A DNA stretch of 64,000 bases, taken from NCBI GenBank assembly GCA_036611895.1, contig GCA_036611895.1_4766.1; one strand, given 5' to 3'. The translations under genes were made by a program, and so were the position numbers. The notes under the pieces are model-generated. The model ran no database searches, had not been told where the DNA came from, and saw only the letters and a list, made by a program, of their open reading frames with translations. Positions 1 to 64,000 of the stretch are shown here, in pieces. How positions within the stretch are numbered: the first letter of the stretch is position 1; the number at the start of each line of letters is the position of its first letter. This stretch comes from a phage.

Positions 1-566
1 ATGTAGTTAATACGAATTACATCCTCGGTAATGATGTCGTTGTGAATCCAACGATACAAGCTGCCTTGCATCTTGTGTTCATCATCACGGGAACCAGCAA
101 CCCAGGAATAGGTTGAGGTAGACTTAAAGTCCTGCAACAGACCTTCTGTTACGATGTCGAACTTACCACCGATAGTCCAACCCTTAACTACCCTGGTTCC
201 ACGCTTTTCAATGTAGATTGGGATAAGGTCAGGGTTAGCATCAAAGTCTGCTTTGGTTGGGTTAATGACTACTGCATCAATTACTCGCTGAGGATAACCC
301 AGTTTTTTCAATGCAGTCTTATGACCCAGCTTCCAGGCTTTCTCGATAGAATCATGTAAGCCAGTACCCATTGATGTGGAGACGAAATCCATAACATCAA
401 TTGACTGGTCACTTAAATCTACACGATGTTTCATGACGATTTGCTTAATAGGCTTAAGCAATGTAGTAACAGACAGATACTTAGGATTGTCTACGTAATC
501 ATACTCGTCATGCAATAGCCATACAGCCAGAGCCAGTGAGACATCATGGTTGTTGGTTATTTTCAT
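1..566 (-). CDS. PD-(D/E)XK family exonuclease (RecB/Cas4-like), N-terminal part; gene runs off the window start
   Basis: Hand translation of minus strand from ATG near 564-566: MKITNNHDVSLALAVWLLHDEYDYVDNPK...GGKFDIVTEGLLQDFKST, with D...DxK nuclease motif. Absent from ORF track because truncated. Confidence 0.5.
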   Translation of the reverse strand, partial: MKITNNHDVSLALAVWLLHDEYDYVDNPKYLSVTTLLKPIKQIVMKHRVDLSDQSIDVMDFVSTSMGTGLHDSIEKAWKLGHKTALKKLGYPQRVIDAVVINPTKADFDANPDLIPIYIEKRGTRVVKGWTIGGKFDIVTEGLLQDFKSTSTYSWVAGSRDDEHKMQGSLYRWIHNDIITEDVIRINY

Positions 567-828
567 TATATGCCTTTTTCAATATACGGTTGGCATAGTG
601 CACAATCTTCTCTGAGTCGTACACCGAAGAGTTTCCAGGTTTACCATTACCCATACGGGCAGCAGCATTTCGCCACAGAGCTTTAAAGGCACAACCTTCA
701 TCGAAGGTCATGCCTAGTGCTTGAATAATATCCTCACACTCTGCTTGGTATGGCTCTTGCTCTTTCCGTTGAGGGTGCTTAACTGGTACTACATACCAGT
801 TATTCAATCCACCGGAGAGCTTAGCCAT
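544..828 (-). CDS. hypothetical protein (94 aa)
   Basis: ORF track; tightly packed between exonuclease and next gene, same strand as flanking genes. Confidence 0.4.
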   Translation of the reverse strand: MAKLSGGLNNWYVVPVKHPQRKEQEPYQAECEDIIQALGMTFDEGCAFKALWRNAAARMGNGKPGNSSVYDSEKIVHYANRILKKAYNENNQQP

Positions 829-1133
829 TATTTATCCTTAGGAATCATGTTTGCCTGGAACTCTGGTTCAGACATCAGACCCAGGTTGCTGAGAGACAGG
901 TAAATGATGTCTTTCAAGTCAACCGAGGTATCGAAACGCTGGTCCAGACTAATCTTCAGGGAATGATTGGCACGGGCCAAATCTTTATAGGTCACATAAG
1001 GTTCATCAGTGAGCAACATTGTGTTCATGGTAAGCAGGGAACCATCATCCACTTTAGGAAGTTGGAAGACTACCTGTGCTGCTACCATCCAATGATATTT
1101 TCTGACTACAGTTTCTTTAGTACTTTTGGTCAT
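828..1133 (-). CDS. hypothetical protein (101 aa)
   Basis: ORF track; 4-nt overlap with downstream DNA polymerase gene start, typical coupled arrangement. Confidence 0.45.
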   Translation of the reverse strand: MTKSTKETVVRKYHWMVAAQVVFQLPKVDDGSLLTMNTMLLTDEPYVTYKDLARANHSLKISLDQRFDTSVDLKDIIYLSLSNLGLMSEPEFQANMIPKDK

Positions 1134-3709
1134 GCGAATGCCTTTTGAATTATTTGATGAACTTCTTCTGGGGTAGCGTGATTTGGAATTTCAATCTCGT
1201 TAGCCCACGTTGGGTAAAACAAGGATAGTTCCCCACCCAAACCAACCTCTGGATGAGCAATATCAGGATGATCTTGCCAGTTAACGGCTTCAACCAAATA
1301 CTTGTTCGTGAACTGCAGGGTATCCATGTTGTCACGAATCATGAAGTACTGAGCATCATGAATATGAATACTAGGACGAATATCTAACCTGAACTCACTG
1401 GCTCTGACTTTACGCATAAACTCCGAACCAGCACGGTTATTCAGTAGACACCAGCTTTGCCCTAAAGCATTACCAGCAGTTCTGCCTTCTGCTTCTGCTT
1501 CATACGGAGTCTTACATGTCCCACGTAATACCTGAGCCAGTAAAGGAGTACGCACTCTCAATCCGAATGCGGCAGTAACATAACCAGTTTTGGCAGCTTC
1601 GTCTAGCTTAGCCTGAACCCACATGTCACTAACTACGTAGAGATCGTGATAACGTTTCTCTGTAGTCTTAGCCTTTTCTTCAGAGAAGCCACAGTTTTTC
1701 ATTAAGCCCATATACGTACCACCATAGGTAAGCAAGAAGGTTGGAGCCTTCGAGTCACTACGCAATGATTTGTACTTATGCTGAATGGAGTTAATGGATT
1801 CTACCGTATCTTCTATGTCTGGCATCTGCTCGCCAAAGTAAGCATATGCACGGAGACTATGCCCATCGTAGCCATCGGTATATACCTTAAGCTTCTGTGG
1901 GTCTTTAGTAGTCAGTGCAGAGATTCTGTCTTCCAGCGAGGCGAAATCCAAGCCGCAAAATATCCAGCCTGGAGGAGCTTCGAAGCATTTCTTAATCTTC
2001 TTGGCATATTTAGAGCCGGATGGAATTGTTTGTAGATTTGGCTCTGAAGCCGATAGCCTACCGGAGACTGTGCCTCCCAGATTGAGGTTACCGAATAGGT
2101 AGTGCCAGCCATCCGGTCCCGGTTGGGCATTCCTGAAAGCTGGTATAAAGCTAGTGATAATCTTATCCACGAGCTTATAGTCGATAAGTGCATTGAGCAG
2201 TTCCTTAACATCTTCACTCTGCGTATGGGTACGCAGTGCTTTAATAGTGTCACCGTCAGTAGCAGGTTGCTTGCTCTTAGTAAGACCAAGAACAGGTAAG
2301 CCAATATAGTCAAATAACAGCTTCTGTAACTGTGGACCAGAGTTAGGATTAAACTCGATATCACAGTCAGCAAGCGTTACCTGCTTCTTCTTCAACTTAG
2401 CATTCTTATCGTCTACCCATTCCTGACGAAGCATCAGGGTGAAATTCTTCATGAGCTTAGACTCACGAATAGTTTTCAGAGCCTGGTTCCTGTCAGTTTC
2501 CATCTCCTTAGCCACTTGGTTAACGGTATCCATATTCATGGGCATACCGGTTAACTGCATCTGGATGATGTCTTCGCAAGCTGGTTTAAAGATGTTGTTG
2601 TAAACATCTAGTTGGTCATCAGCAATGAGAGTATCCCAGTGCTTCTCATAGGTGTACCAAGTACACAAACCATCAATGAGGTTGTAACGTAACAGTTGCT
2701 CATTAGGAATAAGACGAATGTCTTTAATATCATCCTGAGCATAGTTACCAGCATACTCCTGAGCCTGATCTTTCAGACTAAGGTGATTACCAGCACAACT
2801 ATTAGTAGCCAGGTAGGTGATTAACTTAGTACAGTCCCAGTTACGTAGCATGATATCCATGCCATGCAGTAAGCCTTCCGTATCAATCAGATTATCCATG
2901 AATAACTGATAGATAAGCACATACACGTCATAGCTAATGTTGTGATACATCTGACGTTGTGTGTACTTAATGAAGAACTCACGCAGAAGATTTCGAACAA
3001 TATCGTTTCTGTTGATACGCCCATAAGGTGCTTCAGTAGCTCCAGGAATTGGCTCGTAGTCCACATTAAAGGCTATGCCTTGTGTCTTACTCCAACAGAA
3101 TGTAATTGTCCCTATACCGGCGTTATAGTGCTTTAAACCGAATGCTTCAATGTCTATAGCCAGAGGCTTATTCATCTCAAGCAGTTGGTCTAGCCAGGCT
3201 TTAATCTTCTCTGGGGTATCCGGATAGGCTTCAAACTCAATGATTCCCTGACCTGGTTCAGCATACTGTCCACGTATGTGGTTAAGTAATGCATCCATAC
3301 CCTGAGCAATCTTGGATTTTACTACAGGAGGATCATAAAAGACCTGCCTGTAGCTAGGTGCATAGATAACCTTCTGCTTACCCCATACTGAGTCACAAAC
3401 ATAGCCGAGGTTAGCCTCTGCTTTAGCTTCTTTAGTCAGTATTTTGAAGTAATCAGAATCGGTACAGATAATGTATTGAGTCTCTGCATCATCCAGTACT
3501 TGTTGCAACTCCTGCTGTATGAACTCCTTAATCTCCCTTGCAGGAGTCTTCTTCTTGCCTGGGGCAGAATGAAGTTCAATGAAGATGAAATCTTCCATAC
3601 TAAGGTCATTAGGCAGCAGGTAGGTTTTAATCATCTCCTCCCTTCGGATTTGATGACCGAGGATAGCAATAGGATACTTACCCGTATCTTGAGAGGTGAT
3701 GTAACGCAT
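1130..3709 (-). CDS. DNA polymerase, family A (Pol I/T7-like) with 3'-5' exonuclease domain
   Basis: 859 aa. Exo I motif LAIDIEAFGL; pol motif A GLDFASLEDRI, motif B RSDSKAPTFLLTYGG, motif C IHIHDAQYF. Confidence 0.9.
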   Translation of the reverse strand: MRYITSQDTGKYPIAILGHQIRREEMIKTYLLPNDLSMEDFIFIELHSAPGKKKTPAREIKEFIQQELQQVLDDAETQYIICTDSDYFKILTKEAKAEANLGYVCDSVWGKQKVIYAPSYRQVFYDPPVVKSKIAQGMDALLNHIRGQYAEPGQGIIEFEAYPDTPEKIKAWLDQLLEMNKPLAIDIEAFGLKHYNAGIGTITFCWSKTQGIAFNVDYEPIPGATEAPYGRINRNDIVRNLLREFFIKYTQRQMYHNISYDVYVLIYQLFMDNLIDTEGLLHGMDIMLRNWDCTKLITYLATNSCAGNHLSLKDQAQEYAGNYAQDDIKDIRLIPNEQLLRYNLIDGLCTWYTYEKHWDTLIADDQLDVYNNIFKPACEDIIQMQLTGMPMNMDTVNQVAKEMETDRNQALKTIRESKLMKNFTLMLRQEWVDDKNAKLKKKQVTLADCDIEFNPNSGPQLQKLLFDYIGLPVLGLTKSKQPATDGDTIKALRTHTQSEDVKELLNALIDYKLVDKIITSFIPAFRNAQPGPDGWHYLFGNLNLGGTVSGRLSASEPNLQTIPSGSKYAKKIKKCFEAPPGWIFCGLDFASLEDRISALTTKDPQKLKVYTDGYDGHSLRAYAYFGEQMPDIEDTVESINSIQHKYKSLRSDSKAPTFLLTYGGTYMGLMKNCGFSEEKAKTTEKRYHDLYVVSDMWVQAKLDEAAKTGYVTAAFGLRVRTPLLAQVLRGTCKTPYEAEAEGRTAGNALGQSWCLLNNRAGSEFMRKVRASEFRLDIRPSIHIHDAQYFMIRDNMDTLQFTNKYLVEAVNWQDHPDIAHPEVGLGGELSLFYPTWANEIEIPNHATPEEVHQIIQKAFA

Positions 3710-3718
3710 AGCTTTACC

Positions 3719-4249
3719 TTAGAAAATCAGATGGGAAGCTGCATAGTACTCAATAGAGGGAAGAATCTTCTCATACTGCTTTATTGCCATGGGATCACCA
3801 GCAAGTGTCCAGGCTGCTTCACGAGTACGGGGCAGTTCCTTGTACTTACCAGTCTGGTCTTGAGCTACCAGGCACTCAGGCAGAGCATCACGCACATCCT
3901 GATAGGACATACAACCACGAACCAGGCGATATACAGTCTGGTTCACAAGGTGTACTTCCATAATCAGACGACTGGAGGCTTTCAGATACTTGTCCATTGC
4001 AGGCCAAAGTTCTGGATTAAGTGTTAATCGTTCACCGTAGGTTGGAGGTCTCGCAGCATTAGAACGCTGATAGAACTCCCCTTGATAAAGAAATCCAGCC
4101 GATACATCAATACCATTGATACGGTCATTCTTATCAATGATACCGTTTAACACACTATCAATACGAACCAGTTCTGCTAAGAACAGGTGTTTGACTATAT
4201 CGCTGCTATTGGCAACTTGACCAATAGTCGCTGAACCAATCTGAGGCAT
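3719..4249 (-). CDS. hypothetical protein (176 aa)
   Basis: ORF track; fills gap between helicase and polymerase genes on same strand. Confidence 0.5.
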   Translation of the reverse strand: MPQIGSATIGQVANSSDIVKHLFLAELVRIDSVLNGIIDKNDRINGIDVSAGFLYQGEFYQRSNAARPPTYGERLTLNPELWPAMDKYLKASSRLIMEVHLVNQTVYRLVRGCMSYQDVRDALPECLVAQDQTGKYKELPRTREAAWTLAGDPMAIKQYEKILPSIEYYAASHLIF

Positions 4250-4259
4250 ATATCCTCCC

Positions 4260-5570
4260 TTAGAAAGTTAGACCACCATACTTACTGGCAAGATTGCCAT
4301 AGAACACTACTCGCTTACGTGCACGGGATACAGCGACGTAAAGCAGACGGGCAACCATATCAGGTTGGCGACAGCTTGAGAGGTCATCTGCATCAATAAA
4401 GATTGTGTCGTAAGTAGAGCCTTGTGATTTATGGACAGTACATGCATGAGTAGCACGCAGGTCTGGAATGGTTTCTTTAAGACGGAAGTAAGGTTCCCAG
4501 TTCTTCTCCTTACCCAACCACTTAACCAAACGGTTGAAGTATTCTGGGTCAGTAGGTACTGGAACTTCACTTACAATACCACCATAACCAAGGTCCAGAG
4601 TACTATCACGAACTTCCAGTTCCAGGTCACCTGTAACTGGAATCATGCGAGTACTGCTATCCTGGTCAATGAGTTTTACGTCTTGCTCGATAGATAGACG
4701 GTCTTCCACACCTAAGCGAACAGCAGAGTTAGATACTAGTTGTTCACCAATGGAGTACTCACCCACGTAGCCATTAGCTTCACGAATGTAGTTATTGTAA
4801 TTAATAACCTGGTCATTCGTATAAGCAACAATACGGCTATTGGTAGGTTGAGTGAAGTGACTGAGAACCAGTTTCTCCATCTCTTCCCCCTGTACCCAGT
4901 CAATAATGCCCGGAATACATTTAATAGGCAGGAAGCCTGTCTTACCTTCCACCGTATCACGTAATTGCTGGTGCAATGCTTTGAGTTCCGGTGCATCGGT
5001 ACGCATCTGTTCAGTCAGATAGTGTGTTGGGATATTCCCTGCATACACTGGAGACTTATTCTCTTTAACAGGCAGAAGCTGAGAAGCATCCCCTACGAAT
5101 ACCAGCTTACACTGGTGAGTACCTTCACGAGCATACTTAAGTAACTGACGGTCAATCATGGATGCTTCGTCTACGAAGATGATTTTGTTCTTCTTAATAT
5201 TGAATGATTTAGACGGTACGACATTAGCCTCACCAGTCTTAAAGTCATTCTTAACAATCAATCCCTGGAAGGAATGATAGGTAGATGTTGGACGTCCAGT
5301 AGCCTGAGCCAGAACTTCGGCAGCCTTGTTCGTGGTCGCAGTCATAACAACTTCGTTATACAGGGGCTTGGTTCCCATAAGGGAGCAAGTTTCCATATAT
5401 GCAGGCATTGTGTCATCAATGAGGTGCGACATCAGGAATGTCTTACCAGTACCACCTGGGCCTGAAATTCCAAATTCGGTAGCATTAGGGTCGAGCAGGA
5501 AGTCGAAGAACTCCTTCGCAACCGCTTCTTGCCCCTTGTTCAGTGGGGCTTTGGTAGGTTTGGAAAACAT
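4260..5570 (-). CDS. SF1B DNA helicase (Dda/RecD-like)
   Basis: 436 aa. Walker A GPGGTGKT; motif II IIFVDEASMI; C-terminal HKSQGSTYD helicase motif. Confidence 0.85.
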   Translation of the reverse strand: MFSKPTKAPLNKGQEAVAKEFFDFLLDPNATEFGISGPGGTGKTFLMSHLIDDTMPAYMETCSLMGTKPLYNEVVMTATTNKAAEVLAQATGRPTSTYHSFQGLIVKNDFKTGEANVVPSKSFNIKKNKIIFVDEASMIDRQLLKYAREGTHQCKLVFVGDASQLLPVKENKSPVYAGNIPTHYLTEQMRTDAPELKALHQQLRDTVEGKTGFLPIKCIPGIIDWVQGEEMEKLVLSHFTQPTNSRIVAYTNDQVINYNNYIREANGYVGEYSIGEQLVSNSAVRLGVEDRLSIEQDVKLIDQDSSTRMIPVTGDLELEVRDSTLDLGYGGIVSEVPVPTDPEYFNRLVKWLGKEKNWEPYFRLKETIPDLRATHACTVHKSQGSTYDTIFIDADDLSSCRQPDMVARLLYVAVSRARKRVVFYGNLASKYGGLTF

Positions 5571-5603
5571 TAAAATCTCCAGTAAAAAACCCTCCGTAGA
5601 GGG

Positions 5604-6059
5604 TTAGATGTAAGGGGTTAAATCTGGGGGAGTATAGTCTTTCCCTTTCATAACTTTCTTATTCTCATTGAAGACAGGTTCCCCATCTTCAAACTTAGAA
5701 TAGTTTGAGCGATTGACTTCAGCCAATGCTCCAGGGACATTCATCCCAAGGAAAGTACCGACGCCAGTTGCTGTAACAATCTGGTCTGCCAGTGAATCCA
5801 GCAGGTTGGTACTGGCGTCAATGCGATAAGCATCGTCATTACGTTTCATATGGTTTGCCAGATTTGTAATGGCATCTTGTGCACGTTGTAGCAATTCTGC
5901 ATCGTAGCTACCATTTGGATAAATGGTCTGAAGCATTTCTTCTACTTCTTCCAGATGACAACCAATCTGGGTACTAATGTTCTTACTCGTCGGATTCGGT
6001 ACGGCTTTTAGAAACCATTGCCGTGTGTTTTCCAGCGTACAAACGGATGAACTTGTCAT
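5604..6059 (-). CDS. hypothetical protein (151 aa); start may be downstream of annotated ATG
   Basis: ORF track; 5' end overlaps upstream HTH gene by about 77 nt in another frame. Acidic helical motif HLEEVEEMLQ; function not assignable. Confidence 0.4.
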   Translation of the reverse strand: MTSSSVCTLENTRQWFLKAVPNPTSKNISTQIGCHLEEVEEMLQTIYPNGSYDAELLQRAQDAITNLANHMKRNDDAYRIDASTNLLDSLADQIVTATGVGTFLGMNVPGALAEVNRSNYSKFEDGEPVFNENKKVMKGKDYTPPDLTPYI

Positions 6060-6378
6060 GCTCAGTCTCTTGGTTAAGGTGGCGATTGTTATATGCCTCC
6101 AGAATCAAGTCTCTTACATATGAGCGAATCTCATAAGCAGGACCAACTTGTTCTGACAGCCAATCAGCCACATGGGTTGGTAAAGGACGTAATACGTTTT
6201 CCATGAACGTCCGACGTGTGTCGGCTGGTTCAATGTTTAGAGAACGCAATCGCAAAGTAACTGTAGTTGGGTGAACCCCCAACGTCTTAGCGATAGTTGC
6301 GAGGGACAGACCAACAGCATTCATACGAATGATGTCTTCATCGGTTGCTTTGCGATTACTTCTGAATACTTTAGACAT
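5983..6378 (-). CDS. helix-turn-helix DNA-binding protein
   Basis: 131 aa. HTH-like segment LSLATIAKTLGVHPTTVTLRL; RBS GAGGAAA about 9 nt upstream of ATG. Confidence 0.55.
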   Translation of the reverse strand: MSKVFRSNRKATDEDIIRMNAVGLSLATIAKTLGVHPTTVTLRLRSLNIEPADTRRTFMENVLRPLPTHVADWLSEQVGPAYEIRSYVRDLILEAYNNRHLNQETEHDKFIRLYAGKHTAMVSKSRTESDE

Positions 6379-6396
6379 AGCTTATTTCCTCTTCAA

Positions 6397-6430
6397 AGAT
6401 AGCCTCACTTTATTATAAGTGAGGCTATTT
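6397..6430. promoter_or_regulatory. Near-perfect palindrome (10-12 bp arms, 6-nt centre) immediately upstream of the HTH gene RBS; candidate operator or processing hairpin
   Basis: agcctcactt-tattat-aagtgaggct read directly in sequence; arms extend with flanking a/t pairs. Confidence 0.4.
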
Positions 6431-6604
6431 GAACAGGCTAGGACTGGTTCTTATACCATTCCCCGAACTCTTTCATTGCATCTTCTAAGGACAAGCCTTC
6501 AAAGAATTGACCAAAGTGTCCGTTGTACGTCACACAAATCCTTGTAACGGTTTACTTTAGGGGTGTGATTACTTCCCGTATAACCACCTTATCAATGCTA
6601 ATCA

Positions 6605-8665
6605 TTACTTAGTAGCCTTGATCAGCTTGGTAGCTAACTTAGTTTCTTCTTCAGTCAGTCCCATTGCAGTGAATGACTTCTTAGCATGACGCTTATAGTC
6701 TTGCAGAGCATGGCCTTTCTGATAGTCAGAGTACGTCGTATCGTTAAGGATGCTACGCAGATTATCAGCGTGTTTACCAGACGGAGCTACTTTAGTGGCA
6801 GCAGCAGAACGTGTAGGTTTAACTGTCTTATCCTGCTTAACAGCTTTAGGTTTACCAATAGGTTTAGCTGTATAGGTAGCACGTACATCAGCAATCTTAG
6901 CTACTACATCACTACCTACACCGAATGCACCCCAAGGCTTTCTGGCTTTGGAACGCAGTTCTACCAGAAGGTCAGCAGCAGCTAACTTATCTTCCGGTGT
7001 TGTTGCATTAAGGAACTCTTTGACTAGTTCCTGGATTTGTTCTTTCACAGTAGGAGCCTTCTTAATAGCAGGTTTAAGGTCAGTAGCTTTCACTGGTTCA
7101 GCAGCTACAGCTTCATTCAGCGACTCTTCCATGTTCAGCGCTTCTTTGCTAGCGACTGTACGGAATTGTTCTACAGAACCAGATGTGAGATTAGTGTATT
7201 TGAGGTTAGTACCACGATGACCACCAACCATAATAAGTGTGGTAGGTGAACTATGGTTCCCAACGATGGCATCATTAAGCAGCTTCTTACCTACCTCTGT
7301 CTTAGACAGATAGATACCGCTGTTAACGTTAAGACGTTCCTCTTCCGGTAGTTCAGCAATAATATGATATGCAGATACACGCATCTTATTGGTGCTGTAC
7401 TCAGGAACAGCAAATACATCTTCAGGTGCTACTTTACCAAGGATAGTTACGTCACCACCGAAGCTACGGATATAGCTCATGGATGCTACGTGCAGACCGT
7501 TAGAACAATCCTGACGACGGTCAGGGTCTACCAGGTCTTCACGTACCTGAACTTTACAGCCTACCCATTGACGAATTCTACCTGAGTGACAGTCAACGAA
7601 TACACGTCTACCATTTTCTGCGTCTTTATACTTCAGACGCTTCAGGAACAGGATTGAACCATCATCAGCAATAGGTAGCTCAGCAGTTTCCATGAATTTC
7701 ATCAGGTCTTCTACTGAGTGCAGACGGTCTTTAATAACCGGAGCCAGACGCTCAAGGAACTTAGTAAAGCCCTTGTAGTCTTTCAGCTGGGCAGACTGAC
7801 GTAGATGACGATGCAGGTTTTCAACTCCGGGGATAACCCCATTATTGGTAACAGCAACAACCACTTCGTCTTCCTTCACTTCGGTGTGAAAGTTAGCATC
7901 ATCAGTACTGATAGCACCTAATGCAGCCAGCTTCTCAGAAGCAGCAGCCAGCTTATCCTGGTTCGTAGTTTTAGCTATTTCTACATAAGGAGATGGCGTT
8001 ACATCACGACTGGTAAATACAATGTGTACTCCTTTGATGTGCTGAGCTTGTTTAGCAAACTCACTCATTTCATCATCGGATACTGCACGAATTGCAATAG
8101 GCCATTCTCGTGCAAGGATACGATTGGTATGGTCATAACCCCAACTCAGTACGTCATTGATAAAACGAACCAGTGCAGGATGGTTATGGTCCTTATCCCA
8201 GCCAGTAACCCACATCAGGTTTTCACGTCTGTCGTAGAAACCATCAGATACAGTTACTTCTGGTTCATTAGCCTGTACAGCCAGGAAGGTATCCATAGCT
8301 TTAGATACTAACGTCTTAGTAGGATTGCCCAGCTTAATATCTGAGACGATATGTGCAGGAGGAACACCTGTACCATCCTGGAAGAACTCTTTAAGTTTAG
8401 CTTTAGCTACCTTGAAGAAACGGACGAATCCGTTGGTGTTCTTCTCTGCTTCTAGATACTCAGTACGTAATGCTACTTCTGGCGCAATGTTTACTTCTAC
8501 CAGGTCTTTGGTGGTTCCCAGACCTTTGGTTTGTGCTTCAGATACAATGCGAGCAACCCGTGGGTCGTTCTGAGGATATACAATTGTGGAGCCATCAGGC
8601 TTCCACAGTGTGAGGTTACGACTGTCAACTGCCAGTGCGATGATAGAAATCAGTTCGATTTTCAT
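6605..8665 (-). CDS. rIIB: rIIB-like protein (assigned by synteny with upstream rIIA-like gene)
   Basis: 686 aa ORF directly downstream of the GHKL-ATPase gene with 5-nt spacing. No diagnostic motif; call is synteny only. Confidence 0.45.
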   Translation of the reverse strand: MKIELISIIALAVDSRNLTLWKPDGSTIVYPQNDPRVARIVSEAQTKGLGTTKDLVEVNIAPEVALRTEYLEAEKNTNGFVRFFKVAKAKLKEFFQDGTGVPPAHIVSDIKLGNPTKTLVSKAMDTFLAVQANEPEVTVSDGFYDRRENLMWVTGWDKDHNHPALVRFINDVLSWGYDHTNRILAREWPIAIRAVSDDEMSEFAKQAQHIKGVHIVFTSRDVTPSPYVEIAKTTNQDKLAAASEKLAALGAISTDDANFHTEVKEDEVVVAVTNNGVIPGVENLHRHLRQSAQLKDYKGFTKFLERLAPVIKDRLHSVEDLMKFMETAELPIADDGSILFLKRLKYKDAENGRRVFVDCHSGRIRQWVGCKVQVREDLVDPDRRQDCSNGLHVASMSYIRSFGGDVTILGKVAPEDVFAVPEYSTNKMRVSAYHIIAELPEEERLNVNSGIYLSKTEVGKKLLNDAIVGNHSSPTTLIMVGGHRGTNLKYTNLTSGSVEQFRTVASKEALNMEESLNEAVAAEPVKATDLKPAIKKAPTVKEQIQELVKEFLNATTPEDKLAAADLLVELRSKARKPWGAFGVGSDVVAKIADVRATYTAKPIGKPKAVKQDKTVKPTRSAAATKVAPSGKHADNLRSILNDTTYSDYQKGHALQDYKRHAKKSFTAMGLTEEETKLATKLIKATK

Positions 8666-8669
8666 CAGA

Positions 8670-11237
8670 TTAGTTACCTTTCAGTTTATTTAGACGATTA
8701 CGGTAGATGGACTTAAACCCAGGAATATCCTCTGGATTATTCTTAAGGTGTTTGACCAAACTACCTAAGTCCAGCGTCTGTAGAATGTCATTCTTATTCC
8801 AGTTATAACTGAATAATCCTTTGTAACCTTTCAGTATTTCAAAGTACTTATGGTTACGGGGGTTAACCATCATTGTATACGGTTCTAGGTCATCTACTGA
8901 TTTAATACAGCCCATTTCAACAAGTTTTTCTTTGTTGTTATGTGGTCGATTTCGTAGAAAGTCATATGCCCATTCATACTCTGGTTTAAAAATCAGATTC
9001 TGTAATGGTTTGAAGGTTAGGCCCAGTATGTCTAGAATTTCCCAATACTCTCTGTCATCCAGTCCTACGTATTCCAGAATACCAATACGGTGTTCAGTAA
9101 CATATTTCTTGAAGCCTTTACTGGTAATAACTGGCATCAGCTCCATAAAGCGAACATCATCAATGTGGATAGCACCACGTCGTTTAGCCTTGTTAGCTTC
9201 GATTTGATTTCGGCAGACAACTGTCTCTGCTTTCATCTCATCGGATAACTCATACCATTTCCACATGGTTCCAATTCGAGCAGTTACTGGACTACCAGTA
9301 CCAACCTGATTAGCCAGTACATAGTACTTAGGCTGTTCTACCTCAACGAAACCATATTTCTCATGGAAGCTCGGGTCAGCAAAACCTTTGTCAATGTAAG
9401 GTTTAGAATCCCAATCACCACTTTTATTCCGTACAGAAGTAGTACCAAGAACTGCATTCAATGAAATCAGAGCATTGGTTTTACCTCCTGCTTTGGTTTT
9501 ATTGGCAGCTATTGTCTTAGCACGTTTCTCAGCAGCTATCTTAGCCTGTTCTCTACGGTAGTTAGTTGGTTTGTCCCACTCATTATATTGAGTAAGGTCA
9601 ATTACCCGATAACCCATAGCAGTGAACTTAGCTACAGCCTCTTCTGCTGCACCCTTCTTAGGACCAACGACGTGAACAAAAGCTGTACGCTCCAGATCAC
9701 CTCGGTTGTATTCAGGGAAGTATGAGAAAGAGTCTGCACAATCAGATAAACGTCGGGTAACTACAACGTTCTTGGTAGTGAATATGCCGATACCCTGATG
9801 GGAGGTATGGTACATCTTAAAGTAGTCTGTAAGTTTACCTTTCACCAAGTCTACAGAATTACCCTGGTTCATTATGTAACCAGACCACTTAATACCAGAG
9901 ATTTTTAAAGCAGCAATCTGAGGTAAGTGCAGATGGCGATATACTAATTCATGGAATGGGGAGTATGTACTTTCTTTACGAGTATCCTTAAGAGCACGCA
10001 TAGCCTTACCATACAGTTTTTTAAGACCTGCATATTCAGGACGAGCTAACAATGCTTTATTGGATAGATTACGCCAATGCTTGATGTGATGCTTACGCTG
10101 CTTAGCCCACAAACTAGAGGACATATAGCGTTGAACAATTGGGTCTGTAACAGCAAGCAAGAAAGACGGATAGGTCCAGAAGCAGGTAGAGGATTTAGAA
10201 GCATATTCTTCAACCTGCTTAATAGCATCAGGAATTTTAGCCTTAATCTCTTTCTCCATACGGTCTACTAAATCTACGCATAGAGTAGTAATACCATCAT
10301 CAGTTAACTTCTGGTTAGACAGCGTTTCCCGACTAGGAGCAATAGCTAGAGTATCCGGTGCAGCCTGAACTACTAAATTGTCAGCACCAATAATATTCAT
10401 AAAGTTGAGGATAAGACCTACAGCTTCTTCACTAGCCGGGCTGGATACTATTGGGTACATTACGTTACCGTAGCGAACGTATATGTTACTACTCCCCATA
10501 TAGCCCTGATACCATTTATCAGACATATCATATGAACCAGGTTCAAATGACATACCTAACGTATCCAGTAAAGTGTAGTCGCCTTGCTGAATACTAATAC
10601 CTGTTTCTGTTTTAACGAGTTTAGTAGTACTTAGTTCAGCCTTAATCTCTCCATTGAACACAATAGACTTGATGTAATGTACAAATGTATTTACATCATG
10701 CTTACCCAGTTGGAATTTAACTTCCAGACCAGATTCCTCAGTGGGAATACCAGTAATAATAGGAACAATACCCGGTTTACCGTCATTCTCAATTGCAGCC
10801 TTAGCTACGTTATATACAGACATCTTTCCCTGGTTCCATGAAGTAACCTGGAAGCTATCTGTATAAGCGAATGGGGATTTACATCCCAGACCAAAGCCAC
10901 CAGTAACACTACTGTTGGCCTTCTTAGTAGATGCACCATAGACACCATAAATGGAACCAATGAGTTCATCCGGGATTCCGTTACCGTAGTCACGGAAGGT
11001 AATAAAGTTGTCTTTATCAATGGTAATACGAATAGGGGTATCAGTCTTACCTGCCTCAATATGAGCATCCCAACTGTTACAGATAGTCTCACGGACTACT
11101 GCCAGAGTAGGATTGTTATACAAGGAAGTACTTAATACATGGAAGAATGCCGGGTCATCAGAGATGCCAAAGGCAATTGTTTCTTTACCACCCAGTGTCG
11201 CTGAGGTAGCTACTTCATTGGTATCTGCAACTAACAT
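8670..11237 (-). CDS. rIIA: rIIA-like protein with N-terminal GHKL (histidine kinase-like) ATPase domain
   Basis: 855 aa. N-terminal ETICNSWDAH...FRDYGNGIP...GGFGLGCKS matches GHKL ATPase N, G1 and G2 boxes. Confidence 0.65.
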   Translation of the reverse strand: MLVADTNEVATSATLGGKETIAFGISDDPAFFHVLSTSLYNNPTLAVVRETICNSWDAHIEAGKTDTPIRITIDKDNFITFRDYGNGIPDELIGSIYGVYGASTKKANSSVTGGFGLGCKSPFAYTDSFQVTSWNQGKMSVYNVAKAAIENDGKPGIVPIITGIPTEESGLEVKFQLGKHDVNTFVHYIKSIVFNGEIKAELSTTKLVKTETGISIQQGDYTLLDTLGMSFEPGSYDMSDKWYQGYMGSSNIYVRYGNVMYPIVSSPASEEAVGLILNFMNIIGADNLVVQAAPDTLAIAPSRETLSNQKLTDDGITTLCVDLVDRMEKEIKAKIPDAIKQVEEYASKSSTCFWTYPSFLLAVTDPIVQRYMSSSLWAKQRKHHIKHWRNLSNKALLARPEYAGLKKLYGKAMRALKDTRKESTYSPFHELVYRHLHLPQIAALKISGIKWSGYIMNQGNSVDLVKGKLTDYFKMYHTSHQGIGIFTTKNVVVTRRLSDCADSFSYFPEYNRGDLERTAFVHVVGPKKGAAEEAVAKFTAMGYRVIDLTQYNEWDKPTNYRREQAKIAAEKRAKTIAANKTKAGGKTNALISLNAVLGTTSVRNKSGDWDSKPYIDKGFADPSFHEKYGFVEVEQPKYYVLANQVGTGSPVTARIGTMWKWYELSDEMKAETVVCRNQIEANKAKRRGAIHIDDVRFMELMPVITSKGFKKYVTEHRIGILEYVGLDDREYWEILDILGLTFKPLQNLIFKPEYEWAYDFLRNRPHNNKEKLVEMGCIKSVDDLEPYTMMVNPRNHKYFEILKGYKGLFSYNWNKNDILQTLDLGSLVKHLKNNPEDIPGFKSIYRNRLNKLKGN

Positions 11238-11264
11238 TTATTTACTCTCCAGATTAAATGTTGC

Positions 11265-11456
11265 TTACATTAGAACTTGTTTACACTTATCAAAAATAGC
11301 TTTACGAAGTTCAGCTTCTTCCCGTGGTTCATCATTAGGATGGTGACCCAGTGGACTGTTTTGAAAAGCATTCATTAGGAATAAGACCTGATACTCGGTT
11401 AAACCATTAATCTGAATGCTATACGTTTTCTCTGAGGCGATATTTACATTAGCCAT
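11265..11456 (-). CDS. hypothetical small protein (start adjusted to internal ATG)
   Basis: ORF track 11265..11528 overlaps upstream gene; internal ATG near 11456 removes most overlap. Confidence 0.3.
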   Translation of the reverse strand: MANVNIASEKTYSIQINGLTEYQVLFLMNAFQNSPLGHHPNDEPREEAELRKAIFDKCKQVLM

Positions 11457-11778
11457 TGCGTTTACCTGCCATTGCTTGAAGGACAAATACAGCCAGATCT
11501 GCTGCTTGGTCATCACTAACTGGATCATTACCGTGCCCTAATTGAATGTGACCTTCATCATCCCATTCATCAAGCATACGCTGTACTTCGGACAAACCGG
11601 CTTGAATCATTTCCTTGCTTGGTTCTAACCATAACTTACGTTCCTCTGCCAGTGCAGCAATGCACATACATAGAGAAGCGATGTTAGCTGGACAAGCAGC
11701 AATATCACCAGTTACTGCAATCTCACTAAGTGGGACAGCTTTACCGGTTTTACTATGAATTACTTCGGGGTTAATCAT
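11449..11778 (-). CDS. hypothetical protein (start adjusted to internal ATG with ATGATTAA stop-start overlap)
   Basis: ORF track 11449..11826; internal Met begins MINPEV and overlaps stop of upstream ORF. Confidence 0.4.
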   Translation of the reverse strand: MINPEVIHSKTGKAVPLSEIAVTGDIAACPANIASLCMCIAALAEERKLWLEPSKEMIQAGLSEVQRMLDEWDDEGHIQLGHGNDPVSDDQAADLAVFVLQAMAGKRNG

Positions 11779-11983
11779 GAATTTGCTCCAGGTTATGGGC
11801 AGGAATAGGGAAGCATGGATAGTCACCGGTAGGGTCCAGTGTTACTGACACATGCAGTGTATTGGTCATTTGGGTTAACATTTGAGCAGCATTGAAATCA
11901 TCCTGGATACAGGCATATACAATGTCACCCTTCTCACCCTCACACATTACAGGTGTGTCTTTGATACGGTATTTAGCAGGCAT
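11771..11983 (-). CDS. hypothetical protein (70 aa)
   Basis: ORF track; coupled to downstream gene. Confidence 0.4.
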   Translation of the reverse strand: MPAKYRIKDTPVMCEGEKGDIVYACIQDDFNAAQMLTQMTNTLHVSVTLDPTGDYPCFPIPAHNLEQIHD

Positions 11984-11992
11984 ATTGTTTCC

Positions 11993-12247
11993 TTATTTTT
12001 TACTGATAATGGGGTTTTTGTAATTCCAGGCTCTACTAAGTTTTTCCAACTTAAATCCTGCATACCCTGCTTCTTTAGACAGGATTTCTTCCGCAGTGTC
12101 TATTGCGTTAATTTTGCATAAACGCCCATCTATACAGATATTTTTAAAACTGCCTGTGGATTCTCTGTATATTCCATTGGAATCTTTCTCCAACATAGTT
12201 GCATACCAACTTGCCATAAGTCCTCCTGGGACAGTAATTGAAACCAA
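11993..12247 (-). CDS. hypothetical protein (84 aa)
   Basis: ORF track; preceded by hairpin terminator of upstream gene. Confidence 0.4.
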   Translation of the reverse strand: MVSITVPGGLMASWYATMLEKDSNGIYRESTGSFKNICIDGRLCKINAIDTAEEILSKEAGYAGFKLEKLSRAWNYKNPIISKK

Positions 12248-12276
12248 AAAAAGACCTCCCGGAGGAGGTCTTAGGT

Positions 12277-12513
12277 TTACTTACTATTTTCTTCAATGAA
12301 GCGTCTCATACGTTCTTTTGCTTCATCATGCTCTTTAATAGCTACATAGTCTCGTGCATAGTAATATGCACACCATAAGCCAATATCACATGCAGAGAAG
12401 CGAGCCGCTACGAAGAACATCTCTTCCAGGCTCTGAGCATTGTGTAATGAAAATACAAATTCCAGAACCAGGATGATACTTACAATCATTGCTTGGATAG
12501 CTAGTTTTTTCAT
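12277..12513 (-). CDS. small membrane protein (78 aa)
   Basis: Hydrophobic segment LAIQAMIVSIILVLEFVFSL; 4-nt overlap with ThyX-like gene. Confidence 0.45.
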   Translation of the reverse strand: MKKLAIQAMIVSIILVLEFVFSLHNAQSLEEMFFVAARFSACDIGLWCAYYYARDYVAIKEHDEAKERMRRFIEENSK

Positions 12514-13454
12514 TCAGTAATAGTCTCACCTGGGATTAGCTTACGGAATTGGATAAAGTGAAGCAGGTTACCTGAGTACAGATTCCCCTCTTTATCCATG
12601 GAGGTAACACCTTGTTCCCAGGTAACTGGGTTCATATTATTCACGTACTTCTCACCAAGGTTCATAGGGGTAGCCTGATGTTCTGTTGGGGAAGCATGAA
12701 TAGGTTGGTTTTCCACTAATTTAGCAAATAAGCCAAGGTCTTCTTCGATAGTAGAAGGTCGTCCTTCAAAATTGTTATAGGAAGCACGAGCACAACGTGC
12801 AGCACTTACTTTAAGAAGTAGTCCATGCACTTCTGCATCACTTGGTTCATCGCGTGTAATTCGATTACGTTTGCAGAAATTGTAAGCCCCAACACGGTCA
12901 ATATGAGCAATGTACGGCATATGCCATTGTCCATATGGTAATGCTCTTGGTGTACTTTCTTCATGTGCCTTACGCATTGCTTGAGCCAGTTCACGAATTT
13001 CTGGTTGAGCATCTTTGTGGTCACGCAATCCATAGAAATTAGCCCAGCTTGTTGAAGTTACCACTACACGAATATGTGTGAATGGTTCCAGAATACGGTT
13101 AACAATCTGCTTATGTACTTGCCCACGACGTAGCTGTTCAGCATACACAGCAGCAGCAGATGCAGCGTTATCCCAGATAAATTTGGCATCCTCAATCTCC
13201 ATAGGAGTGAGTTCTTCCTCTGCCTGCATACCTTTCTGGTTCTTGCCCCAGTGACTTGGCATCACTGGTTCATTACGAACCTGTTCGATGAACTTAGAGG
13301 TAGGAATAGCACGACTGCTTGAAGCATTGCGGTTAAATACACGGTGGGTCATAAACTCACTGTGAATGAATCGGGGATAAACCAATTCAAAGGTTGTGAT
13401 ACGAGTTCCTGTTTCTGGATGAACGGAATCTGCAATTACTGATGCCTTAATCAT
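12510..13454 (-). CDS. ThyX-like flavin-dependent thymidylate synthase family protein (diverged signature)
   Basis: 314 aa. EFMTHRVFNRNASSSRA resembles ThyX RHR...S.RY motif but reads THR/SRA; downstream YGLRDHKDAQPEIRE resembles ThyX HAQ.EIR region. Confidence 0.5.
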   Translation of the reverse strand: MIKASVIADSVHPETGTRITTFELVYPRFIHSEFMTHRVFNRNASSSRAIPTSKFIEQVRNEPVMPSHWGKNQKGMQAEEELTPMEIEDAKFIWDNAASAAAVYAEQLRRGQVHKQIVNRILEPFTHIRVVVTSTSWANFYGLRDHKDAQPEIRELAQAMRKAHEESTPRALPYGQWHMPYIAHIDRVGAYNFCKRNRITRDEPSDAEVHGLLLKVSAARCARASYNNFEGRPSTIEEDLGLFAKLVENQPIHASPTEHQATPMNLGEKYVNNMNPVTWEQGVTSMDKEGNLYSGNLLHFIQFRKLIPGETITE

Positions 13455-13897
13455 TAGAATGACCTTAGATAGTTGGTGATACCACTTCTCGTCTCTGTGA
13501 TTCTCTTAACCTGAACATATACCAGCTTAAACTCACTACGAGGTAGTTCTTGTAATACTGCTACACCTTCAGTAAGAGCCACAGAACACGCTACAGCGGT
13601 TTCTTCTTTAAAGGAGTACAAGTCTTCATACATGAGGGCTTCATACTCTTTACGTAGCATACAGAGAGCATTTCTTGCCTTATCACTTACTTCTCGTGAA
13701 CCAGCAGACATAGCTAAGCTGTATATGATAAAGACTTGTTCAAAAACAAAGTCCAGTAATCTATCAGGATTGTTAGTCCCCATGAATAATTTTGTTATGT
13801 AGGAACGAGCTTTACGGTTGAGTTCATACTCATCCTCTATGCCTTTATTATACAGAACAGGATTTCGTTCCCTTTTTCTTAAGAATGGGATACGCAT
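13454..13897 (-). CDS. hypothetical protein (147 aa)
   Basis: ORF track; 1-nt overlaps with both neighbours. Confidence 0.5.
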   Translation of the reverse strand: MRIPFLRKRERNPVLYNKGIEDEYELNRKARSYITKLFMGTNNPDRLLDFVFEQVFIIYSLAMSAGSREVSDKARNALCMLRKEYEALMYEDLYSFKEETAVACSVALTEGVAVLQELPRSEFKLVYVQVKRITETRSGITNYLRSF

Positions 13898-14277
13898 TAG
13901 TATTTACTACCTCTTCTATACCAGGGGTAGTGATGGGTAGTACTTTTGCCTTTGAACACGTCCTTAGTACGGGGGTTCTTTTGTATTTGAGCCAGATAAA
14001 GTTGTGTGTCATCCCCACATGGATTAAGCCAGAACTTATCTATGATTCGGTCTACCTTAGATTTCAGATGAGGTTCTGGGGGAATATATGAAGGAAAAGG
14101 TCTGCTAGTAGTCCATCCTTTTTGAACAAGAACCTGCATTGTTGTGTAAAGATCTAATACATTTTCATTCTCCACTTGGTCATGGATAGTTTTACCCAAA
14201 GTGAGCATTGCAGTTTGTTCTAGCTTACTTAAGTCCAGCCCATACAAGATAGACTTACCATTTCGTCTGTTTGACAT
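13897..14277 (-). CDS. hypothetical protein (126 aa)
   Basis: ORF track. Confidence 0.5.
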   Translation of the reverse strand: MSNRRNGKSILYGLDLSKLEQTAMLTLGKTIHDQVENENVLDLYTTMQVLVQKGWTTSRPFPSYIPPEPHLKSKVDRIIDKFWLNPCGDDTQLYLAQIQKNPRTKDVFKGKSTTHHYPWYRRGSKY

Positions 14278-14394
14278 AAGAGTACCTATAATTAAAAAAG
14301 CCCACGGGTTAGGTGGGCTTGGGTTAGGAGATGGATAAGCAATGAGCTGGAAGCAACTTCCACAAGCACCACTATATAATGATGCTTAGGTTAG

Positions 14395-14673
14395 TTACTC
14401 TGCTTTACTGCCACCATTGGTTTGAACAACAGTTACATTTGTAACCTGGTTCTGACCTTTGTTGGACAGTGCCCAAATCAGTGCTACTACCCAGAATACC
14501 AGTGACCAGCCTAATACGATATTAAGCACACCAATGCCCCACTTAGAGGCATGGCCTCGTGCAAAAGCAATGATAGTAGGGATAAGGTATACAGCTAATA
14601 CAAATAACAGAACAAGGATTGCTGCTAAAGATTCCATGATGGTTCCTATGTGGGGTTGAGTTAGTTTCTTCAC
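14395..14673 (-). CDS. superinfection immunity (Imm-like) inner-membrane protein
   Basis: 92 aa, two TM helices; YLIPTIIAFARGH...NIVLGWSLVFWVVALIWAL matches the motif of the superinfection immunity protein family as I recall it. Confidence 0.55.
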   Translation of the reverse strand: MKKLTQPHIGTIMESLAAILVLLFVLAVYLIPTIIAFARGHASKWGIGVLNIVLGWSLVFWVVALIWALSNKGQNQVTNVTVVQTNGGSKAE

Positions 14674-14710
14674 AAATAGCCCAACAGTGCTGGGCTATTT
14701 AGGCAGCTAC

Positions 14711-14920
14711 TTACTCAGCATCTTTGCTTGCAGGAGCAAGGGCTTTCTTCAGGTAATTACGTACTGAACGATAGGTTTCTTTGGTATCCAAAGTACCATC
14801 ATTTACAAACGAAATACGCGCGCAATCAGACTGCGGAATCTGTTGCACTGCAATCACATTTGCAGCATTAATGGTTAAACGTACATCTGAGGTTGCATGG
14901 GTTACTTGAAATACTGACAT
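14711..14920 (-). CDS. hypothetical protein (69 aa)
   Basis: ORF track. Confidence 0.35.
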   Translation of the reverse strand: MSVFQVTHATSDVRLTINAANVIAVQQIPQSDCARISFVNDGTLDTKETYRSVRNYLKKALAPASKDAE

Positions 14921-14929
14921 GAGTTTTCC

Positions 14930-15436
14930 TTATTTGCTGCTTCTTGCAGCTACTGGTTTGTTTTCCTGGTTCTGATACTTACCATTGTAATTAGCAGGTT
15001 CTTGAACCAGATGAAATAATACTTGAGCTATCCCAGCACCAGCCGGGATATGCAATTTCTTACGACCATGATAGACCAATTCAAGGGTGAGATACCCTTT
15101 CCATCCTGGTTCTATTACGGTATTGAACACTGATAATGCACGTCTTGCCCATGTAGACTTATCGTGAACTATAGCTACGCAGGACGGGGACATGTTGAAC
15201 TTCTCAATTGCTGAAGCCAATGTGAATTTACCGAAATGGCGTGATACTTGATTTCCATCAACAACCTTCACCATTGGAATCAATCCAAATAAGCGATAGA
15301 AGGTAATATCTTGTTTGATACGAATATCATAACCAGCTTCACCCAATCCATAGCTTACACCGTGTTCAGATATCTTACGGTCTGGGACATCCAGCAACTG
15401 GGATGAACGATATAGAGAATTACCATTAACAACCAT
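14930..15436 (-). CDS. dcd: dCTP deaminase / dUTPase-fold enzyme
   Basis: 168 aa. GLGEAGYDIR, AIVHDKSTWARRALSVFNTVIEPGWKGYLTLEL and IPAGAGIAQ resemble dCTP deaminase/dUTPase motifs. Confidence 0.7.
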   Translation of the reverse strand: MVVNGNSLYRSSQLLDVPDRKISEHGVSYGLGEAGYDIRIKQDITFYRLFGLIPMVKVVDGNQVSRHFGKFTLASAIEKFNMSPSCVAIVHDKSTWARRALSVFNTVIEPGWKGYLTLELVYHGRKKLHIPAGAGIAQVLFHLVQEPANYNGKYQNQENKPVAARSSK

Positions 15437-16611
15437 TATTTCATTCCTTTAGGGATATGAACTACCTCCCCAAAAGGTACGGTAGCATTGGGATTATTCA
15501 GAACACACCAGATGATTGGAATATCAAATGGCAATTCTTCCATTGGACGAACATACATATCGGAGAATATGATTGCAGCGGTTGGCTTATTCTTAATAAT
15601 CCAATCTCGTACAGGCACAAGGCTTGTACCACCACGACCTGTAATCTTAATCTCTTCAAAAGTATCTTCTTCAGTGATGTCTATCTCTTCTTGAATAATA
15701 TCGTCGAAAGTAATTAAGGACATCTTCTTAGGGTTGAACTGGCTTTTAACGTAGGCAACCTCTGAGTTAAAACGCAGAGAGTCAGCACTACTAATAGAAC
15801 CAGATACATCCTCAAAGTAGGCTAAGTGACGTAGGCGTCCTTCATCATCTTCCAGGGAAGGTAGATAAATATCAGTGTAACGACGGTTAGGTCTGGCCCA
15901 CGTATAGTGTGTGTCATCAATGTCGGTAAAGAAGTTCATGAGAACTTCCTGCCAAGGAACCACTGGTTTAAGGAATTGGGTAATGACCTCTTCCATACGA
16001 CCAGCACCCTTACCGGGCATCTGTCCACCAGCCATCTTCTGGCTCTGCATTGCACGTACTACGTTGTTGACTACAGCACCCTGGGACTGTCCCGAAGTGG
16101 GGGATTTCATGTCGCCAGCAAGACCTGCTCCAGCACCCCCTGACGGCTTCTGCCTTTTCTGAGGGTTCTTCATCAGGTCATCGTAGATGTCTTCTTCGAC
16201 CCATCCTTTATATTGCGGGTCTTTGCAAATGCCTTCATCAATGCCAGTGAACTTGTAGCCATCTTCTTCTAACTGAAGGTTAATGAAGTGGTCACAAGCC
16301 TGGTTCCATACTTCTGGGTCACGGCTTCCACGACGGATGTCATGTAGATATGCTACATGCCATAGTTCATGCATTAATACTGTTTCTCTTGCATCTGGAC
16401 ACATCCAGATAAAGAAATCAGGATTGAAATGGAGTTCTATCCCATCAGTACATGCAGTGGGACAATCCTCACGTTTCCATGAGAATTTAAGACTACACAG
16501 TAATGAACCAAAGAACGCAGCAGACTTGCCCAGAAAGGCTTGGGCCTGAATACGGTCATACTCACGCATGAGTTGTTCATCACTAAGTGTGTGCTGAGGA
16601 AATTGGTTCAT
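15436..16611 (-). CDS. vWA-like domain protein with HExxH metallopeptidase-like motif (partner of AAA+ ATPase)
   Basis: 391 aa. HELWH motif in N-terminal half; C-terminal vWA-like segment; 8-nt from upstream AAA+ gene. Confidence 0.55.
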   Translation of the reverse strand: MNQFPQHTLSDEQLMREYDRIQAQAFLGKSAAFFGSLLCSLKFSWKREDCPTACTDGIELHFNPDFFIWMCPDARETVLMHELWHVAYLHDIRRGSRDPEVWNQACDHFINLQLEEDGYKFTGIDEGICKDPQYKGWVEEDIYDDLMKNPQKRQKPSGGAGAGLAGDMKSPTSGQSQGAVVNNVVRAMQSQKMAGGQMPGKGAGRMEEVITQFLKPVVPWQEVLMNFFTDIDDTHYTWARPNRRYTDIYLPSLEDDEGRLRHLAYFEDVSGSISSADSLRFNSEVAYVKSQFNPKKMSLITFDDIIQEEIDITEEDTFEEIKITGRGGTSLVPVRDWIIKNKPTAAIIFSDMYVRPMEELPFDIPIIWCVLNNPNATVPFGEVVHIPKGMK

Positions 16612-16618
16612 GTTGTGA

Positions 16619-17671
16619 TTATCCGTGAATGTAACGAGAGATGTTAGCAGCAGCCTTACGCCATTCAGGGGTAGCCTGAAGTTCTGGTAATGCTCTGCCT
16701 ACTGTACGGAAGTACAGAATCTTATGGGTGAACGTTTTAAAGCGTTCAATGTACTGAAGAACTTCAGCGAAATTCTCTTCAGTAGTTTTGTTAGCCAGAT
16801 GGTTAACGGTAGCCCAGCACAGGTTGTTATCTTCCGGTAATGCACAGCCCAGTGGGTCTTTGACTACCTTCTCAATCGTAATGATACGATTATATACCTG
16901 AGTAAACTGAACAAATTCTGTAGCTTTACCGGCAGTAACGTGTCCTGCATAGTAGATAGAATCTTCATCAGGCAGAGCACCTTCTGGTAGGTTCTTGAGG
17001 TCTTTATTAACAAAGTCCCAGGTACGTGGACAACAGAAAGTTTTGTTCTTATGTGCTGGGTCGAAGTCATGCAGGTAACCAGGGTTAGCATGTAAGAATG
17101 CAACCAGACGTTCATCCCATTGTTGGGGAATCATTACATCTTCAACAAAGATGTCGAAGTTAAGTTCCATCTCAAAGTGAACCACACGAGACTGCATTGC
17201 AGTACCCAGAGGATTAACAATGGCACGGTCAGTAGCTTTGTTACCAGCACAGACAATCATCACATTAGGATGAAGTTTTTTCTGACCAGTCATACGGTCT
17301 AGAATTAGTTTGTATGCAGCAGCTACCACTTCTTTCTTAGCTGAGTTGAACTCATCAAGGAACAGGAGCCAGCCATTATAACCTTCGGGTACTTCGTCTC
17401 CCTCAATGGGAAATAAGTCAGCGAATGGTATAAACTCTGCACGGTCACCATTACGGAATGGCAAACCAGACAGGTCTTCCGGGGCAGAAGTAGACAGACG
17501 ATGGTCTATCAGTTTCATACCAAATTCTTCTGCAATAGAACGAATGATTGCAGATTTACCCATGCCTGGTGATGAAGTTAGGAATGGTACGTTACCTGCT
17601 TTCAAAGCACGGATAATAAAGTTACGAGCTTGACGTGAATTACATACGGTCAAGGAGTCAATGCTTGCCAT
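16619..17671 (-). CDS. AAA+ ATPase (MoxR-like)
   Basis: 350 aa. Walker A SPGMGKS, Walker B LLFLDEFN. Confidence 0.8.
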   Translation of the reverse strand: MASIDSLTVCNSRQARNFIIRALKAGNVPFLTSSPGMGKSAIIRSIAEEFGMKLIDHRLSTSAPEDLSGLPFRNGDRAEFIPFADLFPIEGDEVPEGYNGWLLFLDEFNSAKKEVVAAAYKLILDRMTGQKKLHPNVMIVCAGNKATDRAIVNPLGTAMQSRVVHFEMELNFDIFVEDVMIPQQWDERLVAFLHANPGYLHDFDPAHKNKTFCCPRTWDFVNKDLKNLPEGALPDEDSIYYAGHVTAGKATEFVQFTQVYNRIITIEKVVKDPLGCALPEDNNLCWATVNHLANKTTEENFAEVLQYIERFKTFTHKILYFRTVGRALPELQATPEWRKAAANISRYIHG

Positions 17672-17705
17672 TTACTTACTCTCCTAAAGCTAATGGAATT
17701 ACTAA

Positions 17706-18032
17706 TTAAGATTTAATACATGGGTATGCTGTATCAATCGCCAACAGAACCATGTCTGATGGCACTTTTATTGCATTAACCTTTCGGTCATACAGAATAA
17801 TAGTGGCTACCTTGTCAAAGACATTTCCTAACTTCAAATGCTCTGGTACGCAGTTTTTTCCTGCTTCTACGCCCATAGTAACCATGCCCATGAAATAACC
17901 CTGGTTCACAAAGTTTGCATTATTGGCTTTGTAGTCGGCAGCAGCATCCAACAAGGTTTCACGGCTAGATGCTTGGGCATTGAATGACAGAACAGATAAA
18001 GCTACTACAGCAACAGCAATTAAAGTTTTCAT
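17706..18032 (-). CDS. secreted (signal-peptide) protein
   Basis: 108 aa. N-terminus MKTLIAVAVVALSVLSFNAQA has n/h/c signal-peptide organisation with AQA-S cleavage-like site. Confidence 0.5.
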   Translation of the reverse strand: MKTLIAVAVVALSVLSFNAQASSRETLLDAAADYKANNANFVNQGYFMGMVTMGVEAGKNCVPEHLKLGNVFDKVATIILYDRKVNAIKVPSDMVLLAIDTAYPCIKS

Positions 18033-18218
18033 TTAGTTACCTTTTAATTGGTTTAGTTGAAGTACACCGATAGGGGTTAATGACCACCCAAGACCAGCAT
18101 TGAACTGTACTAAGCCCAGCTTCTTAAGAGACTGTGCGGTTTTGTTATTACGGTTGCTGGTGGCAGAACCACCTTGAACCATACGAAGGAATATTGCTTG
18201 GGACTGGGTTAATTTCAC
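18033..18218 (-). CDS. hypothetical protein (61 aa)
   Basis: ORF track; abuts neighbours. Confidence 0.35.
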   Translation of the reverse strand: MKLTQSQAIFLRMVQGGSATSNRNNKTAQSLKKLGLVQFNAGLGWSLTPIGVLQLNQLKGN

Positions 18219-18475
18219 TCATCTTCTCCTTCATCTGGGAGTGGTGATAAATCTACACCTAAATGCTCAAAGCGTTTTTCTAAGACAGCAATCCTCTTTT
18301 GATAAAATGACAGCAGTTCAGGAAGTATTCTTGTACGAGCTTGTGGTCCTAAATCCGTACCATTGAATGATACTTTCACCATATGTGGTGACTTCTTCAA
18401 ACTAGCTAATTGCTGTCGGTTGTCGTTGTATTCTTCATACAGTTTTTCAACCAAACGTAGATTATGAATATTCAT
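18215..18475 (-). CDS. hypothetical protein (86 aa)
   Basis: ORF track; 4-nt overlaps both sides. Confidence 0.4.
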   Translation of the reverse strand: MNIHNLRLVEKLYEEYNDNRQQLASLKKSPHMVKVSFNGTDLGPQARTRILPELLSFYQKRIAVLEKRFEHLGVDLSPLPDEGEDE

Positions 18476-18660
18476 TTCTTCTCCGGTACGAACTGCATTA
18501 CACAGTTTTGATTACGAGGGATATTAAGTTCACATTCATGTTTGAGGGTTTGTGTTACAGAGTTTGGAGTAGAACCAAAGTAGGTATTAGATATAGCTAC
18601 AAATCCTGCACCTATTAAACCACCTAGCAAGAATGAGAAGAATGCAATCTCTTTATACAT
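18472..18660 (-). CDS. small membrane protein (start adjusted to internal ATG with GGAG RBS)
   Basis: ORF track 18472..18693; internal Met MYKEIAFFSFLLGGLIGAGFVAI preceded by GGAGCCAGGAA. Confidence 0.4.
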   Translation of the reverse strand: MYKEIAFFSFLLGGLIGAGFVAISNTYFGSTPNSVTQTLKHECELNIPRNQNCVMQFVPEKK

Positions 18661-18721
18661 TTCCTGGCTCCAGATGTAGAAAACCCCAGTCAATGCTGGG
18701 GTTTATCTATCAGTTTATACT

Positions 18722-18982
18722 TTATAGACCGTGTGGTCGGCATAGACTACCTGAACCAAAGGAACGATGTCCAAGTCGGCCCAGGATTAGGTTGCTTACT
18801 TCAGCAGCAGCACGACTGAATGCTTTAAAGTCAAAGACTACGATACCAAAGAGTGGGGCTGCGATAGCAGCTACCATGATTGGCGTCAGGTCAACCAGTG
18901 ACATACCCAAGATTAAGTGAGCAGCGTAGGCAATAATACCCATTCCAACACCACAACCATATCCAATAGCAATTTTACGCAT
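18722..18982 (-). CDS. small membrane protein (86 aa, two hydrophobic segments)
   Basis: GMGIIAYAAHLILGM and IMVAAIAAPLFGIVVF hydrophobic stretches. Confidence 0.45.
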   Translation of the reverse strand: MRKIAIGYGCGVGMGIIAYAAHLILGMSLVDLTPIMVAAIAAPLFGIVVFDFKAFSRAAAEVSNLILGRLGHRSFGSGSLCRPHGL

Positions 18983-19049
18983 AGTTACCTTCTTAGTTAG
19001 TAGATTGATACATATTCATATAACAGACAAACAATAGTCAAAAAAAGAC

Positions 19050-19078
19050 CTCCCTTCAATAGGGAGGTCAAGCTTGGG
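19050..19078 (-). terminator. intrinsic terminator after decoration-protein gene
   Basis: gacctccc-ttcaata-gggaggtc hairpin preceded on plus strand by a7 (U-run after hairpin on minus strand). Confidence 0.5.
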
Positions 19079-19119
19079 AGTTTTATTTCAGGGTTTATAA
19101 CCCCAAACAAAGGATACCC

Positions 19120-19953
19120 TTATTCTGCAACAGTAACAGGGATGGTTACATCGACAGTACCATTGGTAACTACTACAGAAGTAGCATCACCAGCAGCAAC
19201 TGGTTTAACCGTCAGTACGTTACCAGCAATGGTAGCTGTAGCACGACCGGATTCTGGAGCAGTCTTGATAGACAAAGTACCGACAGATGAGCCAACAGGC
19301 ATAGCAACAATCGTTACGTTCTTACCATCAGTAGTATCAGCAGCAACAGACAGAGCCAGTGAAGCTGGAGTAGCTACCAATGAGCTTGCTTCGTAGTAGC
19401 CTACAGCCAGCAGCGACTCATCTTCTACAGTGGTTCCATTAGCATCGGTAACAATCACTTTGTAAGTACCAGCAGAAGCAGCTGTTACGCCATTAAGAGA
19501 CAATGTTGCAGTAGCAGCGGATTCATTCTCACCTGAATCAATATCAGCGAATGCTGCACCAGCAGTATTAGTTTTGAATTGCCATTTATAAGTAAATGGT
19601 GCTTTACCACCTGCTACATCAACATGCCAGTTAATATCCTCACCTTCGATAGCAGAGACTACACGAGGCAGTTTGGTAGCAATAGTCAGTCGTGGAGTAG
19701 CCTTCATCTCAATAGAGATAGCCTGCATATCCACGATGTTGTTAGGCCAGAAGCCTTCTTCAGCAGGGTTTTTGGCAGAGCGTTTATACAGCAGATCACG
19801 AACACCATGAAAGATAACTAAGCTATCTGGATAAGTGGCATCTGGATGTACAAAGGTTCCTACTTCTACGGAACCACCTGGGATAGAGCCATTGGCATCC
19901 AGTACAGTTGCAACATTAGTGGTTTTGTTAAAACCTACTTTTAAAGTTGGCAT
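19120..19953 (-). CDS. capsid decoration protein-like, Ig-like (Big-type) domains
   Basis: Start moved to internal ATG with AGGAAA RBS (MPTLKVGF...). Ig-like repeats (TYKVIVTDANGTT, VTNGTVDVTIPVTV); position just downstream of RNAP II genes matches N4 gp17 synteny as recalled. Confidence 0.55.
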   Translation of the reverse strand: MPTLKVGFNKTTNVATVLDANGSIPGGSVEVGTFVHPDATYPDSLVIFHGVRDLLYKRSAKNPAEEGFWPNNIVDMQAISIEMKATPRLTIATKLPRVVSAIEGEDINWHVDVAGGKAPFTYKWQFKTNTAGAAFADIDSGENESAATATLSLNGVTAASAGTYKVIVTDANGTTVEDESLLAVGYYEASSLVATPASLALSVAADTTDGKNVTIVAMPVGSSVGTLSIKTAPESGRATATIAGNVLTVKPVAAGDATSVVVTNGTVDVTIPVTVAE

Positions 19954-20027
19954 ATCAATTTCCTCATAAGTAAATAGCAGAGTTAGTATACATGACAGAT
20001 AAAAAAATAAACCCTCCGTTAAGAGGG

Positions 20028-20210
20028 TTAGTTGTTTACACAGTAGATAGCAAAAGCTATCCATCCTGCTATTACAAAGCAGCCTAGTGAGTATGCTCCA
20101 TAGTAGTAATAAGCAAACTTAGACTTGTGGGCATGGACTATCGTAGACAGAACCAGTACAGATAAAACTATCAGTATTAGCTGAAAGATTACTTCAAAAG
20201 GGATTAGCAT
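20028..20210 (-). CDS. small membrane protein (start adjusted to internal ATG with GGAGGT RBS)
   Basis: ORF track 20028..20243; MLIPFEVIFQLILIVLSVLVL hydrophobic helix. Confidence 0.4.
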   Translation of the reverse strand: MLIPFEVIFQLILIVLSVLVLSTIVHAHKSKFAYYYYGAYSLGCFVIAGWIAFAIYCVNN

Positions 20211-20235
20211 AGTTGTTACCTCCAAGCAAAAAATA

Positions 20236-20262
20236 TGCCTCACTCCCGAAGGAATGAGGCTA
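20236..20262 (-). terminator. intrinsic terminator-like hairpin after RNAP II large-subunit gene
   Basis: gcctca...tgaggc stem preceded on plus strand by caaaaaat. Confidence 0.4.
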
Positions 20263-20267
20263 GTTTA

Positions 20268-21485
20268 TTAACTTAATGCATAGTCTGTTTCAAGAATGTC
20301 CTGCCAGAGGCTGTCATCCAGCTTACCAGCAGAGAACTCTTGTCCCAGTACCTGAGACAGGATGAAGCCTAGCAGGTCACTCTTAGCAATGTCAGACAGA
20401 ATCTGATTGTACTGACGACGTAGGTCATTACCGTAGTTAGGATGGCAACGGAAGCAGTCATGTACAGTCATTACAGGGAATGGTTTCTTAGGCATAGTGT
20501 CAATCATATCTGCTACTACCTGATGGTCTACATAAGCAATAGTGCATGGGTCAAGATAATCCAGGATTGATACGGATAGGAAGCCAGATTTCTCATAATG
20601 GCTCCACAGCTCCTGTACTTTCTCCAGATTGCCTGCAATCTCCCCATATTCTGATGGACCATCCTCACAGAGTTCTCGCACAGCTTCCACTAAGTCACGG
20701 TCGAAGTTACAACGACGCAGCATCTCACGCACCACCATCCCATCAATAGAGTGGGTGATGTTAGCAGAGAGCATACGAGTCTTCTCTTCTGTGCCCTGAA
20801 CCATACGAGTGATGTCGAATGGCTTACCTAAGAAGTTAACAGTCTGTACTTCAGGAATCATGACCTTAATGACAGCGTGGAAGTTGTCAGGCAGTACCCA
20901 TACGTAACGGTTGGCATCTGGATTACCACATTGCAGTAAGAACTTGTTAAGTGCCCAAGGACCACTAGCAACAGTTTCCATTACATTCTCAAAAGTCTTG
21001 AGACGAATACCTTCACCGAATACTTCTTTAGGCTTGGCTTCTGAGCCGTAGAATGCAGTCATAACTGCCTGCTTAGTGTCACTACGTTTAATACGAGATG
21101 CTTCACCAAGGATGTCCAGCATCTTGTGATAGATAACTGTATAGGCATCACGACGTAATGGCTTACCATTCTCTCCCATGTAGTTAACTACGTTACACAG
21201 TTCAGCAGCAGAACGGTCACCAGTCAGGCAAGCCAGTAACTGCAATCCGGATGATGTAGCATCCAGGGCTACGGCATAACCAATAGGCTTACCTGCTTTC
21301 ATATCTTTCCATGCATTTATACCTGCAAAGAACAGAGCAGAATCTTCAGCTTCATCTACCAGATTAAGCAGGTTAGCTTCGTTCTCATCGAACCAGGAGA
21401 TACGCTCATCCCATGTCTTTTTATCTAAGCCATAGTTATTAGCAATATCTACTTTCAGGTATTCACGAGCGGTTAACAGTTGCAT
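20268..21485 (-). CDS. phage RNA polymerase II, catalytic (C-terminal-type) subunit, T7-like single-subunit RNAP fold
   Basis: 405 aa. ALDATSSGLQ resembles T7 motif A (DGSCSGIQ); RSDTKQAVMTAFYGS resembles motif B with K-to-Y spacing of 8; MTVHDCF resembles motif C. RBS AAGGAA upstream. Confidence 0.85.
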   Translation of the reverse strand: MQLLTAREYLKVDIANNYGLDKKTWDERISWFDENEANLLNLVDEAEDSALFFAGINAWKDMKAGKPIGYAVALDATSSGLQLLACLTGDRSAAELCNVVNYMGENGKPLRRDAYTVIYHKMLDILGEASRIKRSDTKQAVMTAFYGSEAKPKEVFGEGIRLKTFENVMETVASGPWALNKFLLQCGNPDANRYVWVLPDNFHAVIKVMIPEVQTVNFLGKPFDITRMVQGTEEKTRMLSANITHSIDGMVVREMLRRCNFDRDLVEAVRELCEDGPSEYGEIAGNLEKVQELWSHYEKSGFLSVSILDYLDPCTIAYVDHQVVADMIDTMPKKPFPVMTVHDCFRCHPNYGNDLRRQYNQILSDIAKSDLLGFILSQVLGQEFSAGKLDDSLWQDILETDYALS

Positions 21486-21539
21486 TTTATGTTCCTTTTG
21501 CTTCTTGGCTCTCCACTATGGAGAGCCTGCTTATTGGAT

Positions 21540-21656
21540 TTATTTACGTTTACGTTTACGTTTGGCCTCTGCCTCACGTTTGAGAGCTTCGTTAATACGC
21601 TTTAACACTAGTTCTCTGTGAGCATAGAAGTCAGCTACTGCACGATGATTAATCAT
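21540..21656 (-). CDS. candidate 38-aa highly basic micro-protein (C-terminal KRKRKRK)
   Basis: Hand translation MINHRAVADFYAHRELVLKRINEALKREAEAKRKRKRK; ATG overlaps stop of upstream RNAP II small-subunit gene (ATGATTAA). Below ORF-track size cutoff. Confidence 0.3.
   Translation of the reverse strand: MINHRAVADFYAHRELVLKRINEALKREAEAKRKRKRK
21543..21563. repeat. (ACGTTT)3 perfect tandem hexamer repeat
   Basis: tttacgtttacgtttacgttt read directly; encodes the KRKRKR tail of the micro-ORF on the minus strand. Confidence 0.8.
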
Positions 21657-22467
21657 TGTTTACTAGCTCCTTATCAGCGAACTCCAGTACAGCTTTGTTG
21701 TAGCTGGTTCCCTGATAGTTGATGTGGTAGCCGCAGGCATATGTACGCCCACGTTTGTCATACTTGTGAGCCAGTGAGAAGTTATTACCTTCTTTGGTTA
21801 CTAACTCCATTACTTCCTTAGCTGTACGGCTGTACTTCTCAAAGGCTTTAACACGTTTCTCATAGTCCTGACGGGTTTCACCCTCTTTGGGTTTATCCAT
21901 GTTAGGACGAGAGTCTTTTACATAGTTAGCAACGTCCCAGTTAATACAGAGACGTTGGTTATTCATACGGTTGATGTGGTCAAGACAGACATCCATCTCA
22001 TGATGGTTCTTCTTGAGGATGATGCTACCTCTGCTTTCATAGTAACCAGTATCACGATTACACAGAACAGGCTTAGGAGCACTTACGATAGGCAATGGAT
22101 ACTGGAATGCTTCCAGTTCCATCTGAACATCTTCACTAATCTCATAGATAACACCGAACTTGTCGATGGTAGGGTCATAGTTGAAGCAGTCATTCTCTGC
22201 CATCTTATATAGGCAGTCAGCGATGTACTGAGCATCATCTGAGTGACTCATGAGAGAGCCAATCATAGTTTGGATGTCAGCACGTTTATGTAAGGCAATC
22301 TGCACCATTGCATCAATGAGCAGCTTATAATCAATTTCTAAATAGGCAGCGAATGCCTTAAAGTCAATTTCTTCGGAGTCCTCGAATTCCTTCCTCATGC
22401 GAGGGAGTAATTGATTCTTGTTGAAAAGGATTTCAAGTCGCTTCTGATGTTCAATAGATGAGTACAT
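21649..22467 (-). CDS. phage RNA polymerase II, N-terminal-type subunit
   Basis: 272 aa. KYDKRGRTYACGYHINYQG resembles the T7 RNAP DxRGR region; directly upstream of the catalytic subunit. Confidence 0.7.
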   Translation of the reverse strand: MYSSIEHQKRLEILFNKNQLLPRMRKEFEDSEEIDFKAFAAYLEIDYKLLIDAMVQIALHKRADIQTMIGSLMSHSDDAQYIADCLYKMAENDCFNYDPTIDKFGVIYEISEDVQMELEAFQYPLPIVSAPKPVLCNRDTGYYESRGSIILKKNHHEMDVCLDHINRMNNQRLCINWDVANYVKDSRPNMDKPKEGETRQDYEKRVKAFEKYSRTAKEVMELVTKEGNNFSLAHKYDKRGRTYACGYHINYQGTSYNKAVLEFADKELVNND

Positions 22468-22494
22468 CGCTTATTCTCCTAAATATGATTAATA

Positions 22495-22520
22495 ACCAAA
22501 AGCTGCGGAGCAGCTATTAC
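22495..22520 (-). promoter_or_regulatory. vRNAP-type hairpin promoter candidate (P-d), 45 nt upstream of RNAP II gene
   Basis: agctgc-gga-gcagct: 6-bp stem, GGA loop, same architecture as the three hairpins at 26.98-28.16 kb; preceded by aaccaaa. Confidence 0.45.
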
Positions 22521-22781
22521 CTAACGCTTAGTCCAAAAGGTAATACGAATACTGTTTTCATTACCGATGTAGTCGATGCGTACATGCAGACCATTACCAT
22601 TAAACTCATTACTTTTCTTCTGATAAGGCCAGACTAGGCTAGTCATAGGTATTTTGATGAAACCAGATATGTGGCCTAGCTTAGTACGACTCTTTAATTC
22701 ATTTTGTAATGCACAATAGATGTCGTGCCGTGTGAGTGCTCTGGCTCTGACTTGAGCAGACCATAATTCTTCATATGTCAT
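22521..22781 (-). CDS. hypothetical protein (86 aa)
   Basis: ORF track. Confidence 0.4.
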   Translation of the reverse strand: MTYEELWSAQVRARALTRHDIYCALQNELKSRTKLGHISGFIKIPMTSLVWPYQKKSNEFNGNGLHVRIDYIGNENSIRITFWTKR

Positions 22782-23161
22782 GAGAAGGTTCCCCAGTAGA
22801 TATAATCATCTCCCAGAATGGGCTTCCAGGCTTCGTCAAACATGACATTGCCAGTAGCATTGGCAAACATAGGAGCGATTTCTTCATCCTTATAGCCAGC
22901 TAATCCACAACCAATACGTGTTACTTTAAAGTCCCACTCTGGATGTGCTGCTGCATACAGGATAAATGCTTCAACGAATGTTTTAATGTCTTCTAAGGAC
23001 ATAGTCTTTATTGACTGGTCTTTGGTTGGAATTGCATAGCTGCAACCATAATGGCCTACGCCCATACCCCAACGAGCACCATGCTTTTTATATGCAACTT
23101 TCGCTGCACCAGCACCGTGACGACCTGCTAAATTACTTCCGAATACAAAGACTTCTTTCAC
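22778..23161 (-). CDS. hypothetical protein with glycine-rich nucleotide-binding-like N-terminus
   Basis: 127 aa. VFVFGSNLAGRHGAGAAKVA and IGCGLAGY motifs; family not assignable by eye. Confidence 0.45.
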   Translation of the reverse strand: MKEVFVFGSNLAGRHGAGAAKVAYKKHGARWGMGVGHYGCSYAIPTKDQSIKTMSLEDIKTFVEAFILYAAAHPEWDFKVTRIGCGLAGYKDEEIAPMFANATGNVMFDEAWKPILGDDYIYWGTFS

Positions 23162-23340
23162 ACTAACCCCCTTACTTCTTTATAGAATTTAACAGCGTCT
23201 TCCTGAGTTTCAGGCTTAACTTCATAAACATAGTCAAGAGCTTGTTCGTGGTCTTTCTGTTCCTTCTTGGTTCTACAATGACCACATTTACCATCCCATT
23301 GGGATACATGGCCTTTACCACATTTGCATTGTTTATTCAT
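23158..23340 (-). CDS. zinc-ribbon small protein (start adjusted)
   Basis: CKCGKGH...CGHC four-Cys motif; ATG overlaps stop of upstream gene. Confidence 0.4.
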   Translation of the reverse strand: MNKQCKCGKGHVSQWDGKCGHCRTKKEQKDHEQALDYVYEVKPETQEDAVKFYKEVRGLV

Positions 23341-23713
23341 TAGGATTCTCCACAAAATAGTTATATATAGCCTTTACTAGCTTCTCTTTAATAACCTCAC
23401 CATGACAAGGTTTTGGATAACAGAAGCACTGTAAGGCCAATCCTTTCTCGTCAATGGCTTTATTACCAAGACGATTAAGTTCATCCAGTACAACTGGATT
23501 CTTTCTCATGATTTGTTCATTAAGCCATACTCGATACTTGGCTATAACCTGTTCTCTCGAACCGTCTTTACCAATGACAAATGGATTGCCTAATGGTGAG
23601 CCACGCCCAATATACTCACCGGATTTACTGTGATGTTTATTAACAATAGTAATTGATCGTGCAGTTACACCCATTAGAGTATCTGTGTTATTACCTATTG
23701 AAATAGTCTTCAT
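23333..23713 (-). CDS. hypothetical protein (126 aa) with GNPF and CxC...CHG motifs
   Basis: RGSPLGNPF ... CFCYPKPCHG; resembles a DUF-type family common in phages, identity not verifiable here. Confidence 0.45.
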   Translation of the reverse strand: MKTISIGNNTDTLMGVTARSITIVNKHHSKSGEYIGRGSPLGNPFVIGKDGSREQVIAKYRVWLNEQIMRKNPVVLDELNRLGNKAIDEKGLALQCFCYPKPCHGEVIKEKLVKAIYNYFVENPNE

Positions 23714-24024
23714 GGTTTAAGTACCTGGAATGGGAACACAGGACGTTTACTACGCCACTGGTTCATAGCTAATTCACTGGTTTCAGAACCATCATGTAAG
23801 TCATAGATAAATGAGATTACATAGTCTGGTTCTTCCGGGAAGTTCTCTGTAGAGAATGGTAGCCCAGATTCCTTAAGGATAGGAACCAGTGGTGATTCAG
23901 CATTACAATAGAGGGTAAACTCTTCATTAAATGCCTGGCTTGTCTGAGATACATAATCAATATTACGCATCATCTTATCTACATCAGTAAATGTAGAATC
24001 ATGAACTACTAGAATAGTTTTCAT
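23710..24024 (-). CDS. hypothetical protein (104 aa)
   Basis: ORF track; 4-nt overlaps with neighbours. Confidence 0.45.
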   Translation of the reverse strand: MKTILVVHDSTFTDVDKMMRNIDYVSQTSQAFNEEFTLYCNAESPLVPILKESGLPFSTENFPEEPDYVISFIYDLHDGSETSELAMNQWRSKRPVFPFQVLKP

Positions 24025-24275
24025 ACCTTTCTTAATGTCCCATAGATGTTATTATCGACAATATTCAAATCACAAAAACCAATCTCTTCTTGTCTCCCAG
24101 AGGATACCCAGATATTGTTTTCTGTTAGCTTAGGCTTTTTAGAGAATCCTATTAGTGAGGTATTAGCACTCTTATATTGACGAGGTAGTAATGCTATATA
24201 CTTAACCCAGTGAGGCACTTGAATAGTATGCTTCATATATTCCACAGTCTTGCCTGTAGGATATGTAATAATCAT
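24021..24275 (-). CDS. hypothetical protein (84 aa)
   Basis: ORF track. Confidence 0.4.
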   Translation of the reverse strand: MIITYPTGKTVEYMKHTIQVPHWVKYIALLPRQYKSANTSLIGFSKKPKLTENNIWVSSGRQEEIGFCDLNIVDNNIYGTLRKV

Positions 24276-24632
24276 TTAGTACCTTACAACATATACGGGT
24301 TTATTAAGCCTATTCATGATATCAATCATGTGCTTGGTTCCTTTGGAATTACCATCCCAGAAGCACACAGCAGCATCTGCAAATTCACCCATTTCTTTAT
24401 TCCTACGGAATCCAGCAGATTTGCCATAGGTATCCCATTCAGCAGGGAATACATGTATCTGCATATTTGCAGATTTCCATAGATGGAAAGCTAATATATC
24501 TGCTCCACGAGCCATACCACATACCAATTCTGGGCATTCCGGTATATTCCCTGAATTTACTAACTTCTGTAATTCCTCAATCATACGATTGGTATTTACG
24601 AAGTCTCTCCCACCAGCTACAATCAGTCTCAT
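24276..24632 (-). CDS. SLOG/DprA-LOG-like Rossmann-fold protein
   Basis: 118 aa. RLIVAGGRDF ... GMARGADILAFHLW ... VCFWDGNSKGT resemble the Smf/DprA-LOG (SLOG) superfamily signature. Confidence 0.45.
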   Translation of the reverse strand: MRLIVAGGRDFVNTNRMIEELQKLVNSGNIPECPELVCGMARGADILAFHLWKSANMQIHVFPAEWDTYGKSAGFRRNKEMGEFADAAVCFWDGNSKGTKHMIDIMNRLNKPVYVVRY

Positions 24633-24850
24633 TTCTGATACCCCTGTATATAGTTAATACGGCGAATACGTTGAGTAGATGCCTTAACAGCTATCTGTTG
24701 ATTCTCTTCTTTATGCTGATTATTCAGGATCTTATCCCATTCCTTCTGGTTCCGTTGTTTCTGTAGAATACGACTACACTTCTTATGATTAGCAACTCCT
24801 CTTCCTTTATTGCAAATCGGGCAAATACCATAATTAGTGCTGAACAACAT
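24629..24850 (-). CDS. zinc-ribbon small protein
   Basis: CPICNK ... HKKC motif. Confidence 0.4.
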   Translation of the reverse strand: MLFSTNYGICPICNKGRGVANHKKCSRILQKQRNQKEWDKILNNQHKEENQQIAVKASTQRIRRINYIQGYQK

Positions 24851-24862
24851 TTTGTTTATTCC

Positions 24863-25096
24863 TTAGTAAGTATATTCAAGAGAGGTTTTACCATCTGTAT
24901 GACATACAGATACTTTACTATCTATGAAGTACATCTTGTTATTAATACGTACTTCATCAATAGAGAAATTGCTAAAAGGTTTAGAGTACACCTTACGAAC
25001 AATAGTTCTGTTAGTACCCTTTAGTTTAATTCGGGCATAACCTTTTCGGTCAACGAATATCTCATTACCTACAATTACATCACTGAGGTTGTTCAC
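24863..25096 (-). CDS. hypothetical protein (77 aa)
   Basis: ORF track. Confidence 0.4.
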   Translation of the reverse strand: MNNLSDVIVGNEIFVDRKGYARIKLKGTNRTIVRKVYSKPFSNFSIDEVRINNKMYFIDSKVSVCHTDGKTSLEYTY

Positions 25097-25397
25097 TTAG
25101 TGCCTCCAGTAGTATTTTACGAATAACATTTACATCAGATTCAGTACCAATTAAACCAACAGGTTTACCTGTACTATCTGTTACAAAGGATGCAATCCTT
25201 TCCATCTCTGCTGTAATTAACTTGTCACCACTAATAAGACGATTACGAAGGTAAGCTTCATAAGCTACCTCTACATCTTCTACCGTGGTTCTTTCATTAC
25301 GAGTGAATGGATTACTTAATGGGAAAGGTAAGTGGATACGTATATTCCGGTCAGCTATCTTAGCTGAATGGGGAAGTATACAAACAATTTCATTCAA
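25080..25397 (-). CDS. hypothetical protein (105 aa)
   Basis: ORF track. Confidence 0.4.
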   Translation of the reverse strand: MNEIVCILPHSAKIADRNIRIHLPFPLSNPFTRNERTTVEDVEVAYEAYLRNRLISGDKLITAEMERIASFVTDSTGKPVGLIGTESDVNVIRKILLEALSEQPQ

Positions 25398-25647
25398 GGT
25401 TATTTCTCCTATTTAAATACATATCTAACTATTCAAGAATAAAAAATAGAAGCCCTCCTAATGGAGGACTCCCAGTTCTACTAATGCACCATAGGTTAAT
25501 AGTGCAAACATGGTTATTGAGATAAGCCAGTTCATTTGAACGCATCCGGGTGATTGAAGGTAACAATCTTACGTACTGGTTCAGATGTCTTTTTCTTAGC
25601 AGCCAGACGCTCTTTCATCTTCTGTACGTCTTCTTTGGTTCCCATGA

Positions 25648-25830
25648 TTAATGACTTACGCATGATTTAGTACTCCACATAAAGTTAAAAGGTTTACTGT
25701 TACGTACAATTCTTACAACCATTTGATAGCCATTGAGTTGTACAACACCATAGTGTCGTTTCTGTACACCAGTGTGATACCTACGAAAGATACACTCTTC
25801 AATGGCATCTTCTATGTTAGTGAATATCAC
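25648..25830 (-). CDS. hypothetical protein (60 aa)
   Basis: ORF track. Confidence 0.35.
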   Translation of the reverse strand: MIFTNIEDAIEECIFRRYHTGVQKRHYGVVQLNGYQMVVRIVRNSKPFNFMWSTKSCVSH

Positions 25831-26045
25831 TGGTTCCTCTTTGCAAACTCTTCGGCTTCCTTAGCCCAGAGTTGCTTACGATCTTCTTTAGCTACGATGG
25901 AAGCAAACAGGCATTTAACGAATACAACTGGTAACTTACAAATAAGTACCAGCTTAGTAATTACCCACTTGGCTCCATTGAGAATGTAACCACGTAGGTG
26001 ATAAAGCACATAACAGAGTATTACAAACGCAATGAAGTCCAACAT
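25827..26045 (-). CDS. small membrane protein (72 aa)
   Basis: MLDFIAFVILCYVLYHL hydrophobic N-terminus. Confidence 0.4.
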   Translation of the reverse strand: MLDFIAFVILCYVLYHLRGYILNGAKWVITKLVLICKLPVVFVKCLFASIVAKEDRKQLWAKEAEEFAKRNQ

Positions 26046-26047
26046 AG

Positions 26048-26347
26048 TTAGTCCTTACAGTTAATGAATTGAGAATGTAATTCACCATTACAGATATTCA
26101 TACCATCTTCATAGTATGGCTCACCTAGTTCTTCATAGTAGGCTTTGTCATCAGGATGTGGTCTAACCACCAGGTCAAATGCAGGTAATTGACTGCCACC
26201 ATCAATCACGTTGAGTAAGCTGAATATAGCTCCCTCAATACGTTCAGTAGTATCTCCTCCATCTGGAGTATTTGCCCAGTAATGTACAATTTCTTTAGCA
26301 TTAAGTAGGAATTTATTCCTTACTTCTTCCTCAGTAAGTGCTCTCAT
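26048..26347 (-). CDS. acidic early protein (99 aa)
   Basis: ORF track; Asp/Glu-rich composition (DKAYYEELGEPYYEDG). Confidence 0.45.
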   Translation of the reverse strand: MRALTEEEVRNKFLLNAKEIVHYWANTPDGGDTTERIEGAIFSLLNVIDGGSQLPAFDLVVRPHPDDKAYYEELGEPYYEDGMNICNGELHSQFINCKD

Positions 26348-26444
26348 TTAGTACATATCCTCTTCTAATATAAATCTATATCTATCTGGTTACTGTTTCA
26401 GTACCCTTCGTCTAAAGATACTCAAAAAGTAGAAATAGCTTATC

Positions 26445-26475
26445 GTCTAGTTAAAAATAAAAGACTCCCCGAAGG
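26445..26475 (-). terminator. intrinsic terminator after first early gene of promoter P-c
   Basis: gactccc-cgaa-gggagtc hairpin preceded on plus strand by aaaaataaaa. Confidence 0.45.
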
Positions 26476-26490
26476 GAGTCTATTGGTTGA

Positions 26491-26871
26491 TTAGAAAGTC
26501 AGTTTACGAGCATATTTATTCTCGTCTGCTGGGATGTCAGCAGCCTCTGCTTTCACACGACGAAGTTGAACTTGCAGGTTAATGATACCTTCTTCACCTG
26601 GTTCCAGGTTCTGAGCATATGCGATTAACTGTTCCAGCAAGTCGTTCTGTGCACAACGCATAGCACGGAAGTCAGCATTGCTGCTATTGGTAGGCAGCGG
26701 TTCCTGAGTATCCAGTGGAATACCAGTAGGCAGTGAGATGAATTTCTCATCATCAGAGCCTTCATTAGCCACATAACCAATGTTCAGCCAGAACTGAGCT
26801 TTTGGTTTGTCAGTTTTAGCAGTAGAAGCAGTATCGTTAGACTGACCGAAAGTGAATTTTTGAATAGACAT
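26491..26871 (-). CDS. early protein (126 aa; start at internal ATG with GGAGAG RBS)
   Basis: ORF track 26491..26964; annotated first ATG lies only about 19 nt from promoter hairpin centre with no RBS, internal Met (MSIQKFTF) has one. Confidence 0.5.
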
Positions 26872-26969
26872 TTTGTACTCTCCAGATTTATGTGATTTAC
26901 GGGTGAACTCGTCGGTGAGAACACCCAAACAAAAGGATAAAAGTTCAATGATTAGTGGATGCATTTACA

Positions 26970-27000
26970 TCATCCATAAGACGCGGAGCGTCTTGGTTTT
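26970..27000 (-). promoter_or_regulatory. vRNAP-type hairpin early promoter (P-c)
   Basis: tccataa-gacgc-gga-gcgtc-ttggtttt: 5-7 bp stem with GGA loop; conserved flanks shared with P-b. Confidence 0.6.
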
Positions 27001-27003
27001 GGC

Positions 27004-27273
27004 TTACCAATACATAGCTGCTGTGCCTTCTTCGGCAAAGAACTCATCTAAGCTGTTTTGATTTTCTTTACGGAACTGACGACGCAGCTTACGGATTTGT
27101 TTCTTGGTAGGTTTAGCAGGGAAACTGTAGTCAACAACCAGAGGCATTCTGGTTTCTTCACATACTTCAGAGAACCATAACTGCCACTCTGCTGCAGCAG
27201 GGATGTGTTGCTGCTTACCAAAAACCGGTTGCTTAGTACCACCAACATAGAACAGGTCAGTATTAAATTGCAT
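27004..27273 (-). CDS. early protein (89 aa)
   Basis: ORF track; RBS CAGGAG upstream; about 44 nt downstream of P-b hairpin. Confidence 0.5.
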   Translation of the reverse strand: MQFNTDLFYVGGTKQPVFGKQQHIPAAAEWQLWFSEVCEETRMPLVVDYSFPAKPTKKQIRKLRRQFRKENQNSLDEFFAEEGTAAMYW

Positions 27274-27299
27274 GAGTAAACTCCTGAATTAAAATGATA

Positions 27300-27325
27300 T
27301 CCAATAGAAGCGGAGCTTCTTGGTT
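27300..27325 (-). promoter_or_regulatory. vRNAP-type hairpin early promoter (P-b)
   Basis: tccaata-gaagc-gga-gcttc-ttggtttt; matches the N4 early promoter hairpin as I recall it (GAAGCGGAGCTTC). Confidence 0.6.
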
Positions 27326-27326
27326 T

Positions 27327-27698
27327 TTAAGGAATGTAGGACAACCAGGTTAATAGTTCTGCTTTAGCTTTCTGATACTTACTGTCTACAGTTTCATCTG
27401 AGATATCTATGTCTGATTCTCCGTAATGATGGATGTCAGACTGATATTGCTCTTGCTGGCGAATGGCTTCCTCGAATCTATTTAATGCTTCAATAGGTTC
27501 TTGTTTTTGCCATACCCATAAAGCACCTGCAAGAGGTAGATTGTCATCTTTGTACCAACGTGGTCCTATTCCAGATACACACTTTAATTTACTATCTTCA
27601 GTAAGAATGAATCTTCCTGGTGAGTGAAATTTTCCTACTAGTTCTGTTCCTACAGGAACATCTTTAGTTAATGATTTTACGCAAATGTACTTAGCCAT
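27327..27698 (-). CDS. early protein (123 aa)
   Basis: ORF track. Confidence 0.5.
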   Translation of the reverse strand: MAKYICVKSLTKDVPVGTELVGKFHSPGRFILTEDSKLKCVSGIGPRWYKDDNLPLAGALWVWQKQEPIEALNRFEEAIRQQEQYQSDIHHYGESDIDISDETVDSKYQKAKAELLTWLSYIP

Positions 27699-27785
27699 TA
27701 TCTATCTCCAAAGTAGATAGTTATCTACTTTTGACTATCTATCTAATGTTCAAAACAGGAGACTCCGAAGAGTCTCCTTGATGAC

Positions 27786-28109
27786 TTAGTCTTTAGTCAG
27801 GATGTCAATTACTTTGGAATATTCTGCGTTATAGATCCGAGCGTTCTCTGAATCCTTGCAGAATTCCTCGATACTTTTCTTACGCAGAGTCTCAGTCATA
27901 GCTGTTTCCTCTGCCAGTTTATTAACAAAGGTATGCATTTCTAATTTAGTACGAATGGCTTGTTTCTCTGCCATAGTACTAACATATGAATTAAGCATAC
28001 CTACTGCTTTAGTTGCTGTGCTGAATGTATCTGCAACAGTAGTAGCAGCTGAGTTAACAGTACCAAGTAAAGTTCCTGCGGTCATACGTACAGTAGCTTG
28101 AGTAGTCAT
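27786..28109 (-). CDS. early protein (107 aa), first gene downstream of P-a
   Basis: ORF track; about 49 nt downstream of P-a hairpin centre. Confidence 0.5.
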   Translation of the reverse strand: MTTQATVRMTAGTLLGTVNSAATTVADTFSTATKAVGMLNSYVSTMAEKQAIRTKLEMHTFVNKLAEETAMTETLRKKSIEEFCKDSENARIYNAEYSKVIDILTKD

Positions 28110-28145
28110 GATGATAGCTCCAATAGTTGATGATAGGACGACATG

Positions 28146-28168
28146 TCCATAACATGCGGAGCATGTGT
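28146..28168 (-). promoter_or_regulatory. vRNAP-type hairpin early promoter (P-a)
   Basis: tccataa-catgc-gga-gcatg: same stem/GGA-loop architecture and tccataa flank. Confidence 0.55.
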
Positions 28169-28343
28169 AACGTGTAAGGTGGGGTAGGGTAGTGGCTACA
28201 CCGTCAACATACCGGGGGGGCTAGTTGAGTGTAAGGGTGTAGCCCCAGCCACACCACTATGGCTGTACATAGCTATCACAATTTTGACATGCAAAAATAT
28301 TATAGGCACTATCTCTATAAGCAGATAACTTTGAGGTACTAAC

Positions 28344-28472
28344 ATGAAAGATGGATGGGGTAACTACAATCCTACAGACCCTGAGAACTGGCTTCACTTT
28401 ATTGCATGGGCTTGCGCTGTAGGATTCATAAGTATTGTGCTCTTATCACTGGTTCTATCTTATCTGTAAATA
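28344..28472 (+). CDS. candidate 42-aa single-pass membrane micro-protein on the opposite strand
   Basis: MKDGWGNYNPTDPENWLHFIAWACAVGFISIVLLSLVLSYL; GAGGT 6 nt upstream of ATG; TTGACA hexamer about 55 nt upstream; hairpin follows stop. Confidence 0.3.
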
Positions 28473-28473
28473 C

Positions 28474-28497
28474 TATGGGGGATAGCTATTTATCCCC
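28474..28497. terminator. hairpin (possible bidirectional terminator) between micro-ORF and paralog array
   Basis: ggggata-gctatt-tatcccc stem-loop read in sequence. Confidence 0.35.
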
Positions 28498-28667
28498 TAT
28501 TCATCATAGCGTTTAATACCTAAAACCTTGTATAGCTTACCCTTTACAAGCAATGGTCCACCTACTTCTACGAAAGCTAGGCTGTGTACTATCACTGGTT
28601 CAAGTAAGCCTTTTACTGTTATATACCACATATTAATCCTTATAAGCAGTTAAATAGGAGGAAGTGG

Positions 28668-29072
28668 TTAGTAGCTATCTGTGATACCAAAGGACATATG
28701 ATAACCACCTGTGTTTACATCCCAGGGTTGCGACAAATTAATATCCCAAGGAAGTGTCTTTCCAGATTCAAGTATTCTTATAGACCTGAAGGAGTTACCC
28801 TCTTTTATCATACTGGTTTTTACTGTTACCGGTAGGAAGATATGGAAGTAATCCCCTTCTGGTGCAAGGTAAGTATCTCCTTCATTGAGGGTAACTATCT
28901 TTGCTTTGCTGTTAGTGAGAAGTCTATGCCCCTGTGCAAAATCTGCTAACTCTCCTGGTTCCATTATTAGTGTAGAACTCCCATAGGTCATAATATGGAT
29001 GATTGCTTTTTCTGGTTCAGAGGAATAGTGCAGTAAATCTGTACCATTCATCCCTAAGAGTTTAACGTTCAT
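28668..29072 (-). CDS. paralog-array protein P6 (134 aa)
   Basis: Core STLIMEPGELADFAQGHRLLTNSKAKIVTLNEGDTY aligns with the other five paralogs. Confidence 0.55.
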   Translation of the reverse strand: MNVKLLGMNGTDLLHYSSEPEKAIIHIMTYGSSTLIMEPGELADFAQGHRLLTNSKAKIVTLNEGDTYLAPEGDYFHIFLPVTVKTSMIKEGNSFRSIRILESGKTLPWDINLSQPWDVNTGGYHMSFGITDSY

Positions 29073-29075
29073 ACT

Positions 29076-29360
29076 TCAGTACCTTTCCTTATAGATGGGG
29101 GTGCTATCATCGAATGATAGGATGTACTTGTCTGTATTAAGATGCCAAGGACTAAAGCTACCCTGCCAGGACATAGGTGTTTCTGGTTCAAGTAGATGTA
29201 CTACCGAATTCTTATTGTATAGGAAGAGTAATCCTTGTATCTCATGTAGAGACTGTTCATCTGGAACCAAGATAAGTACATCAGCATTCAGGTCAGCTAT
29301 TTCTTTATGGTGGATGTAATTTTCCCCATTAGGCTCTGGATAAATTTTACTGATAACCAT
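29076..29360 (-). CDS. paralog-array protein P5 (94 aa)
   Basis: Core DVLILVPDEQSLHEIQGLLFLYNKNSVVHLLEPETP. Confidence 0.6.
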   Translation of the reverse strand: MVISKIYPEPNGENYIHHKEIADLNADVLILVPDEQSLHEIQGLLFLYNKNSVVHLLEPETPMSWQGSFSPWHLNTDKYILSFDDSTPIYKERY

Positions 29361-29680
29361 TAGAGACTCTCGTCGCTAGATAAATATGAGGTAGAAGGGT
29401 AGAGGGTAATAAGTCTACCGGTAAGGGTAGTAACTACCGTAGGTTCAGCAGTTGATAAGATATATACTCGTGCAAACTCAGATATCTCAACTGATGTATC
29501 TATCTTAGTGAATGTAATGGGTATGCCTAACATTAGACATGTACCTATGAACTCATCTGCTTCTTCATTTGGTTCATATAGGATAGTAGTTCCATCCATC
29601 TTACCATTTAAACAATCTTGTTTAGTTACTTTGCTGCGATAGCAACTTGTACTTAGAGCAACTAATGAGTAGAAGTGCAT
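29360..29680 (-). CDS. paralog-array protein P4 (106 aa, most diverged)
   Basis: Core TTILYEPNEEADEFIGTCLMLGIPITFTKIDTSVEI. Confidence 0.5.
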   Translation of the reverse strand: MHFYSLVALSTSCYRSKVTKQDCLNGKMDGTTILYEPNEEADEFIGTCLMLGIPITFTKIDTSVEISEFARVYILSTAEPTVVTTLTGRLITLYPSTSYLSSDESL

Positions 29681-29683
29681 GGC

Positions 29684-29998
29684 TTACTTCCTTACATAGT
29701 AATAATGGTATTCCTCATTCTCATGACTACTATCCCATTGGTAATCATCAGATACCAACATGAAAGGCAGGGCGTCATATGCACTGCTATCGGCATAGAC
29801 GGAAGGAGGAATGATACATACAACCTTACGATCATTACCTGCTAAGAATAGTTGACCTCTTACTTCATGGTAGTCCTCTAGAGTAGGAACCAGGATTACA
29901 TGCTGAGGATTGCTATCTATCACTTCTTCTAAAGTGAAGTCTGTTGTGTACAAGGATTCCCCTTTAATAAAACTGGGGGCGGTCAGTATGAATTTCAT
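29684..29998 (-). CDS. paralog-array protein P3 (start at internal ATG with AAGGAAGGAAAA RBS)
   Basis: Core HVILVPTLEDYHEVRGQLFLAGNDRKVVCIIPPSVY; ORF track 29684..30073. Confidence 0.6.
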   Translation of the reverse strand: MKFILTAPSFIKGESLYTTDFTLEEVIDSNPQHVILVPTLEDYHEVRGQLFLAGNDRKVVCIIPPSVYADSSAYDALPFMLVSDDYQWDSSHENEEYHYYYVRK

Positions 29999-30359
29999 GA
30001 TGGATTTTCCTTCCTTTAGGAATAGGTCTGAAGTAAACGGAAAGTGTTTTATTAAAGAGGTTATGTTCAACAATCATTTCCCAGCCTGGTACTTTATAGA
30101 ACCTGACTCCTGGGAAGAATGTTTCGAAGTCTGCATACTCAGTAAGGTCATACACAACTGGTTCAGTAAGTATACGCGTATTGATTTGCAGATTACTTAA
30201 GAAAAATGAACCAACTATCTCGTGGGATTCTTCGCAGTCTGGTAGGAAGACTATTTGTTTGGATAGGAACTTACTAACTATCTCTGGTTCCCCTAGGTAG
30301 TATGGTTCCTGCTTACGTAGTACACCAGTAATATCAATATCAAAAGCGTAGATGCTCAT
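29964..30359 (-). CDS. paralog-array protein P2 (131 aa)
   Basis: Core QIVFLPDCEESHEIVGSFFLSNLQINTRILTEPVVY; strong RBS CAGGAGG upstream. Confidence 0.6.
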   Translation of the reverse strand: MSIYAFDIDITGVLRKQEPYYLGEPEIVSKFLSKQIVFLPDCEESHEIVGSFFLSNLQINTRILTEPVVYDLTEYADFETFFPGVRFYKVPGWEMIVEHNLFNKTLSVYFRPIPKGRKIHHEIHTDRPQFY

Positions 30360-30374
30360 ATTTGCATACCTCCT

Positions 30375-30410
30375 GAAAAAGAAATGGGGTAGAGCCTCTC
30401 GACTCTACCC
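30375..30410 (-). terminator. intrinsic terminator inside the paralog array, just upstream of P2 RBS
   Basis: ggggtagag-cctctcga-ctctacccc (9-bp stem) preceded on plus strand by aaaaagaaa. Confidence 0.5.
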
Positions 30411-30559
30411 CTTACCGTTTTCTATCACGGGTCAGTTCATCACCCTAGATACATGTGTATCGTTAGCCTACTAGGTAGGAAAGGAGCCGGGCAACCCTGA
30501 CTGTAGAAGTTATTAACTCTTTACGAGTACCGCCACTGTCTACTAGGCGGCATGACTAA

Positions 30560-30850
30560 TCACATCGTCACCGTCATCCGAACACTGTCTTTGCTTCGCC
30601 TGACGGAGACACTATGAGGTAATTTTGTGAAGAACACAAGAGCTGATGGCCCCTTTTCTAAAGAGTAAGTTTCTCTTGGTTCTAAGATTTTAATGCCCGG
30701 ACGATTCTCTAAAAGCATCATCCCAGCTAATTCATGGTAGGTATCTTCATTATGGGTAATAATGATATCACCTGAAAGAAAACCAGCCTTAGTGTGGTCT
30801 AGCTCCCTGTATTCATCTTTAGAGCCTGAGACTTTCATATAGATTCTCAA
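30560..30850 (-). CDS. paralog-array protein P1 (96 aa; TTG or internal ATG start)
   Basis: Core DIIITHNEDTYHELAGMMLLENRPGIKILEPRETY; first codon is TTG with AAGGAG upstream, in-frame ATG 4 codons later. Confidence 0.55.
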   Translation of the reverse strand: MRIYMKVSGSKDEYRELDHTKAGFLSGDIIITHNEDTYHELAGMMLLENRPGIKILEPRETYSLEKGPSALVFFTKLPHSVSVRRSKDSVRMTVTM

Positions 30851-31021
30851 AGGTTACTCCTTTTGGGAATAGGGTCATCGGAACAATACATACTATTTAG
30901 TATCATGAACTTTTTCTATATCATGACTAAAGTGTAACTGTATGGTATCGTTTCTTCAAGGGGTATCTCACCCCAAGAAAAGAATCTTCTTTAATAGACA
31001 TAACTTTGTAGCGAGATAAGT

Positions 31022-31711
31022 ATGAGTGAACTAACTAAGCAGCAGATTATTAATGCCTTACCTGCTAACTTCAAAAACAGTGTTACCCAGGAGTTGGTAG
31101 ACACGATTAACAACATAACCCAAGACCAACTGGTTGCTGAGTCCTTTCGTGAAAACTTTATCTCCTACTCTGGTGTAATGAAGGAAGGTAAGTTTAAGAC
31201 ACAGGACTACATGAATGCAGTTCAGTATGTGACTTACAAACATATGGGCTACTCAAATAAGGAAGCCTACTTTAAGACGTTCCCTAATCGACAAGCAGAA
31301 CTTGTTGCACGAGGAACCAGTGAGAAAGATATTAGTGCTTATGTATCTGCCTACCACAGGGGTAAGTTAGTTAACCTCATCATGGAACAAAGTTTGGTTC
31401 CAGTGTGGATTGTGAACCAAGACAATTATCAGAAGGCTATCAACGTTCAGGTTGAACTGATGACTACAGCAGCAAGTGAGAAGGTAAGATGTGATGCAGC
31501 TAACTCTATCCTTACTCACTTAGCTAAACCAAAAGATCAGGTAACAAATATCAATCTGGACTTAAGAGAGAACTCCGGATTAACTGACCTCAAGGCAACA
31601 CTTGCTGCATTAGCTGAACAGCAGATTAATGCAATCAATAGTGGTGTACCTACCAAAGAGGTTGCTGGTTCTAAACTAGTACGTGCAGATGAGGACATTA
31701 CAGATGTCTGA
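31022..31711 (+). CDS. putative terminase small subunit / DNA-packaging protein
   Basis: 229 aa immediately upstream of and overlapping large terminase gene; position only. Confidence 0.35.
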   Translation: MSELTKQQIINALPANFKNSVTQELVDTINNITQDQLVAESFRENFISYSGVMKEGKFKTQDYMNAVQYVTYKHMGYSNKEAYFKTFPNRQAELVARGTSEKDISAYVSAYHRGKLVNLIMEQSLVPVWIVNQDNYQKAINVQVELMTTAASEKVRCDAANSILTHLAKPKDQVTNINLDLRENSGLTDLKATLAALAEQQINAINSGVPTKEVAGSKLVRADEDITDV

Positions 31712-33293
31712 GTTAATTAAACAGGAACTGGATGAGTGGCTAGACCAGGTGGATTACTCCCACCTTAATTCTTCTAACTACGTTCCTAGTCAGTTTGCTC
31801 TTACCTTTGCCAACTTTATTAAGTTGGTTAATGGCAAAGAGGGTGAGTCCAACAAAACACCTCCAGTTCACTTGAAGATGCTGGATAAGATGATTAGTCC
31901 TAACCAGTATGTAGTTAACCTGTGCTTCCGTGGTGCAGGTAAGACTGCTGTGTTCATGGAATACTTTACTTTATTCCTGGCAGTGTTTGGTCACTTACCA
32001 AGCCTGGGTAAAGTAGAAGGAATGATTTACGTATCAGACTCAATGGATAACGGTGCTAAGTCTGCACGTAAGAACATTGAGTTTCGCTACAAGAATAGTG
32101 AGTTCCTTCAGCAATGGATACCTGAAGCTACCTTTACGGATAACCTATTAGAGTTTCGTAATGTAGAAGGGCATCGACTTGGTGTTAAGTTGTTTGGTGC
32201 TAAGACAGGTCTTCGTGGTACGAAGATATATGGTAAACGTCCAACACTTTGTGTACTGGATGACTTGATTAGTGATGGTGATGCTAACTCCAAGACTAGC
32301 ATGGAAGCTATTAAGGATACCGTCTATAAAGGTGTGAACCATGCACTTGACCCAACCCGTCGTAAAGTAATCTTCAATGGTACTCCCTTTAATAAGGAAG
32401 ATATTATCATTGAAGCTGTTGAGTCTGGTGCATGGGATGTCAACGTATGGCCTGTATGTGAGAAGTTCCCCTGTAGTAGGGAAGAATTTCAGGGTGCATG
32501 GGATGATCGTTTCTCTTACGATTACATTAAAGCCCAATATGACATGGCAGTTAAGACTGGTAAGTTGGCTGGCTTCTATCAGGAACTTATGCTCCGTATT
32601 AGCTCCGAAGATGAGAGACTGGTTCAGGATAGTGAAATAAGGTGGTATAGCAGACAACAACTGTTAAGGATGAAGTCCTGCTACAACTATTATATTACAA
32701 CCGACTTTGCTACTTCGGAGAAACAGACCAGTGACTACAGTGTCATATCAGTTTGGGCTTATAGTTCTAATGGAGATTGGTTCTGGGTTGATGGTGTGGC
32801 TAATCGTCAGCTTATGGATAAAAACTTTGATGACCTGTTCCGTCTGGTTCAAGAATACCAACCCCAAAATGTTGGAGTCGAAATCACAGGACAGCAGGGT
32901 GGATTCATCTCACTCCTTCAGAAAGAAATGATTAACCGTAATGTCTTCTTTAACTTTGCATCCTCTGAGGGTGGTAAGCCAGGCATACGTCCTGTAACCT
33001 CTAAGCTGTCACGCTTTAACCTGGTAGTTCCATGGTTCAAAGCTGGTAAGATGTACTTCCCAGAAGAGTTGAGAGATTCAACTATTATGGGTCTGTTCAT
33101 GGGTCAGATTAAACTAGCTACCATTAATGGAATCAAAGGTAAGGATGACTGTATTGATACTATCTCTATGCTGGGTTATCTCAATCCTTGGAAACCACAA
33201 GCAGGTATGACTATGGTGGATAACAAGGGCGACCCAATGTGGGATGATGAAGAAGAAGATAGTGTTAACCCATTACGTTCGTACATTGTGTGA
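31683..33293 (+). CDS. terminase large subunit
   Basis: 536 aa. Walker A CFRGAGKTAV, Walker B TLCVLDDLISD, C-terminal nuclease-like DFATSEKQTSDYSVISVWA. Confidence 0.85.
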   Translation: MQMRTLQMSELIKQELDEWLDQVDYSHLNSSNYVPSQFALTFANFIKLVNGKEGESNKTPPVHLKMLDKMISPNQYVVNLCFRGAGKTAVFMEYFTLFLAVFGHLPSLGKVEGMIYVSDSMDNGAKSARKNIEFRYKNSEFLQQWIPEATFTDNLLEFRNVEGHRLGVKLFGAKTGLRGTKIYGKRPTLCVLDDLISDGDANSKTSMEAIKDTVYKGVNHALDPTRRKVIFNGTPFNKEDIIIEAVESGAWDVNVWPVCEKFPCSREEFQGAWDDRFSYDYIKAQYDMAVKTGKLAGFYQELMLRISSEDERLVQDSEIRWYSRQQLLRMKSCYNYYITTDFATSEKQTSDYSVISVWAYSSNGDWFWVDGVANRQLMDKNFDDLFRLVQEYQPQNVGVEITGQQGGFISLLQKEMINRNVFFNFASSEGGKPGIRPVTSKLSRFNLVVPWFKAGKMYFPEELRDSTIMGLFMGQIKLATINGIKGKDDCIDTISMLGYLNPWKPQAGMTMVDNKGDPMWDDEEEDSVNPLRSYIV

Positions 33294-33299
33294 GGAACC

Positions 33300-34010
33300 A
33301 TGCAAAAATTATCGGAAGTATATCGAGGCTTGGCACTAAGTACCTTAAAAGGTACTGGTGCAGTCACTGATGACAGATTAGATATTGAACCAGATAGTAA
33401 GCCTGAAATATTGGCTGCTATTAATGAAGGACTGGTACGACTGCATAGTCGTTTCCCTCTTAGAACTAATAGCTGCATTGTAGAGATGAAGGAAGGTCGG
33501 ACTGATTATCCTCTACAATCTAAGTATGCTTACTCCAGATTTACTAAGTCTACGCTTGAGATTCAATATCCATATATCATGGATGGGTTCATGAAACCTT
33601 TCCAAGATGATGTTATTAAAATCTTAAATGTGTTTGATAACTCAGGGAATCGCCGTAGACTGAACGATGATTCAGACCCTCATGCAATTTTCACCCCTCG
33701 GCCTGATACTATTCAGTGTATGCGTCCTCGACACTTCGAGGCACTTAACGTAACTTATCAAGCTAAGCACCCAGTACTTACGGGTGATGAAGAACAGGAA
33801 GTTGATTTAGCTGATACGCTAATGACGGCACTTCATAACTGGGTGGGTTATCGTTACCACACTGGTTTGAATACTCCGGAAGCTAATGCTAAGGCAGCAG
33901 AGTATCTGCAAACATACGAAAGCATCTGTGGTGAGGTTGTTGATTACGACCTGGCTAATGGAAGTATTTCAATTACCGAAACTAAATTTGAACAACGAGG
34001 ATGGCGATGA
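33300..34010 (+). CDS. virion-associated protein (236 aa)
   Basis: ORF track; between terminase and tailspike genes. Confidence 0.4.
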   Translation: MQKLSEVYRGLALSTLKGTGAVTDDRLDIEPDSKPEILAAINEGLVRLHSRFPLRTNSCIVEMKEGRTDYPLQSKYAYSRFTKSTLEIQYPYIMDGFMKPFQDDVIKILNVFDNSGNRRRLNDDSDPHAIFTPRPDTIQCMRPRHFEALNVTYQAKHPVLTGDEEQEVDLADTLMTALHNWVGYRYHTGLNTPEANAKAAEYLQTYESICGEVVDYDLANGSISITETKFEQRGWR

Positions 34011-36694
34011 ACGCACACAACCCTTTTGATGCAAAACAGGATTGGACTAATCCTTACTGCCAGAATAGTTCCAATGACCCAATGGTGGATGCACTACTTG
34101 GTAATGCTTACCATGTGGTTCGTACTGTGTACTGCAACCTGGGTAATCTTAAACTCCTGTATGATTTCCTGAACCAGTATGGAATGGTACTTGGTGTACA
34201 GTCTGAGGCAGAACTTAAGGCTCTAACCACTGATGCTAAATATGCACGTATCTATGGCTTCTCTCGTGCAGGTGATCGTCAGGTTACTGACTACCTGTAT
34301 GTGGAAGGCGACCGTACCGGTATTATTCCAGATGACCCAGAAGCAACTGGTTCGTGGATTACTGTTGCTACTACTGGTTCCAATGGGGGTGGTACTTCCT
34401 CCAGTGAGGGTGCTTATATCCCTTGGGTATACAGCAATGGTTCTGCTACTGGTGGGGAAACTTCCATTAACGTACCGGATGGGACAGTAGGTGTACCCTT
34501 TATTATTGTTAATGGTGATATGCAGTATGTAGGGCGAGGTTTTGAGTTTAACGCAGATAACCTTTCCGTAACTCTGGCTCAGCCTTTGGAAGAAGGTGAT
34601 GAAGTAGTATTCCTTCTGACTGGAGTTCCTGCTGTACCGGACAATCCCAATGTTAATGACTGGGTTCAGATTAACTGGTTATACAACAATGGTGCTGCTG
34701 TAGGTGGTGAGCAGGTTATTGCTGTTCCTTATACCTTCCAGTCTATTCCAGCCGTGTATAAGAATGGGCTTCGTTTGTATAAAGGTTTAGCTTCTGAATC
34801 TTATACTGCTGACCCAGATAACCAACGTATTCTTCTTACTGAACCACTGGCAACCAATGACCGATTAATTGTACAGATTGGTGGTGAAGCACAGGTACTG
34901 GAAACATCAGACCATACTCTTCAGGAAGTTGCTCGTGCTACTAACGTTAAGGATAGTGAGGTAATTCTTAGCACTGACACAACTCAATTCCTAAATGGTA
35001 AGAAGATTGTTTACTCTGTTAGTGAGCAGAAGTCCTATAGATTACCTACATTACCTACTAACGTATTTATTTCTTCCGTTAATGGTAACCAACTAACATA
35101 CAATCCTGGTGGGATTGTTGTTGACCTGCTCCCTGCACCTAATGATGTAATTCCAGTGGAGAATGAGTTGCAGGCATATAAAACGGCTATGGTTACTGAT
35201 GGAGGAACATTAGTAAATTCTGGCTTATCTGGTGTTTCTTCTGCAATTAAGCGAACCATTGATAGCCATTTTAAAGACTACTATAACGTTAAAGATTTTG
35301 GTGCTGTTGGAGACGGTGTAACTGATGATACTGAGGCTATTCAATTAGCGGTATCATTCCTTGGAGATTTAACTACTAAAACTATGTTTAGTAGACCATC
35401 TGTACTGTTTTTCCCTGAGGGTGATTACTTAACCAGTAAGCCCATTATCTTGTGGGATGGTGTTACTTTACGTGGGGCATCTCAATCTTCTACAAGGATT
35501 CAGATGACTTCTTCTACTAATACTACGGAAGTCACTACTAATTCCCCTGTTAGGAATCTTCCACGTAATGTTAACTGTATTCTTGCGGTGTTCTCTTCTG
35601 GAACAGGTTACCCATATAGAACTACTATCTCTGATATTCAATTGTATGGTATAGCCGGTACAGCTGGAGTAACTACAGGCAAAGTAGCCTATGCAATCTA
35701 TGCACCGGAAGCAGCATTTCTAACCGTGGAAAGGGTACGCACTTGGTATACAAACTATGGCATTATGTCATATAACCTGTGGATGAGTACTTTTCGAGAC
35801 TTAGATTTACGCGAACATGCTGAGTGGAGCTTCTTACTATCTAACGATAGTACTGGTAGAGGAGGTTCTACATCTATTTCCCTAGAACGGGTATATGGTC
35901 ATACGAGTGAAGGTGGAATTAAACTATATGGGGCCAATTATTCTACATTGTCTTCCTGTGGAGTAGATGCAGCAGGTTCGTCTAATCCCTCCGCAGCGGA
36001 TGCGGCATCTAAAGCCCCATATGTATTTGAAAGTTGCCAGGGTCTTGTAGCCAATTCTTTAGGCGCAGAATCTATTTATACAAGTCGTTGTATCATTGTT
36101 ATTGGCGGGCATGTAACCCTTAATGAGCCTGATTTATACGCTTGGCGTGGTGATGTCACTGGGCGGCGTATGTATGGAGTACATGTAACGGTAAATGGCA
36201 ACCTAGTACTTAATGGTGGTAGGTTATATGGAATTCAGTTCAGAGCAACTGATGCTACCGAATGCTTTGCAGTAGTACAGTCGGATGGTGTTAATGGGTC
36301 TGTTCAATGCAATGGGTCATTAATTTCTGATGCTTCTGTTGACTCTGAAGGTACAGCGATTGGTAATATTTTCTTTGGTTCCCGTACTTATAGAGGCAGG
36401 ACTATTCAGCAAGAAGCAGGGATATCTAGATACCAGACTAATACCTTAACCCTTATTGCAAGTGTTACTACTGGTGATTTATTCTCATCTGGCTTAGATA
36501 CTACAAGGTATACTGTAATAGATGCTGTAGCTCAAATTCATAGTAATTCCCCTACACTAGACCAGGCAAAGCTAAAAGTGCAGGTTATGAATGTCAGTGC
36601 AAATAGTGCTAGAATTTGGATTATTAATCCAGATGGTACTGCTAACTTCACTGCCCAAACCTTACGTGTAACATTCACATATAGAGTAAATTAA
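34001..36694 (+). CDS. tailspike with pectate-lyase-superfamily beta-helix (candidate polysaccharide depolymerase)
   Basis: 897 aa. YNVKDFGAVGDGVTDDTEAIQLAV is a pectate-lyase-type beta-helix N-cap signature common in phage depolymerase tailspikes. Confidence 0.7.
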   Translation: MAMNAHNPFDAKQDWTNPYCQNSSNDPMVDALLGNAYHVVRTVYCNLGNLKLLYDFLNQYGMVLGVQSEAELKALTTDAKYARIYGFSRAGDRQVTDYLYVEGDRTGIIPDDPEATGSWITVATTGSNGGGTSSSEGAYIPWVYSNGSATGGETSINVPDGTVGVPFIIVNGDMQYVGRGFEFNADNLSVTLAQPLEEGDEVVFLLTGVPAVPDNPNVNDWVQINWLYNNGAAVGGEQVIAVPYTFQSIPAVYKNGLRLYKGLASESYTADPDNQRILLTEPLATNDRLIVQIGGEAQVLETSDHTLQEVARATNVKDSEVILSTDTTQFLNGKKIVYSVSEQKSYRLPTLPTNVFISSVNGNQLTYNPGGIVVDLLPAPNDVIPVENELQAYKTAMVTDGGTLVNSGLSGVSSAIKRTIDSHFKDYYNVKDFGAVGDGVTDDTEAIQLAVSFLGDLTTKTMFSRPSVLFFPEGDYLTSKPIILWDGVTLRGASQSSTRIQMTSSTNTTEVTTNSPVRNLPRNVNCILAVFSSGTGYPYRTTISDIQLYGIAGTAGVTTGKVAYAIYAPEAAFLTVERVRTWYTNYGIMSYNLWMSTFRDLDLREHAEWSFLLSNDSTGRGGSTSISLERVYGHTSEGGIKLYGANYSTLSSCGVDAAGSSNPSAADAASKAPYVFESCQGLVANSLGAESIYTSRCIIVIGGHVTLNEPDLYAWRGDVTGRRMYGVHVTVNGNLVLNGGRLYGIQFRATDATECFAVVQSDGVNGSVQCNGSLISDASVDSEGTAIGNIFFGSRTYRGRTIQQEAGISRYQTNTLTLIASVTTGDLFSSGLDTTRYTVIDAVAQIHSNSPTLDQAKLKVQVMNVSANSARIWIINPDGTANFTAQTLRVTFTYRVN

Positions 36695-36700
36695 ACTTTA

Positions 36701-36726
36701 CCCCCCTCTTCGGAGGGGGTTTTACT
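36701..36726 (+). terminator. intrinsic terminator after tailspike 1
   Basis: cccccctc-ttcg-gagggggg hairpin followed by tttt. Confidence 0.6.
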
Positions 36727-36746
36727 AGAAAAACAAAGAGGTCGTT

Positions 36747-38804
36747 ATGAACGAGTTATTCTCACAAGGTGGTAAAGGCTCTACTGGTATTCTTACCAAT
36801 AAACAAGCCATTGCTCGTAAGTTCGGTGTTAAGCATAATGAAGTAGTCTACTTTGCTGTAGGTGTAGACTTGGGTGGTTATAAAGTCATCTATGACAAGT
36901 CTACTCAGCGTGCTTATTCTTTACCTGCACTACCGGTAGGAACCACTGCTGTAAGTCTCAATGTACATGCAGTTCTGGTTCATTCAGCAGGTACAGTTGA
37001 TTTGGGTGAACTGGCTGCTACACGTAGGGAGTTCGTAAACCTATCCGACTCGTTTGCTACCGGTTTAATCGTGAATACTAGAAATGAATTACTATTCCAT
37101 AATGGTATAGGTTACACCTACTTAGGCACTCTACCTGTAACAATTACCGCAGGAATTAATCCAGTTGGCAACCCCGATTGGAAACCTCAGACAGACCCGA
37201 ATTTTGGGCGGGATGAAGTTAATGATGACATTCGTGCTTACGTTAGAGACGGCGATCCCATCGCCCCAGACTATACTCAAGCATTAAAGCGAGCTATAGC
37301 AAGTGGTCGTGGTCGTGTTTACATTAATGTACCTGTTGAGATTAAAGAGGATTTGACAATCCCACGTCTTTTCCGGGTAGATGTAGATAAAAACGGGTAT
37401 ATATACTCAACGACAAATAAAGTTCGTATTGAGGGTTTTATTAACTCAATAGGTGGTGGTGATCCGTATCGCAACTATATCAAACAATACGGGGTCAATT
37501 CCTCTACCGTCCCGGGCGTGTACATGGCTAACGTAGTGGTCAATATCCCGGAAGACTTCCCTACGATGCAGGCCGCTATAGATGCCGTACCGGATAACTA
37601 CTGGCAGTTTATTACCTTGCAGATATCTGATGGAATCTACGACGAAGATTTGGTTATTCGTAATAAGAAGGGTTGCTGCCCTACGTTCCCACCAGCTTCT
37701 GGTCAGCAGGCAATTCTGGTTATCACTAGTAAGTCTAAAGACAGGTCTAAAGTGAGCTTCCGCTCAGCTCAGGTATTTTCTTGCGGTGGTACTCCATTCT
37801 CTCCTAATCTGGAGAACCTTAACTTCACTAACCGTACGCACAGTGATGAGGATTGTTCTGTAGAATTCTACGGCTGCACTAGTGGAGCAGTTAATAAGTG
37901 CAGCTTTAATGGTGTAGGCGTAGACAAGTGCATCGAAGCATACAACAGCATAATTATCGTAGAAGCGTGCCACTTCGGGGATAATATCAACGATAAAGGA
38001 ATGGTAGTTAAGCATGGCGGTACTATCTTGTCTGCCTCTACTCAGATTGGTGGTATACTGCAACCTATTACTGGAACCTTAAAGTCCTGGGTAGCAGTAG
38101 GTATTGGTGGCACTATCATAGCTAACGACCTCAGTTCTTGTATTGGCAAGGTAGCACAGTCTCGCGTAGATGGCGTGCAGTCAGGGGTAATAGTTGAAAC
38201 CGTAAGTAAGAGCATTAACGGAGTAACTAACTTCTTCAGACTAGCTACCACTCGCCACCATACGCAATTCCAGGATTATGACAAGTTCACTAATACTGTA
38301 ACTGGTTCGGGTTCCAGTCTTAATTACTACCCTGAAGGGGGGTTAGTGGTTAATGCGGGTACTGCCGGAGGTACTGCCCTGCTTCGCTATAAAAGAGAAC
38401 GTCGCCTAGTTCGTCAGCATGAAACCTCTAACTATTTAGGCTTTGCTGTAGCCTGCACAGTCCCCAGTGGAGTGACCGCACTTAACTGTCATTTAGTATG
38501 TGGCTCAGTGGAAAGTGGCAACTACTTCGGTATCCGTTATATCAATAATGTCGCTCATGGCGTCATCTGCCGGGGAGGAGTAGAAACTACTACTCCATTA
38601 GCTTATAGCACTGAAACTATATGTACATGGACGTGTAAGTATTTAGGTAAGGGTGATGGTCAAGTATTGTTTATGTATGATGATGTATATGCTGGGCATA
38701 TTAATGGCATTAAGCTTGCTTCTTACGATGGCACGTATTTCGAAGCTAACGTAACCAACGCTCGCACGCAACTGTACGAACTTGAGTTCGTAAGCAGTAT
38801 GTAA
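36747..38804 (+). CDS. second tailspike/tail fibre protein with beta-helix-like repeats
   Basis: 685 aa. Gly/Asn/Val-rich repeats with periodic Cys (GCTSGAVNKCSFNGVGVDKC), Thr/Ser-rich segments. Confidence 0.55.
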   Translation: MNELFSQGGKGSTGILTNKQAIARKFGVKHNEVVYFAVGVDLGGYKVIYDKSTQRAYSLPALPVGTTAVSLNVHAVLVHSAGTVDLGELAATRREFVNLSDSFATGLIVNTRNELLFHNGIGYTYLGTLPVTITAGINPVGNPDWKPQTDPNFGRDEVNDDIRAYVRDGDPIAPDYTQALKRAIASGRGRVYINVPVEIKEDLTIPRLFRVDVDKNGYIYSTTNKVRIEGFINSIGGGDPYRNYIKQYGVNSSTVPGVYMANVVVNIPEDFPTMQAAIDAVPDNYWQFITLQISDGIYDEDLVIRNKKGCCPTFPPASGQQAILVITSKSKDRSKVSFRSAQVFSCGGTPFSPNLENLNFTNRTHSDEDCSVEFYGCTSGAVNKCSFNGVGVDKCIEAYNSIIIVEACHFGDNINDKGMVVKHGGTILSASTQIGGILQPITGTLKSWVAVGIGGTIIANDLSSCIGKVAQSRVDGVQSGVIVETVSKSINGVTNFFRLATTRHHTQFQDYDKFTNTVTGSGSSLNYYPEGGLVVNAGTAGGTALLRYKRERRLVRQHETSNYLGFAVACTVPSGVTALNCHLVCGSVESGNYFGIRYINNVAHGVICRGGVETTTPLAYSTETICTWTCKYLGKGDGQVLFMYDDVYAGHINGIKLASYDGTYFEANVTNARTQLYELEFVSSM

Positions 38805-38813
38805 ATAAAACTA

Positions 38814-38840
38814 AGCCCCCTTAACTGGGGGCTTTTCTTA
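38814..38840 (+). terminator. intrinsic terminator after tailspike 2
   Basis: agccccc-ttaact-gggggct followed by tttctt. Confidence 0.6.
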
Positions 38841-39053
38841 TATAGAGTCTACTGTTTGCATTACCCTAATGGATACTGATGTTAAGATTATTACTTGCCC
38901 AGATATATTAAACATACCCAACTGAATACCATCCACCATGAGTTGATACCAGATACTACGTCTGGATGTATTTCATCATACTAAGTATTATCTAAGAGTC
39001 ATCTTATGATATGACCCTATTGGGGATTCTAACTACACAACTACGGTAATATT

Positions 39054-39383
39054 ATGAATGAATCGGGTGAACTACTCCTAGTCAGACTGGAGGAACGATT
39101 GAAGACTCTGTTTGAGAACCAGACAAGGGAAAGGCAGGACCGTGAGAAACTGGAGGAAACTCTGGTAGAACTACGGGATTCAATCAATGACATAGGCAAT
39201 AGGCTGAAAAATGTGGAGGATAGCTTAGCTAAGAATGAACCTACTATTGAAGAGTTCATTACCATTAAGCATAAAGTTGTTGGTGCTGGGATTTTCGGTA
39301 AGTGGGTATGGGCTGGGGCAGGTGCAATTATTGGTGTATTGGCTGCTGCAAGACGGGAGATTTTCACATGGTTCGCAGGCTAA
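39054..39383 (+). CDS. coiled-coil protein with C-terminal transmembrane segment (lysis-module membrane protein)
   Basis: 109 aa. C-terminal VVGAGIFGKWVWAGAGAIIGVLAAA hydrophobic helix. Confidence 0.4.
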   Translation: MNESGELLLVRLEERLKTLFENQTRERQDREKLEETLVELRDSINDIGNRLKNVEDSLAKNEPTIEEFITIKHKVVGAGIFGKWVWAGAGAIIGVLAAARREIFTWFAG

Positions 39384-39628
39384 AGAGAAAGATTGAGTTA
39401 GTACCCAATTGGAAAAGGTGCTGGAAGTGGGCATCTATTCAGATTAGTACATTTGGATTAATTATGTTTTCTGCCATAGATATCATTCAACCAATGTTGA
39501 CAGGACTACCCCGTCATATCCTGGAAGATATTCCCCATGGTTCCAATATTGCAATCGCACTGTTTGCCTTAAACATTGTAGGCAGATTAATACGATTCCG
39601 ACCAAAGGAAAATTCACATGAAAGCTAA
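39368..39628 (+). CDS. holin candidate (start at internal ATG)
   Basis: ORF track 39302..39628; from MVRRLKRK two hydrophobic helices (WASIQISTFGLIMFSAIDII, IAIALFALNIVG); sits before the endolysin. Confidence 0.4.
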   Translation: MVRRLKRKIELVPNWKRCWKWASIQISTFGLIMFSAIDIIQPMLTGLPRHILEDIPHGSNIAIALFALNIVGRLIRFRPKENSHES

Positions 39629-40253
39629 ACAGAAACTTGCTGCGAAAGGAGGTGCAGTGGGAGGAGTTGTCGCTGCTATCCTGGGGGCAGTGTTCTATAT
39701 GGAAGGGGGATATGTAAACAATCCTCGTGACCCAGGTGGGGAAACTAATCATGGAATTACCCAATCTGTAGCTAAATCTCATAAAGAAGTCCTGGCTACT
39801 GAGTATGGTTGGGATGGTTCTATGAAAGGTTTATCAAAAGAGATGGCTGCTGAGATATACATTGATGACTATGTACTTAAGCCTAACTTCGTAGCCTTCG
39901 CTGATATATCTCCTGCTGTAACACACAAGCTGGTAGATGCTGGTGTTAACACTGGTGTAACCCGTCCTGCTAAGTGGTTGCAGTTATCTCTTAATGAAAT
40001 GTCCCGTAATGGCAAAGACTACCCTAAAATACAGGTTGATGGTAAAGTCGGTACAAGTACTGTTAATGCATATAAAGCATTACAGAAAAAACGAGGCAAA
40101 GTTGCAGCATGTCAGGTAATGATTAAGTTACTTGACGCCAAACAACTGAACCACTACACCTCATTAAACATGCCAGACTTTACGTATGGTTGGGTAGCTA
40201 ACCGAATAGGCAATGTGCCACTGGAGGCATGTAATGAAGATGCTAATCTCTAA
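39618..40253 (+). CDS. SAR endolysin, glycoside hydrolase family 108 N-acetylmuramidase-like
   Basis: 211 aa. Gly/Ala-rich N-terminal signal-anchor (GGAVGGVVAAILGAVFY) followed by EGGYVNNPRDPGGETNHGIT GH108 signature. Confidence 0.7.
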   Translation: MKAKQKLAAKGGAVGGVVAAILGAVFYMEGGYVNNPRDPGGETNHGITQSVAKSHKEVLATEYGWDGSMKGLSKEMAAEIYIDDYVLKPNFVAFADISPAVTHKLVDAGVNTGVTRPAKWLQLSLNEMSRNGKDYPKIQVDGKVGTSTVNAYKALQKKRGKVAACQVMIKLLDAKQLNHYTSLNMPDFTYGWVANRIGNVPLEACNEDANL

Positions 40254-40740
40254 AGGTTGGCCTTATCTTCTGGTGGTGGTCCTTGGGGCCACCATTTACT
40301 TTTGGGGTAATTCCAATGGGCAGTCTACTGTTCAAAAGAAATGGGATGCTCAAAAGGTTGAAGACCAAAAGGCAACACAAAAATTACAGGACAAATACAA
40401 TGCTCTCCAAAGAAACCATAGTTATGAAGTCGGGTTACTCACTTCCCGGTTGCAGACGGCTGAGAGTAATTACGCAAGCGAGCTTGCTCGCGTTAGCAGT
40501 GATTACGACAGCCGGATGCAACAGTCTGAAAGACGAGCATCGGTATATAAACGTCAAGCCGAAGCCGGAGCCTTTGAGTGCAGAAGTCTTGCAAGCCATG
40601 CAGCCAGACTCGACAACAGTCTTGAAGAAGGCAGACGTTTGGTTGAAGAACTCCGGGCAACTGTTAGACTCCGTGACAGCCAACTAATTGAGTTGGGTAA
40701 ACAGATTCAGGCTGACCGTAAACTTTTTGAACAGGAATAA
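40234..40740 (+). CDS. i-spanin (Rz-like)
   Basis: Start at ATG with GGAGG RBS ([23 protein letters not shown]): N-terminal TM helix then long coiled-coil periplasmic domain. Confidence 0.55.
40400..40687 (+). CDS. o-spanin (Rz1-like lipoprotein) embedded in +1 frame of i-spanin gene
   Basis: From ORF track 40283..40687; signal peptide with lipobox-like ITTAG-C, Pro-rich mature part (KPKPEP). Confidence 0.5.
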   Translation: MLSKETIVMKSGYSLPGCRRLRVITQASLLALAVITTAGCNSLKDEHRYINVKPKPEPLSAEVLQAMQPDSTTVLKKADVWLKNSGQLLDSVTAN

Positions 40741-40742
40741 CT

Positions 40743-43013
40743 ATGGAACACCAAGACACTTTTAAGCCTTTACCAGACCCGGCTCAATCAGAGAAGTTAA
40801 CGGACTGGAAGAAGGAACCAAGTATCCAATTACTGAAAGGTGATTTGGAATCAGCTAAACCTGCTCACGATGCAATCATGGCACAGATTCGTGAGTGGAA
40901 TGACCTGATGGAAGTTAAGGGTAAGGCTAAACCCCCAAAGGTTAAAGGACGATCCCAAGTCCAACCTAGACTGGTTCGCCGTCAGGCAGAGTGGCGTTAT
41001 GCTCCATTGTCTGAACCATTCCTCTCATCCAATAAACTTTTCAAGGTAACCCCTGTAACTTTTGAAGATGAGTTAGCTGCACGTCAGAATGAATTAGTTC
41101 TTAACTACCAATTCCGTACTCAGCTTAATAAAGTAAAACTGGTAGATGATTATGTTCACAGTATCGTAGATGACGGTACTGGTATTGCTCGCATTGGTTG
41201 GGAACGTAAGACTGTTAAGATTAAAACAGAAACTCCAGTCTTCCAGTTGTATCCGATTGAGAACCAAGAACAAGCAGATATTCTTCAGCAGGCTTTACAG
41301 CTTCAGGCAGAAAATCCTCGTGAGTATGATGAAACAATGCCCGAAGATATTAAGGAAGCTGTTAACTACTTCAATGAAACTGGAGAAGCTACCTATGCAA
41401 TCCAGACTGGTGTTACTGAGGTAGAGGTAGAGAAAGCACTGGTTAACAGACCGACTGTTGAAATGCTTAACCCCAATAACGTAGTTATTGACCCAAGCTG
41501 TAATGGGGACTTGGACAAAGCTTTGTATGCAGTTATCTCGTTTGAGACATGCAAAGCAGACCTCATGAAGAACAAGGACCGTTACCACAATCTGGATAAG
41601 ATTGACTGGGAAAGTTCTAGTCCTATGACTGACCCAGACCATGAAAGTAAAACTCCTAGTGACTTTCAGTTTAAAGATGCACTACGTAAGAAAGTAGTTG
41701 CTTATGAATACTGGGGATTCTACGACATCAATGATGATGGTTCGCTGGAACCAATTGTTGCTACCTGGATTGGTTCTACTCTTATCCGTATGGAGAAGAA
41801 CCCATTCCCGGATGGTAAGTTACCGTTGGTAGTTGTTCCTTACATGCCACGTAAACGTGAACTCTATGGTGAAGCTGATGCTGAATTGTTAGGTGATAAT
41901 CAAGCAATTCTTGGTGCAACTATGCGTGGGATGATTGACCTGTTGGGTCGAAGTGCAAATGGACAACGTGGTTATCCTAAAGGGATGTTAGATACCCTTA
42001 ACCGTCGTCGTTATGATGATGGACAAGACTATGAATACAACCCAATGCAGGGTAACCCTAGTCAGGCCATTATGGAACATAAGTTCCCTGAGTTACCTCA
42101 GTCGGCAATAGTAATGACTCAGATGCAGAACCAGGAAGCAGAAGCACTAACAGGTGTTAAAGCATTCTCTGGTGGCGTAACTGGTGAAGCTTACGGTGAT
42201 GTTGCTGCTGGTATTCGTGGTGTACTCGATGCAGCATCCAAACGTGAGATGGCAATCCTTCGTCGATTAGCTAAGGGTATGGCAGACATTGGTACTAAGA
42301 TTTGTGCAATGAATGCTGTGTTCTTATCTGAGAAGGAAGTGGTACGTATTACTAATGAGCAGTATGTAGAAATTAACCGTGAAGACCTTAAAGGTAACTT
42401 CGATATTGAAGTTGATATTAATACTGCTGAGATTGATAACCAGAAATCTCAAGACCTGAGCTTCATGGTTCAAACGTTAGGTAATACAGTGGACCAGACT
42501 ATTACGTTATCTCTTGTAGCTAAGATTGCAGAACTTAAACGTATGCCTGACCTTGCTCATGAGTTACGTACCTGGCGACCACAACCAGACCCTATGGAAG
42601 AACAGCTTAAGCAATTGGCAATTCAGAAAGCACAGCTTGAGAATGAAGAGTTGAAAAGTAAGATTGCACTCAATAATGCTAAAGCGAAAGAAGCTATTTC
42701 TAGTGGTGACCTTAAAGACCTGGATTATCTGGAACAGGAATCTGGTACTAAACATGCTCGTGATATGGAGAAACAAAAAGCACAATCTCAAGGAAACCAG
42801 AACCTTCAGATAACTAAGGCGTTGACAACACCTACTAAAGAAGGTGAAACTACCCCCAACATATCTGCTGCTGTCGGATATAACGCTTTGACTAACGGGA
42901 ACTCTTTACAGGAACGTGACTTAGCTGCACAGCAAGACCCGACTTATTCACTTAGTTCCCAGTATTATGACCCTAGCCAAGACCCAGCATCGGCTCTTGG
43001 TATGAACTTATAA
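40743..43013 (+). CDS. portal protein
   Basis: 756 aa; size and position upstream of scaffold and major capsid genes, matching N4-like late-region synteny as recalled. No motif-level confirmation. Confidence 0.6.
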
Positions 43014-43026
43014 GGCAGACCTTCAC

Positions 43027-43371
43027 ATGAGTAAAGAATCAACAATCGCAGGACTGGAACATCGACTGGAAGCTGCTAAAGGTGCAGTTGCACATGCAGA
43101 AGATGTACGTAAACTTCTGGAGAATCCACTGTTCCGTAAAGTAATCCTTCGCCAATTCTGTGTGGAAGATTGTGCACGTTACGTACAAGAGTCTGGTGAT
43201 CCACTGCTTGAATCGAATAACCGTGCAGATGCACTGAACATGGCTCAAGCTGCTGGTCACTTACGTCGTTGGCTCGACCTCGCTATTCGTATGGGTGAAA
43301 ATGAAGCTGACGTTATTCTTCAGGTAGAAGAAGAACTCGACGCAGTTCGTGCTGAACCTGAAGACGAATAA
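43027..43371 (+). CDS. hypothetical protein (114 aa)
   Basis: ORF track. Confidence 0.5.
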   Translation: MSKESTIAGLEHRLEAAKGAVAHAEDVRKLLENPLFRKVILRQFCVEDCARYVQESGDPLLESNNRADALNMAQAAGHLRRWLDLAIRMGENEADVILQVEEELDAVRAEPEDE

Positions 43372-43390
43372 TTAACCGGAGATATTTCCT

Positions 43391-44611
43391 ATGACTACGG
43401 AAGCTGCAACCACAGCTTCCGACATTCTCGCAATGTCGGATGATGAGATTCTGAATATGGAAGCCCCAGCAATTATTGCTGAGGAAGATACTTCCACTCA
43501 GAACAACCCAGAAACCAACGGCGTACAGACTCCTGATGAAGAAGTTGACCCCTCTGCTGTTGAAGACCTACCAACCGAAGAAACCTCCCCTGAAACTGAG
43601 CCAGTTGAAGATGATTCAGCAAATTCTTTAACTTCTGATAAAGTTGATGATAAAGTTGTTGACACAGAAGTTGATAGTAACGGTGAGCCGATTACTAAAG
43701 CTGAACCTTCTACTACTGAACCAGGCCAGGAACAGAAAGAAGAAGGCAAACAGTCTGAAGGTCTGCCTGCTGACTTCAACTATAAGGAAGGTTATGAAAA
43801 GTTGATGGCTCCTTTTAAAGCTAACGGCAAAATGATTACTCCCCGTTCTCCGGAGGAGGCCATTAGCCTGATGCAGATGGGTGCTAACTATACTCGTAAG
43901 ATGCAAGAACTTCAGCCGTACCGTAAGGTAATGCTGATGTTACAGAACAACGGTTTAATGGATGAGGAAAAACTTTCTTTCCTGATTGACCTGGATAAAA
44001 AGAATCCTGAAGCCATTAAAAAGTTGTTGAAAGACTCTGGTACAGATCCTCTGGACTTTAATCCAGAGGAGGAAATTAACTACCAGGGTGGCAAACACCG
44101 TGTTACAGACACCGAAGCAGATTTTGCAACCGAAATTGACGACTTAAAGTCTACTCAAGAAGGACAAGCTACATTAGGTGTTATTAGTTCGACATGGGAT
44201 GCTGCCAGTAAAGATGCTCTTTATCAGAATCGTGGCTTACTCCACACCATTCACGAACAGCGTGAGAATGGTATTTATGACACCATTGCTAATGAAGTGA
44301 ATCGTCTTCAGGTGTTAGGTCAGATTCCGGTAGGTACTCCGTTTATTCAGGCTTATAACTACGTTGGTAACCTCCTTGCACAACAGGGAGCATTTAACCA
44401 AGTAGCTAAGCCTGAACCGGTACAAGCAGTTAAACCAGCAGTTCAGCCGGTAGTGCGTGTAGCACAACCTAAGCAGACTCTGGCTAACAGTGAGCAAGCT
44501 AAAGCAGCTTCCCTTAATCGGGCTGCTACACGTAAAGCAACACCTATTGTGAACCCACTCGCTATGAGTGATGAAGATTTCGCTAAACTCCCAGTACCGG
44601 GTAGTCTTTAA
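43391..44611 (+). CDS. putative scaffolding protein
   Basis: 406 aa; highly acidic low-complexity N-terminus, helical C-terminal half; directly upstream of capsid gene. Confidence 0.45.
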   Translation: MTTEAATTASDILAMSDDEILNMEAPAIIAEEDTSTQNNPETNGVQTPDEEVDPSAVEDLPTEETSPETEPVEDDSANSLTSDKVDDKVVDTEVDSNGEPITKAEPSTTEPGQEQKEEGKQSEGLPADFNYKEGYEKLMAPFKANGKMITPRSPEEAISLMQMGANYTRKMQELQPYRKVMLMLQNNGLMDEEKLSFLIDLDKKNPEAIKKLLKDSGTDPLDFNPEEEINYQGGKHRVTDTEADFATEIDDLKSTQEGQATLGVISSTWDAASKDALYQNRGLLHTIHEQRENGIYDTIANEVNRLQVLGQIPVGTPFIQAYNYVGNLLAQQGAFNQVAKPEPVQAVKPAVQPVVRVAQPKQTLANSEQAKAASLNRAATRKATPIVNPLAMSDEDFAKLPVPGSL

Positions 44612-44627
44612 ACAGGAATGAGATGAT

Positions 44628-45830
44628 ATGTTAAACTATAACGCTCCAATTGACGGTCAGAAATCTAGCATTGATGGTGCTGGTTCCGACCAGATGAATA
44701 CCTATTACTGGCTGAAGAAGGCTATTATTCAGTCCCGTAAAGACCAATATTTTATGCCTCTGGCTAACACCGTTAACATGCCGAAGAACTACGGTAAGAC
44801 TGTTAAGGTGTATGAGTACGTTCCTCTGCTCGACGACAAGAACATTAACGACCAGGGTATTGATGCCAATGGTGCTACCATTGTTAATGGTAACCTGTAC
44901 GGTTCTTCCAAAGACGTTGGTAACATCACTTCTAAACTGCCTCTGCTGTCAGAGAATGGTGGTCGTGTTAACCGTGTAGGCTTTACCCGTCTGGCTCGTG
45001 AAGGTTCCATTCATAAGTTCGGCTTCTTCTATGAATTTACCCAAGAGTCTCTGGACTTTGATTCTGATGACCAACTGAAAGAACACCTGTCTCGTGAACT
45101 GATGAACGGTGCTGTACAGTTGACTGAAGCTGTTCTTCAGAAAGACCTGCTGGCTGCTGCTGGTACTGTATTGTATGCAGGTGCTGCTGTCTCTGATGCT
45201 ACCATCACTGGTGAAGGTTCTACCCCGTCTGTAGTTTCTTATAAGAACCTGATGCGTCTTGACCAGATTCTTACTGAGAACCGTACCCCGACTCAGACTA
45301 CTATCATCACTGGCTCTAAGCTGACAGATACTAAAGTACTTGGTGGTACTCGTGTAATGTACGTTGGTTCTGAACTGGTTCCAGAACTGAAAGCGATGAA
45401 AGACCTGTTTGGTAATAAAGCATTCATCGAAGTTCAGCACTATGCTGATGCTGGTACTCTGATGAATGGTGAAATCGGTTGTATTGATAAGTTCCGTATC
45501 ATCCAGGTTCCAGAGATGCTGCATTGGGCAGGTGCTGGTGCTCAGGTTACTACTAACCCGGGTTACCGTACCTCTATGGTATCTGGTCAGGAGCACTACG
45601 ACGTATTCCCGATGCTGGTAGTTGGTGATGACTCCTTCTCTACCATTGGCTTCCAGACTGATGGTAAGTCTGTTAAGTTCACCATCATGACTAAGATGCC
45701 TGGTAAAGAAACTGCTGACCGTAATGACCCGTATGGTGAAACTGGCTTCAGTTCTATCAAGTGGTACTATGGTATCCTGGTTAAACGCCCAGAACGTCTG
45801 GCTCTGATTAAGACTGTTGCTCCTCTGTAA
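44628..45830 (+). CDS. major capsid protein
   Basis: 400 aa; size and synteny match N4 major capsid protein as recalled; followed by strong terminator. Confidence 0.65.
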
Positions 45831-45846
45831 TAGTCCGAAATAAAAC

Positions 45847-45872
45847 AAGGGGGACATTAGTCCCCCTCTTAA
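45847..45872 (+). terminator. intrinsic terminator after capsid gene
   Basis: gggggac-atta-gtccccc hairpin followed by tctt. Confidence 0.55.
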
Positions 45873-45897
45873 TAAAACTAAATGAACCACAGGAAAT

Positions 45898-46536
45898 ATG
45901 AACATGAGCATTAACGATAAACCGACCACTGACGTAGAAGTGAACGTACAGGGCAACGAAGATACCGTTAACGATATTGCAATGCCTAGCGAACTTGAAG
46001 TTCTTAAGCAACGTGCAACGTTGATGAATATCAAGTTCTCTAACAACATTTCCGTTGAAAAGCTTCGTGAGAAGATTGAAGCTGCACAAGTAAAAGATGA
46101 ACCAGTAGTAGAAGCTTCTGTTAACCCACTTGGTGCTAATCAAGAAGCTGGCGTTAAGAAGATGACCCTGGGTCAGAAGATTCGTGCAGAACAGACTCGA
46201 CTGATTCGTGTACGCATCCAGAACCTCGATCCTAAGAAGAAAGACCTGCCTGGTGAGATTATCACCGTAGCTAACGAATATATGGGTACTGTACGTAAGT
46301 TTGTTCCGTTCGGTGAAGTGACCGATAATGGCTATCATATTCCGTATTGTATCTACGAGTTCCTTAAAGAACGCAAGTTCATCAACATTACGACTCGTAA
46401 AGGTAAGAATGGCTTACCGGACATCCGTGCAACAGAAGCACGTGAGTTCTCTATTGAAGTACTGCCTCCGTTGACTGAAGCAGAATTAGCTCAACTGGCT
46501 CAAGCACAGATTGCTGCTGGTAGCCTTAACGATTAA
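45898..46536 (+). CDS. virion-associated protein (212 aa)
   Basis: ORF track; late-region position. Confidence 0.45.
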   Translation: MNMSINDKPTTDVEVNVQGNEDTVNDIAMPSELEVLKQRATLMNIKFSNNISVEKLREKIEAAQVKDEPVVEASVNPLGANQEAGVKKMTLGQKIRAEQTRLIRVRIQNLDPKKKDLPGEIITVANEYMGTVRKFVPFGEVTDNGYHIPYCIYEFLKERKFINITTRKGKNGLPDIRATEAREFSIEVLPPLTEAELAQLAQAQIAAGSLND

Positions 46537-46606
46537 CGTATAAGCTACAGTTCAACACGGCTCACTGGGGTAACTCCGTGGGCCGTTTCTTTTTGAACCA
46601 AGAGGA

Positions 46607-47449
46607 ATGATTATGTCTTGTTCTGCTGAGGTAGAAGCTAACCGACTCCTAGAAGAGTTAACTAAGGGTGATGACTTTACCCTTCCTGATATTGATATGT
46701 CCGGTCCTGAATGGGATATACCTGGTGGAGATGATTCCCCAATCTTTGGGGCCATTACTAAAGTAACAAATGAATCTCTTACTACTCGTGAAGTAGGTGG
46801 TAGTGGTACGTTTGATGCATTAATGGAATCCGCACACAATCACCTTAAAGCTGAGTTTAAGGCTAACCGTATTACAGGTGGTGAATATACCAAAGCATAT
46901 ATTGCTATGATGGAATCATGCATGAGTAATGCTGTTCAGTTCTTACTTGGTCGTGACCAGGCATACTGGGCTGCTGCATTGGCACAGATTCAGGCAGTTA
47001 CTGCTCGTGTTACATTGGCTACTTCTAAAGCTCAGTATGTACTGGCTAAGATACAAGCATTGTCTACTAAGGGTGAATACGCTCTTACTAAGATGAAGAT
47101 TGCTACTGAGTCTGAAACATACTGTGCTGCATTATTTAATGTACAAAAAATTCTTCCTGCACAGGAGCGTTTGATACAGGAACAATATGAAGTACAACGT
47201 GCACAGACTCAGGAAATGCGCTCTGATGCATTACCTATTCTTGGTTCTATTGGTAAACAGAAAGAGTTGTATTCTCAGCAGATTACTTCGTATCAACGAG
47301 ATGCAGAAGTTAAAGCAGCTAAGCTGTTTACTGATGCATGGATTACTCAGAAGACTATTGATGAAGGCTTGAATCCACCTAATGGCTTTACTAACGCAAG
47401 TATTGATACCATTCTAACCAAGCTGAAGTCTAACAACGGGCTGAACTAA
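46607..47449 (+). CDS. virion-associated protein (280 aa)
   Basis: ORF track; late-region position. Confidence 0.45.
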
Positions 47450-47450
47450 T

Positions 47451-50105
47451 ATGGGCTTATTCAGTGGGAAGACCAAAGTATACGTAGCATCCTCTGTCTA
47501 TAACATGGCAGGGGATATTCACAAACGTCCTAACTATATGAAGACTGTAGTCATTGGTAACATTATTTCCAATACAGGATTCACTATGGCAGACACTATC
47601 TCTGATAGTTATCTGAATGGACCCGGTATTCGTATGCGACTGTTCTCCAGCTGGAGTAAGAACCACTATGATTCAGAAGTTGGTATGGCTGGTTCTTCAT
47701 TAGGTGTACTGGCTAAGATTGACCCTACTGTAATAGAGGGTCAAATTACACCTCCTGCTGGGGAGTCTGTTTATGTTCAGGCAGCAGAGATTGGCTTTGC
47801 TGATTTTGAGCAATGGTGTGACCAGTACCTTTATGAGAATGCTCCAAGTCGAATCATGGAACGATTCGACGTAGACATTGATGAGGATACCAATGAAATT
47901 ACTATGACCTCCCTGGATGGAGGTTCTACTATTAAATTCACACCTACCAACTTTGAACCAGGTGCTTTGTATCTCTATGCTGATTACACGTCCTATAAGT
48001 CCCCTACTACTAATCCACCTGTAGTAGGACCGACTACTGTCTATGATGATGAGGATGACTTACCCTCTACTTTGTTATGGACTACCATCTCAAGTGATAC
48101 TACGGCCAATTCAACTAACCTTACCAAAACTATACATACTCATTCTGTTTACTCTGATGGCAGACCTGATGAAGACAGTACTGTCATTGAACCAAGCATA
48201 GATAATTGGAACTCTTACGTTAAGGTTTATCGTAGAGGATTCACTGAGAAACCTGATGATGTGACTGTAGTTGTATCTGACAGGGTAATGACCCATAGAA
48301 AGTTCGGTGAGATTCAGTCCAGTACTGCTGTAACTACCAATGTAGTAGATATTGGTGGGGGTGTTACTCGCACAGACACAATCACTACAACCACAGAGAC
48401 ACTGGTTCGTAAGTACTCATCTCAGACTACTCGTACTGACACAGAGATGACTGCTGTTGGTACACCTAAGATGCTTATCTATAAACAGAACTCTGGTAAT
48501 GTTGCACTGGATTCTCTGTTTGAGACTGAGGCTACTGATAACCGATTCTACCCGTTCATTCCAATCAGGAATGATAAACGATGGGTAGAAAATGACCCAA
48601 TCTACCCACACTGTAAGAAAGCTCTTTATAAAGCTACTGGTGGAAAAATTGATAAAGTAGTCACGGAGCTTAAGAAGAATGATGACATAGGTGATATTCA
48701 GTACATTTATGGCACATTTGGTGTATCTCTTAATACCCCAGAAGATGCTGCTAAGGAATACATCTACCGTTTCTTTCAGATGGCTACTGAAGCATTCCCA
48801 CCTGACCCAACCTACCCGACTTTGGAAGCAGTAATTGCAGGTTATCAGGCAGCTAATGATGCAGTTGATGCATATGTAGAATGGTGGAACAGGACTGAAG
48901 GGCATACTATTGGAACTCCTCCACCACTGCCAGAATACCCTGTAATACCTAAACGAGAGTTTAGAGTGCATAGTAATAAGCATTATAAATACGACATGAC
49001 CATTGGTTGGAACTATGTGTCTGAAACTACACATTCAGGGCAAGCATGGGCTGGGGCTAAGCAGGGACAACTACGAGCCAGATATGCAGGAGATATAACC
49101 CTTACTCGCAAGAACATAAGGACAGCTTCTAACTCCGGTTCTGCTAAGAAACTTGAGGTAACATATACATTCTATTCAATGCAGGAGTATGAGTTACTTT
49201 GGCAGGATGGTAATAACACTTACCGTAAACTCAGAGTATTGGGCCTAAACCACAATAACAGGGTATATAAGAATAAGTCAGTGCACATTGATGTTGCTGA
49301 AGCAATGGGTGATGCAGAAGAAAGTGGATTCATTATTCCACTGCACACTAACATTTACCGTTCAATGTCACTGGTTCGAAGTACTCAGCTATCTACTGCC
49401 TGTTCCTACTTAGTGATGAACTCATATAAGAAGGTTAAGCAGAAATGGTATCAGACCGGGGCATTTAAGATTGTTGTTGTAGTGGTTGCTGTGGTTATTT
49501 CTGTATTTACAGCCGGTGCTGGTGGTGCAGGCATACTTGGTGCATATGGTGCAGTTGGTGCTTCACTTGGTTTTGTTGGATTAGCTGCTGTGATAGTTGG
49601 TGCTGTAGCAAATGCTATTGCTGGAATGATTCTGGTATCCATTATCACTAAAGTATCCACATCACTGTTCGGTGATAAATTGGGCTTTATTATTGCAGCT
49701 ATTGCCTCAATGGTAGCTATGAATGTTGGTACTGCCCTGTCTACCGGTACATCTCTGTCCACTCTGGCAAGTGAAATGATGAATGCCCAAAACATCATGC
49801 AGCTTACCAGTTCAGTAGGTAATGGTATTAGCCAGTATATTAATGCATCTACGGCTGCTACTATTCAGAAAGCAGAGAAAGTAATGCAGCAGTACAATAC
49901 TGATATGATGGCAATCAATAAGCAGTATGAAGAAATGTTTGGTACTGCTGGACAGGGTGTAATTGACCCTATGCAATTCGTGTCAATGGAGTCACTGGAT
50001 TCATTCTTATCACGTACTCTTATGACTGGTTCAGATATAGCCGACATGTCTTTAGACATGATAGGTAACTACTCTGACATGACCCTTAATACTGACCTAG
50101 TTTAA
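47451..50105 (+). CDS. internal virion/ejection protein with C-terminal multi-helix hydrophobic domain
   Basis: 884 aa. C-terminal 250 aa dominated by Gly/Ala/Val-rich hydrophobic stretches (FKIVVVVVAVVISVFTAGAGGAGILGAYGAVGASLGFVGLAAVIVGAV). Confidence 0.5.
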   Translation: MGLFSGKTKVYVASSVYNMAGDIHKRPNYMKTVVIGNIISNTGFTMADTISDSYLNGPGIRMRLFSSWSKNHYDSEVGMAGSSLGVLAKIDPTVIEGQITPPAGESVYVQAAEIGFADFEQWCDQYLYENAPSRIMERFDVDIDEDTNEITMTSLDGGSTIKFTPTNFEPGALYLYADYTSYKSPTTNPPVVGPTTVYDDEDDLPSTLLWTTISSDTTANSTNLTKTIHTHSVYSDGRPDEDSTVIEPSIDNWNSYVKVYRRGFTEKPDDVTVVVSDRVMTHRKFGEIQSSTAVTTNVVDIGGGVTRTDTITTTTETLVRKYSSQTTRTDTEMTAVGTPKMLIYKQNSGNVALDSLFETEATDNRFYPFIPIRNDKRWVENDPIYPHCKKALYKATGGKIDKVVTELKKNDDIGDIQYIYGTFGVSLNTPEDAAKEYIYRFFQMATEAFPPDPTYPTLEAVIAGYQAANDAVDAYVEWWNRTEGHTIGTPPPLPEYPVIPKREFRVHSNKHYKYDMTIGWNYVSETTHSGQAWAGAKQGQLRARYAGDITLTRKNIRTASNSGSAKKLEVTYTFYSMQEYELLWQDGNNTYRKLRVLGLNHNNRVYKNKSVHIDVAEAMGDAEESGFIIPLHTNIYRSMSLVRSTQLSTACSYLVMNSYKKVKQKWYQTGAFKIVVVVVAVVISVFTAGAGGAGILGAYGAVGASLGFVGLAAVIVGAVANAIAGMILVSIITKVSTSLFGDKLGFIIAAIASMVAMNVGTALSTGTSLSTLASEMMNAQNIMQLTSSVGNGISQYINASTAATIQKAEKVMQQYNTDMMAINKQYEEMFGTAGQGVIDPMQFVSMESLDSFLSRTLMTGSDIADMSLDMIGNYSDMTLNTDLV

Positions 50106-50118
50106 CAGGAGAATCCCT

Positions 50119-50562
50119 ATGGATTTGTCATTCTTAACAGGCAACCAAACCCCACAGCCAGCTGCTATGTCTTGGATGTCTAATAACAATCAGAACTTTA
50201 ATACCCCGGCTATGAACTATAACCCTGGTGCTGCTATCGGTATGGGTACAAATTTGGGGGCAACTTCCCCTACTTCTTTCATGTCGGGTTCAGCTAATCA
50301 GTTGGGCCTGAATGTACCCACCTTCCAGTTAGGACTGGGTGCACTTGGTTCATTAGCTAATATCTATAGTGGTTTCCAGGCCAATAAGTTAGCCAAAGAC
50401 CAGTTGAACTTTACTAAGAGTGTTACTAACACTAACCTGAATAACCAGATTAAGTCTTATAACACTGCACTGGAAGACCGTGCTCGTAGCCGTGCTGTTG
50501 CAGAAAACCGTGACCAGTCTTCAGCTGATGCTTACATTGCAGCTAATAAATTAACCCGTTAA
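50119..50562 (+). CDS. virion protein, low-complexity (147 aa)
   Basis: ORF track; Asn/Gly/Ser-rich. Confidence 0.45.
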   Translation: MDLSFLTGNQTPQPAAMSWMSNNNQNFNTPAMNYNPGAAIGMGTNLGATSPTSFMSGSANQLGLNVPTFQLGLGALGSLANIYSGFQANKLAKDQLNFTKSVTNTNLNNQIKSYNTALEDRARSRAVAENRDQSSADAYIAANKLTR

Positions 50563-50574
50563 TAGGAAACCATC

Positions 50575-52521
50575 ATGGCTCAAATTACATGGCGTAATGT
50601 TGATGCACCTAACTTCTCTGGAGTTGGTGACAGCATTCGCACATTTGGTAGCATGATTGGTAACGCCACCTCCGGCTTAAGTGATGCACTGGGTAATTTC
50701 CAGAACGCTGCCAAGCAGGAGGCTGGCAATGCCGTCATGATGAATGCTATGCAGTATCAAGACCCTACTGAGTATCGTAATGCTTTGGCATCCGGTGCAT
50801 TGTTCCAGGGGGTTGACCCTTCACTCGTAAACCAACATACCCTGCAGAATCTGGATGAGCGAGCAGGTACTCTGTTGACCCAACAAGGTCAGCAGGGAAT
50901 TAATGACTACAATGTTTATCGTTTTGGTCGTTTACAGGATAATGACTCTGCATTAGATAATGCATCTCCAGCTATTCGTTTACTGTCTGAGGCTTATCAG
51001 TCTGGCGACCAGAATCGTATTAATGCAGCATTGAGTCAGACTCGTGATGCACTGTCTGCACTTCCTGCTGACCAACAACTGGATATGCTGAGCCGTCTTC
51101 AAGGTCAGGGTGGTCAGGCTATTAACCAAGCACAGAACCGCTTTGATTTGGGTGTGGCTCAACGCAATGATGCGGATTCACAAGCTGCATCCGGTATATT
51201 GACGGACATTTTCCGCAGTGCTTCTACACCTATGGATGCTCTTACACTGGCAGAGTCTGCTATGAAGAATGCTTCTCCTGGTGTACGTGCTGCAATCATG
51301 CGAGGTGTGAACCAGAGGTTCCCGGGTACTTATGCTGCATCCCCTTCTGGCTCTTCTCCAGGAACTGCTGGTACTCGTTCTGGTTCCCCTTACGATGCAA
51401 CCTATACCTTTGCAGCTACTGATAAGCCTATTACTGAGATGACCCTTGGTGAGGTTACTAACCATCAGCAAACTATGATTAATAACCCATCACAAGGTCA
51501 TTCTCCTGTAGGTGCATTCCAGATTAATAAAGCTACCCTGGAAGACTATGCTCCTAAGGTGCTTGGTTCAAATTGGCGTAATCAGCAAATGACTCCTGAA
51601 GTGCAGGACAAAATAGCTGAAGCAATCTTCAATGACCGTAAGAATGGTAACCTTTCTAAGACTTGGGCTGCATTGCCTGACCTTGGTGTGGGTGGTTATA
51701 AGGACATGCCTTGGAGTGAAGCACGTCAGTTAATTGCACAGGCAGAGGTAGGTGCATCTCTTGAGCAGTTACAGACCCAACAAGTAGTTTCAAACATGGC
51801 AGGCAATACAGTTGCTGCACGTCAGTCTGAAGATAATACTGGAACCATTACTGCTAACTATGCTCGTGCATTACGTGATAACTCTACCATTGGTGAAGTA
51901 GCAGACCGTCTTCTTAAGGATGCTTTTAAAGGTTCTGAGAAAGGATGGATGATAGCTCGACTGAATGATGTTATGCAGGAATCCGGACAGTCTCCTGCTG
52001 TAGCTGCTGAGATTCTTAAGCAGTCTACTACCAACGTACCGGAAGGTATGATTAGTCGAGCACTCGATGCACTTAACCCATTTATCTCCAATGAAGGTGG
52101 TGGTGGTATTCGCATTGATGATACCGTTGCCAGAGAACTGGCACGTTCAGTACGTCGTGGGGAAGGTATTGAAGCTACTGCTCGTGATAGTGTTCTTACT
52201 CAGGTGCAAGGTAATATTGCAAATGCCCAGAACCAGGTAACGCAAGCAGAAGCCTTACTTGCTGATACTCGCCGTCGTGTAGCTGCTGGACAAAGTGGGC
52301 TTGCTGCTACTATTCCTGCTCGTGAGGCTGAGTTAGTAAGAGCACGGGCTGCACTGGATGCTGCTGTCAATACTGTGGTAGCTAACCAAGGAAACCTGGT
52401 TCCACAGAACTTCCGTTCTAATGCTTCAGTAGAACGTGAGCGTAGTCGTGAAGATGAAGAACGAGCTAGACGTTATCGAAAATTAGCAGAGGGTTTACCT
52501 CCCTATATGCAACCTCGATAA
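50575..52521 (+). CDS. internal virion protein, possible lytic-transglycosylase-like segment
   Basis: 648 aa. NNPSQGHSPVGAFQINKATL loosely resembles the SLT-domain S..GA.GLMQ motif; weak. Confidence 0.45.
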   Translation: MAQITWRNVDAPNFSGVGDSIRTFGSMIGNATSGLSDALGNFQNAAKQEAGNAVMMNAMQYQDPTEYRNALASGALFQGVDPSLVNQHTLQNLDERAGTLLTQQGQQGINDYNVYRFGRLQDNDSALDNASPAIRLLSEAYQSGDQNRINAALSQTRDALSALPADQQLDMLSRLQGQGGQAINQAQNRFDLGVAQRNDADSQAASGILTDIFRSASTPMDALTLAESAMKNASPGVRAAIMRGVNQRFPGTYAASPSGSSPGTAGTRSGSPYDATYTFAATDKPITEMTLGEVTNHQQTMINNPSQGHSPVGAFQINKATLEDYAPKVLGSNWRNQQMTPEVQDKIAEAIFNDRKNGNLSKTWAALPDLGVGGYKDMPWSEARQLIAQAEVGASLEQLQTQQVVSNMAGNTVAARQSEDNTGTITANYARALRDNSTIGEVADRLLKDAFKGSEKGWMIARLNDVMQESGQSPAVAAEILKQSTTNVPEGMISRALDALNPFISNEGGGGIRIDDTVARELARSVRRGEGIEATARDSVLTQVQGNIANAQNQVTQAEALLADTRRRVAAGQSGLAATIPAREAELVRARAALDAAVNTVVANQGNLVPQNFRSNASVERERSREDEERARRYRKLAEGLPPYMQPR

Positions 52522-52538
52522 AATCTTACATACTAATA

Positions 52539-52562
52539 AAGCCCCATCCGGGGCTTTTCTCT
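52539..52562 (+). terminator. intrinsic terminator before vRNAP gene
   Basis: aagcccc-atcc-ggggctt hairpin followed by ttctctt. Confidence 0.55.
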
Positions 52563-52606
52563 TACATTCACTTACTGTACAGTGAATCTTCTTATACGAT
52601 ATAAGT

Positions 52607-55600
52607 TTGAACAGGAATCATGCTATGTCAACATTTGACCGTCTGGCAGGTTTCGCAGACAGCATCACTACTGCTAAGCAAGTCGATGTCTCTACTGCAA
52701 CCTCTCGGAAACAAGCTGAACAAGGGCAAAGCCCTTTCCAATTAACTCCTCAGAATGCCTACCAATTACAGGCAGGACGTGCCGGTGACTTAGGTGCTGG
52801 TGCATTTGAACCAGGTTCTATTCAGGCAGATTTTACTAATGCCTCCCCCCTTGAAATCGTAAACAAGTATGGCAATGAGCAAGGAATGGACATTCTCAAT
52901 GCTCGTGTCAATGCAGCTAATTCTGTTCGTCGTGATTTAACTAAGAGTCGTACTTATGGTGAAGCACTTGGTGATACCCTTTCTGGTGTTGGTCTTGGTG
53001 TTGCTAATACCCTTGGGGGCATTGCTGCTCTTGGCACAGGTTTGGTCAATGATAATGCCGGGGCAACCATTGCTTCCAGTCTTGACTGGTTGAATAAAGG
53101 TGTACACAACCTACAGTCTGATGCACTGAATGCTCGCCGTAATGTAGTACAGAACCAGAACGTAATATCTGCACAGGAAAATGAGAAACAGTATAAGCAG
53201 GATATTGCTGAAGGAGAAAGTGAACTCGTTGCTTCCTTGTCTCGCATTGGTCGTGATGCTTACGATTCTGTCGCTAACACTTTGTCTAATGGCATGGCTG
53301 CTACAGATGGTCTGGCTGAGGGTGTTGGTTCACTGTTTACTGGTGGTCCACTTATCCGTGGTGTATCTGCACTAGGTAAGGTAATGGTAGGTGGTGATAA
53401 AGCTGTTAAGGGCATTACCTTAGCTGCTGAATTAGGTTCACGTCCTGCACGAATTGCACAGTCTGCTGGTCGTGTTGCTGCACCTGCTATAGCAATTGGT
53501 GGTATGGAAGCTGGTGGTGCATACCAACAGACTGCTAATGAAATTATGGAAATGCCATTCAGTGAACTGGCTGCTAAATCTCCTGTATACCAACAGCATA
53601 TTAAAGACGGTTTATCTACTGAAGAAGCACGACGTCAGACTGCATCTGAAACAGGTATCACTGCTGCTGGTTTAACTGCTCCAGTTGCTGCTCTTACTGC
53701 TCCACTGGTATCCAAGTTTGAACTTAATCCACTTAAGGTAGGTTCACTGGCTGGTGCTGGTTCTAACATGCTGCGAGAGACTGTAGAAGAAGGTATTCAG
53801 TCTGGTACAAGTCAGTTTGCACAGAACAAGGCAATCCAAGGTAATGTTGATGCATCTCGTGACATCCTCAAAGGTGTAGGCGAACAAACTGGTCTTGGTG
53901 CATTGTATGGCTTTGGTTCTGCTGGAGTTGCTCAAGCTCCTGGTGCAACTGTTAAGGCTGCTGGTGCTGCCGTTGGTCCTGCTGTACGTACTACCCTGGC
54001 TGGTGCTTCTCTGGCTGGTAAGGCATTAGCAAAAGTAGCTTCTCCTATTACTAACATCCTGGTTCAACGTGGGGAAGAAGTTGCTAAGCGTAATGAACAA
54101 GCATCCCCTGTATCTGATGCTACGGTTAACGCTGCTGCACAGGAAGCTACTGCTCAGGCAGAACAAGCACAAGCAACTGTACAGGAAGCAGTAGATGCAA
54201 TGGATATTTCTCCAGAAGAGAAAGCTGCTGCTACTCAGTATGCTGCTGACTTAACTCAGGTAATGAAGTTTGATCCAGTAGAACTGGAACAAGCTAGTCC
54301 AGTAGTCCGTGAAGCTGTTTCTGGTTCCACTAACCGTGTTGAAGCTATTCAGAAGATGGCTGACCTGGTTAATACTGCTGAAGACCCTAACGTTCAAATG
54401 GAAGCTGCAATCCAGATGTATGACAACATTATGTCTATGGATAGCTTCATTAACCGTGATCCAGGTGCATTAGCTAATCTGGAACAGGGTTCTCCTGCTG
54501 CTAATATTGTTGATCAGTTCTCCGGTCTGATGGCTAATGTACAGAATACACCGAAGGTACTCCGTGCATTCCGTGCCATTCATTCCATGATTCAGGAACA
54601 GGCAGAAGCAGGTAAACTGAAAGCTACTGAAGAAGCTAACCAAGCCCAAGCAAACAACATTGCTATGGCTGCTGATATGTCTCCAGAAGTGCTGGACGCA
54701 GATTCAGTGAACATGGTTCTGAAACATGCAAGTGAAGGTAAGATTACATTGGGGAATCGTCAGCGTGCTGCCCTGCAATCTGCTGCTGCTCTATTGCAAG
54801 GAGCACGGGAATTTGACGCTAAAGCAGAAGAACTAGGCTTACGTCCTCAAGACATTGTTAGTAAACAGATTAAAACCGACGAATCTCGTTCTAATGAAGG
54901 TCAGTACTCTGCGTTGCAACATGCTAAACGCATTCGTTCTGCGTACAACTCTGGTAACTTCGATTTGGCTTCCGCTTATCTCGACGACTTTATGAAGTTC
55001 GCCCAGCACATGCAGAATAAGGTCGGAGCGTTGAATGAGCATCTGATTTCTGGGAATGCGGATAAGAATAAGTCTGTCCATTATCAGGCTCTTACTCCCT
55101 CGCGTGAATGGGTACGTAGTCGTACTGGCCTCGGTGTCAATCCGTATGATACCAAGTCTGTTAAGTTTGCCCAACAAGTAGGACTGGAAGCCAAGACCGT
55201 AGCTGATATTGCTAACGCACTTGCTACGGCTTACCCGGAGCTTAATGTTTCTCATGTGAAAGTTACCCCATTGGATTCACGTCTGGACAAGCCTGCTGCC
55301 CAGGTAGTTAAAGAGTTCCGTCAGGGCAATCTTGATGCTGCTCAATCCCAACAGACCAATGAACCAGTGAATCAGGTTGATGAAACTCCTGTTACAAAAC
55401 AGGAACCAGTTACCCCTACTGTACAGACTAAACCCTCTGTTAGTGAAGCTGTTAAAACAGAACCCACTATTAAAGAGTCTAAACCACAGGCTGTAAAAGA
55501 ACCTGAGAATCAGTCTGAATCTTCTATCCCAGCTGGGCCTGAAATGAAGACTGCTGAGTTCACCGGTAAACAGCAAGCCTCATATATGCAGTTAGGTCAG

Positions 55601-58600
55601 TACTTTGCTTACAACGGTAAAGACTTTATTGCTATTGGCAAAGATATAGAAGGCACTCGTGCTGTTCCTGTTACTGGTGGTAAGACTATTGTTATTCCAG
55701 GAGAAACTACTGTTACAGGTAAAAGTGACGTACTGACTTCCTTTAAGTATGGGGAAACAAATGTACCTTACGTTATGACTCCAGAAGGTCGAATCTTTAG
55801 TCTACGTAGTACTCGTGAGGTATGGGCTACCCCATCTCAGGCTCGTACAGATTTCCTTAACTATGTTCGGAATACATTCCCTCAACCGGAATCTGCTCCG
55901 GTTAATGTAGAGGAAACAAAGTCTGAATCCGAAAAGCCAAATGATACTACCCTTACTAATGAGGATACCATCGAGCAGTCTACTGAATCTGAAAGGGATG
56001 CTTATGTAAAAGAGAATACTATTTCTCAAGAAACTCTTAATAAGTATGGTGACCGTAGGGAGAGTCCATGGCTCTTTGCTGATGGTACTGTTGTTGGTTC
56101 CAATGGTGACCATATCAGTCTGTCCGATGTATTTGGTCATGATGGGTATCGTGACATGTCTCTGGATACTGGTGCTGTGCGTTCTACCTTCTACAAGGCC
56201 AAGTCTGGCCATCCTGAGGATGTGGACTTCGTGTCGCTGCAGCTGTTTGATAATCAGAAGCTGACTGCTGAACAATTCAATACCGTTCAATCTTTCGTTG
56301 AAGCCAATAATGCACATATTCTGGTTGGTGTAGATACATCTGGGCTTAATACCAATAACGTTGAGGAAGATGAAGTATCACTGGCTCAACTGAAAGCAGA
56401 CCATACCGTGGGCGGTGAACCTCTATCTCAAATGGAAACAGTGTTCCCTGTCTATAACAACGAAAAGACACCGAACCAGTTCCTTAAAGCATTTTCTCTA
56501 CCAGAAGAACCTAAGTCTCGTACCATTGGTTCTGAATCTCCTTTAACTGATGTTAAGAAAGCACTGTCTTCTGCTGCTCGTTTTGAAGCATTCACTCAAA
56601 AAGAAAATAACGCTCTCACAAGTGATGTGATTAAGCGTTATCAGGACTTGTTTGATTTTGGTGAAACTCTGAAGACTACTCTGTCTGACCGTCTGGCTAA
56701 GTTCCTTGCTAATAAGAATGTTGGTAAACGTTTTGCAGAGGGTACTGAGGCTAACCGTTGGGTAGGTGGCAAACTGCTTAATATCGTAGAGAAAGACGGT
56801 GACACCTTTAAGTTCAATGACCAGTTGTTGGAGACTGCTGTACTTGCTGGTCTGCAATGGCGACTGACTGCTACACAGAATGCTGCCATTAAAGACATGA
56901 AAGACGTAGCTGCTATTACTGGTGTAGAAGCATCTCTGCTACCAGAAGGCATTTTGGCTGACTTCGAAAATGCTCAGACATTGGTTGAAGCTACTAACTC
57001 ACTGGCTCAAAAGATTGAATCCTATTGGGGTTTAAATCGTAATCCTAATGCACCACTGGGTTATACCAAGGGTATCCCAATGGCAATGGCTACAGAGATT
57101 CTGTCTTCTCTCATTGAAATGGGTGAAGTTAAAGAGTCCATGCTGGATGTATCTGAGATTGACCCAGAATCTAACAAGACTGTTGGTCTGTATACCATTG
57201 AGAAGTTAGACGATAACGATGCCATTAATAAATTCCCTACTGCTATTGAAGAAGCTGTTCTCGTAGAACCAGTAGAGAAACTGTACCTGGGTGATGATAT
57301 TCCTTCCGTGGCTCAAACTCAGTTACGTAATCCGGCTGTTAAGAATACCCCAGAACAGAAAGCTGCTCTTAAAGCAGAACAGGCTACTGAGTTTCGTGTA
57401 CATATGCCGATGGTTAACTTCTATGAAGCAATGGGTCGTGACAACATTCTGGAATTGATGGGTGCTGGTGCTCTTAATCCTGAGCTACTGAATGTGAATA
57501 CTGCTAAATCTCTGGAAGGTAAAAACCTGTCCGTGTCCATGGCATATGATTCCTTGTTTGGTGTAATCAATCAGATTAAGGAACAGGAGAATGGGCTGGA
57601 TACACCTATTCACTATGGTTACAACATGACCCGTGTAGGTCGTATGCAGATGCTTGGTAAGAACAATCCACAGTCCAGTAAGCTGGTACGTGAAGCAATT
57701 CTACCAACCTTCTCTACCATCGACTTGAGTAATGAAAACAGCCAAACGTTCTCTGACTTCCAGTTAGGTCTGGCTCAGGCATTGGGCATCAAAGTTCATA
57801 AAATGTCTCGCGAAGTTATGTCAGATGAACTGACTAAAGCTCTGGAAGGTAAACTGAAACCTGCCGTCGATATGATGGTTGAGTTTGATAAGTCTGGGCA
57901 CTTACCTACTAATGCAGTGGATATTCTGAAGACTTCCTTGGGGAATGATAAATCATTCGTAGCTCTTATGGCTCTTATGGAATATGCCCGTTACCTGAAT
58001 AGTGATGACCGTGCTAACTTTAATACCCCACTGTACGTTGAAGCTGATGGTGTAACCAACGGACCAATCAACGCAATGGTACTGATGACGGGTGGTAAGT
58101 TCACTTCAGACTGGATTAAGAATACTGCTAAGGGTGGTTTGTTCTTCGGTAAAGCTGGTAAGACCATGAATGAGCATCATTCGCATGAGGACAGCGTTGA
58201 CCTGTATGAAGCATCCACTAATAGTCTGCAACAGGCACTGAATGAATTGCGTAATACTTATCGTAACAACGTTCCTGTTACGAACCAGATGAAGCATCTT
58301 CAGAAGTTAATGGACCTGTTCATTAAAGACTTCAATCTTAATGAAGATGGTACTCTGGACCTGAAACGTGGTATCGCTAAAAACCCACTGACTATTACCA
58401 TCTATGGTTCTGGTGCTCGTGGTATTGCAGGCAAGATGGTTAGTGCAATTACTGATACCATCTACGAACGCTTCAGCGACGTTCTGCAAGCCCGTGCTGC
58501 TGACCCTAGCATTTCTCCAGCTATGGCTATGTTTGGTAAAGAGGCTGCATCTGAAGCTGATGCTCAGGCTATGCTGGATACCTTCCTTACTTCTATGGAA

Positions 58601-61600
58601 GCATTAACTGGTAATGTTCCAGTTATGCGTAAAGGTGAACTGTCTATTCAACAAGTAGAGGGTGCTCTGTCTGGTAAGTTAGACCCCCAGAAGTTTACCG
58701 TATCTGGCAATGCTCTGAAGAACCTGCAAGAGAATATGCTTCACCTGTTCGTTGAACCAATGCGTACTGGTATCCGAAATACTGTTGGTGAAGGGTTGAT
58801 GCACTCTACTGAGAACTTACAGAAGGCTACCCAGATTCAATCACTGGTATTGCAGGATATGTTCCAACAAGCTGTACAGGCTAAGCTGGCAGAAAAAGAA
58901 AAAGACCCAACATGGAAGAAAGGTGATTTCTTAACACAGAAAGAACTGAATGAAATCCAGAATAGCTTAGCTCCGCTGGCTCCAATGATTGAGACTGGTT
59001 CTCAAACATTCTACATTGCTGGTAGTGAGAATACTGATGTTGCTAACCAAGTACTGGCTACCAACTTAGATGACCGTATGCGTGTGCCAATGAGCATCTA
59101 TGCTCCTTCACAGGCAGGTGTTGCAGGTATTCCATTTATGACCATCGGTACTGGTGATGGCATGATGATGCAGACTCTTTCTACTATGAAAGGTGCTCCG
59201 AAGAATACCCTGAAAATCTTTGATGGTATGAACATTGGCATTAATGACATCTCTTATGCAAGCCGTAAAGCTAATGAGGCTGTATATACTTCCTGGCAGG
59301 GTAATCCTATTAAGAATGTATATGACTCCTTTGCTAAGTTCATGAAGAACGTAGACTTCAGCAAACTGTCTGATGAAACCAAACAGGCTATCGCTAAGTC
59401 TGCTCTGGAGTATGACCAACGTGAAGGTGCTACTGATGACCTGTTACGCGTTGGTGCTGAACAGATTGAACGTAATCTGCGTAACATTGCTTTGGGTGTA
59501 GATATTCGTCACAAGGTAATGGACCAGGTACAGGTCACTGTTGACCAGATGGCTGCTGTAGGTGCTCCTTATGTGAACAACGGTAAAATCTCTCTGGAAG
59601 GTTTAACTGTAGACCAGCAAGTAGCTAAGCTGAATGAACTGTTTGATGCTGAATTAAATAAGCGTCGTGATGCAGTACGTGCTGCTAAAGCAGAGTCAAC
59701 GAAGGTAGAACCAGTGAAAGAAGTGCCAGTGGTTGAAGTGCCTGCTATGGAGAAGGTTGGTCGTGTACTGAAGTCTGGTGTACGCCTGCTGTCTAATACT
59801 GCCATTACTAAGCTGGCTAAAGAGATGTCTCCTGAACAACAAGCAGTATTGAAAGAAATACAGAAATCCCTTGCTGCTAAAGACTACAAGGTTGTTTACG
59901 GTACACCTTCTCAACTGGATGCCTACGCTATTGAGAAGAATATTACTCGCCCAGCACCAGAAGATATTGAAGCTGCTGAAGCAGGCAATGCATACGGTTG
60001 GACTAACTTTGAAGATAAGACCATCTACTTAGTTACCCCTTCCTTAGAGACTCTGGTTCATGAATTGGTACATGCTTCTACTTTTGAATCTGTACTGGCT
60101 CACTATGAGGGTACTCCTAACGAAGCAGTCCAGAATATTGAAGACCTGATGAACCAGTTCCGTGCTCTGGATGTTAAGGACGAATCTCCGGCAGTACGTG
60201 AAGCATATGCTGATGCACTCAATACCATTAATGGTCACTTGTCTAACGGCTTTATTGAACCAGCAATGGCTAAAGCTGCTGCACTGAATGAGTACATGGC
60301 CTGGGGTTTAACCAACCGTGAATTGATTGGCAAGCAGAAGAAAACCACTGCACTTAAAACTATGGTTCAGGCTGTATATGAAGCAATCAAACGTCTGGTA
60401 TTCGGACGTAAGAAAGCTCCGGCTAATGCAGATGATATGTTCTCTGGCTTACTGTTTAACTCTGCTGTAGTAATGCGTGGACAAGCTCCTACTGCTGCTG
60501 TAGCCAAAGACACTACCTTGTTCCATAACAAAGCATACGGTGACAATACTCGTCTGGAAGAGCTAGGGAAAACCTTCGATAAGCTGATTACTGACTACAT
60601 TGGTTCAGAACCAGTACAACAAGTAATTCGTAAAGGTAAGTTCTCTGATGCAGTAGTGAATGCAACTAAAGTAACTCGCGATGTTCAGGCTCATGGCTTC
60701 ACCATGAATATGCAGGAACAGCGTCTCTTTACTAACATTGTTGCTGCACTAGCTACCGAGGCTACTATTAACCCAGCTGCCATGGCTCGTGCACAGGAAT
60801 ACTACACGCATGTTACTAAGAACCTGACTGTTGAAGCGTTCATGGCTGACTCTGATAGTACTAACCCTGCTGACCGTTACTATGCACAGCAGAAGTTCGA
60901 TACCATTATGGGTGCTAACAACATTGAGTTTGATGCACAGGGTCGTTCTTCCTTACTGCCTACCTTTGTTGGTCTGGCAATGGTAAGTGAAGAGGTACGT
61001 AAGGTACTGGCTGATATTCCTGTTATGAAAGCAGATAAGAAATCAGGCAATACTGTTGATGCAATGCTGACTAACATCGGTACTGCTGCAATGGCTAGTC
61101 TGAATGCTCGTGTAGCAGGTGATACTAAAGCTACTAACGTACAGGAAGGTATGGATGCACTGGCTCAGACAATCATGCAGACCAGCCTTAATGCAGAGTC
61201 TTTCTATGATTCCGTTGCTACTCCTACCGGTAATGCTATTGACCGTGCTAACCAGTATCTGGTGGATTCTATTGATGCACTGTCTACTCGTACTTTGGAA
61301 GGTGCTCGTGAAGTTGCAGCTAATACCAAGAACCCACTGGTTAAAGGTGCTGCTCATGCTGCACAACTGATAGCTGCTATTGCTACAGAGAAGAATGGTT
61401 CAATCGTAGCTGAAGGTGTTATGGCTGCAATGAACCAGGGTAAAGTATGGCAACCTTTTCATGACCTGGTTAATGACATAATCGGTCGTACTAAGAGCAA
61501 TGCTTCCGTATATGATTTGATTAAAGCAGTACGTGCACAGGTACAAGCAGACCGTCAACAGTTCCGTGAACATTTGCCTACCACTATCGCATCTAAGTTC

Positions 61601-63862
61601 AGCCGTAAGCTGACTAATGATGAGTGGAAAGTAATGCATATCGGTATGGGTAAAACTGACTTAGCTGTTCTGCGTGACACTATGTCTCTGGCTGAAATTC
61701 GTGACCTGCTAACTGACCAAAAAATTGTTGACCGTGAGGTTAATAAACTGGAAGCAGATTTGCAAAAACAAGCAGGACGTAACTGGCCTCTAATTAGCCG
61801 TAAATCTAAGCAACTGGCTCAGTACATGATTAATGGTACAGTCGGGAATAACCTGCTGCGTAATGCTACTGCAATTTCTCGTTTACTGGGTGAACGTAAG
61901 ACTACGCGTTCTGTTGTAGATGTAGCTCAGCTGGATAAGCTGATTACTCTGTATGCACTGGAAGCAATGAATAAGACTGACCGTGAGATGTTATCTTCGC
62001 TGGCTCAGACAGAAATTGAAGGCATGGATTTTGCTACTTCTTACCTAGTTGGTCAGCGTAAGGATGAAATGGCTAAAGCTAAGTCTGATTCTCGTGCAAC
62101 CCTGAACCAGTACAAAGGGTATATTCCTGGTGAAACTAAACAGGGTGTTAACCTGATTGTTGCTGAAGATAATCAGTTTGCTGATTTGATTGAGAAGTCT
62201 TATGTACGACTGGGTACATATCAGGGTAGCTCTGCTAATCGAGGTCCAGCACGTAGTTACTACTTTGCACCAGTGCAGGCACAGGCTCCATTCTCACAGG
62301 GTATCCTACAGAACGTTCGCAATACTGCTGGTGGTGTAGACCTTGGCACAGGCTTTACGATGGGAACCATGGTAGCTGGTCGTATTACTGACAAGCCTTC
62401 CGTAGACCGTATCACTAAAGCACTGGCTCGTGGTGAACGTGGTAATGAGCCACTACTGCCTGTATATGATGCCAATGGTAATGTGGTTGCTTACGAGCAA
62501 TCCATTGACCCTAACATGCTGAAGCATATTGAAGGTGAGAATCATCTTGCTCGTGCAATTGGTGTATGGCGTGGTCGTCAGGTAGAAGAAGCTAAGGCCC
62601 AGCGTTTCAACGATATGCTGATTGAGAACCTGCATAGCATGTATGAAAACGACATTAAGATGTCTGCATCTAATAAGTCCCAGTACGTTAACCTTCTTGG
62701 TTCTAAACTGGACCCAGTGACTGCTGATGCTCTTAAGCTGATGAACAGTGAAACACGTCAGAAAGCAGAAAGTCTGTTTGGACCAGGTGAACTGTGGGTA
62801 CGTCGTGACATGCTGAATGATGCTTTAGGCTATCGTGCAGCTTCTGTTGGTGATGCCTGGTCTGGTAATTCTCGTTGGTCCCCAGAAACACTGGATACCT
62901 TCAAGAAAGCTATGCTGGGTGTATTCGGCAACCGTGCCTATAAGTACGTAATGGGTGGTGAGAATCTGGTTCAGAACTTAGTTAAAGAAGCTAAGACTCT
63001 GATTGTAGTTAAGTCAGTAGTTGTACCTGCTGTTAACTTCCTGGCTAACCTTTACCAGATGGTTGCTCGTGGTGTGCCTGTTAAGAACATTGCTAAGAGT
63101 ATTCCACAGAAAACTGCTGAGATTAATCAGTATCTGAAATCTCGTCTGCGTCAGGTAGATGCAGAAGCAGAGTTACGTGCAGCTACTAACCCGAACCAGA
63201 TTCGTAAGTTGAAAGCTGAGATTCAGTCCATCACGGATAGTCATAAGCGTTTGAGTATCTGGCCTCTGTTGGAAGCTGGTGAGTTCTCTTCAATTGCAGA
63301 TGCTGGTATTGGGCGAGATGACATTCTGATTACTGAAGGTAAACTTCACGAATACATGGAAAAGCTGGCTGATAAGTTGCCTAAGTCTGTACGTAACGCA
63401 GGTCGTTATGCACTAATCACTAAGGATACTGCTCTCTTCCAGGGTATCCAGAAGACGGTTGAGTACTCTGACTTTATCGCTAAAGCAATCATCTATGATG
63501 AACTGACTAAGCGTAAAGGTAAGACTCGTGAAGAAGCACTTGGACGCGTAACGGAAGAGTTCATTAACTATGACCGTCTGCCAGGTCGCTTCCGTGGGTA
63601 TATGGAAAGTGTTGGCTTAATGTGGTTCTACAACTTTAAAATTCGTTCTGCAAAAGTTGCAGTATCCATGATTCGTAATAACCCAGTACATGCTGCTATG
63701 GCTATGCTGGCTCCAACTCCAACTATGTTTGGTAATGTTGGTCTGCCTATTCAGGACAATATCTTTAGCATTGCTGCACAAGGCAATCTCGGTTACTCCT
63801 TCGGTTTCGGTCAAGGCTTACGTGCCCATAACCTGAACCCTTGGCTCAACCTTACTAACTAA
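52607..63862 (+). CDS. virion-encapsidated giant RNA polymerase (N4 vRNAP-like), 3751 aa
   Basis: Single ORF. VEADGVTNG (Asp near aa 1813), IAKNPLTITIYGSG (Lys 1925, Tyr 1933) and IFDGMNIG (Asp near aa 2206) reproduce the D-K-Y-D spacing (111, 8, 282) that I recall for N4 mini-vRNAP D559/K670/Y678/D951. Likely true start is second in-frame ATG at about 52625 (AGGAA RBS). Confidence 0.9.
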   Translation: MNRNHAMSTFDRLAGFADSITTAKQVDVSTATSRKQAEQGQSPFQLTPQNAYQLQAGRAGDLGAGAFEPGSIQADFTNASPLEIVNKYGNEQGMDILNARVNAANSVRRDLTKSRTYGEALGDTLSGVGLGVANTLGGIAALGTGLVNDNAGATIASSLDWLNKGVHNLQSDALNARRNVVQNQNVISAQENEKQYKQDIAEGESELVASLSRIGRDAYDSVANTLSNGMAATDGLAEGVGSLFTGGPLIRGVSALGKVMVGGDKAVKGITLAAELGSRPARIAQSAGRVAAPAIAIGGMEAGGAYQQTANEIMEMPFSELAAKSPVYQQHIKDGLSTEEARRQTASETGITAAGLTAPVAALTAPLVSKFELNPLKVGSLAGAGSNMLRETVEEGIQSGTSQFAQNKAIQGNVDASRDILKGVGEQTGLGALYGFGSAGVAQAPGATVKAAGAAVGPAVRTTLAGASLAGKALAKVASPITNILVQRGEEVAKRNEQASPVSDATVNAAAQEATAQAEQAQATVQEAVDAMDISPEEKAAATQYAADLTQVMKFDPVELEQASPVVREAVSGSTNRVEAIQKMADLVNTAEDPNVQMEAAIQMYDNIMSMDSFINRDPGALANLEQGSPAANIVDQFSGLMANVQNTPKVLRAFRAIHSMIQEQAEAGKLKATEEANQAQANNIAMAADMSPEVLDADSVNMVLKHASEGKITLGNRQRAALQSAAALLQGAREFDAKAEELGLRPQDIVSKQIKTDESRSNEGQYSALQHAKRIRSAYNSGNFDLASAYLDDFMKFAQHMQNKVGALNEHLISGNADKNKSVHYQALTPSREWVRSRTGLGVNPYDTKSVKFAQQVGLEAKTVADIANALATAYPELNVSHVKVTPLDSRLDKPAAQVVKEFRQGNLDAAQSQQTNEPVNQVDETPVTKQEPVTPTVQTKPSVSEAVKTEPTIKESKPQAVKEPENQSESSIPAGPEMKTAEFTGKQQASYMQLGQYFAYNGKDFIAIGKDIEGTRAVPVTGGKTIVIPGETTVTGKSDVLTSFKYGETNVPYVMTPEGRIFSLRSTREVWATPSQARTDFLNYVRNTFPQPESAPVNVEETKSESEKPNDTTLTNEDTIEQSTESERDAYVKENTISQETLNKYGDRRESPWLFADGTVVGSNGDHISLSDVFGHDGYRDMSLDTGAVRSTFYKAKSGHPEDVDFVSLQLFDNQKLTAEQFNTVQSFVEANNAHILVGVDTSGLNTNNVEEDEVSLAQLKADHTVGGEPLSQMETVFPVYNNEKTPNQFLKAFSLPEEPKSRTIGSESPLTDVKKALSSAARFEAFTQKENNALTSDVIKRYQDLFDFGETLKTTLSDRLAKFLANKNVGKRFAEGTEANRWVGGKLLNIVEKDGDTFKFNDQLLETAVLAGLQWRLTATQNAAIKDMKDVAAITGVEASLLPEGILADFENAQTLVEATNSLAQKIESYWGLNRNPNAPLGYTKGIPMAMATEILSSLIEMGEVKESMLDVSEIDPESNKTVGLYTIEKLDDNDAINKFPTAIEEAVLVEPVEKLYLGDDIPSVAQTQLRNPAVKNTPEQKAALKAEQATEFRVHMPMVNFYEAMGRDNILELMGAGALNPELLNVNTAKSLEGKNLSVSMAYDSLFGVINQIKEQENGLDTPIHYGYNMTRVGRMQMLGKNNPQSSKLVREAILPTFSTIDLSNENSQTFSDFQLGLAQALGIKVHKMSREVMSDELTKALEGKLKPAVDMMVEFDKSGHLPTNAVDILKTSLGNDKSFVALMALMEYARYLNSDDRANFNTPLYVEADGVTNGPINAMVLMTGGKFTSDWIKNTAKGGLFFGKAGKTMNEHHSHEDSVDLYEASTNSLQQALNELRNTYRNNVPVTNQMKHLQKLMDLFIKDFNLNEDGTLDLKRGIAKNPLTITIYGSGARGIAGKMVSAITDTIYERFSDVLQARAADPSISPAMAMFGKEAASEADAQAMLDTFLTSMEALTGNVPVMRKGELSIQQVEGALSGKLDPQKFTVSGNALKNLQENMLHLFVEPMRTGIRNTVGEGLMHSTENLQKATQIQSLVLQDMFQQAVQAKLAEKEKDPTWKKGDFLTQKELNEIQNSLAPLAPMIETGSQTFYIAGSENTDVANQVLATNLDDRMRVPMSIYAPSQAGVAGIPFMTIGTGDGMMMQTLSTMKGAPKNTLKIFDGMNIGINDISYASRKANEAVYTSWQGNPIKNVYDSFAKFMKNVDFSKLSDETKQAIAKSALEYDQREGATDDLLRVGAEQIERNLRNIALGVDIRHKVMDQVQVTVDQMAAVGAPYVNNGKISLEGLTVDQQVAKLNELFDAELNKRRDAVRAAKAESTKVEPVKEVPVVEVPAMEKVGRVLKSGVRLLSNTAITKLAKEMSPEQQAVLKEIQKSLAAKDYKVVYGTPSQLDAYAIEKNITRPAPEDIEAAEAGNAYGWTNFEDKTIYLVTPSLETLVHELVHASTFESVLAHYEGTPNEAVQNIEDLMNQFRALDVKDESPAVREAYADALNTINGHLSNGFIEPAMAKAAALNEYMAWGLTNRELIGKQKKTTALKTMVQAVYEAIKRLVFGRKKAPANADDMFSGLLFNSAVVMRGQAPTAAVAKDTTLFHNKAYGDNTRLEELGKTFDKLITDYIGSEPVQQVIRKGKFSDAVVNATKVTRDVQAHGFTMNMQEQRLFTNIVAALATEATINPAAMARAQEYYTHVTKNLTVEAFMADSDSTNPADRYYAQQKFDTIMGANNIEFDAQGRSSLLPTFVGLAMVSEEVRKVLADIPVMKADKKSGNTVDAMLTNIGTAAMASLNARVAGDTKATNVQEGMDALAQTIMQTSLNAESFYDSVATPTGNAIDRANQYLVDSIDALSTRTLEGAREVAANTKNPLVKGAAHAAQLIAAIATEKNGSIVAEGVMAAMNQGKVWQPFHDLVNDIIGRTKSNASVYDLIKAVRAQVQADRQQFREHLPTTIASKFSRKLTNDEWKVMHIGMGKTDLAVLRDTMSLAEIRDLLTDQKIVDREVNKLEADLQKQAGRNWPLISRKSKQLAQYMINGTVGNNLLRNATAISRLLGERKTTRSVVDVAQLDKLITLYALEAMNKTDREMLSSLAQTEIEGMDFATSYLVGQRKDEMAKAKSDSRATLNQYKGYIPGETKQGVNLIVAEDNQFADLIEKSYVRLGTYQGSSANRGPARSYYFAPVQAQAPFSQGILQNVRNTAGGVDLGTGFTMGTMVAGRITDKPSVDRITKALARGERGNEPLLPVYDANGNVVAYEQSIDPNMLKHIEGENHLARAIGVWRGRQVEEAKAQRFNDMLIENLHSMYENDIKMSASNKSQYVNLLGSKLDPVTADALKLMNSETRQKAESLFGPGELWVRRDMLNDALGYRAASVGDAWSGNSRWSPETLDTFKKAMLGVFGNRAYKYVMGGENLVQNLVKEAKTLIVVKSVVVPAVNFLANLYQMVARGVPVKNIAKSIPQKTAEINQYLKSRLRQVDAEAELRAATNPNQIRKLKAEIQSITDSHKRLSIWPLLEAGEFSSIADAGIGRDDILITEGKLHEYMEKLADKLPKSVRNAGRYALITKDTALFQGIQKTVEYSDFIAKAIIYDELTKRKGKTREEALGRVTEEFINYDRLPGRFRGYMESVGLMWFYNFKIRSAKVAVSMIRNNPVHAAMAMLAPTPTMFGNVGLPIQDNIFSIAAQGNLGYSFGFGQGLRAHNLNPWLNLTN

Positions 63863-63867
63863 ATGAA

Positions 63868-63900
63868 AAAGCCCCTCATTAGAGGGGCTTGTTTTTTATT
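63868..63900 (+). terminator. strong intrinsic terminator after vRNAP gene
   Basis: agcccctc-atta-gaggggct followed by tgttttttatt. Confidence 0.75.
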
Positions 63901-64000
63901 GGCTTTTTAAGCCTTACTACTTTGTCGGGTAGTTCAGTACCTTTCGGTAAAAACTACCTTACACCTTTGAATCAGATTGTACAACCACCACCATCACAGG

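Follow-up and report, generated by a model that had tools for sequence, protein, structure and literature searches.

A conserved, covarying stem-loop at the rIIB-gp35 junction of N4-like phages is predicted to pair with the gp35 ribosome-binding site

The DNA analysed here, referred to below as the window, is a 64,000-nucleotide stretch of a G7C/N4-like phage (Gamaleyavirus). A BLAST search of positions 5900-6900 against phage records returned 106 hits, with Gamaleyavirus (G7C-like) coliphages of the N4 family as the top matches at 86-96% identity. Every gene in the part of the window around the palindrome that is the subject of this work is carried by the minus strand. From upstream to downstream, the order is gp33, gp34, a 226-nt space, gp35, gp36, the helicase gene and the DNA polymerase gene, and this order from gp33 to DNA polymerase is identical in G7C and N4. 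Orthologues of gp34 are annotated as rIIB-like or as RIIB lysis inhibitor in G7C, IME11 and others, and G7C-like phages possess gp1 and gp2 of the N4 type. The features of the locus are listed in Table 1.

Table 1. Features at the rIIB-gp35 junction of the window, ordered along the direction of transcription.
Feature	Positions	Strand	Remarks
gp33, rIIA-like	8670-11237	-	
gp34, rIIB-like, 686 aa	6605-8665	-	stop TAA 6605-6607; from the ORF list
Small accessory ORF, 55 codons plus stop	6438-6605	-	intact in six relatives, broken in the window
In-frame GTG, preceded by AAGGA (6539-6543)	6531-6533	-	ORF 6438-6533, 31 aa
Whole element	6376-6448	-	match of a covariance model built from 34 relatives
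Outer helix, 5' arm	6429-6437	-	CCU 6435-6437 (anti-SD), unpaired G 6434, UUCAA 6429-6433; repeat, MFE and centroid folds
Inner stem, 5' arm AUAGCCUCACUU	6417-6428	-	inverted repeat, fold
Hairpin loop AUAAUA	6411-6416	-	inverted repeat, fold
Inner stem, 3' arm AAGUGAGGCUAU	6399-6410	-	inverted repeat, fold
U-rich tract UAUCUUUGAA	6392-6401	-	after the GC-rich 9-bp core; imperfect terminator tail
UUGAA, outer helix 3' arm	6392-6396	-	within the U-rich tract
gp35 Shine-Dalgarno core GAGG	6388-6391	-	9 nt before the AUG; AGG 6388-6390 pairs with CCU 6435-6437
gp35, 131 aa	5983-6378	-	N-terminal helix-turn-helix-like domain; ATG at 6378

The space between the rIIB-like stop codon and the start of gp35 had been described in the original prediction as a noncoding gap of about 225 bp that is unusual in a densely packed block. 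The size is correct at 226 nt, but the gap is not simply noncoding, as 168 nt of it belong to a small ORF that is intact in six relatives and the remaining 60 nt or so form a structured spacer. Nor is its length exceptional, since gaps of 117-650 nt are found elsewhere on this strand in a mechanical ORF map of the block. The small ORF is intact and annotated in IME11, ZQ2, Bas96, Mimir124, K57alpha1.2 and NAN33P5, and the copy in the window is the sole interrupted one when set against these six, with a CAA to TAA change at codon 18 (positions 6552-6554). In G7C the spacer between rIIB and gp35 measures only 62 nt, and a stem_loop is marked there in the GenBank record; the DNA that IME11 and ZQ2 have in addition is the annotated 168-nt ORF. 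Alignment places a 164-nt insert exactly between the TAA and the next TAG of the G7C arrangement; thus, the ORF starts at TAATG, where its ATG overlaps the rIIB stop codon, and ends at the TAG (6438-6440) that abuts the outer helix. The insert thereby preserves a TAG stop codon directly beside the CCUG of the helix. No family in Pfam or PHROG was found for the small-ORF protein. Judging from the in-frame GTG and the AAGGA before it, translation might restart within the broken ORF and yield a 31-aa C-terminal product. For annotation purposes, the 226-nt gap is best recorded as a disrupted small ORF followed by a structured 60-nt spacer.

The structured spacer contains an inverted repeat with perfect 12-nt arms, ATAGCCTCACTT and AAGTGAGGCTAT, and 6 nt between them. 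A palindrome abutting the ribosome-binding site of the next gene had been proposed at this position, and both elements of the proposal hold, with arms slightly longer than the 10-nt sequences originally written out: the hairpin ends 20 nt short of the gp35 ATG, and the GAGG Shine-Dalgarno (SD) core sits in between. This palindrome is the longest perfect hairpin of the window, and when the window was simulated 60 times with a first-order Markov model, a perfect hairpin of at least 12 bp with a loop of 3-8 nt arose in only 2 runs. It is extended by a second, imperfect repeat (6388-6397 with 6428-6437), bringing the total helix to 20 bp, made up of the inner 12 bp and extensions of 5 bp and 3 bp, and interrupted by a bulge of 2 nt and a 1x1 internal loop. 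Written as RNA of the coding strand, the element reads CCU-G-UUCAA-AUAGCCUCACUU-(AUAAUA)-AAGUGAGGCUAU-CU-UUGAA-G-AGG-AAAUAAGCU-AUG. The fold of the 73-nt element has an energy of -28.5 kcal/mol, corresponding to z = -6.0 against dinucleotide shuffles.

An IMG/VR scan with gp35 provided 52 N4-like loci, including N4 itself (L015), of which 50 are distinct. About 40 of the 50 distinct upstream regions, that of N4 included, contain a stem of 7-18 bp with its 3' end 16-24 nt from the gp35 ATG, and the loops are AT-rich and 3-8 nt long. The hosts of these loci extend from enterobacteria to Achromobacter and Erwinia, with environmental contigs in addition. The stem is AGCCTCACTT in the G7C group, AGCTCCAGT or AGCCTCAGT in the N4 group and ACCTCTAGTC in many environmental contigs, while in L033, L035, L039, L040, L045, L052 and L055 it is formed by unrelated GC-rich sequences. 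The arms differ entirely between clades (CCTCACTT, CTCCAGT, CCTCTAGTC, CCCGCAGGTC, CACCCCAAACTAA, CCCCCCACCT). Even between the window and G7C the stem shows one G-C to C-G swap and one A-U to G.U change.

These sequence changes preserve pairing. From 34 sequences aligned by MAFFT without guidance, RNAalifold recovered 9 core pairs, each with at least one compensatory double change. When the 20-pair structure was placed on the MAFFT alignment, it was 79% paired and 120 double-sided changes were counted, compared with 38-52% and 28-51, respectively, when the partners were slid; the covariation score was 0.474 as opposed to 0.09-0.21 for the slid partners, and none of 500 shuffles attained 0.474. 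An alignment guided by a covariance model gives 84% pairing and a score of 0.50, values to be read with the fact that such an alignment itself leans towards the model. In this model-guided alignment the outer-helix pairs are retained in 27-32 of 37 sequences, and the SD pairs include CG-to-UA changes. Across the 64 kb of the window, only one match to the covariance model is significant (69.9 bits, E = 1.7e-13; the runner-up scores 16.8 bits), and in 36 kb of G7C there is likewise one. In an exact IMG/VR scan, the distant-clade motif CTAGAGGTATCTTTTATGGAG turned up in 2 contigs, once in each genome. A scan of positions 5900-6900 against Rfam at E <= 10 gave only chance matches, with E of about 2 and scores far below the gathering scores. 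Conservation in relatives had been named in the original prediction as a check, and the retained position of the hairpin together with its compensatory changes answers it in the affirmative; the view of the palindrome as a non-random regulatory element tied to the ribosome-binding site of the next gene is also upheld. Judged by comparative sequence data, the rIIB-gp35 junction carries a genuine stem-loop that is kept across the family with covariation, and the base of this stem-loop is predicted to pair with the gp35 ribosome-binding site.

The outermost pairs of the helix join the nucleotides right after the upstream stop codon to the Shine-Dalgarno sequence of gp35. The SD core has a pairing probability of about 0.9 in the window and at most loci, and at least three of its four nucleotides are paired in the MFE structure at 39 of 50 loci. 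In an alignment-free test of the flanks, with the hairpin held fixed, native combinations of 5' and 3' flanks gave a mean of -10.5 kcal/mol. Shuffling the 5' flanks raised the mean to -6.1 kcal/mol (native lower in 37 of 41), and swapping flanks across loci raised it to -7.4 kcal/mol (native lower in 33 of 41), the latter being a conservative control, as there are close relatives among the loci. Opening the gp35 ribosome-binding site (-15 to +4 around the start) takes 9.5 kcal/mol in the window, which ranks 7th of 60 genes, and the orthologues have a median of 10.3 kcal/mol compared with 6.0 kcal/mol (sd 2.2) for the 60 genes of the window. These energies indicate that the mask is consistent across the family and moderate in the phage of the window.

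The position of the upstream stop codon is also informative. At most loci 59-70 nt separate the rIIB stop from the gp35 ATG, so that the element takes up essentially the whole spacer. The distance from the upstream stop to the beginning of the anti-SD arm is 0-10 nt at about 25 of the 50 loci and 14-47 nt at about 12. In the window, a close upstream stop is available only via the small ORF, which has the premature stop described above. As a matter of sequence geometry, the arrangement fits an unmasking of the SD by the terminating ribosome without constituting proof of it. At loci L012-14, a gene for a 158-aa HNH homing endonuclease lies between the hairpin and gp35. The hairpin has stayed beside the rIIB stop and now precedes the SD of the endonuclease gene itself, and gp35 is left with a weak hairpin only. 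This indicates that the element belongs to the 3' end of rIIB at least as much as to gp35 and that loss of the mask is tolerated.

Several observations bear on the strand on which the element acts. The sense RNA folds better than the antisense RNA at 43 of 50 loci, with a mean difference of 3.7 kcal/mol (Wilcoxon p = 2.5e-6), in a comparison among relatives that are phylogenetically non-independent. In the window itself the sense and antisense folds are equally stable because the palindrome is perfect. On the fixed alignment, G.U combinations outnumber A.C combinations by 56 to 40 (p = 0.13), with 25 to 12 in the inner stem, and as a strand test these raw counts are only suggestive. Given these counts and the equal folds in the window, the evidence for the strand rests on the non-independent relatives.

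The sequence that follows the stem is terminator-like at about half of the loci. Under a relaxed criterion, by which 5 or more of the 8 nt behind a stem with 3 or more G-C pairs must be T, 26 of 50 loci have a terminator-like tail on the sense strand, compared with 6 of 50 on the antisense strand. The T-runs of relatives, for example GGTATCTTTTATGGAG, are clearer than that of the window, and the U-tract of the G7C/N4 clade is poor (UAUCUUUG or UAAAUUUG). A terminator scan calls the hairpin in L026. In the scan of positions 5500-7500 the window hairpin was not called; the scan uses the full stem, after which the tail reads CUUUGAAG, and with the stem trimmed to 9 bp the tail becomes UAUCUUUG, with 5 T in 8. 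The stem core has 9 bp with 5 G-C pairs, and the element directly follows the stop codon of rIIB or of the small ORF. Comparable pairing of an SD is not seen at other sites in the window where a hairpin is combined with a T-run, for example ahead of the helicase gene (5588-5605).

With about equal measures of confidence and doubt, we infer that the element is a leaky terminator or mRNA 3'-end hairpin of the rII transcript that also limits or couples the translation of gp35. The palindrome would then be the DNA image of an RNA stem-loop in a middle-gene transcript of the minus strand. The GC-rich core and the U-rich tract could act as a leaky terminator of the intrinsic type and as a 3'-end stabiliser of the rIIA/rIIB transcripts made by the T7-like RNAPII. 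In transcripts that read through, the base of the extended helix would hide the gp35 ribosome-binding site, and gp35 would be translated poorly. A ribosome finishing the upstream ORF, the stop codon of which lies 0-10 nt before the anti-SD arm, might melt the base of the helix and thereby couple translation of the two genes. In the phage of the window, the premature stop in the small ORF may have weakened this coupling or made it reliant on restart at the internal GTG. In N4, knockdown of rIIA or rIIB with dCas13d left infection unimpaired without Rex (PMC11879866). If gp35 is essential, its coupling to rIIB therefore cannot be strict.

Hairpins are also known from the promoters of N4-like phages. 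The early promoters of N4, recognised by vRNAP, have a 5-7-bp stem, a 3-nt loop and a GC-rich heptamer centred at -11 (PMC4496689), and the RNAPII promoters of N4 start at T and are AT-rich between -7 and +2 (PMC4496689, PMC9163698). The middle promoters of LUZ7 are GC-rich hairpins with a stem of at least 6 bp and a loop of 3-4 nt, and their transcription start site (TSS) is a G located about 15 bp downstream of the hairpin; according to the same study, promoters in N4 have a different architecture, which is sequence-specific rather than hairpin-based (PMC9163698). Early-type hairpins with GCTCCGC occur in the window at 22505, 26983, 27310 and 28156, and an assignment of the element as an early promoter of the N4 vRNAP type was rejected, as its 12-bp stem and 6-nt AU loop are unlike these four. 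By the LUZ7-type criteria, the stem length of the element is compatible, and its loop is 6 nt, or 3-8 nt in relatives. To our knowledge, LUZ7 is the sole N4-like phage with mapped TSS and TTS. It has no gp35 beside rIIB and so no orthologous junction. The 3'-flank motif TATCTTTGAAGAGGAA has three matches in the window with up to 3 mismatches, compared with 0.8 expected, and 4 of 100 shuffles reach three; its only exact match is the element itself, and its sub-motifs were not found upstream of other genes in the window. A conserved ATCTTT(T/G) partially resembles ATCTGTT, the class II signal of T7 RNAP. A sigma-70 scan of positions 5500-7500 gave no promoter-like site.

Against this background, the hairpin may instead be associated with a promoter. 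It could be a LUZ7-type RNAPII middle promoter, or a promoter could lie inside or just after the hairpin and give rise to transcripts that lack the 5' arm and thus have a free SD. In this second form read-through transcripts would remain masked, as in the transcript-specific translation of the phage T4 genes e, soc and I-TevI. Taken jointly, the two forms appear to us unlikely, though they deserve consideration. Masking of the SD would make sense if it were limited to read-through transcripts, and the replication genes downstream would need a promoter if hairpins terminate transcription upstream of them. The tract after the stem, UAUCUUUGAA, is AT-rich as in the N4 RNAPII promoters, and the LUZ7 spacing of about 15 bp between GC-rich hairpin and TSS (PMC9163698), when counted as 15 nt from the loop centre, leads to about 6398-6399. 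However, the loop is AT-rich and 6 nt long rather than 3-4 nt, the covariance model gives no second copy in the window, and neither TATCTTTGAAGAGGAA nor its sub-motifs recur upstream of other middle genes. N4 architecture is not hairpin-based according to the LUZ7 authors (PMC9163698), and the gp1 and gp2 of G7C-like phages are of the N4 type. The G.U pairs and the better folding of the sense RNA in relatives are likewise a poor fit to a hairpin in template-strand DNA. The original prediction had offered a middle promoter with a processing hairpin as its second option; the RNA hairpin in this option points the right way, and for a promoter neither the sigma-70 scan of 5500-7500 nor the search for further copies of the flank gave evidence.

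It is also conceivable that the element is a hairpin for RNA processing or stability that operates without termination. For example, the RNase III of the host could cut the 20-bp stem, part the rIIB and gp35 messages and free the SD. The helix, with its 2-nt bulge and 1x1 internal loop, has the length of about two turns of irregular dsRNA, and the element is intergenic, covarying and SD-masking, with a U-tract in the G7C/N4 clade that is weak for a terminator. The canonical T-runs of distant clades would, however, be needless in a pure processing site, and the breadth of hosts, from enterobacteria to Achromobacter, Erwinia and those of environmental contigs, also speaks against this explanation, to which we assign a small chance of being correct. 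Cleavage by RNase III is possible alongside the SD mask and does not exclude termination.

A slimmer chance is given to a transcript-specific translational gate, in which the SD mask would silence gp35 on the read-through rIIA/rIIB transcripts until a second event unmasks it at a defined time. Candidates for such an event are RNAPII initiation within the hairpin or directly behind it, cleavage by RNase III, and binding of gp35 to the hairpin of its own mRNA. Were such a gate real, it would offer a first handle on how the middle transcription units of N4-type phages are delimited.

The main proposal of the original prediction was an autoregulated repressor/operator pair, which we take here to mean that the HTH protein gp35 binds the palindrome in double-stranded DNA as a dimer and represses its own gene. 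The product of gp35 belongs to PHROG 6377 (unknown function), is conserved in N4-like phages and has 419 relatives in clusters from N4-sized contigs. The HTH label attached to it is backed by sub-threshold matches. Pfam HTH_38 and HTH_23 match with E of about 3e-4 to 6e-4, under their gathering scores, and searches of PDB sequences with gp35 and its profile gave nothing meaningful. An AlphaFold model (pLDDT 72.8) contains helices at residues 13-22, 26-33 and 37-46, and the PDB matches of Foldseek to this three-helix unit (13-46) are all HTH DNA-binding domains, none of them at E <= 0.001. The putative recognition helix, HPTT(V/I)TLRL, and the PADTRRTFME that follows are nearly invariant among 50 orthologues.

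An operator would account for a perfect palindrome directly upstream of the ribosome-binding site of a gene with an HTH-like N-terminus, for the part of the arm that is common between clades (CCTC...GAGG) and for the equal folding of both strands of the window. The autoregulatory proposal is nevertheless contradicted by the comparison of protein and site. The nearly invariant helix would have to read arms as different as CCTCACTT, CCCGCAGGTC and CACCCCAAACTAA, as well as the unrelated ones of L033, L035, L039, L040, L045, L052 and L055, and loops of 3-8 nt alter the spacing of half-sites by 5 nt; thus, one reading head cannot recognise all of them. Moreover, complementarity is continuous to the loop and is held by compensatory and G.U pairs, the T-run is on the sense strand (26 of 50 loci against 6 of 50), and the outer helix takes in the SD, which is a signal at the RNA level. 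At L012-14 the hairpin is found with the rIIB stop, the HNH gene separating it from gp35, and between 5500 and 7500 the scan gives no sigma-70-like promoter to repress. The invariant helix, the T-run of the sense strand and the helix that pairs with the SD make an operator for gp35 very improbable. Finally, a chance or neutral palindrome, for which one can say that a lone perfect 12-bp hairpin per 64 kb is not astronomically rare (2 of 60 simulations), is given practically no credence and is already refuted by the comparative data, in which about 40 of 50 loci keep the position, compensatory changes are present, and 0 of 500 shuffles reach the observed covariation.

N4-like phages employ three RNA polymerases, and the signals at which middle transcription starts and stops are still poorly defined. 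The element, held at one gene junction across the family, is a concrete and cheap target in this respect, and its study could reveal what insulates the rII module from the replication module and how the dosage of gp35 is set. A terminator combined with an SD mask is a well-known mechanism, and specialists are not expected to be surprised by it. The conserved architecture is absent from Rfam and from the literature searched, and it is on record only as the functionless stem_loop of G7C. The element is thus ordinary in kind and undescribed in detail.

The closest entry on record is the GenBank entry of G7C (HQ259105, vB_EcoP_G7C), which marks the orthologous stem_loop at 20939-20962 between gp34 and gp35. 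It does so without a function, without the outer SD-masking helix and without a comparison of N4-like phages. The promoter hairpins of N4 vRNAP (early) and of LUZ7 (middle) resemble the element as DNA inverted repeats upstream of genes in N4-like phages. They differ from it in their loops, which have 3 nt and 3-4 nt, respectively, compared with 6 AT-rich nt here, and there is no common motif.

RNase III sites are well known from the early intergenic regions of T7 and from the N leader of lambda. Like those of the T7 early mRNA and the lambda N leader, the element is an irregular intergenic hairpin of about 20 bp, the removal of which would expose a ribosome-binding site; unlike them, it is accompanied by T-runs in many relatives, and cleavage is only proposed here. 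Intrinsic (rho-independent, class I) terminators, including the leaky ones of phage operons, share with the element a GC-containing stem-loop that directly follows a stop codon and is oriented with transcription. A U-rich tract comes next, which is clear in many relatives (GGTATCTTTTATGG, GGTTATTTTTAAGG), and the A-rich 5' flank of the element pairs with this tract. In contrast to such terminators, the U-tract of the window and of the N4/G7C clade is interrupted (UAUCUUUG), the fairly AT-rich stem has an unusual length of 12 bp (20 bp when extended), and the transcribing enzyme would be the T7-like RNAPII of N4.

Hairpins that sequester an SD are known to couple the translation of adjacent cistrons in RNA coliphages and bacterial operons. 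The element deviates from these in that its mask wraps a terminator-like hairpin, that opening the site costs a moderate 9.5 kcal/mol in the window (7th of 60 genes) and that about a quarter of the loci have a more distant stop. In other respects the likeness is considerable: the downstream SD pairs with a segment 0-10 nt past the upstream stop, the helix is conserved with covariation, and the chain of rIIB, TAATG, small ORF, TAG and helix keeps this geometry.

The junction between rIIB and gp35, the gene with an HTH-like N-terminus, is an insertion hot spot, as shown by the HNH homing-endonuclease genes inserted around gp35 in relatives (Mimir124 and other N4-like loci) together with the 164-nt insert that carries a small accessory ORF upstream of the conserved hairpin. 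An HNH gene is likewise annotated in the gp35 region of pSb-1. The small ORF is unbroken in six G7C-like phages, while in the window copy codon 18 has changed from CAA to TAA, giving a stop at 6552-6554 (-) that could be a genuine mutation, a sequencing error or the mark of a pseudogene. An in-frame GTG at 6531-6533 (-) lies 5 nt downstream of a good Shine-Dalgarno (SD) sequence, AAGGA (6539-6543), and restart there could yield a 31-aa C-terminal product.

gp35 itself is very strongly conserved across residues 8-60 (window 6199-6357; NRKAxDxDIxRxNxxGLSLxTIAxxLxxHPTTxTLRLxxLxxxPADTRRTFME) in 50 orthologues as well as 419 database clusters, and N4-sized contigs are apparently the source of them all. 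By mechanical gene calls gp35 overlaps by 77 nt (window 5983-6059) with gp36, for which relatives carry the annotation nucleotide pyrophosphohydrolase, and the G7C and N4 records show the same overlap.

In L022 and L023 (both 1460-1500), two gp35 loci of relatives, the 5' arm of the hairpin is absent and TAGAGG(C/T)ATCTTTTA is retained. Both have a short local hairpin, GGCATCT-TTTAGG-AGATGCC, in which the SD itself is paired, and this is a different route to masking the gp35 ribosome-binding site. Along the minus-strand block of the window, a GC-rich hairpin with a run of 5-7 T after it repeatedly lies 15-25 nt upstream of the next gene's SD; an SD-masking outer helix was found at none of these six canonical sites.

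Hairpins, accessory ORF and inserted genes in the window and in relatives
Feature	Position	Strand	Remark
GC-rich hairpin + T-run	5588-5605	-	canonical
GC-rich hairpin + T-run	12251-12272	-	canonical
GC-rich hairpin + T-run	14298-14320	-	canonical
GC-rich hairpin + T-run	19047-19069	-	canonical
GC-rich hairpin + T-run	26462-26481	-	canonical
GC-rich hairpin + T-run	30386-30411	-	canonical
GCTCCGC hairpin	22505-22511	-	intergenic
GCTCCGC hairpin	26983-26989	-	intergenic
GCTCCGC hairpin	27310-27316	-	intergenic
GCTCCGC hairpin	28156-28162	-	intergenic
Small accessory ORF	6438-6605	-	55 codons; broken in window copy
HNH gene, hairpin to gp35	L012:970-1446		also in L013, L014
HNH gene, gp35 to gp36	L061:2403-2882		Mimir124

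Four further hairpins, one of them upstream of the gene at 21649-22467, share the GC-rich heptamer GCTCCGC, with a stem of 5-6 bp and a loop of 3 nt, and are followed on their 3' side by (T)TATGGA, TATTGGA or TTTTGG. These features match the published description of the early promoters of the N4 virion RNA polymerase, for which the four hairpins are candidates.

Follow-up and report, generated by a model that had tools for sequence, protein, structure and literature searches.

ThyX, a target for antibacterial drugs, represents one of only two ways known to synthesize thymidylate. Its mechanism was derived from a few colinear enzymes, and residues R78, Y91 and R165 (T. maritima numbering) are regarded as core in these. 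These canonical proteins, such as TM0449 from T. maritima, Rv2754c from M. tuberculosis (Mtb), the H. pylori enzyme and A674R from PBCV-1, are covered by PF02511 and TIGR02170. PolB, the UMP/dUMP methylase of polyoxin biosynthesis in Streptomyces cacaoi (PDB 4p5a), is colinear with them. Phages also encode thymidylate synthase relatives of the ThyA fold, which is unrelated to that of ThyX, namely the T4 gp42 dCMP hydroxymethylase and the SPO1-type dUMP hydroxymethylase; in phages with 5-hmdU DNA, the hydroxymethylase is paired with a dCTP deaminase and dUTPase activity.

The ThyX signature is RHR-X7-S (Myllykallio 2002, as used in PMC2826268), from which Stern et al. tolerated at most two deviations. 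In canonical ThyX, the first Arg of RHR contacts both the isoalloxazine ring and dUMP, Y91 (Mtb Y108) forms a lid over uracil C5 and flavin N5, and Mtb R190, the equivalent of R165, contacts the flavin phosphate (PMC6514825).

Here, we analyzed a window of 64,000 nucleotides from a Gamaleyavirus, a G7C/N4-like coliphage. Its minus strand encodes a 314-aa ThyX-like protein (12510..13454), which we predict, with a probability of about 75%, to be an active flavin-dependent thymidylate synthase (ThyX/FDTS) belonging to a large branch of the family whose sequence is permuted.

A ThyX-like protein with a permuted segment order

The 314-aa protein matches the Pfam Thy1 profile (PF02511, E=2.3e-13) with 50.8 bits, above the gathering cutoff of 24.8, and the profile phrog_85 (“thymidylate synthase”) with 389 bits. 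It has the three-dimensional fold of ThyX, and comparison with ThyA revealed similarity in neither sequence nor fold. The score against the thyX equivalog TIGR02170 is 53.3 bits, below the cutoff of 87.9, and the Thy1 match spans only aa 21–169, corresponding to profile positions 60–190/191. The protein is about 65–100 aa longer than the solved ThyX chains (216–258 aa), in line with the excess of about 80 aa given in the initial annotation.

The catalytic core, as delimited by Thy1 profile positions 60–190 and by HMMER alignments, comprises aa 19–174 (12933..13400, minus strand). It is equivalent to T. maritima ThyX residues ~60–205 and contains beta3, the RHR helix, SxRY, R147 and the LR174 helix. 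The canonical N-terminal module (aaRvSy...HxSPfEH, T. maritima 20–59), which in canonical ThyX precedes the RHR core, lies C-terminal to it at aa 217–259. This segment is part of a relocated module at aa 198–262 (12669..12863, minus strand) that is homologous to the canonical N-terminal helices (T. maritima ~12–69) and contains the motifs SAARCARASY (S22–F31 in T. maritima) and HASPTEH (H53–H59; 12678..12698, minus strand). In the alignment, H253, E258 and H259 of the latter motif pair with H53, E58 and H59, and 60 sequences show no variation at H253 or E258.

Profile comparisons revealed the same swap. With the family profile in native order, positions 93–171 align to residues 133–213 of the T. 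maritima chain and positions 200–262 to residues 24–81. When aa 175–259 were placed before aa 19–174 in silico, the Thy1 match grew from positions 60–190 to a single stretch covering 13–190, with 62.4 bits. A 20-sequence family profile reordered in this way aligned colinearly to T. maritima ThyX (E=1.1e-10) in two stretches, and to T. thermophilus Thy1 and to PolB in one stretch each. These alignments indicate that the family is sequence-permuted, with a block shifted from an N-terminal to a C-terminal position, which sets it apart from the colinear canonical enzymes and from PolB. The latter shares 19% sequence identity with the phage protein, whose gene lacks the biosynthetic-cluster context.

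Further segments distinguish the phage protein from canonical ThyX. Conservation analysis identified a family-specific loop, WGKNQKGMQ (aa 69–77; 13224..13250, minus strand; family pattern WGxNQxGMQ), outside the stretches aligned by HMMER to T. maritima ThyX. Its residues G75 and M76 are invariant, and the loop is present in cellular homologues as well. Also specific are a WHxPY segment and a C-terminal tail at aa 263–314 (12513..12668, minus strand), which has no aligned counterpart in canonical ThyX. The tail has a variable middle and a conserved end with the consensus SGNFxGWIQxRK, in which Q302 and R304 are invariant. Searched alone against PDB sequences and Pfam, the C-terminal 140 aa gave no match; the idea that they form an unrelated extra domain was rejected, as the family profile aligns part of them to the ThyX N-terminal region.

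An altered active site

The signature of the phage protein, THRVFNRNASSSRA (13308..13349, minus strand), follows the pattern T-H-R-X7-S-S-R-A, where canonical enzymes have R-H-R-X7-S-x-R-Y. Its residues are T36-H37-R38-V-F-N-R-N-A-S-S46-S47-R48-A49. The HMMER profile alignment to T. maritima ThyX pairs T36 with R78, H37 with H79, R38 with R80, S46 with S88, R48 with R90 and A49 with Y91. The initial annotation had read the protein by eye as ThyX-like, with THR and SSSRA in place of RHR and S.RY; the PF02511 match and the HMMER alignment bear this out, and the identical pairing obtained from the profile alignments rules out a shift in the alignment made by eye. THR-X7-S, with Thr for the first Arg, is a single deviation from RHR-X7-S. 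It is also typical of the family: the pattern was found in 228 of the 269 family proteins retrieved, of which 227 have THR and 223 have SSRA.

By alignment, and in T. maritima numbering, H53, T55 (as Ser), E58, H59, H79, R80, N85, S88, R90, R147, N169, L173 and R174 are kept, and R78T, E86A, Y91A, N163T, R165T and H178D are replacements. The dUMP-contacting set thus retains S88, R90, R147 and R174 and has Thr for R78, and the flavin-contacting set retains H53, E58, H79, R80, N85 and N169, with Thr for R165 and Asp for H178. The Tyr lid is absent; its position is occupied by Ala in 99% of aligned members. The family-wide replacement of residues held to be central in canonical ThyX (R78, Y91, R165, H178 and E86) counts against ThyX function. 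Invariants specific to the family, namely K115, H178, Q302 and R304 (numbering of the phage protein) and the WGxNQxGMQ loop, may stand in for R78, Y91 and R165.

Such replacements could also reflect a different handling of the cofactor, for instance in the binding of the ADP part of the flavin or in the use of another flavin or reductant, with the same net conversion of dUMP to dTMP. R78T, R165T, N163T and H178D cluster on contacts to the flavin phosphate/AMP and the isoalloxazine ring, and K115, H178, Q302, R304 (phage numbering) and the GMQ loop were not aligned to canonical positions. However, this possibility is drawn from sequence, and H79, R80, N85, N169, H53 and E58 are all kept; we consider it unlikely.

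Family size, distribution and inteins

The ThyX-like family comprises 5,247 clusters at 50% identity, and all of its 1,035 phage records are annotated as thymidylate synthase. Its members occur in N4-like, ICP1, KPP10/PAK_P1-type, rV5-like and phiCbK-like phages and apparently also on the chromosomes of some Verrucomicrobiota and Acidobacteriota. Judged by residue conservation, the family is under strong purifying selection, and an alignment of 60 sequences with 41–70% identity has 22 invariant columns. Inteins in relatives sit exactly at active-site motifs, after R38, before E33 and, in one relative, directly after H253. Long family members were considered as informative domain fusions and set aside, since the extra length comes from inserted inteins that carry HNH or LAGLIDADG endonucleases. 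A literature search for permuted ThyX returned nothing relevant, and a search for biochemical or genetic experiments on any family member found none.

The subthreshold equivalog score and the loss of several canonical residues would also fit a ThyX relic that has lost catalysis and serves a structural or regulatory purpose. This is extremely improbable: the active-site motifs do not vary among thousands of clusters, inteins lie within these motifs, the gene is the sole thymidylate synthase-like gene in the window, and bacterial homologues show conserved chromosomal synteny. Fixation of the signature deviations across so large a family argues against a decaying gene as well as against a shifted alignment.

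More than 5,000 clusters keep the ThyX fold with a rearranged chain and without R78, Y91 and R165. If these proteins are active thymidylate synthases, they reveal what in the ThyX active site can be dispensed with or replaced, and surveys based on the RHRX7S motif or the equivalog cutoff may miss or under-score a major share of viral thymidylate synthesis. If they lack this activity, the label “thymidylate synthase” is wrong in thousands of annotations.

Gene neighborhood and predicted function

The ThyX-like gene is part of a minus-strand array in the window. Its stop codon overlaps the start of a 78-aa ORF (12277..12513, phrog_12633) in an ATGA, and its start overlaps the stop of a 147-aa ORF (13454..13897, phrog_9867) in a TAATG, an arrangement repeated between the latter and a 126-aa ORF (13897..14277, phrog_12812). 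These are followed by a 92-aa superinfection immunity (Imm-like) membrane protein (14395..14673; PF14373, E=9e-17; phrog_1039), a 69-aa ORF (14711..14920, phrog_7594) and a 168-aa dCTP deaminase (14930..15436; PF22769, E=8e-16; phrog_1663). The 78-, 147-, 126- and 69-aa ORFs have no assigned function. The deaminase scores 77.6 bits against TIGR02274, below the cutoff of 92.8, and has the DCD domain with its Ser/Arg and Glu catalytic motifs: it aligns to the solved Dcd chains 4dhk and 3km3 over the KST.AR and G.TLE motifs, with KSTWARRA and GYLTLE opposite KSTYARCG and GYVTLE of 4dhk. The initial annotation had placed a dCTP deaminase two genes away; the deaminase is indeed there, separated from the ThyX-like gene by four ORFs (147, 126, 92 and 69 aa), for which the annotation of the relative HK2 was consulted.

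Related neighborhoods were found in unrelated phages. In Ruegeria phage V12, a dCMP deaminase is located two genes upstream of the family gene, in Pseudomonas phage KPP10 NrdA/B lie just downstream, and in ICP1 nrdA is 3 kb away. An ORF of about 140 aa precedes the gene in the window, V12, KPP10 and ICP1; as BLAST detected no similarity among the four, it was discarded as a conserved partner gene. Bacterial loci were found with the 20-sequence family alignment, and their products share the THR/SSSRA/GMQ motifs. In 15 loci from Verrucomicrobiota/Kiritimatiellia, the family gene shows conserved chromosomal synteny and is mostly followed by a conserved ORF on the same strand, which is a class II ribonucleotide reductase (RNR) in the one locus scanned (L065). 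In nine loci from Vicinamibacteraceae/Luteitalea, it is surrounded by def and the genes for a DeoC aldolase and phytoene synthase.

This context supports ordinary dTMP synthesis, since deoxycytidine deaminases or RNR adjoin the family gene in unrelated phages, bacterial homologues are syntenic, and inteins interrupt the motifs. The window itself points in the same direction: a tblastn search of it revealed no ThyA, canonical ThyX, DHFR or Dut, and, with many small ORFs lacking a detectable family, none of the 20 window ORFs scanned matched a 5-hmdU kinase, an aGPT-Pplase-like protein or a glycosyl- or aminotransferase. The first 50 kb of the record for HK2, a close relative, likewise carry no annotated hypermodification gene of this kind. 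In the predicted route, the phage deaminase would convert dCTP to dUTP and host Dut, assigned to this step because the window revealed no dUTPase, would yield dUMP. The ThyX-like enzyme, probably a tetramer, would then form dTMP using methylene-tetrahydrofolate and reduced flavin, with no need for DHFR. The route would shift the pyrimidine pool toward T for a genome of 42.7% G+C.

The initial annotation had offered, besides this ordinary route, which the context favors, a pyrimidine hydroxymethylase feeding base modification. The permuted enzyme could perform different C5 chemistry, forming 5-hydroxymethyl-dUMP from a hydrated exocyclic methylene, or take a different pyrimidine nucleotide as substrate, as PolB does with UMP. 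We regard such a role in N4-like phages as very unlikely. To our knowledge, the known dUMP and dCMP hydroxymethylases all have the ThyA fold and none the ThyX fold, and the window shows neither ThyA similarity nor recognized downstream modification genes. The uracil-contacting residues R90 and R174 are kept, and the same motifs occur in syntenic chromosomal genes beside RNR. They also occur in rV5-like phages, which carry the permuted family and are reported to be exceptionally susceptible to restriction–modification (RM) systems (PMC8594841), a sensitivity that again favors ordinary dTMP synthesis.

Gamaleyavirus phages and N4 are themselves resistant to RM, and no mechanism of genome protection is known for them (PMC11990801); this observation counts against a plain dTMP reading. 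With neither the Tyr lid nor the first Arg of RHR, enzymes of the permuted clade could release a C5 product that is hydrated or modified in some other way and that enters the DNA of N4-like phages. This would explain the resistance and would be the first case of a ThyX-fold enzyme taking part in DNA base modification. We consider this highly improbable; the resistance of N4 to the type II systems tested was ascribed by the BASEL authors to missing EcoRI and EcoRV sites.

A permuted ThyX family

The 314-aa ThyX-like protein (12510-13454, minus strand) matches Pfam Thy1 with E=2.3e-13, limited to profile positions 60-190, and scores 53.3 bits against a cutoff of 87.9 for the NCBIfam thyX equivalog. 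Solved ThyX chains were found weakly by single-sequence search (E=0.03). The coordinates, length and altered motif readings of the initial annotation were all correct, and the altered signature is genuine and characterises a family: THR occurs in 227 and SSRA in 223 of the 228 retrieved members that show the motif pattern. Exhaustive HMMER searching yielded 5,247 clusters at 50% identity, with E-values of 1e-30 or better for 2,855, and 60 sequences (41-70% identity) share 22 invariant columns. By tblastn, the family is present in 1,035 phage records, where it is always annotated, if at all, as thymidylate synthase. Carriers include N4-like phages of many hosts, Pseudomonas KPP10/PAK_P1-type phages, Vibrio ICP1, rV5-like coliphages, Caulobacter phiCbK-like phages, Stenotrophomonas Moby and Cellulophaga phiST. 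An 81%-identical copy lies on a 69,347-bp contig labelled "MAG: archaeon isolate PL23a_bin.95" (L002, JANQNF010000027.1). This contig is about as long as an N4-like genome and almost certainly represents such a phage, wrongly binned into an archaeal MAG.

In a PDB sequence search, the profile of the 60 sequences matched T. maritima ThyX in two stretches of swapped order: profile positions 93-171 correspond to chain residues 133-213, and positions 200-262 to chain residues 24-81, or native residues 12-69 (chain numbering minus a 12-residue tag). Because the profile aligns in this order, the segment SAARCARASY...HASPTEH near the C-terminus is homologous to SAVRAARVSF...HETPFEH at the N-terminus of canonical ThyX. 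When aa 175-259 were placed in silico before aa 19-174, the Thy1 match rose from 50.8 to 62.4 bits and covered profile positions 13-190 in one stretch, versus 60-190 in native order. A reordered 20-member profile aligned colinearly with T. maritima ThyX (two stretches, E=1.1e-10) and in single stretches with T. thermophilus Thy1 (16-206 against 29-209) and PolB (12-207 against 24-226). The N-terminal beta-hairpin (strands E3-11 and E18-27) is kept. We favour tandem duplication with subsequent partial deletion as the origin of the permutation, because the second strand of this hairpin and the short strand following HASPTEH (HQATP) both align with canonical beta3, the latter with its start. The apparent divergence is a family-wide architecture, that of a very widespread ThyX whose sequence is permuted and whose active site is rewired. 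This permutation is the main point that the initial annotation had missed, and our literature search found no description of a permuted ThyX.

Active-site residues

HMMER alignments to T. maritima ThyX (query=reference) show that the relocated module keeps S225=S30, H253=H53, S255=T55, E258=E58 and H259=H59, and the core H37=H79, R38=R80, N43=N85, S46=S88, R48=R90, R120=R147, N139=N169, L143=L173 and R144=R174. The same alignments show the following family-wide replacements (query/reference): T36/R78, A44/E86, A49/Y91, T133/N163, T135/R165, D148/H178, K115/R143 and Q116/E144. In canonical enzymes, the first RHR arginine hydrogen-bonds both dUMP and the isoalloxazine ring, uracil C5 and flavin N5 are covered by the tyrosine as a lid, and Mtb R190 (T. 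maritima R165) binds the flavin phosphate region (PMC6514825); the replacement of R78, Y91 and R165 is therefore non-trivial. Invariants of the family's own, with no aligned canonical position, are G75 and M76 in a WGxNQxGMQ loop, K115, the WHxPY residues H178 and P180 and, in the C-terminal tail, Q302 and R304. They may take over the vacated positions.

In different relatives, inteins occupy at least three independent sites, each of them within a catalytic motif: directly after R38 of THR, between H31 and S32, and after H253 of HASPxEH. These contain homing endonucleases of the HNH (P0130, P0136, P0189) or LAGLIDADG type (P0183, P0229, P0220, P0231, P0264). Inteins prefer conserved functional sites in DNA-metabolism enzymes.

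Operon and gene neighbourhoods

The window comes from a coliphage of the N4-like genus Gamaleyavirus. ZQ2, Bp4 and ECBP1 share ~92% nucleotide identity with it over 4 kb around the ThyX-like gene, and the HK2 homologue is 99.4% identical at the protein level. The region forms a single compact minus-strand operon, which comprises a MoxR-like AAA ATPase (16619-17671) and a vWA/metallopeptidase protein (DUF2201; 15436-16611), together resembling the N4 gp24/gp25 pair, then the dCTP deaminase (14930-15436), a 69-aa ORF, an Imm-like superinfection immunity membrane protein (14395-14673; PF14373, E=9e-17), a 126-aa ORF, a 147-aa ORF (13454-13897), the ThyX-like gene, a 78-aa ORF and, beyond more small ORFs, rIIA. 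The dCTP deaminase is thus four genes away, not two as first described, and the immunity gene stands between the two nucleotide-metabolism genes. Stop and start codons overlap at four junctions (12277-14277 and 14930-16611, minus strand; TAATG three times, ATGA once), which suggests that translation is coupled among the 126-aa, 147-aa, ThyX-like and 78-aa ORFs and likewise between the vWA protein and the dCTP deaminase.

Pathway neighbours of the gene recur across phages: besides the dCTP deaminase in the window, Ruegeria phage V12 has a dCMP deaminase two genes upstream, KPP10 has NrdA/B directly downstream, and ICP1 has nrdA at a distance of 3 kb. In these four unrelated phages, a 136-147-aa ORF directly precedes the permuted thyX (window 13454-13897, minus strand; V12, L082, 3541-3969; KPP10, L083, 4584-4997; ICP1, L084, 4488-4898). 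The four ORFs have no mutual BLAST similarity, and their recurrence may reflect coincidence or hidden remote homology.

A pattern scan of one genome per species gave 118 matches, some clearly prophage or mis-binned phage. Synteny is conserved in 15 Verrucomicrobiota/Kiritimatiellia/Opitutia loci, most with a conserved same-strand ORF next after the gene; at the scanned locus L065, this ORF begins 76 nt downstream and encodes a class II ribonucleotide reductase. In these loci the gene is flanked by non-phage genes (glycosyl hydrolase, epimerase, outer-membrane protein). Neighbours in nine Luteitalea/Vicinamibacteraceae loci are peptide deformylase, a DeoC-family aldolase, phytoene synthase and desaturase, and an HhH-GPD glycosylase. 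The cellular copies share the motifs THR, SSSRA, GMQ and HxSPxEH. A housekeeping thymidylate synthase would be expected to look like this, a chromosomally fixed gene adjoining a ribonucleotide reductase.

Thymidylate synthesis or base modification

The initial interpretation is partly borne out: of the two readings offered, the ordinary dCTP to dUMP to dTMP route is the likely one. The recurrent pathway neighbours, the synteny of the cellular copies and the intein sites all bear on this function. By tblastn, the window contains no ThyA, colinear ThyX, DHFR or dUTPase; the phage is therefore without other means of its own to make dTMP, and dUTP would be converted to dUMP by host Dut. The G+C content of the window is 42.7%, below the ~51% of E. 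coli, so conversion of dCTP to dTTP makes sense for the phage. No experimental test of any family member was found in the literature.

The other reading, a pyrimidine hydroxymethylase serving DNA base modification, is very improbable. Reports describe N4, AlfredRasser and RudolfBernhard, the last a Gamaleyavirus, as largely RM-resistant with no genome-protection mechanism known (PMC11990801, PMC8594841), and nothing identified in the window accounts for such resistance. Several points speak against the modification reading. The BASEL authors put the resistance of N4 to tested type II systems down to absent EcoRI and EcoRV sites, and rV5-like phages carry the same family (~42% identity), and Vequintavirinae are described as "exceptionally susceptible" to RM (PMC8594841). 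Moreover, pyrimidine hydroxymethylases known so far have the ThyA fold, hypermodification kinase, transferase or pyrophosphorylase genes are neither annotated in the first 50 kb of the HK2 record nor detected among the 20 window ORFs scanned, and the identical motif set occurs in bacterial chromosomes.

Annotation of other ORFs

The vWA protein (15436-16611) is labelled "HNH endonuclease" in PHROGs and several GenBank records, a name that its Pfam matches do not back. The giant virion RNA polymerase ORF (3,751 aa; window 52607-63862, plus strand) corresponds to 11889-22673 of the HK2 record (L001, PP514361.1), where its name, "DNA polymerase", is probably a misannotation.

Follow-up and report, generated by a model that had tools for sequence, protein, structure and literature searches.

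T4 Imm is the founding member of the Imm_superinfect family and mediates exclusion. To our knowledge it is the sole member that has been studied functionally, and the annotation of many homologues is based on similarity only. Rap1a ('Tai4a') and Tai4, which confer immunity to the Ssp1/Tae amidases of T6SSs, are represented by the Pfam family PF18602 and the PDB entries 3ZFI, 4BI8, 6IJE and 6IJF. As a rule, an immunity protein is specific for one effector, and the papain-like/NlpC-P60 superfamily includes both the Tae4 enzymes and host endopeptidases. Rap1a and Tai4 are specific inhibitors of their cognate effectors, and the disulfide of Rap1a joins Cys78 and Cys122 at a spacing of 44 (PMC3852654). 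In phage T4, Spackle inhibits the gp5 lysozyme (PMC7677548).

We analyzed a 64,000-nucleotide stretch of phage DNA (the window), which belongs to a virulent, G7C/Bp4-like N4-like coliphage of the genus Gamaleyavirus. A preliminary description had proposed that an Imm-like protein, a signal-peptide protein and at least three small transmembrane (TM) proteins in its middle region mediate superinfection exclusion or modulate injection by related phages. Database labels exist for the Imm and Rap1a domains, and we found no functional study of these phage proteins.

Results

The five open reading frames flagged in that description are all real, lie on the minus strand, are kept in related phages and each match a PHROG family over their full length. 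Pairwise dN/dS values against relatives are mostly 0.02-0.3 (one pair reaches 0.61), and this purifying selection marks the frames as genes. Hydropathy (Kyte-Doolittle, 19-residue window) indicated either TM segments or a signal peptide in every one of them; localization is judged here from hydropathy together with the AXA site and homology, and topologies from hydropathy and the positive-inside rule only. Of the 7 genes that separate RNAPII gp16 from the ATPase gp24, 4 encode membrane or secreted proteins (hypergeometric p ~0.004, post hoc), as do 6 of the 16 between 12.3 and 20.2 kb (hypergeometric p ~0.003, post hoc), against a background of 8 of ~61 on the whole early/middle arm. The slot from gp17 to gp24 holds 3-4 envelope-directed proteins each in N4, in Klebsiella phage KP8 and in L007, a contig from a metagenomic relative; in a fourth N4-like lineage, L011, only one of nine proteins passes the hydropathy threshold. 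The set is indeed larger than a single imm gene, as had been claimed.

The Imm protein (G7C gp27.1-like, 80 aa, 14395-14637, minus strand) is a predicted two-TM inner-membrane protein whose segments reach hydropathy peaks of 2.9 and 2.3. It matched PF14373 over profile positions 1-42 of 42 with 61.2 bits (cutoff 27.9; E 8.7e-17) and PHROG 1039, 'immunity to superinfection', at 4e-31. This agrees with the earlier assignment of an Imm-like two-TM protein to 14395-14673, apart from the start, which is most likely the ATG at 14637 rather than the GTG at 14673, because the ATG has an AGGA ribosome-binding site and the GTG lies within the 3' arm of a hairpin. The gene lies as an insertion between the homologues of gp27 and gp28, with a terminator (14320-14298) downstream, and it is absent from N4, KP8, phi G17 and Moonfish.

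The gp16.1-like protein (60 aa, 20028-20210, minus strand; full-length match to PHROG 12530) has two inner-membrane TM helices by hydropathy, and its charges suggest an N-out, loop-in topology. A GGAGGT ribosome-binding site precedes the ATG at 20210, and the gene forms its own small unit between flanking hairpins (20260-20237 and 20029-20010). It is present in all Gamaleyavirus relatives examined, with 58-98% identity and dN/dS of 0.06-0.6. The upstream edge of the slot is marked by gp17 (277 aa, 19120-19953, minus strand), a Hoc-like head-decoration protein with a PHROG 2973 match (2.6e-100) and an Ig_3 domain, which has terminators on both sides and is not an envelope protein. The TM segment in the 314-aa frame at 19120-20064 is an artifact of upstream read-through; since the PHROG 2973 match begins at residue 38 of the long frame and a ribosome-binding site precedes the ATG at 19953, we place the true start of gp17 there. 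An intrinsic-terminator-like hairpin (19047-19069, minus strand) follows gp17. The 37-aa frame at 18997-19110 overlaps this hairpin and is therefore probably not a gene.

The accessory 86-aa protein at 18722-18982 (minus strand; PHROG 26763) has two TM segments by hydropathy and a conserved basic C-terminal tail, and its charges suggest an N-in, C-in topology. Its family was found only in 12 Gamaleyavirus records and in the Klebsiella KP8-like phages (~52% identity); the C-terminal half is conserved across genera, and dN/dS is at most 0.08. In PGN829.1 and St11Ph5, an N4 gp18/P22 gp17-like gene takes its place. The gp17.1-like protein (62 aa, 18472-18660, minus strand) has a single TM segment by hydropathy and an invariant C-terminal peptide, C-E-L-N-I-P-R-N-Q-N-C-V-M-Q-F-V-P-E. 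These 18 residues are unchanged among members only 42-54% identical overall, with synonymous codon changes inside the motif, and the tail is of low confidence in the AF2 model. There are 75 clusters of gp17.1 homologues, and the longer contigs are all ~70-76 kb, as are N4-like genomes.

Two proteins of the region are soluble, with no TM or signal segment. One is an acidic accessory protein of 86 aa (18215-18475, minus strand), which overlaps both neighbors by 4 nt and is absent from G7C, phi G17 and Moonfish; the other is a basic gp17.2-like protein of 61 aa (18033-18218, minus strand), which is conserved across genera (46-53% identity in KP8 and L011). Outside the flagged range, the gp30.1-like protein (78 aa, 12277-12513, minus strand) is predicted to be exported or anchored through an N-terminal hydrophobic segment. 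It has two Cys in its C-terminal part, is coupled translationally to ThyX with a strong terminator downstream, and falls into two allele classes (41-42% versus 74-88% identity). Judging by hydropathy, gp30.1 is a real membrane protein, and so are the three small TM proteins of the preliminary description, namely gp16.1, gp17.1 and the two-TM protein of 86 aa.

The gp17.3-like protein (108 aa, 17706-18032, minus strand) is predicted to be periplasmic, and the signal peptide claimed for it was recognized by hydropathy and sequence rule. In all alleles, MK and a hydrophobic core lead to A19-Q20-A21 followed by SS, a typical site for signal peptidase I, with predicted cleavage after A21. Every phage allele and the bacterial relatives keep Cys61 and Cys105 without exception; the two residues are spaced by 44, align with the cysteines of Rap1a and Tai4, and are predicted to form a disulfide. 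The AF2 model (pLDDT 83) has the compact five-helix fold of Rap1a, and the top seven Foldseek matches were all Tai4 or Rap1a. Alone, gp17.3 scored 17.7 bits against PF18602 (E 0.005), below the gathering score of 27.7; 12 of the 15 members of its extended family matched this profile, the best at 2.5e-18. A search of the PDB with the gp17.3 family profile returned only Tai4 and Rap1a chains (E 0.03-0.12), with the C...FPC motif aligned. By sequence and predicted fold, gp17.3 belongs to the Rap1a/Tai4a T6SS-immunity family, within which its clade is specific to phages and comprises only ~16 clusters at 50% identity. The known targets of this family are Tae4-type amidases delivered by bacteria, which argues against the earlier suggestion that the signal-peptide protein acts on phage injection. 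Its neighbors are gp17.2 and the gp24 ATPase, with no cognate Tae4-family effector or T6SS cluster beside it. No Tae4- or NlpC/P60-like domain was found among the small and virion proteins scanned in the window, and the analysis identified no E. coli-associated attacker with a Tae4 or Ssp1 partner. gp17.3 is an orphan immunity-type gene.

In divergent N4-like contigs, gp17.3 again lies directly upstream of a gp24-like ATPase, and in the more distant L006, L009 and L017 it lies directly downstream of a different ~250-aa AAA protein. It has at least two deep allele classes, A (30 records) and B (~23 records), which share 33-36% identity despite flanking genes that are 90-99% identical. Positions matching the Ssp1 contacts of Rap1a are more variable than other mature positions (0.79 versus 0.39 bits, permutation p 0.02), as judged from a remote alignment of phylogenetically non-independent sequences. 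The variability hot spots at residues 64-66 and 70-71 align with the active-site plug of Rap1a (Ser81-Thr87), and residues 44-53, the equivalent of the dimer-interface helix, are nearly invariant. The deep alleles, together with variation concentrated where target contacts are predicted, are in keeping with an inhibitor that follows a range of targets. The variable contact positions and the conserved helix give indirect support to the idea that gp17.3 may neutralize a Tae4-type enzyme as a dimer.

The envelope genes are spread over separate terminator-bounded units and have been gained and lost independently. Moonfish and phi G17 have gp17.1, gp17.3 and gp16.1 and no Imm, Imm is broken in PGN829.1, G7C lacks the 18722-18982 gene, and N4 has no homologue of gp17.3, gp17.1, gp16.1 or Imm. 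This pattern therefore points to a hot spot of independent factors, not a single system. What stands of the proposed exclusion set is its true Imm_superinfect member; a single module of exclusion genes is not supported.

Discussion

Our preferred account, to which we give about an even chance as a whole, is that this part of the middle-gene arm is an accessory slot prone to recombination, whose small proteins reach the host envelope after infection and act independently of one another. Roles can be proposed for two of them, Imm as the exclusion protein and gp17.3 as a Tae4-type inhibitor. Imm would insert in the inner membrane as a helical hairpin and, by homology with T4 Imm, would block DNA entry of later-arriving phages. 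gp17.3 would be exported via Sec, have its signal peptide cut after Ala21 and, once periplasmic, adopt the five-helix Rap1a/Tai4a bundle stapled by a disulfide. Its homology with Rap1a of Serratia and Tai4 of Agrobacterium suggests that it may act as a steric plug in the active site when a Tae4-type peptidoglycan DL-endopeptidase enters the cell envelope. Such an enzyme would most likely be a type VI effector fired by neighboring bacteria, and the infected cell would thereby stay intact until the phage itself lyses it. While the fold, export signals and cysteine pair are described above, what gp17.3 binds, and that its target comes from a T6SS, is what we infer.

A more far-reaching possibility, which we hold only tentatively, is that gp17.3 is an anti-T6SS shield whose deep allele classes, spread by recombination, neutralize different effector sets, and that the membrane-tethered peptide of gp17.1 is a novel motif, confined to N4-like phages, that targets the host. 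If this is true, a strictly lytic coliphage protects the infected cell from the peptidoglycan-amidase effectors of competitors until lysis; a T6SS-immunity homologue is unexpected in a lytic phage. The T6SS reading requires that attack within the short lytic cycle be frequent enough to select the gene, and such a frequency is plausible in gut or sewage communities.

It is unlikely that the genes form a two-part superinfection exclusion like that of T4 Imm and Spackle, in which Imm would stop DNA transfer at the inner membrane, gp17.3 would inhibit the peptidoglycan hydrolase with which the superinfecting phage gets through the wall and the small TM proteins would assist; this is a sharper form of the preliminary proposal. 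An Imm homologue is present, gp17.3 parallels Spackle in being small, all-helical and periplasmic and has a family of peptidoglycan-hydrolase inhibitors as its relatives, and its deep allele classes would fit a phage-versus-phage arms race. Lysis inhibition in N4 is tied to superinfection, and N4-like phages are not known to have an exclusion system (PMC12642591). However, Imm and gp17.3 lie 3 kb apart in different transcription units and assort independently, as in Moonfish and phi G17 (gp17.3 without Imm) and in PGN829.1 (broken Imm). A virion-borne peptidoglycan hydrolase that could be a Spackle-type target was not found among the virion and ejection proteins of the window, nor was any NlpC/P60-, Tae4- or CHAP-like domain. 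The ejection proteins of N4 are reported to have no peptidoglycan hydrolase activity (PMC13434306), which leaves a Spackle-like self-exclusion without an evident target. Furthermore, the fold of gp17.3 matches Rap1a/Tai4, and no sequence or fold similarity to Spackle appeared among the top 50-60 listed matches of either PDB search.

We consider it improbable that the proteins serve host-envelope takeover instead of defense, inhibiting host enzymes (e.g., NlpC/P60 endopeptidases such as MepS), division proteins or transport proteins so that growth is halted or the envelope reshaped. The invariant tethered peptide of gp17.1 does imply a very conserved, probably host, target, many small early and middle phage proteins are host-takeover factors, and the Tae4 enzymes share their superfamily with host endopeptidases. 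For gp17.3, however, deep divergence among phages of the same host species would be unexpected if the target were one conserved host enzyme, and the specificity of Rap1a/Tai4 proteins for their cognate effectors (PMC3852654) also argues against it. Very unlikely, finally, is that the periplasmic and membrane proteins regulate lysis timing by modulating the phage's holin or SAR endolysin, in the manner of an antiholin or an endolysin inhibitor, and feeding N4-type lysis inhibition: T4 lysis is controlled by small periplasmic or membrane proteins (rI, rIII), rIIA-like genes are nearby and lysis inhibition in N4-like phages involves unidentified factors (PMC12642591), but the lysis cassette, at 39-40.7 kb, is ~20 kb away from the envelope genes, which lie in the middle arm. 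Its endolysin belongs to the GH108 muramidases and not to the Tae4-type cysteine amidases, and it is 95.7-99.5% identical across phages of either gp17.3 allele class, so that the two do not co-vary; N4, where lysis inhibition was defined, lacks the homologues of gp17.3, gp17.1, gp16.1 and Imm.

The Imm protein of the window and T4 Imm are both small two-TM inner-membrane proteins of virulent phages, and the domain is common to T-even-like (IME08, dhaeg), Jersey-like and Acinetobacter phages. Only the hairpin core (residues 19-60) aligns with the T-even-like homologues, at ~50% identity. Unlike in T4, the gene lies in the gp27/gp28 interval of an N4-like genome and is dispensable across the genus, and its exclusion activity is putative. 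gp17.3 and T4 Spackle are alike in function class only, as small helical signal-peptide periplasmic proteins of virulent phages. Spackle neutralizes a hydrolase that enters from outside (PMC7677548), namely the tail lysozyme of T4, and is encoded alongside Imm in one genome, whereas no hydrolase is known in N4-like virions (PMC13434306).

With Serratia marcescens Rap1a and Agrobacterium tumefaciens Tai4, gp17.3 shares a Sec signal peptide, a mature five-helix domain of ~85 residues and a Cys pair with one residue in the helix 2-3 loop and its partner in the C-terminal 'FPC', 44 residues away, although sequence identity is just 11-16%; the helix equivalent to the dimer interface of Rap1a is conserved. 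Unlike these proteins, gp17.3 comes from a strictly lytic phage and has no adjacent effector or T6SS genes. The same slot, from the decoration protein gp17 to the ATPase gp24, is occupied by gp18-gp23 in N4 and by gp027-gp034 in KP8, where TM segments, signal peptides or lipoprotein signals likewise occur in 3-4 of the 7-9 genes. The N4 occupants (a P22 gp17-like protein, the two-TM gp19, the SPFH lipoprotein gp20 and the two-TM gp23) are not homologous to the set in the window, and the signal-peptide protein of KP8, gp032, is not Rap1a-like, but the gp17.1 and gp17.2 families and that of the 86-aa two-TM protein occur in both KP8 and the window.

Identity and gene layout of the region

From its sequence, the window phage is a member of Gamaleyavirus (the G7C-like genus of the N4-like Schitoviridae), and between 14 and 21 kb it shares 92-94% DNA identity with Escherichia phages PD38, Bp4 and their relatives. 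The early and middle arm, up to ~31 kb, consists of minus-strand genes, and the late genes are on the plus strand. The two RNAP II subunit genes (21649-22467; 20268-21485) lie on one side of the region studied here and ThyX (12510-13454) on the other, and the small genes of the region are interleaved with those for gp24 (ATPase), gp25 (vWA-like) and dCTP deaminase. In relatives, HNH homing endonucleases have inserted within gp24/gp25 or between these two genes, and also between the genes of the two RNAP II subunits (5040-5516 and 9767-10348 in the G7C contig; 4411-7120 in the Bp4 contig); the window is free of such inserts, and its gp24 and gp25 are intact.

A preliminary description had singled out five small envelope-type ORFs in this region. 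All five are present, and each matches a PHROG family over its full length. A Kyte-Doolittle scan revealed two TM segments in 14395-14673, one in 18472-18660, two in 18722-18982 and two in 20028-20210, as well as an N-terminal hydrophobic segment in 17706-18032, and the original calls needed minor coordinate corrections only. Two more small early-region ORFs have hydrophobic segments (25827-26045, minus strand, 72 aa, with two; 28196-28345, minus strand, 49 aa, with one), and the interleaved genes 18033-18218 and 18215-18475 encode soluble proteins. NCBIfam and PADLOC scans over all small proteins gave no meaningful match. Pairwise dN/dS against relatives was mostly 0.02-0.3 for every small ORF (0.61 in one pair), and we therefore consider the small ORFs to be genuine genes; chance ORFs were ruled out by these ratios together with cross-genus conservation. 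Envelope-directed proteins make up four of the seven genes between gp16 and gp24, 6 of 16 genes at 12.3-20.2 kb and 8 of ~61 in the whole arm (hypergeometric p ~0.004 for gp16-gp24 and ~0.003 for 12.3-20.2 kb, both computed post hoc).

Two further reading frames required attention. The long ORF 19120-20064 holds the decoration gene gp17, which starts only at 19953; the 5' stretch of the ORF before this start (19954-20064, minus strand), with its apparent TM segment, is probably non-coding. The 37-aa ORF 18997-19110 (minus strand), which is overlapped by the gp17 terminator hairpin, is probably non-coding as well. Phage nithesis annotates the counterpart of this ORF as a 30-aa gene.

On the minus strand, terminator-like hairpins were found after gp16 (20260-20237), gp16.1 (20029-20010), gp17 (19069-19047), Imm (14320-14298) and gp30.1 (12272-12251, a strong one), and another hairpin lies after 18722-18982. 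Strong elements composed of a hairpin and a T-run bracket the single genes gp16.1 and gp17 and also come after Imm and gp30.1, and a scan of 9.6 kb found 17 terminator-like sites versus 6.3 expected. From gp17.1 through the 86-aa soluble gene and gp17.2 to gp17.3, each gene overlaps or adjoins the next, and the series continues into gp24. The placement of the hairpins and the gene overlaps therefore suggest that the flagged genes are organised in several units rather than in one operon.

Imm and the exclusion candidates

The Imm gene is located between the gp27 and gp28 homologues. Its sequence establishes the product as a member of the Imm_superinfect family, with a score of 61.2 bits against the Pfam profile (cutoff 27.9) over the whole profile and a match to PHROG 1039. 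The start is most likely the ATG at 14637 (14395-14637, minus strand, 80 aa) rather than the GTG at 14673, because the GTG sits in a hairpin. The hairpin core of the protein is common to 674 phage records, with T-even-like, Jersey-like and Acinetobacter phages among them; Imm is absent from N4, KP8, phi G17 and Moonfish, and is disrupted in PGN829.1. T4 Imm is an exclusion protein, and by analogy the window protein may have the same function. The earlier proposal of a superinfection-exclusion set is thus partly supported: one gene is a true member of the Imm family, but the set as a whole is a mosaic of independent envelope factors rather than one exclusion module.

N4-like phages have no characterised system of superinfection exclusion, and finding one is deemed important for explaining how N4 lysis inhibition is entered (PMC12642591). 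A short testable list of exclusion candidates consists of Imm, gp17.1 and the two-TM proteins, with the caveat that N4 itself lacks them.

gp17.3 as a Rap1a/Tai4a homologue

gp17.3 (17706-18032, minus strand, 108 aa) begins with a standard signal peptide whose cleavage site is of the A-x-A type (MKTLIAVAVVALSVLSFNAQA, followed by SS), and this is kept in every allele. A direct search of its sequence against PDB sequences returned no match, and its match to Pfam Rap1a was below threshold (E 0.005). The family is small, with only 16 clusters at 50% identity in an exhaustive HMMER search. PmoD, the sole PDB match of a close-homologue profile, was judged to be a chance hit. The link with Rap1a/Tai4 emerged only when distant relatives were added and through fold comparison. 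In the extended family, 12 of 15 members match PF18602 (best 2.5e-18), and the family profile retrieved only Agrobacterium Tai4 and Serratia Rap1a from the PDB; in these matches both the internal Cys and the C-terminal 'FPC' line up. AlphaFold predicts five helices downstream of the signal peptide (model pLDDT 82.8). Cys61 and Cys105, both invariant, are 44 residues apart, exactly the spacing of the Cys78-Cys122 disulfide which staples the Rap1a fold (PMC3852654). On these profile matches and the predicted fold, we assign gp17.3 as a Rap1a/Tai4a homologue. The Imm and Rap1a labels themselves are already known in databases, where the gp17.3 orthologue appears as 'Tai4' or 'Rap1a' in some GenBank and UniProt records; our literature search found no functional study of the window's small envelope genes or of a Tai4/Rap1a encoded by a lytic phage.

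In every Gamaleyavirus phage examined, and likewise in two divergent metagenomic contigs of N4-like type, the gp17.3 gene lies immediately upstream of the gp24-like ATPase gene; in a more distant group, a gp17.3-type gene directly follows the gene for a different AAA protein. N4 and KP8 lack gp17.3. Alleles from 57 phage records fall into two main classes, A (30 records, 80-96% identity to the window protein) and B (~23 records, 33-36% identity), with intermediates in phi G17, Moonfish and Jgk1. PD38 and Bp4 are the closest relatives of the window overall, yet both carry class B. The same comparisons put the flanking genes at 90-99% identity, which means that deeply diverged alleles are exchanged at this locus.

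In the periplasm, Rap1a forms a dimer and obstructs the active site of Ssp1, a T6SS peptidoglycan DL-endopeptidase (PMC3852654). Within class A, the positions aligned to the twelve Ssp1-contacting residues of Rap1a are twice as variable as the rest (0.79 bits versus 0.39 bits at other mature positions; permutation p 0.02), as judged by simple entropy over 101 distinct but related sequences and a remote alignment to Rap1a. The hot spots, residues 64-66 and 70-71, are just after Cys61, where the active-site plug of Rap1a (Ser81-Thr87) falls, and hardly any variation occurs in the helix that matches the dimer interface of Rap1a. An inhibitor with a diversifying binding surface would fit this pattern, which is supporting evidence rather than proof.

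Possible targets of gp17.3

The simplest reading, by analogy with the known role of the family, is that gp17.3 would neutralise Tae4-type amidases from neighbouring bacteria. Modulation of phage injection had been suggested for the flagged proteins; gp17.3, the most informative of them, points instead to protection of the cell wall against such amidases. Unlike Rap1a/Tai4a immunity genes, for which an adjacent effector gene is a defining feature, gp17.3 has no effector gene adjoining it and is therefore an orphan immunity-type gene. The nearest bacterial Rap1a-family genes found, all Pfam-positive (6001-6327 in contig L008 and 5001-5333 in contigs L018-L020), adjoin resolvase/integrase genes in apparent mobile elements, with no recognisable effector or T6SS cluster alongside. 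It is therefore not unusual for Rap1a genes to occur as orphans on mobile elements.

A Spackle-like role against sibling phages would be without an evident target, because Pfam and PHROG searches found no NlpC/P60-, Tae4- or CHAP-like domains in the virion or ejection proteins. A role as regulator of the phage's own endolysin was rejected, since this GH108 muramidase is 95.7-99.5% identical irrespective of the gp17.3 allele carried. The endolysin gene (39618-40253, plus strand) encodes GH108 and PG_binding_3 domains after an N-terminal hydrophobic (SAR-like) segment, and belongs to a lysis cassette (39054-40740, plus strand) together with a 109-aa ORF, a DUF7940 protein (39302-39628, plus strand) and a putative spanin; the last is an ORF downstream of the endolysin and overlapping it, annotated as spanin in relatives.

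If gp17.3 does neutralise T6SS amidase effectors, virulent phages would play a part in the warfare among bacteria, since the infected cells would be immune for a time. Two major forces in gut and sewage communities would thereby be connected, and the efficacy of phage therapy in mixed populations could be affected. The allele classes would then be a natural panel for effector-immunity specificity.

Other membrane proteins and comparison with N4 and KP8

The gp17.1 family (18472-18660, minus strand, in the window) comprises 75 clusters, and every one of its longer contigs has the size of an N4-like genome. Sixteen diverse members differ in the TM helix and linker (42-54% identity) but share an unchanged stretch of 18 residues at the C-terminus, CELNIPRNQNCVMQFVPE. 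The constraint acts on the peptide, because synonymous codon differences lie inside the motif. Members of the KP8 type have positive charges after the TM segment, and the invariant tail is of low confidence in the AlphaFold model (pLDDT ~55). The conservation points to a membrane-tethered peptide with a very conserved putative target, for which it could serve as a compact probe. The envelope cluster itself is ordinary phage biology; the specific leads are the T6SS-immunity homologue with its deep allele classes and this invariant peptide.

The two-TM protein 18722-18982 is patchily distributed, in 12 Gamaleyavirus records and KP8-like Klebsiella phages, with a conserved basic C-terminal tail. 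In its place, PGN829.1 (6771-7049) and St11Ph5 (7771-8085) have a gene like N4 gp18/P22 gp17, whose acidic product (PF17420) is annotated 'superinfection exclusion'; contig L011 has genes of both types, the latter at 4380-4694. gp16.1 (20028-20210, minus strand) is a two-TM hairpin protein in its own terminator-bounded unit, and a distant relation to N4 gp23/KP8 gp031 (24% and 13% identity) is possible but not established. Outside the flagged range, the 78-aa gp30.1-like protein (12277-12513, minus strand) has an N-terminal signal/anchor and two Cys and is translationally coupled to ThyX; its two allele classes (41-42% versus 74-88% identity) assort independently of those of gp17.3.

N4 has no homologue of gp16.1, gp17.1-17.3, 18722-18982 or Imm. 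An SPFH/Band_7 lipoprotein, a further putative envelope factor, recurs at the corresponding place in N4 (gp20, 3257-4093) and at 5902-6765 in L006, a distant N4-like contig that also has a Rap1a-like gene. Between gp17 and gp24, N4 instead carries the two-TM gp19, the SPFH-type lipoprotein gp20 and the two-TM gp23, and KP8 carries three TM proteins and a signal-peptide protein unrelated to gp17.3. The same stretch is similar in L007, a metagenomic N4-like contig, and only one of nine genes passes the hydropathy threshold in L011. N4, KP8 and L007 therefore suggest that the stretch between gp17 and gp24 is a recurrent home for envelope-directed accessory genes in these N4-like phages, with differing occupants.

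Follow-up and report, generated by a model that had tools for sequence, protein, structure and literature searches.

A MoxR-class ATPase and its zincin-like vWA partner in a Gamaleyavirus: orthologues of N4 gp24 and gp25 and a proposed two-component machine

Introduction

The closest described relatives of the gene pair analysed here are gp24, an ATPase, and gp25, a vWFA protein, of phage N4. They belong to the set of 14 core genes published for N4-like phages (PMC4193335), and both are middle genes (PMC4193335, PMC2784036). The same pairing of a MoxR ATPase with a metallopeptidase-vWA protein has been reported in jumbo phages, in group 2.2 (Iyer et al. 2021, PMC7824862). A precedent for how such a pair may work comes from NorQD, in which a finger docks in the pore and the MIDAS binds the client (PMC13036017). 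Our search of the literature (DUF2201, COG3864, essentiality of N4 gp24/gp25, CRISPRi) found no functional study of, or experiment on, gp24/gp25.

Here we describe this pair in a phage DNA stretch of 64,000 nucleotides (the window). An earlier note, made from the sequence of the window, had read two adjacent genes as a MoxR-like AAA+ ATPase and a vWA protein with an HExxH motif, and had implied that joining HExxH to a vWA domain was new. The molecular assignments of that reading (ATPase class, vWA domain, peptidase-like HExxH and gene coupling) hold, but the novelty does not, since the architecture is catalogued in Pfam, gp24 and gp25 are core genes in N4, and the jumbo-phage fusion has been published (PMC4193335, PMC7824862).

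Results

The locus and its orthologues

The genome of the window is that of a Gamaleyavirus (G7C-like, Schitoviridae), and its DNA is about 95% identical to deposited Gamaleyavirus genomes. Both ORFs lie where the earlier note had placed them, on the minus strand, as do all of the features described below. The gp24-like MoxR-class AAA+ ATPase (350 aa) is encoded at 16619-17671, and the gp25-like protein (391 aa), made up of a zincin-like domain, a conserved linker and a vWA domain, at 15436-16611. The gene 3' of gp25 encodes dCTP deaminase, the gp26 orthologue (14930-15436; Pfam DCD, 8.2e-16; PHROG 1663, 2.4e-59). It is genomic context and lies outside the proposed gp24/gp25 machine. The tight coupling that had been claimed for these genes is present: the gp24 stop and the gp25 ATG are separated by a gap of 7 nt (TAA-TCACAAC-ATG), and the gp25 TAA overlaps the dCTP deaminase ATG by 1 nt (TAATG). 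There is no terminator-like site between about 19047 and 14298, and gp24 and gp25 are probably cotranscribed with middle-phase nucleotide-metabolism genes. An orthologue of the Hoc-like gp17, a virion protein gene, lies about 1.5 kb upstream, outside the late module.

Sequence comparison identifies the window pair as orthologues of N4 gp24/gp25. HMMs of the window families find gp24 of N4 at 1.2e-182 and its gp25 at 1.2e-191, the proteins share about 62% identity, and the loci agree in Pfam domains and in the order gp24-gp25-dCTP deaminase. The N4 proteins have 352 and 380 aa, compared with 350 and 391 aa in the window, and apart from an intergenic gap of 167 nt in N4 versus 7 nt here nothing substantial sets the two loci apart. 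The order gp24-gp25-dcd is common to N4, St11Ph5 and a Mesorhizobium contig. In St11Ph5 the orthologues are labelled 'gp24' and 'gp25'. The window's proteins are 97-99% identical to deposited proteins (99% to those of St11Ph5) and their architecture is already catalogued; the window brings no new information on function.

When clustered at 50% identity, the family with the HExxH-vWA fusion, DUF2201_N (PF13203) plus DUF2201 (PF09967), forms about 21,700 clusters; it has members in Schitoviridae, in rV5-like phages, in jumbo phages of the RaK2 type and in further large phages. A gp24-like ATPase lies no more than about 4 kb from the gp25-like gene in 13 of the 14 contexts inspected, which include RaK2, an archaeal-MAG contig, large metagenomic phage contigs and rV5-like phages. 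We rejected the idea that an 'anti-sigma factor' beside an rV5-like gp25 homologue might be a divergent ATPase, as this protein is Srd/HNH-like and the MoxR ATPase is found about 3.8 kb away. Phage records with a gp25 homologue number 695 and those with a gp24 homologue 811, with a similar spread of host genera. A scan of genome contigs for cellular homologues recovered, for the most part, contigs of N4-like phages that had been binned into MAGs, and the contexts of phage-G-clade homologues were likewise phage-like contigs. The earlier note held that universal conservation with a known role would speak against its reading; the pair is indeed conserved throughout related phages, but we found no demonstrated role.

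The gp24-like ATPase

The family matches of gp24 are to PHROG 1297 'ATPase' (9e-134) and Pfam AAA (5.6e-6). Because the match to Pfam AAA_5 is weak (17.4 bits versus a gathering score of 22 bits), the MoxR/AAA_5 class of gp24 rests on its fold. The AlphaFold model (pLDDT 85.5) has NorQ (5.5e-7), Rea1, dynein and CbbQ as its best Foldseek matches in the PDB, in line with the MoxR-like identity suggested before. The single match in a PDB sequence search was the midasin AAA ring (3.7e-4). On the basis of the modelled fold, gp24 is a MoxR/AAA_5-clade (clade 7) AAA+ ATPase. NCBIfam holds no family matching gp24 or gp25, and PADLOC gave no meaningful match for the pair, its sole hit being DolB to the ATPase (E 0.006).

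Conservation of motifs was counted in 120 ATPase homologues and 270 gp25 homologues. The Walker A and B motifs already noted can be read in the gp24 translation and are nearly invariant. Walker A, the P-loop SSPGMGKS (residues 33-40; 17552-17575), keeps G38, K39 and S40 in 119/120 homologues, as does Walker B, LLFLDE (residues 102-107; 17351-17368), with D106 and E107. In the segment from the sensor-1 N144 to the S161-R162 motif, a putative arginine finger (17186-17242), all three residues are kept in 120/120. The short strands 131-133 and 137-144 of the model fit a pre-sensor-1 hairpin. In phage U1G the ATPase gene is split by an HNH-carrying insert, exactly between L105 and D106.

The densest stretch of invariant residues in gp24 (16 of 44) is at residues 56-99 (17375-17506), which lies between beta2 and beta3, at the position of the MoxR helix-2 insert. 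Residues 63-80 within it are modelled with pLDDT < 50. This region is a candidate contact loop for the partner or the pore; in NorQ, the H2 insert touches the vWA 'finger' (PMC13036017).

The gp25-like partner

The gp25-like protein matches PHROG 1314 (4.8e-144) and carries, from N- to C-terminus, DUF2201_N and DUF2201, both above their Pfam gathering scores. DUF2201_N, named a 'putative metallopeptidase' domain, covers residues 17-253 (15853-16563; 4e-57; 194.3 bits versus a cut-off of 23.2). The HELWH that had been described as peptidase-like lies inside this domain, at residues 81-85 (16357-16371), and is a predicted zinc-binding and catalytic HExxH motif. Of the 270 homologues, 262, 257 and 261 retain its residues, 257 being the count for the catalytic Glu. 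The motif is invariant in two alignments, one of which spans N4, RaK2, phage G, an rV5-like phage and the archaeal-MAG contig. The helix after HExxH carries D107...N111 (16279-16293), a candidate for the third metal ligand, with Asp107 the likely one; D107 is kept in 265/270 homologues, and N111 in 239/270, with Asp in its place in 24. The gp25 model has a three-stranded sheet, a helix bearing HExxH (72-87) and then a helix bearing D107 and N111 (99-116). This is the helix layout of zincins, with HExxH on one helix and the candidate third ligand on the next.

The earlier note had proposed profile searches as a check on whether the HExxH aligns to a metallopeptidase fold. With a profile of the DUF2201_N domain, the best matches in the PDB are selecase, an HtpX homologue and projannalysin, all metallopeptidase profiles in which HExxH falls on HExxH, at marginal E-values (0.024-0.3). 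Two structure searches with full gp25 returned vWA matches only and no peptidase-fold match, the vWA domain swamping the results. We suggest from these motifs and profiles that the N-terminal domain of gp25 is zincin-like and a putative metallopeptidase. About 3% of the 270 homologues lack the HExxH residues yet retain the MIDAS, a pattern suggesting that the adaptor function is less dispensable than catalysis.

The conserved linker, residues 206-262 (15826-15996; FLKPVVPW…W-A-R-P-N-R-R-Y…YLPS), is the densest stretch of invariant residues in gp25, with 13 of 57. R243 is kept in 253/270 homologues and R244 in 263/270. The linker is modelled with pLDDT < 50 at residues 213-222 and 230-256, and is a candidate ATPase-engaging or regulatory segment.

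The C-terminal vWA segment of the 391-aa partner, also proposed earlier, is established by the DUF2201 match, by vWA structure matches and by a full MIDAS motif. It is a minimal vWA domain, residues 263-386 (15454-15825; Pfam 2e-34; 118.8 bits versus a cut-off of 26.4), and structure search confirms its Rossmann-like vWA fold. The MIDAS consists of D268-x-S270-x-S272 (DVSGS 268-272; 15796-15810), T329 (15625-15627) and D351 (15559-15561), all kept in 268-270 of the 270 homologues, and this complete motif is predicted to bind a metal and a client carboxylate. No obvious NorD-type 'finger' insertion is present in the minimal vWA domain. A search of solved structures with the gp25 sequence alone gave no match, and a full-length gp25 profile gave only a non-significant match to an integrin I-domain, at the MIDAS site.

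Discussion

We think it probable that gp24 and gp25 form a two-component, ATP-driven machine, in which a MoxR-class ATPase works with a cognate adaptor made up of zincin-like, linker and MIDAS parts. By analogy with NorQ/NorD, CbbQ/CbbO and Rea1, gp24 would assemble into a hexameric ring. The vWA domain and the conserved linker would then dock gp25 on or in this ring, against the helix-2-insert region of gp24; we infer both the way gp25 docks and the part played by the linker from the analogous systems. The MIDAS metal would capture an acidic residue of the client, and ATP hydrolysis would pull or twist the adaptor-client complex. The client once exposed, or the adaptor itself, may then be cut by the fused zincin domain, a step suggested by the conservation of its motifs. 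In that case the pair would correspond in function to an AAA+ metalloprotease such as FtsH, but split over two proteins.

More tentatively, we propose that this split AAA+ metalloprotease is essential: the MIDAS adaptor would select one client, the MoxR ring would extract or unfold it, and the zincin would cleave it, in a step required in the N4-type life cycle. Such a cleavage could, for example, mature an encapsidated protein or one that acts in replication or transcription, or it could remove a universal host factor. Most characterised MoxR-vWA systems carry out metal insertion or protein remodelling and not cleavage, which counts against proteolysis.

It is possible, though somewhat unlikely, that the pair is a virion-assembly chaperone and processing protease by which structural or encapsidated proteins are folded, assembled and trimmed, a role compatible with the mechanism proposed above. 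Iyer et al. proposed virion assembly for the jumbo-phage pair, after the MoxR-vWA pair that the Acidianus two-tailed virus requires to develop its tails (PMC7824862), and gp24/gp25 are core to Schitoviridae together with structural genes (PMC4193335). Virion genes away from the late module also lie near the pair, namely the orthologue of Hoc-like gp17 in the window and, in roseophage RPP1, the 'second structural module', which adjoins the gp24/gp25 homologues (PMC4193335). However, N4 gp24/gp25 are middle genes of a replication and nucleotide-metabolism block and do not belong to late morphogenesis (PMC4193335), and the window pair is translationally coupled to dCTP deaminase. The homologues are also absent from the virion proteins of RPP1/RLP1 listed by mass spectrometry, though a transient chaperone need not be there.

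Alternatively, the pair could be a host-directed takeover or counter-defence protease, in which the MIDAS selects a host defence or regulatory protein, the ATPase extracts it and the zincin cleaves it. Middle-phase expression would suit this role, as would the neighbouring superinfection exclusion, rIIA/B and dcd genes, the Srd-like anti-sigma gene adjoining the gp25 homologue in rV5-like phages, and the scatter of the family over unrelated phage groups. We nevertheless consider it unlikely. In phages that infect Escherichia, Pseudomonas, Vibrio, Rhizobium, Roseobacter and Bacillus, identity is at least 50% and the interaction motifs are invariant, and since this conservation spans very different hosts, a phage-internal or universal client fits better than a fast-evolving host defence. 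In addition, there is no match to a PADLOC or anti-defence family.

A third reading dispenses with proteolysis. Here the pair would be a metallochaperone that cuts no peptide bond, and the metal held by HExxH…D would be delivered by the ATPase-driven adaptor into a phage or host metalloenzyme, much as NorQD handles iron, CobST cobalt and BchID magnesium. We judge this very unlikely, because the general-base Glu of HExxH, which metal carriage alone does not need, is kept in 257/270 homologues, because the only sequence relatives of DUF2201_N are peptidases (its Pfam label; selecase, HtpX, projannalysin), and because NorD, CobT and BchD lack such an HExxH domain. Finally, there is practically no chance that gp25 is the HNH endonuclease named in RefSeq phage genomes and PHROG 1314, an identity which has only annotation strings in its favour and is refuted by the absence of any Pfam match at E <= 0.01 to an HNH or other nuclease domain, by DUF2201_N and DUF2201 accounting for the whole protein, and by a C-terminal vWA fold and histidines that are part of HExxH. 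The label seems to be a mistake that has spread between annotations, and as a practical by-product of this analysis, its widespread use on gp25-like proteins needs correction.

If the split metalloprotease reading is true, gp24/gp25 would be the first demonstrated case of a MoxR-vWA system whose action ends with proteolysis, and a function would be assigned to two of the 14 core genes of Schitoviridae. Identifying the MIDAS client and cleavage by the HExxH domain would fill a gap in N4 biology. Proven cleavage would also add proteolysis to the metal insertion and remodelling known for MoxR-vWA systems.

Compared with known systems, the jumbo-phage pair (e.g. that of RaK2, whose own annotation reads N4 gp24-like and gp25-like) matches the window pair in its two-gene architecture and its Pfam domains. 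It differs in being only 24-30% identical and in its longer proteins (424 and 461 aa), whose peptidase domain carries inserts. Within the MoxR-vWA class, NorQ/NorD and CbbQ/CbbO each join a CGN-type MoxR ATPase to a vWA adaptor. NorD and CbbO are far larger than gp25 and lack the HExxH domain, and the outputs of NorQ/NorD and CbbQ/CbbO are iron insertion and Rubisco reactivation, with no proteolysis. On the ATPase side, gp24 has a helical C-terminal region of about 180 residues that NorQ and CbbQ lack, and the TM-scores are just 0.45-0.6. For the peptidase domain, the alignment with the minigluzincins selecase MJ1213 and projannalysin and with the M48-type HtpX takes in strand and helix segments as well as HExxH, at marginal E-values (0.024-0.3), whereas the probable third ligand in gp25 is Asp107, on the next helix. 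With FtsH/Lon-type AAA+ proteases the pair would share the concept of an AAA+ ring feeding an HExxH zinc peptidase. This likeness is one of functional analogy only: those enzymes belong to another AAA+ clade, and in gp25 the peptidase rides on a separate vWA adaptor chain.

Identity and layout of the gene pair

The two genes are, with near certainty, the orthologues of phage N4 gp24 and gp25. The region has 94-95% DNA identity to Escherichia phages vB_EcoP_PE007, St11Ph5, IME11 and ECBP1 and to Shigella phage pSb-1, all of the genus Gamaleyavirus (G7C-like), family Schitoviridae. The St11Ph5 RefSeq record carries the notes 'gp24' and 'gp25' on the two genes, and the order in N4 matches that of the window: gp24 (ATPase), gp25, gp26 (dCTP deaminase), then gp30 (thymidylate synthase). 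A remark by the original N4 depositor calls the two proteins 'similar to S. coel. protein 1' and 'protein 2'. N4 gp24 has been described as a 'putative ATPase, AAA superfamily' and gp25 as 'vWFA super-family' (Zhao et al. 2009, PMC2784036), and genes 24 ('unknown') and 25 ('vWFA domain'), both middle transcripts in N4, are within the 14 core genes of 25 N4-like phages (Chan et al. 2014, PMC4193335). The pair is already known and universally conserved, and its phage is nearly identical to sequenced ones. For the function of the pair, the window offers no more tractable route than N4 or G7C. The earlier note had raised universal conservation with a known role in related phages; the conservation stands, given the 14-gene core, and the known role does not, since our search of the literature turned up no experiments on either protein.

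The ATPase gene (16619..17671, minus strand, 350 aa) and the partner gene (15436..16611, minus strand, 391 aa) are adjacent and coupled, as had been claimed: the TAA of the former is followed by 7 nt (TCACAAC) and the ATG of the latter. The last base of the partner's TAA doubles as the first base of the next start codon (TAATG), which belongs to the gene for a dCTP deaminase of 168 aa. A good Shine-Dalgarno sequence (AGGAG) lies upstream of the ATPase gene and no obvious one upstream of the partner gene, which fits translational coupling. Terminator-like hairpins on the minus strand are found at ~19047 and ~14298 and none in the interval, and the pair is probably cotranscribed with several small ORFs that precede it and with the dCTP deaminase gene. 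The ORF immediately before the ATPase gene (17706-18032, minus strand, 108 aa) has a hydrophobic N-terminus resembling a signal peptide, and its Pfam match to Rap1a immunity proteins is weak and below threshold (E 0.005). St11Ph5 lists this ORF as 'gp17.3 hypothetical', and one record calls it a 'flagellar and swarming motility protein'.

The ATPase

The gp24-like protein matches Pfam AAA (5.6e-6; AAA_5 sub-threshold) and PHROG 1297 'ATPase' (9e-134). Its Walker A (SSPGMGKS), Walker B (LLFLDE), sensor-1 N144, S161-R162 and R216 are each present in 119-120 of 120 homologues. The sole match in a PDB sequence search is the midasin AAA ring (3.7e-4). In a Foldseek search of the PDB with an AlphaFold model built from 26 sequences (mean pLDDT 85.5), the best matches are NorQ (5.5e-7), Rea1/midasin, dynein and CbbQ, followed by RFC, RuvB and Lon, with moderate TM-scores of 0.45-0.6. 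These results support assignment to the MoxR/AAA_5 type. Unlike its NorQ/CbbQ-type relatives, the protein has a helical C-terminal region of ~180 residues specific to the phage family. Residues 56-99, the site of the helix-2 insert in MoxR proteins, have the densest invariant residues (16 of 44) and are nevertheless modelled with low confidence, a pattern that would suit a loop ordered only upon its partner.

In Gamaleyavirus U1G (locus L013, 2692-3632) the gp24 gene is broken by an insert of ~0.9 kb with an HNH homing endonuclease, annotated 'Phage intron', exactly at L105/D106 of Walker B (LFL|DEF; window ~17353/17354, minus strand). Rfam supports a group I intron only weakly, with a match of 23.7 bits (E 0.0013) that falls short of the gathering score. 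Two-piece matches also occur in pSb-1, PW8 and Uz-1; the ATPase gene of the window is intact, without the insert.

The partner protein

Pfam assigns residues 17-253 of the gp25-like protein to DUF2201_N, a 'putative metallopeptidase domain' (4e-57), and residues 263-386 to DUF2201, a 'VWA-like domain' (2e-34). Across 24 homologues of 49-88% identity, H81, E82, W84, H85, D107 and N111 are invariant, as are D268, S270, G271, S272, T329 and D351. When the N-terminal alignment is broadened to N4, RaK2, Bacillus phage G, an rV5-like phage and a contig binned with an archaeal MAG, H81, E82, H85, R93, N103, A105, D107, N111 and E140 are still invariant. Of 270 homologues, 262, 257 and 261 retain the three HExxH positions in turn, and 268-270 retain each of the five MIDAS residues; in ~3%, HExxH residues have been lost and MIDAS has been kept.

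The AlphaFold model (mean pLDDT 76, ~90 over residues 10-150) has two helices, a three-stranded sheet, a helix with HExxH in its C-terminal half and a further helix bearing D107 and N111, which is the predicted layout of a minimal zincin. Against the PDB, the domain profile best matches three zinc peptidases, selecase MJ1213 (E 0.024), an HtpX homologue (0.19) and projannalysin (0.3). HExxH is aligned with HExxH in each, and the matches are mutually consistent and individually marginal. The linker, residues 206-262 (...FLKPVVPW...WARPNRRY...YLPS...), is where invariant residues are densest in the partner (13 of 57), and its pLDDT is low; it may engage the ATPase or regulate the active site.

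The observation is confirmed overall, and the domain-level reading of a Walker A/B ATPase beside a protein with HELWH and a C-terminal vWA was right, judging from Pfam, motif conservation and AlphaFold/Foldseek. The HExxH in a vWA partner was called notable; the architecture is catalogued in Pfam and was published by Iyer et al., and therefore it is already known.

RefSeq and PHROG 1314 label gp25 an 'HNH endonuclease' (window 15436-16611, minus strand; N4, locus L001, 4165-5307; St11Ph5, locus L019, 9536-10711). We reject this label as a propagated annotation error, because Pfam yields DUF2201_N and DUF2201 alone and the C-terminal part folds as a vWA domain. The U1G record splits the gp25 orthologue (L013, 836-2010) into two consecutive CDS (504 and 675 nt), each labelled 'HNH endonuclease', which points to a frameshift or to a sequencing error there.

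Distribution and linkage

When 1.84 billion cluster representatives are searched with a profile, 21,736 gp25-like proteins pass E <= 1e-3, of which 5,326 also pass E <= 1e-30. By tblastn, the partner is in 695 and the ATPase in 811 GenBank phage records, and the two are similarly spread over host genera (Escherichia, Pseudomonas, Vibrio, Klebsiella, Erwinia, Rhizobium, Achromobacter, Campylobacter). The ATPase adjoins the partner or lies within ~4 kb of it in N4, in five N4-like contigs and at two further N4-like loci with an insert of 1-2 kb between the genes. The pair is likewise linked in jumbo phage RaK2, annotated 'gp24-like' and 'gp25-like', on the archaeal-MAG-binned contig and on three large metagenomic phage-like contigs. 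In the rV5-like phage DrSchubert, a MoxR ATPase is ~3.8 kb from the gp25 homologue, linked and not adjacent. Bacillus phage G is the sole context where no gp24-like ATPase was seen, in the 3 kb inspected on each side.

The DrSchubert homologue (486 aa; locus L012, 1924-4395) lies directly behind an Srd-like 'anti-sigma factor'/HNH-like gene (PHROG 3118, 1400). On a 558-kb metagenomic phage-like contig (L014, 2863-7302), a Myb-like DNA-binding gene and a SIR2-family gene stand between the two genes. The N4-type order gp24, gp25, dCTP deaminase, with other phage ORFs, also occurs within very large bacterial contigs, of Mesorhizobium yinganensis (L004, 727-kb contig, 2854-5691) and of a Roseococcus sp. 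MAG (L003, 297-kb contig). An N4-like element may be integrated or resident there, which would be unexpected since the family is regarded as strictly lytic, or the assembly may be chimeric.

Proposed mechanism and precedent

By analogy with NorQ/NorD, we suggest that a gp24 ring would grip gp25, that a client would be held at the gp25 MIDAS site, and that ATP hydrolysis would expose this client; the zincin-like domain might then cut the client, or gp25 itself. We consider the overall two-component machine moderately likely. Proteolysis as its output is a more tentative proposal, with at best an even chance. Metal carriage alone is less favoured than proteolysis, because the general-base Glu of HExxH is as conserved as the metal-binding histidines and the only sequence relatives of the N-terminal domain are peptidases.

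Iyer et al. proposed that the jumbo-phage pair acts in virion assembly and in processing by peptidolysis, on the model of a MoxR-vWA pair that Acidianus two-tailed virus needs for tail development (PMC7824862). Virion protein genes do lie nearby, with a gp17 Hoc-like orthologue in the window and a second structural module in RPP1 (PMC4193335), but expression in the middle phase and the coupling to genes of nucleotide metabolism speak against a role in late morphogenesis. A host-defence target, which would evolve fast, is made less likely by the strong conservation among phages whose hosts are unrelated.

The best structural precedent for gp24/gp25 is NorQ/NorD, in which a finger of the vWA domain enters the MoxR hexamer pore via the H2 inserts, acidic client residues are bound by the MIDAS site or the linker, and ATP-driven rotation stretches the adaptor linker so that the client is remodelled (PMC13036017). 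The same paper presumes that AAA+ proteins with vWA partners dock in this way generally (PMC13036017). Compared with NorQ/NorD, the new element in gp24/gp25 is the zincin-like domain of gp25.
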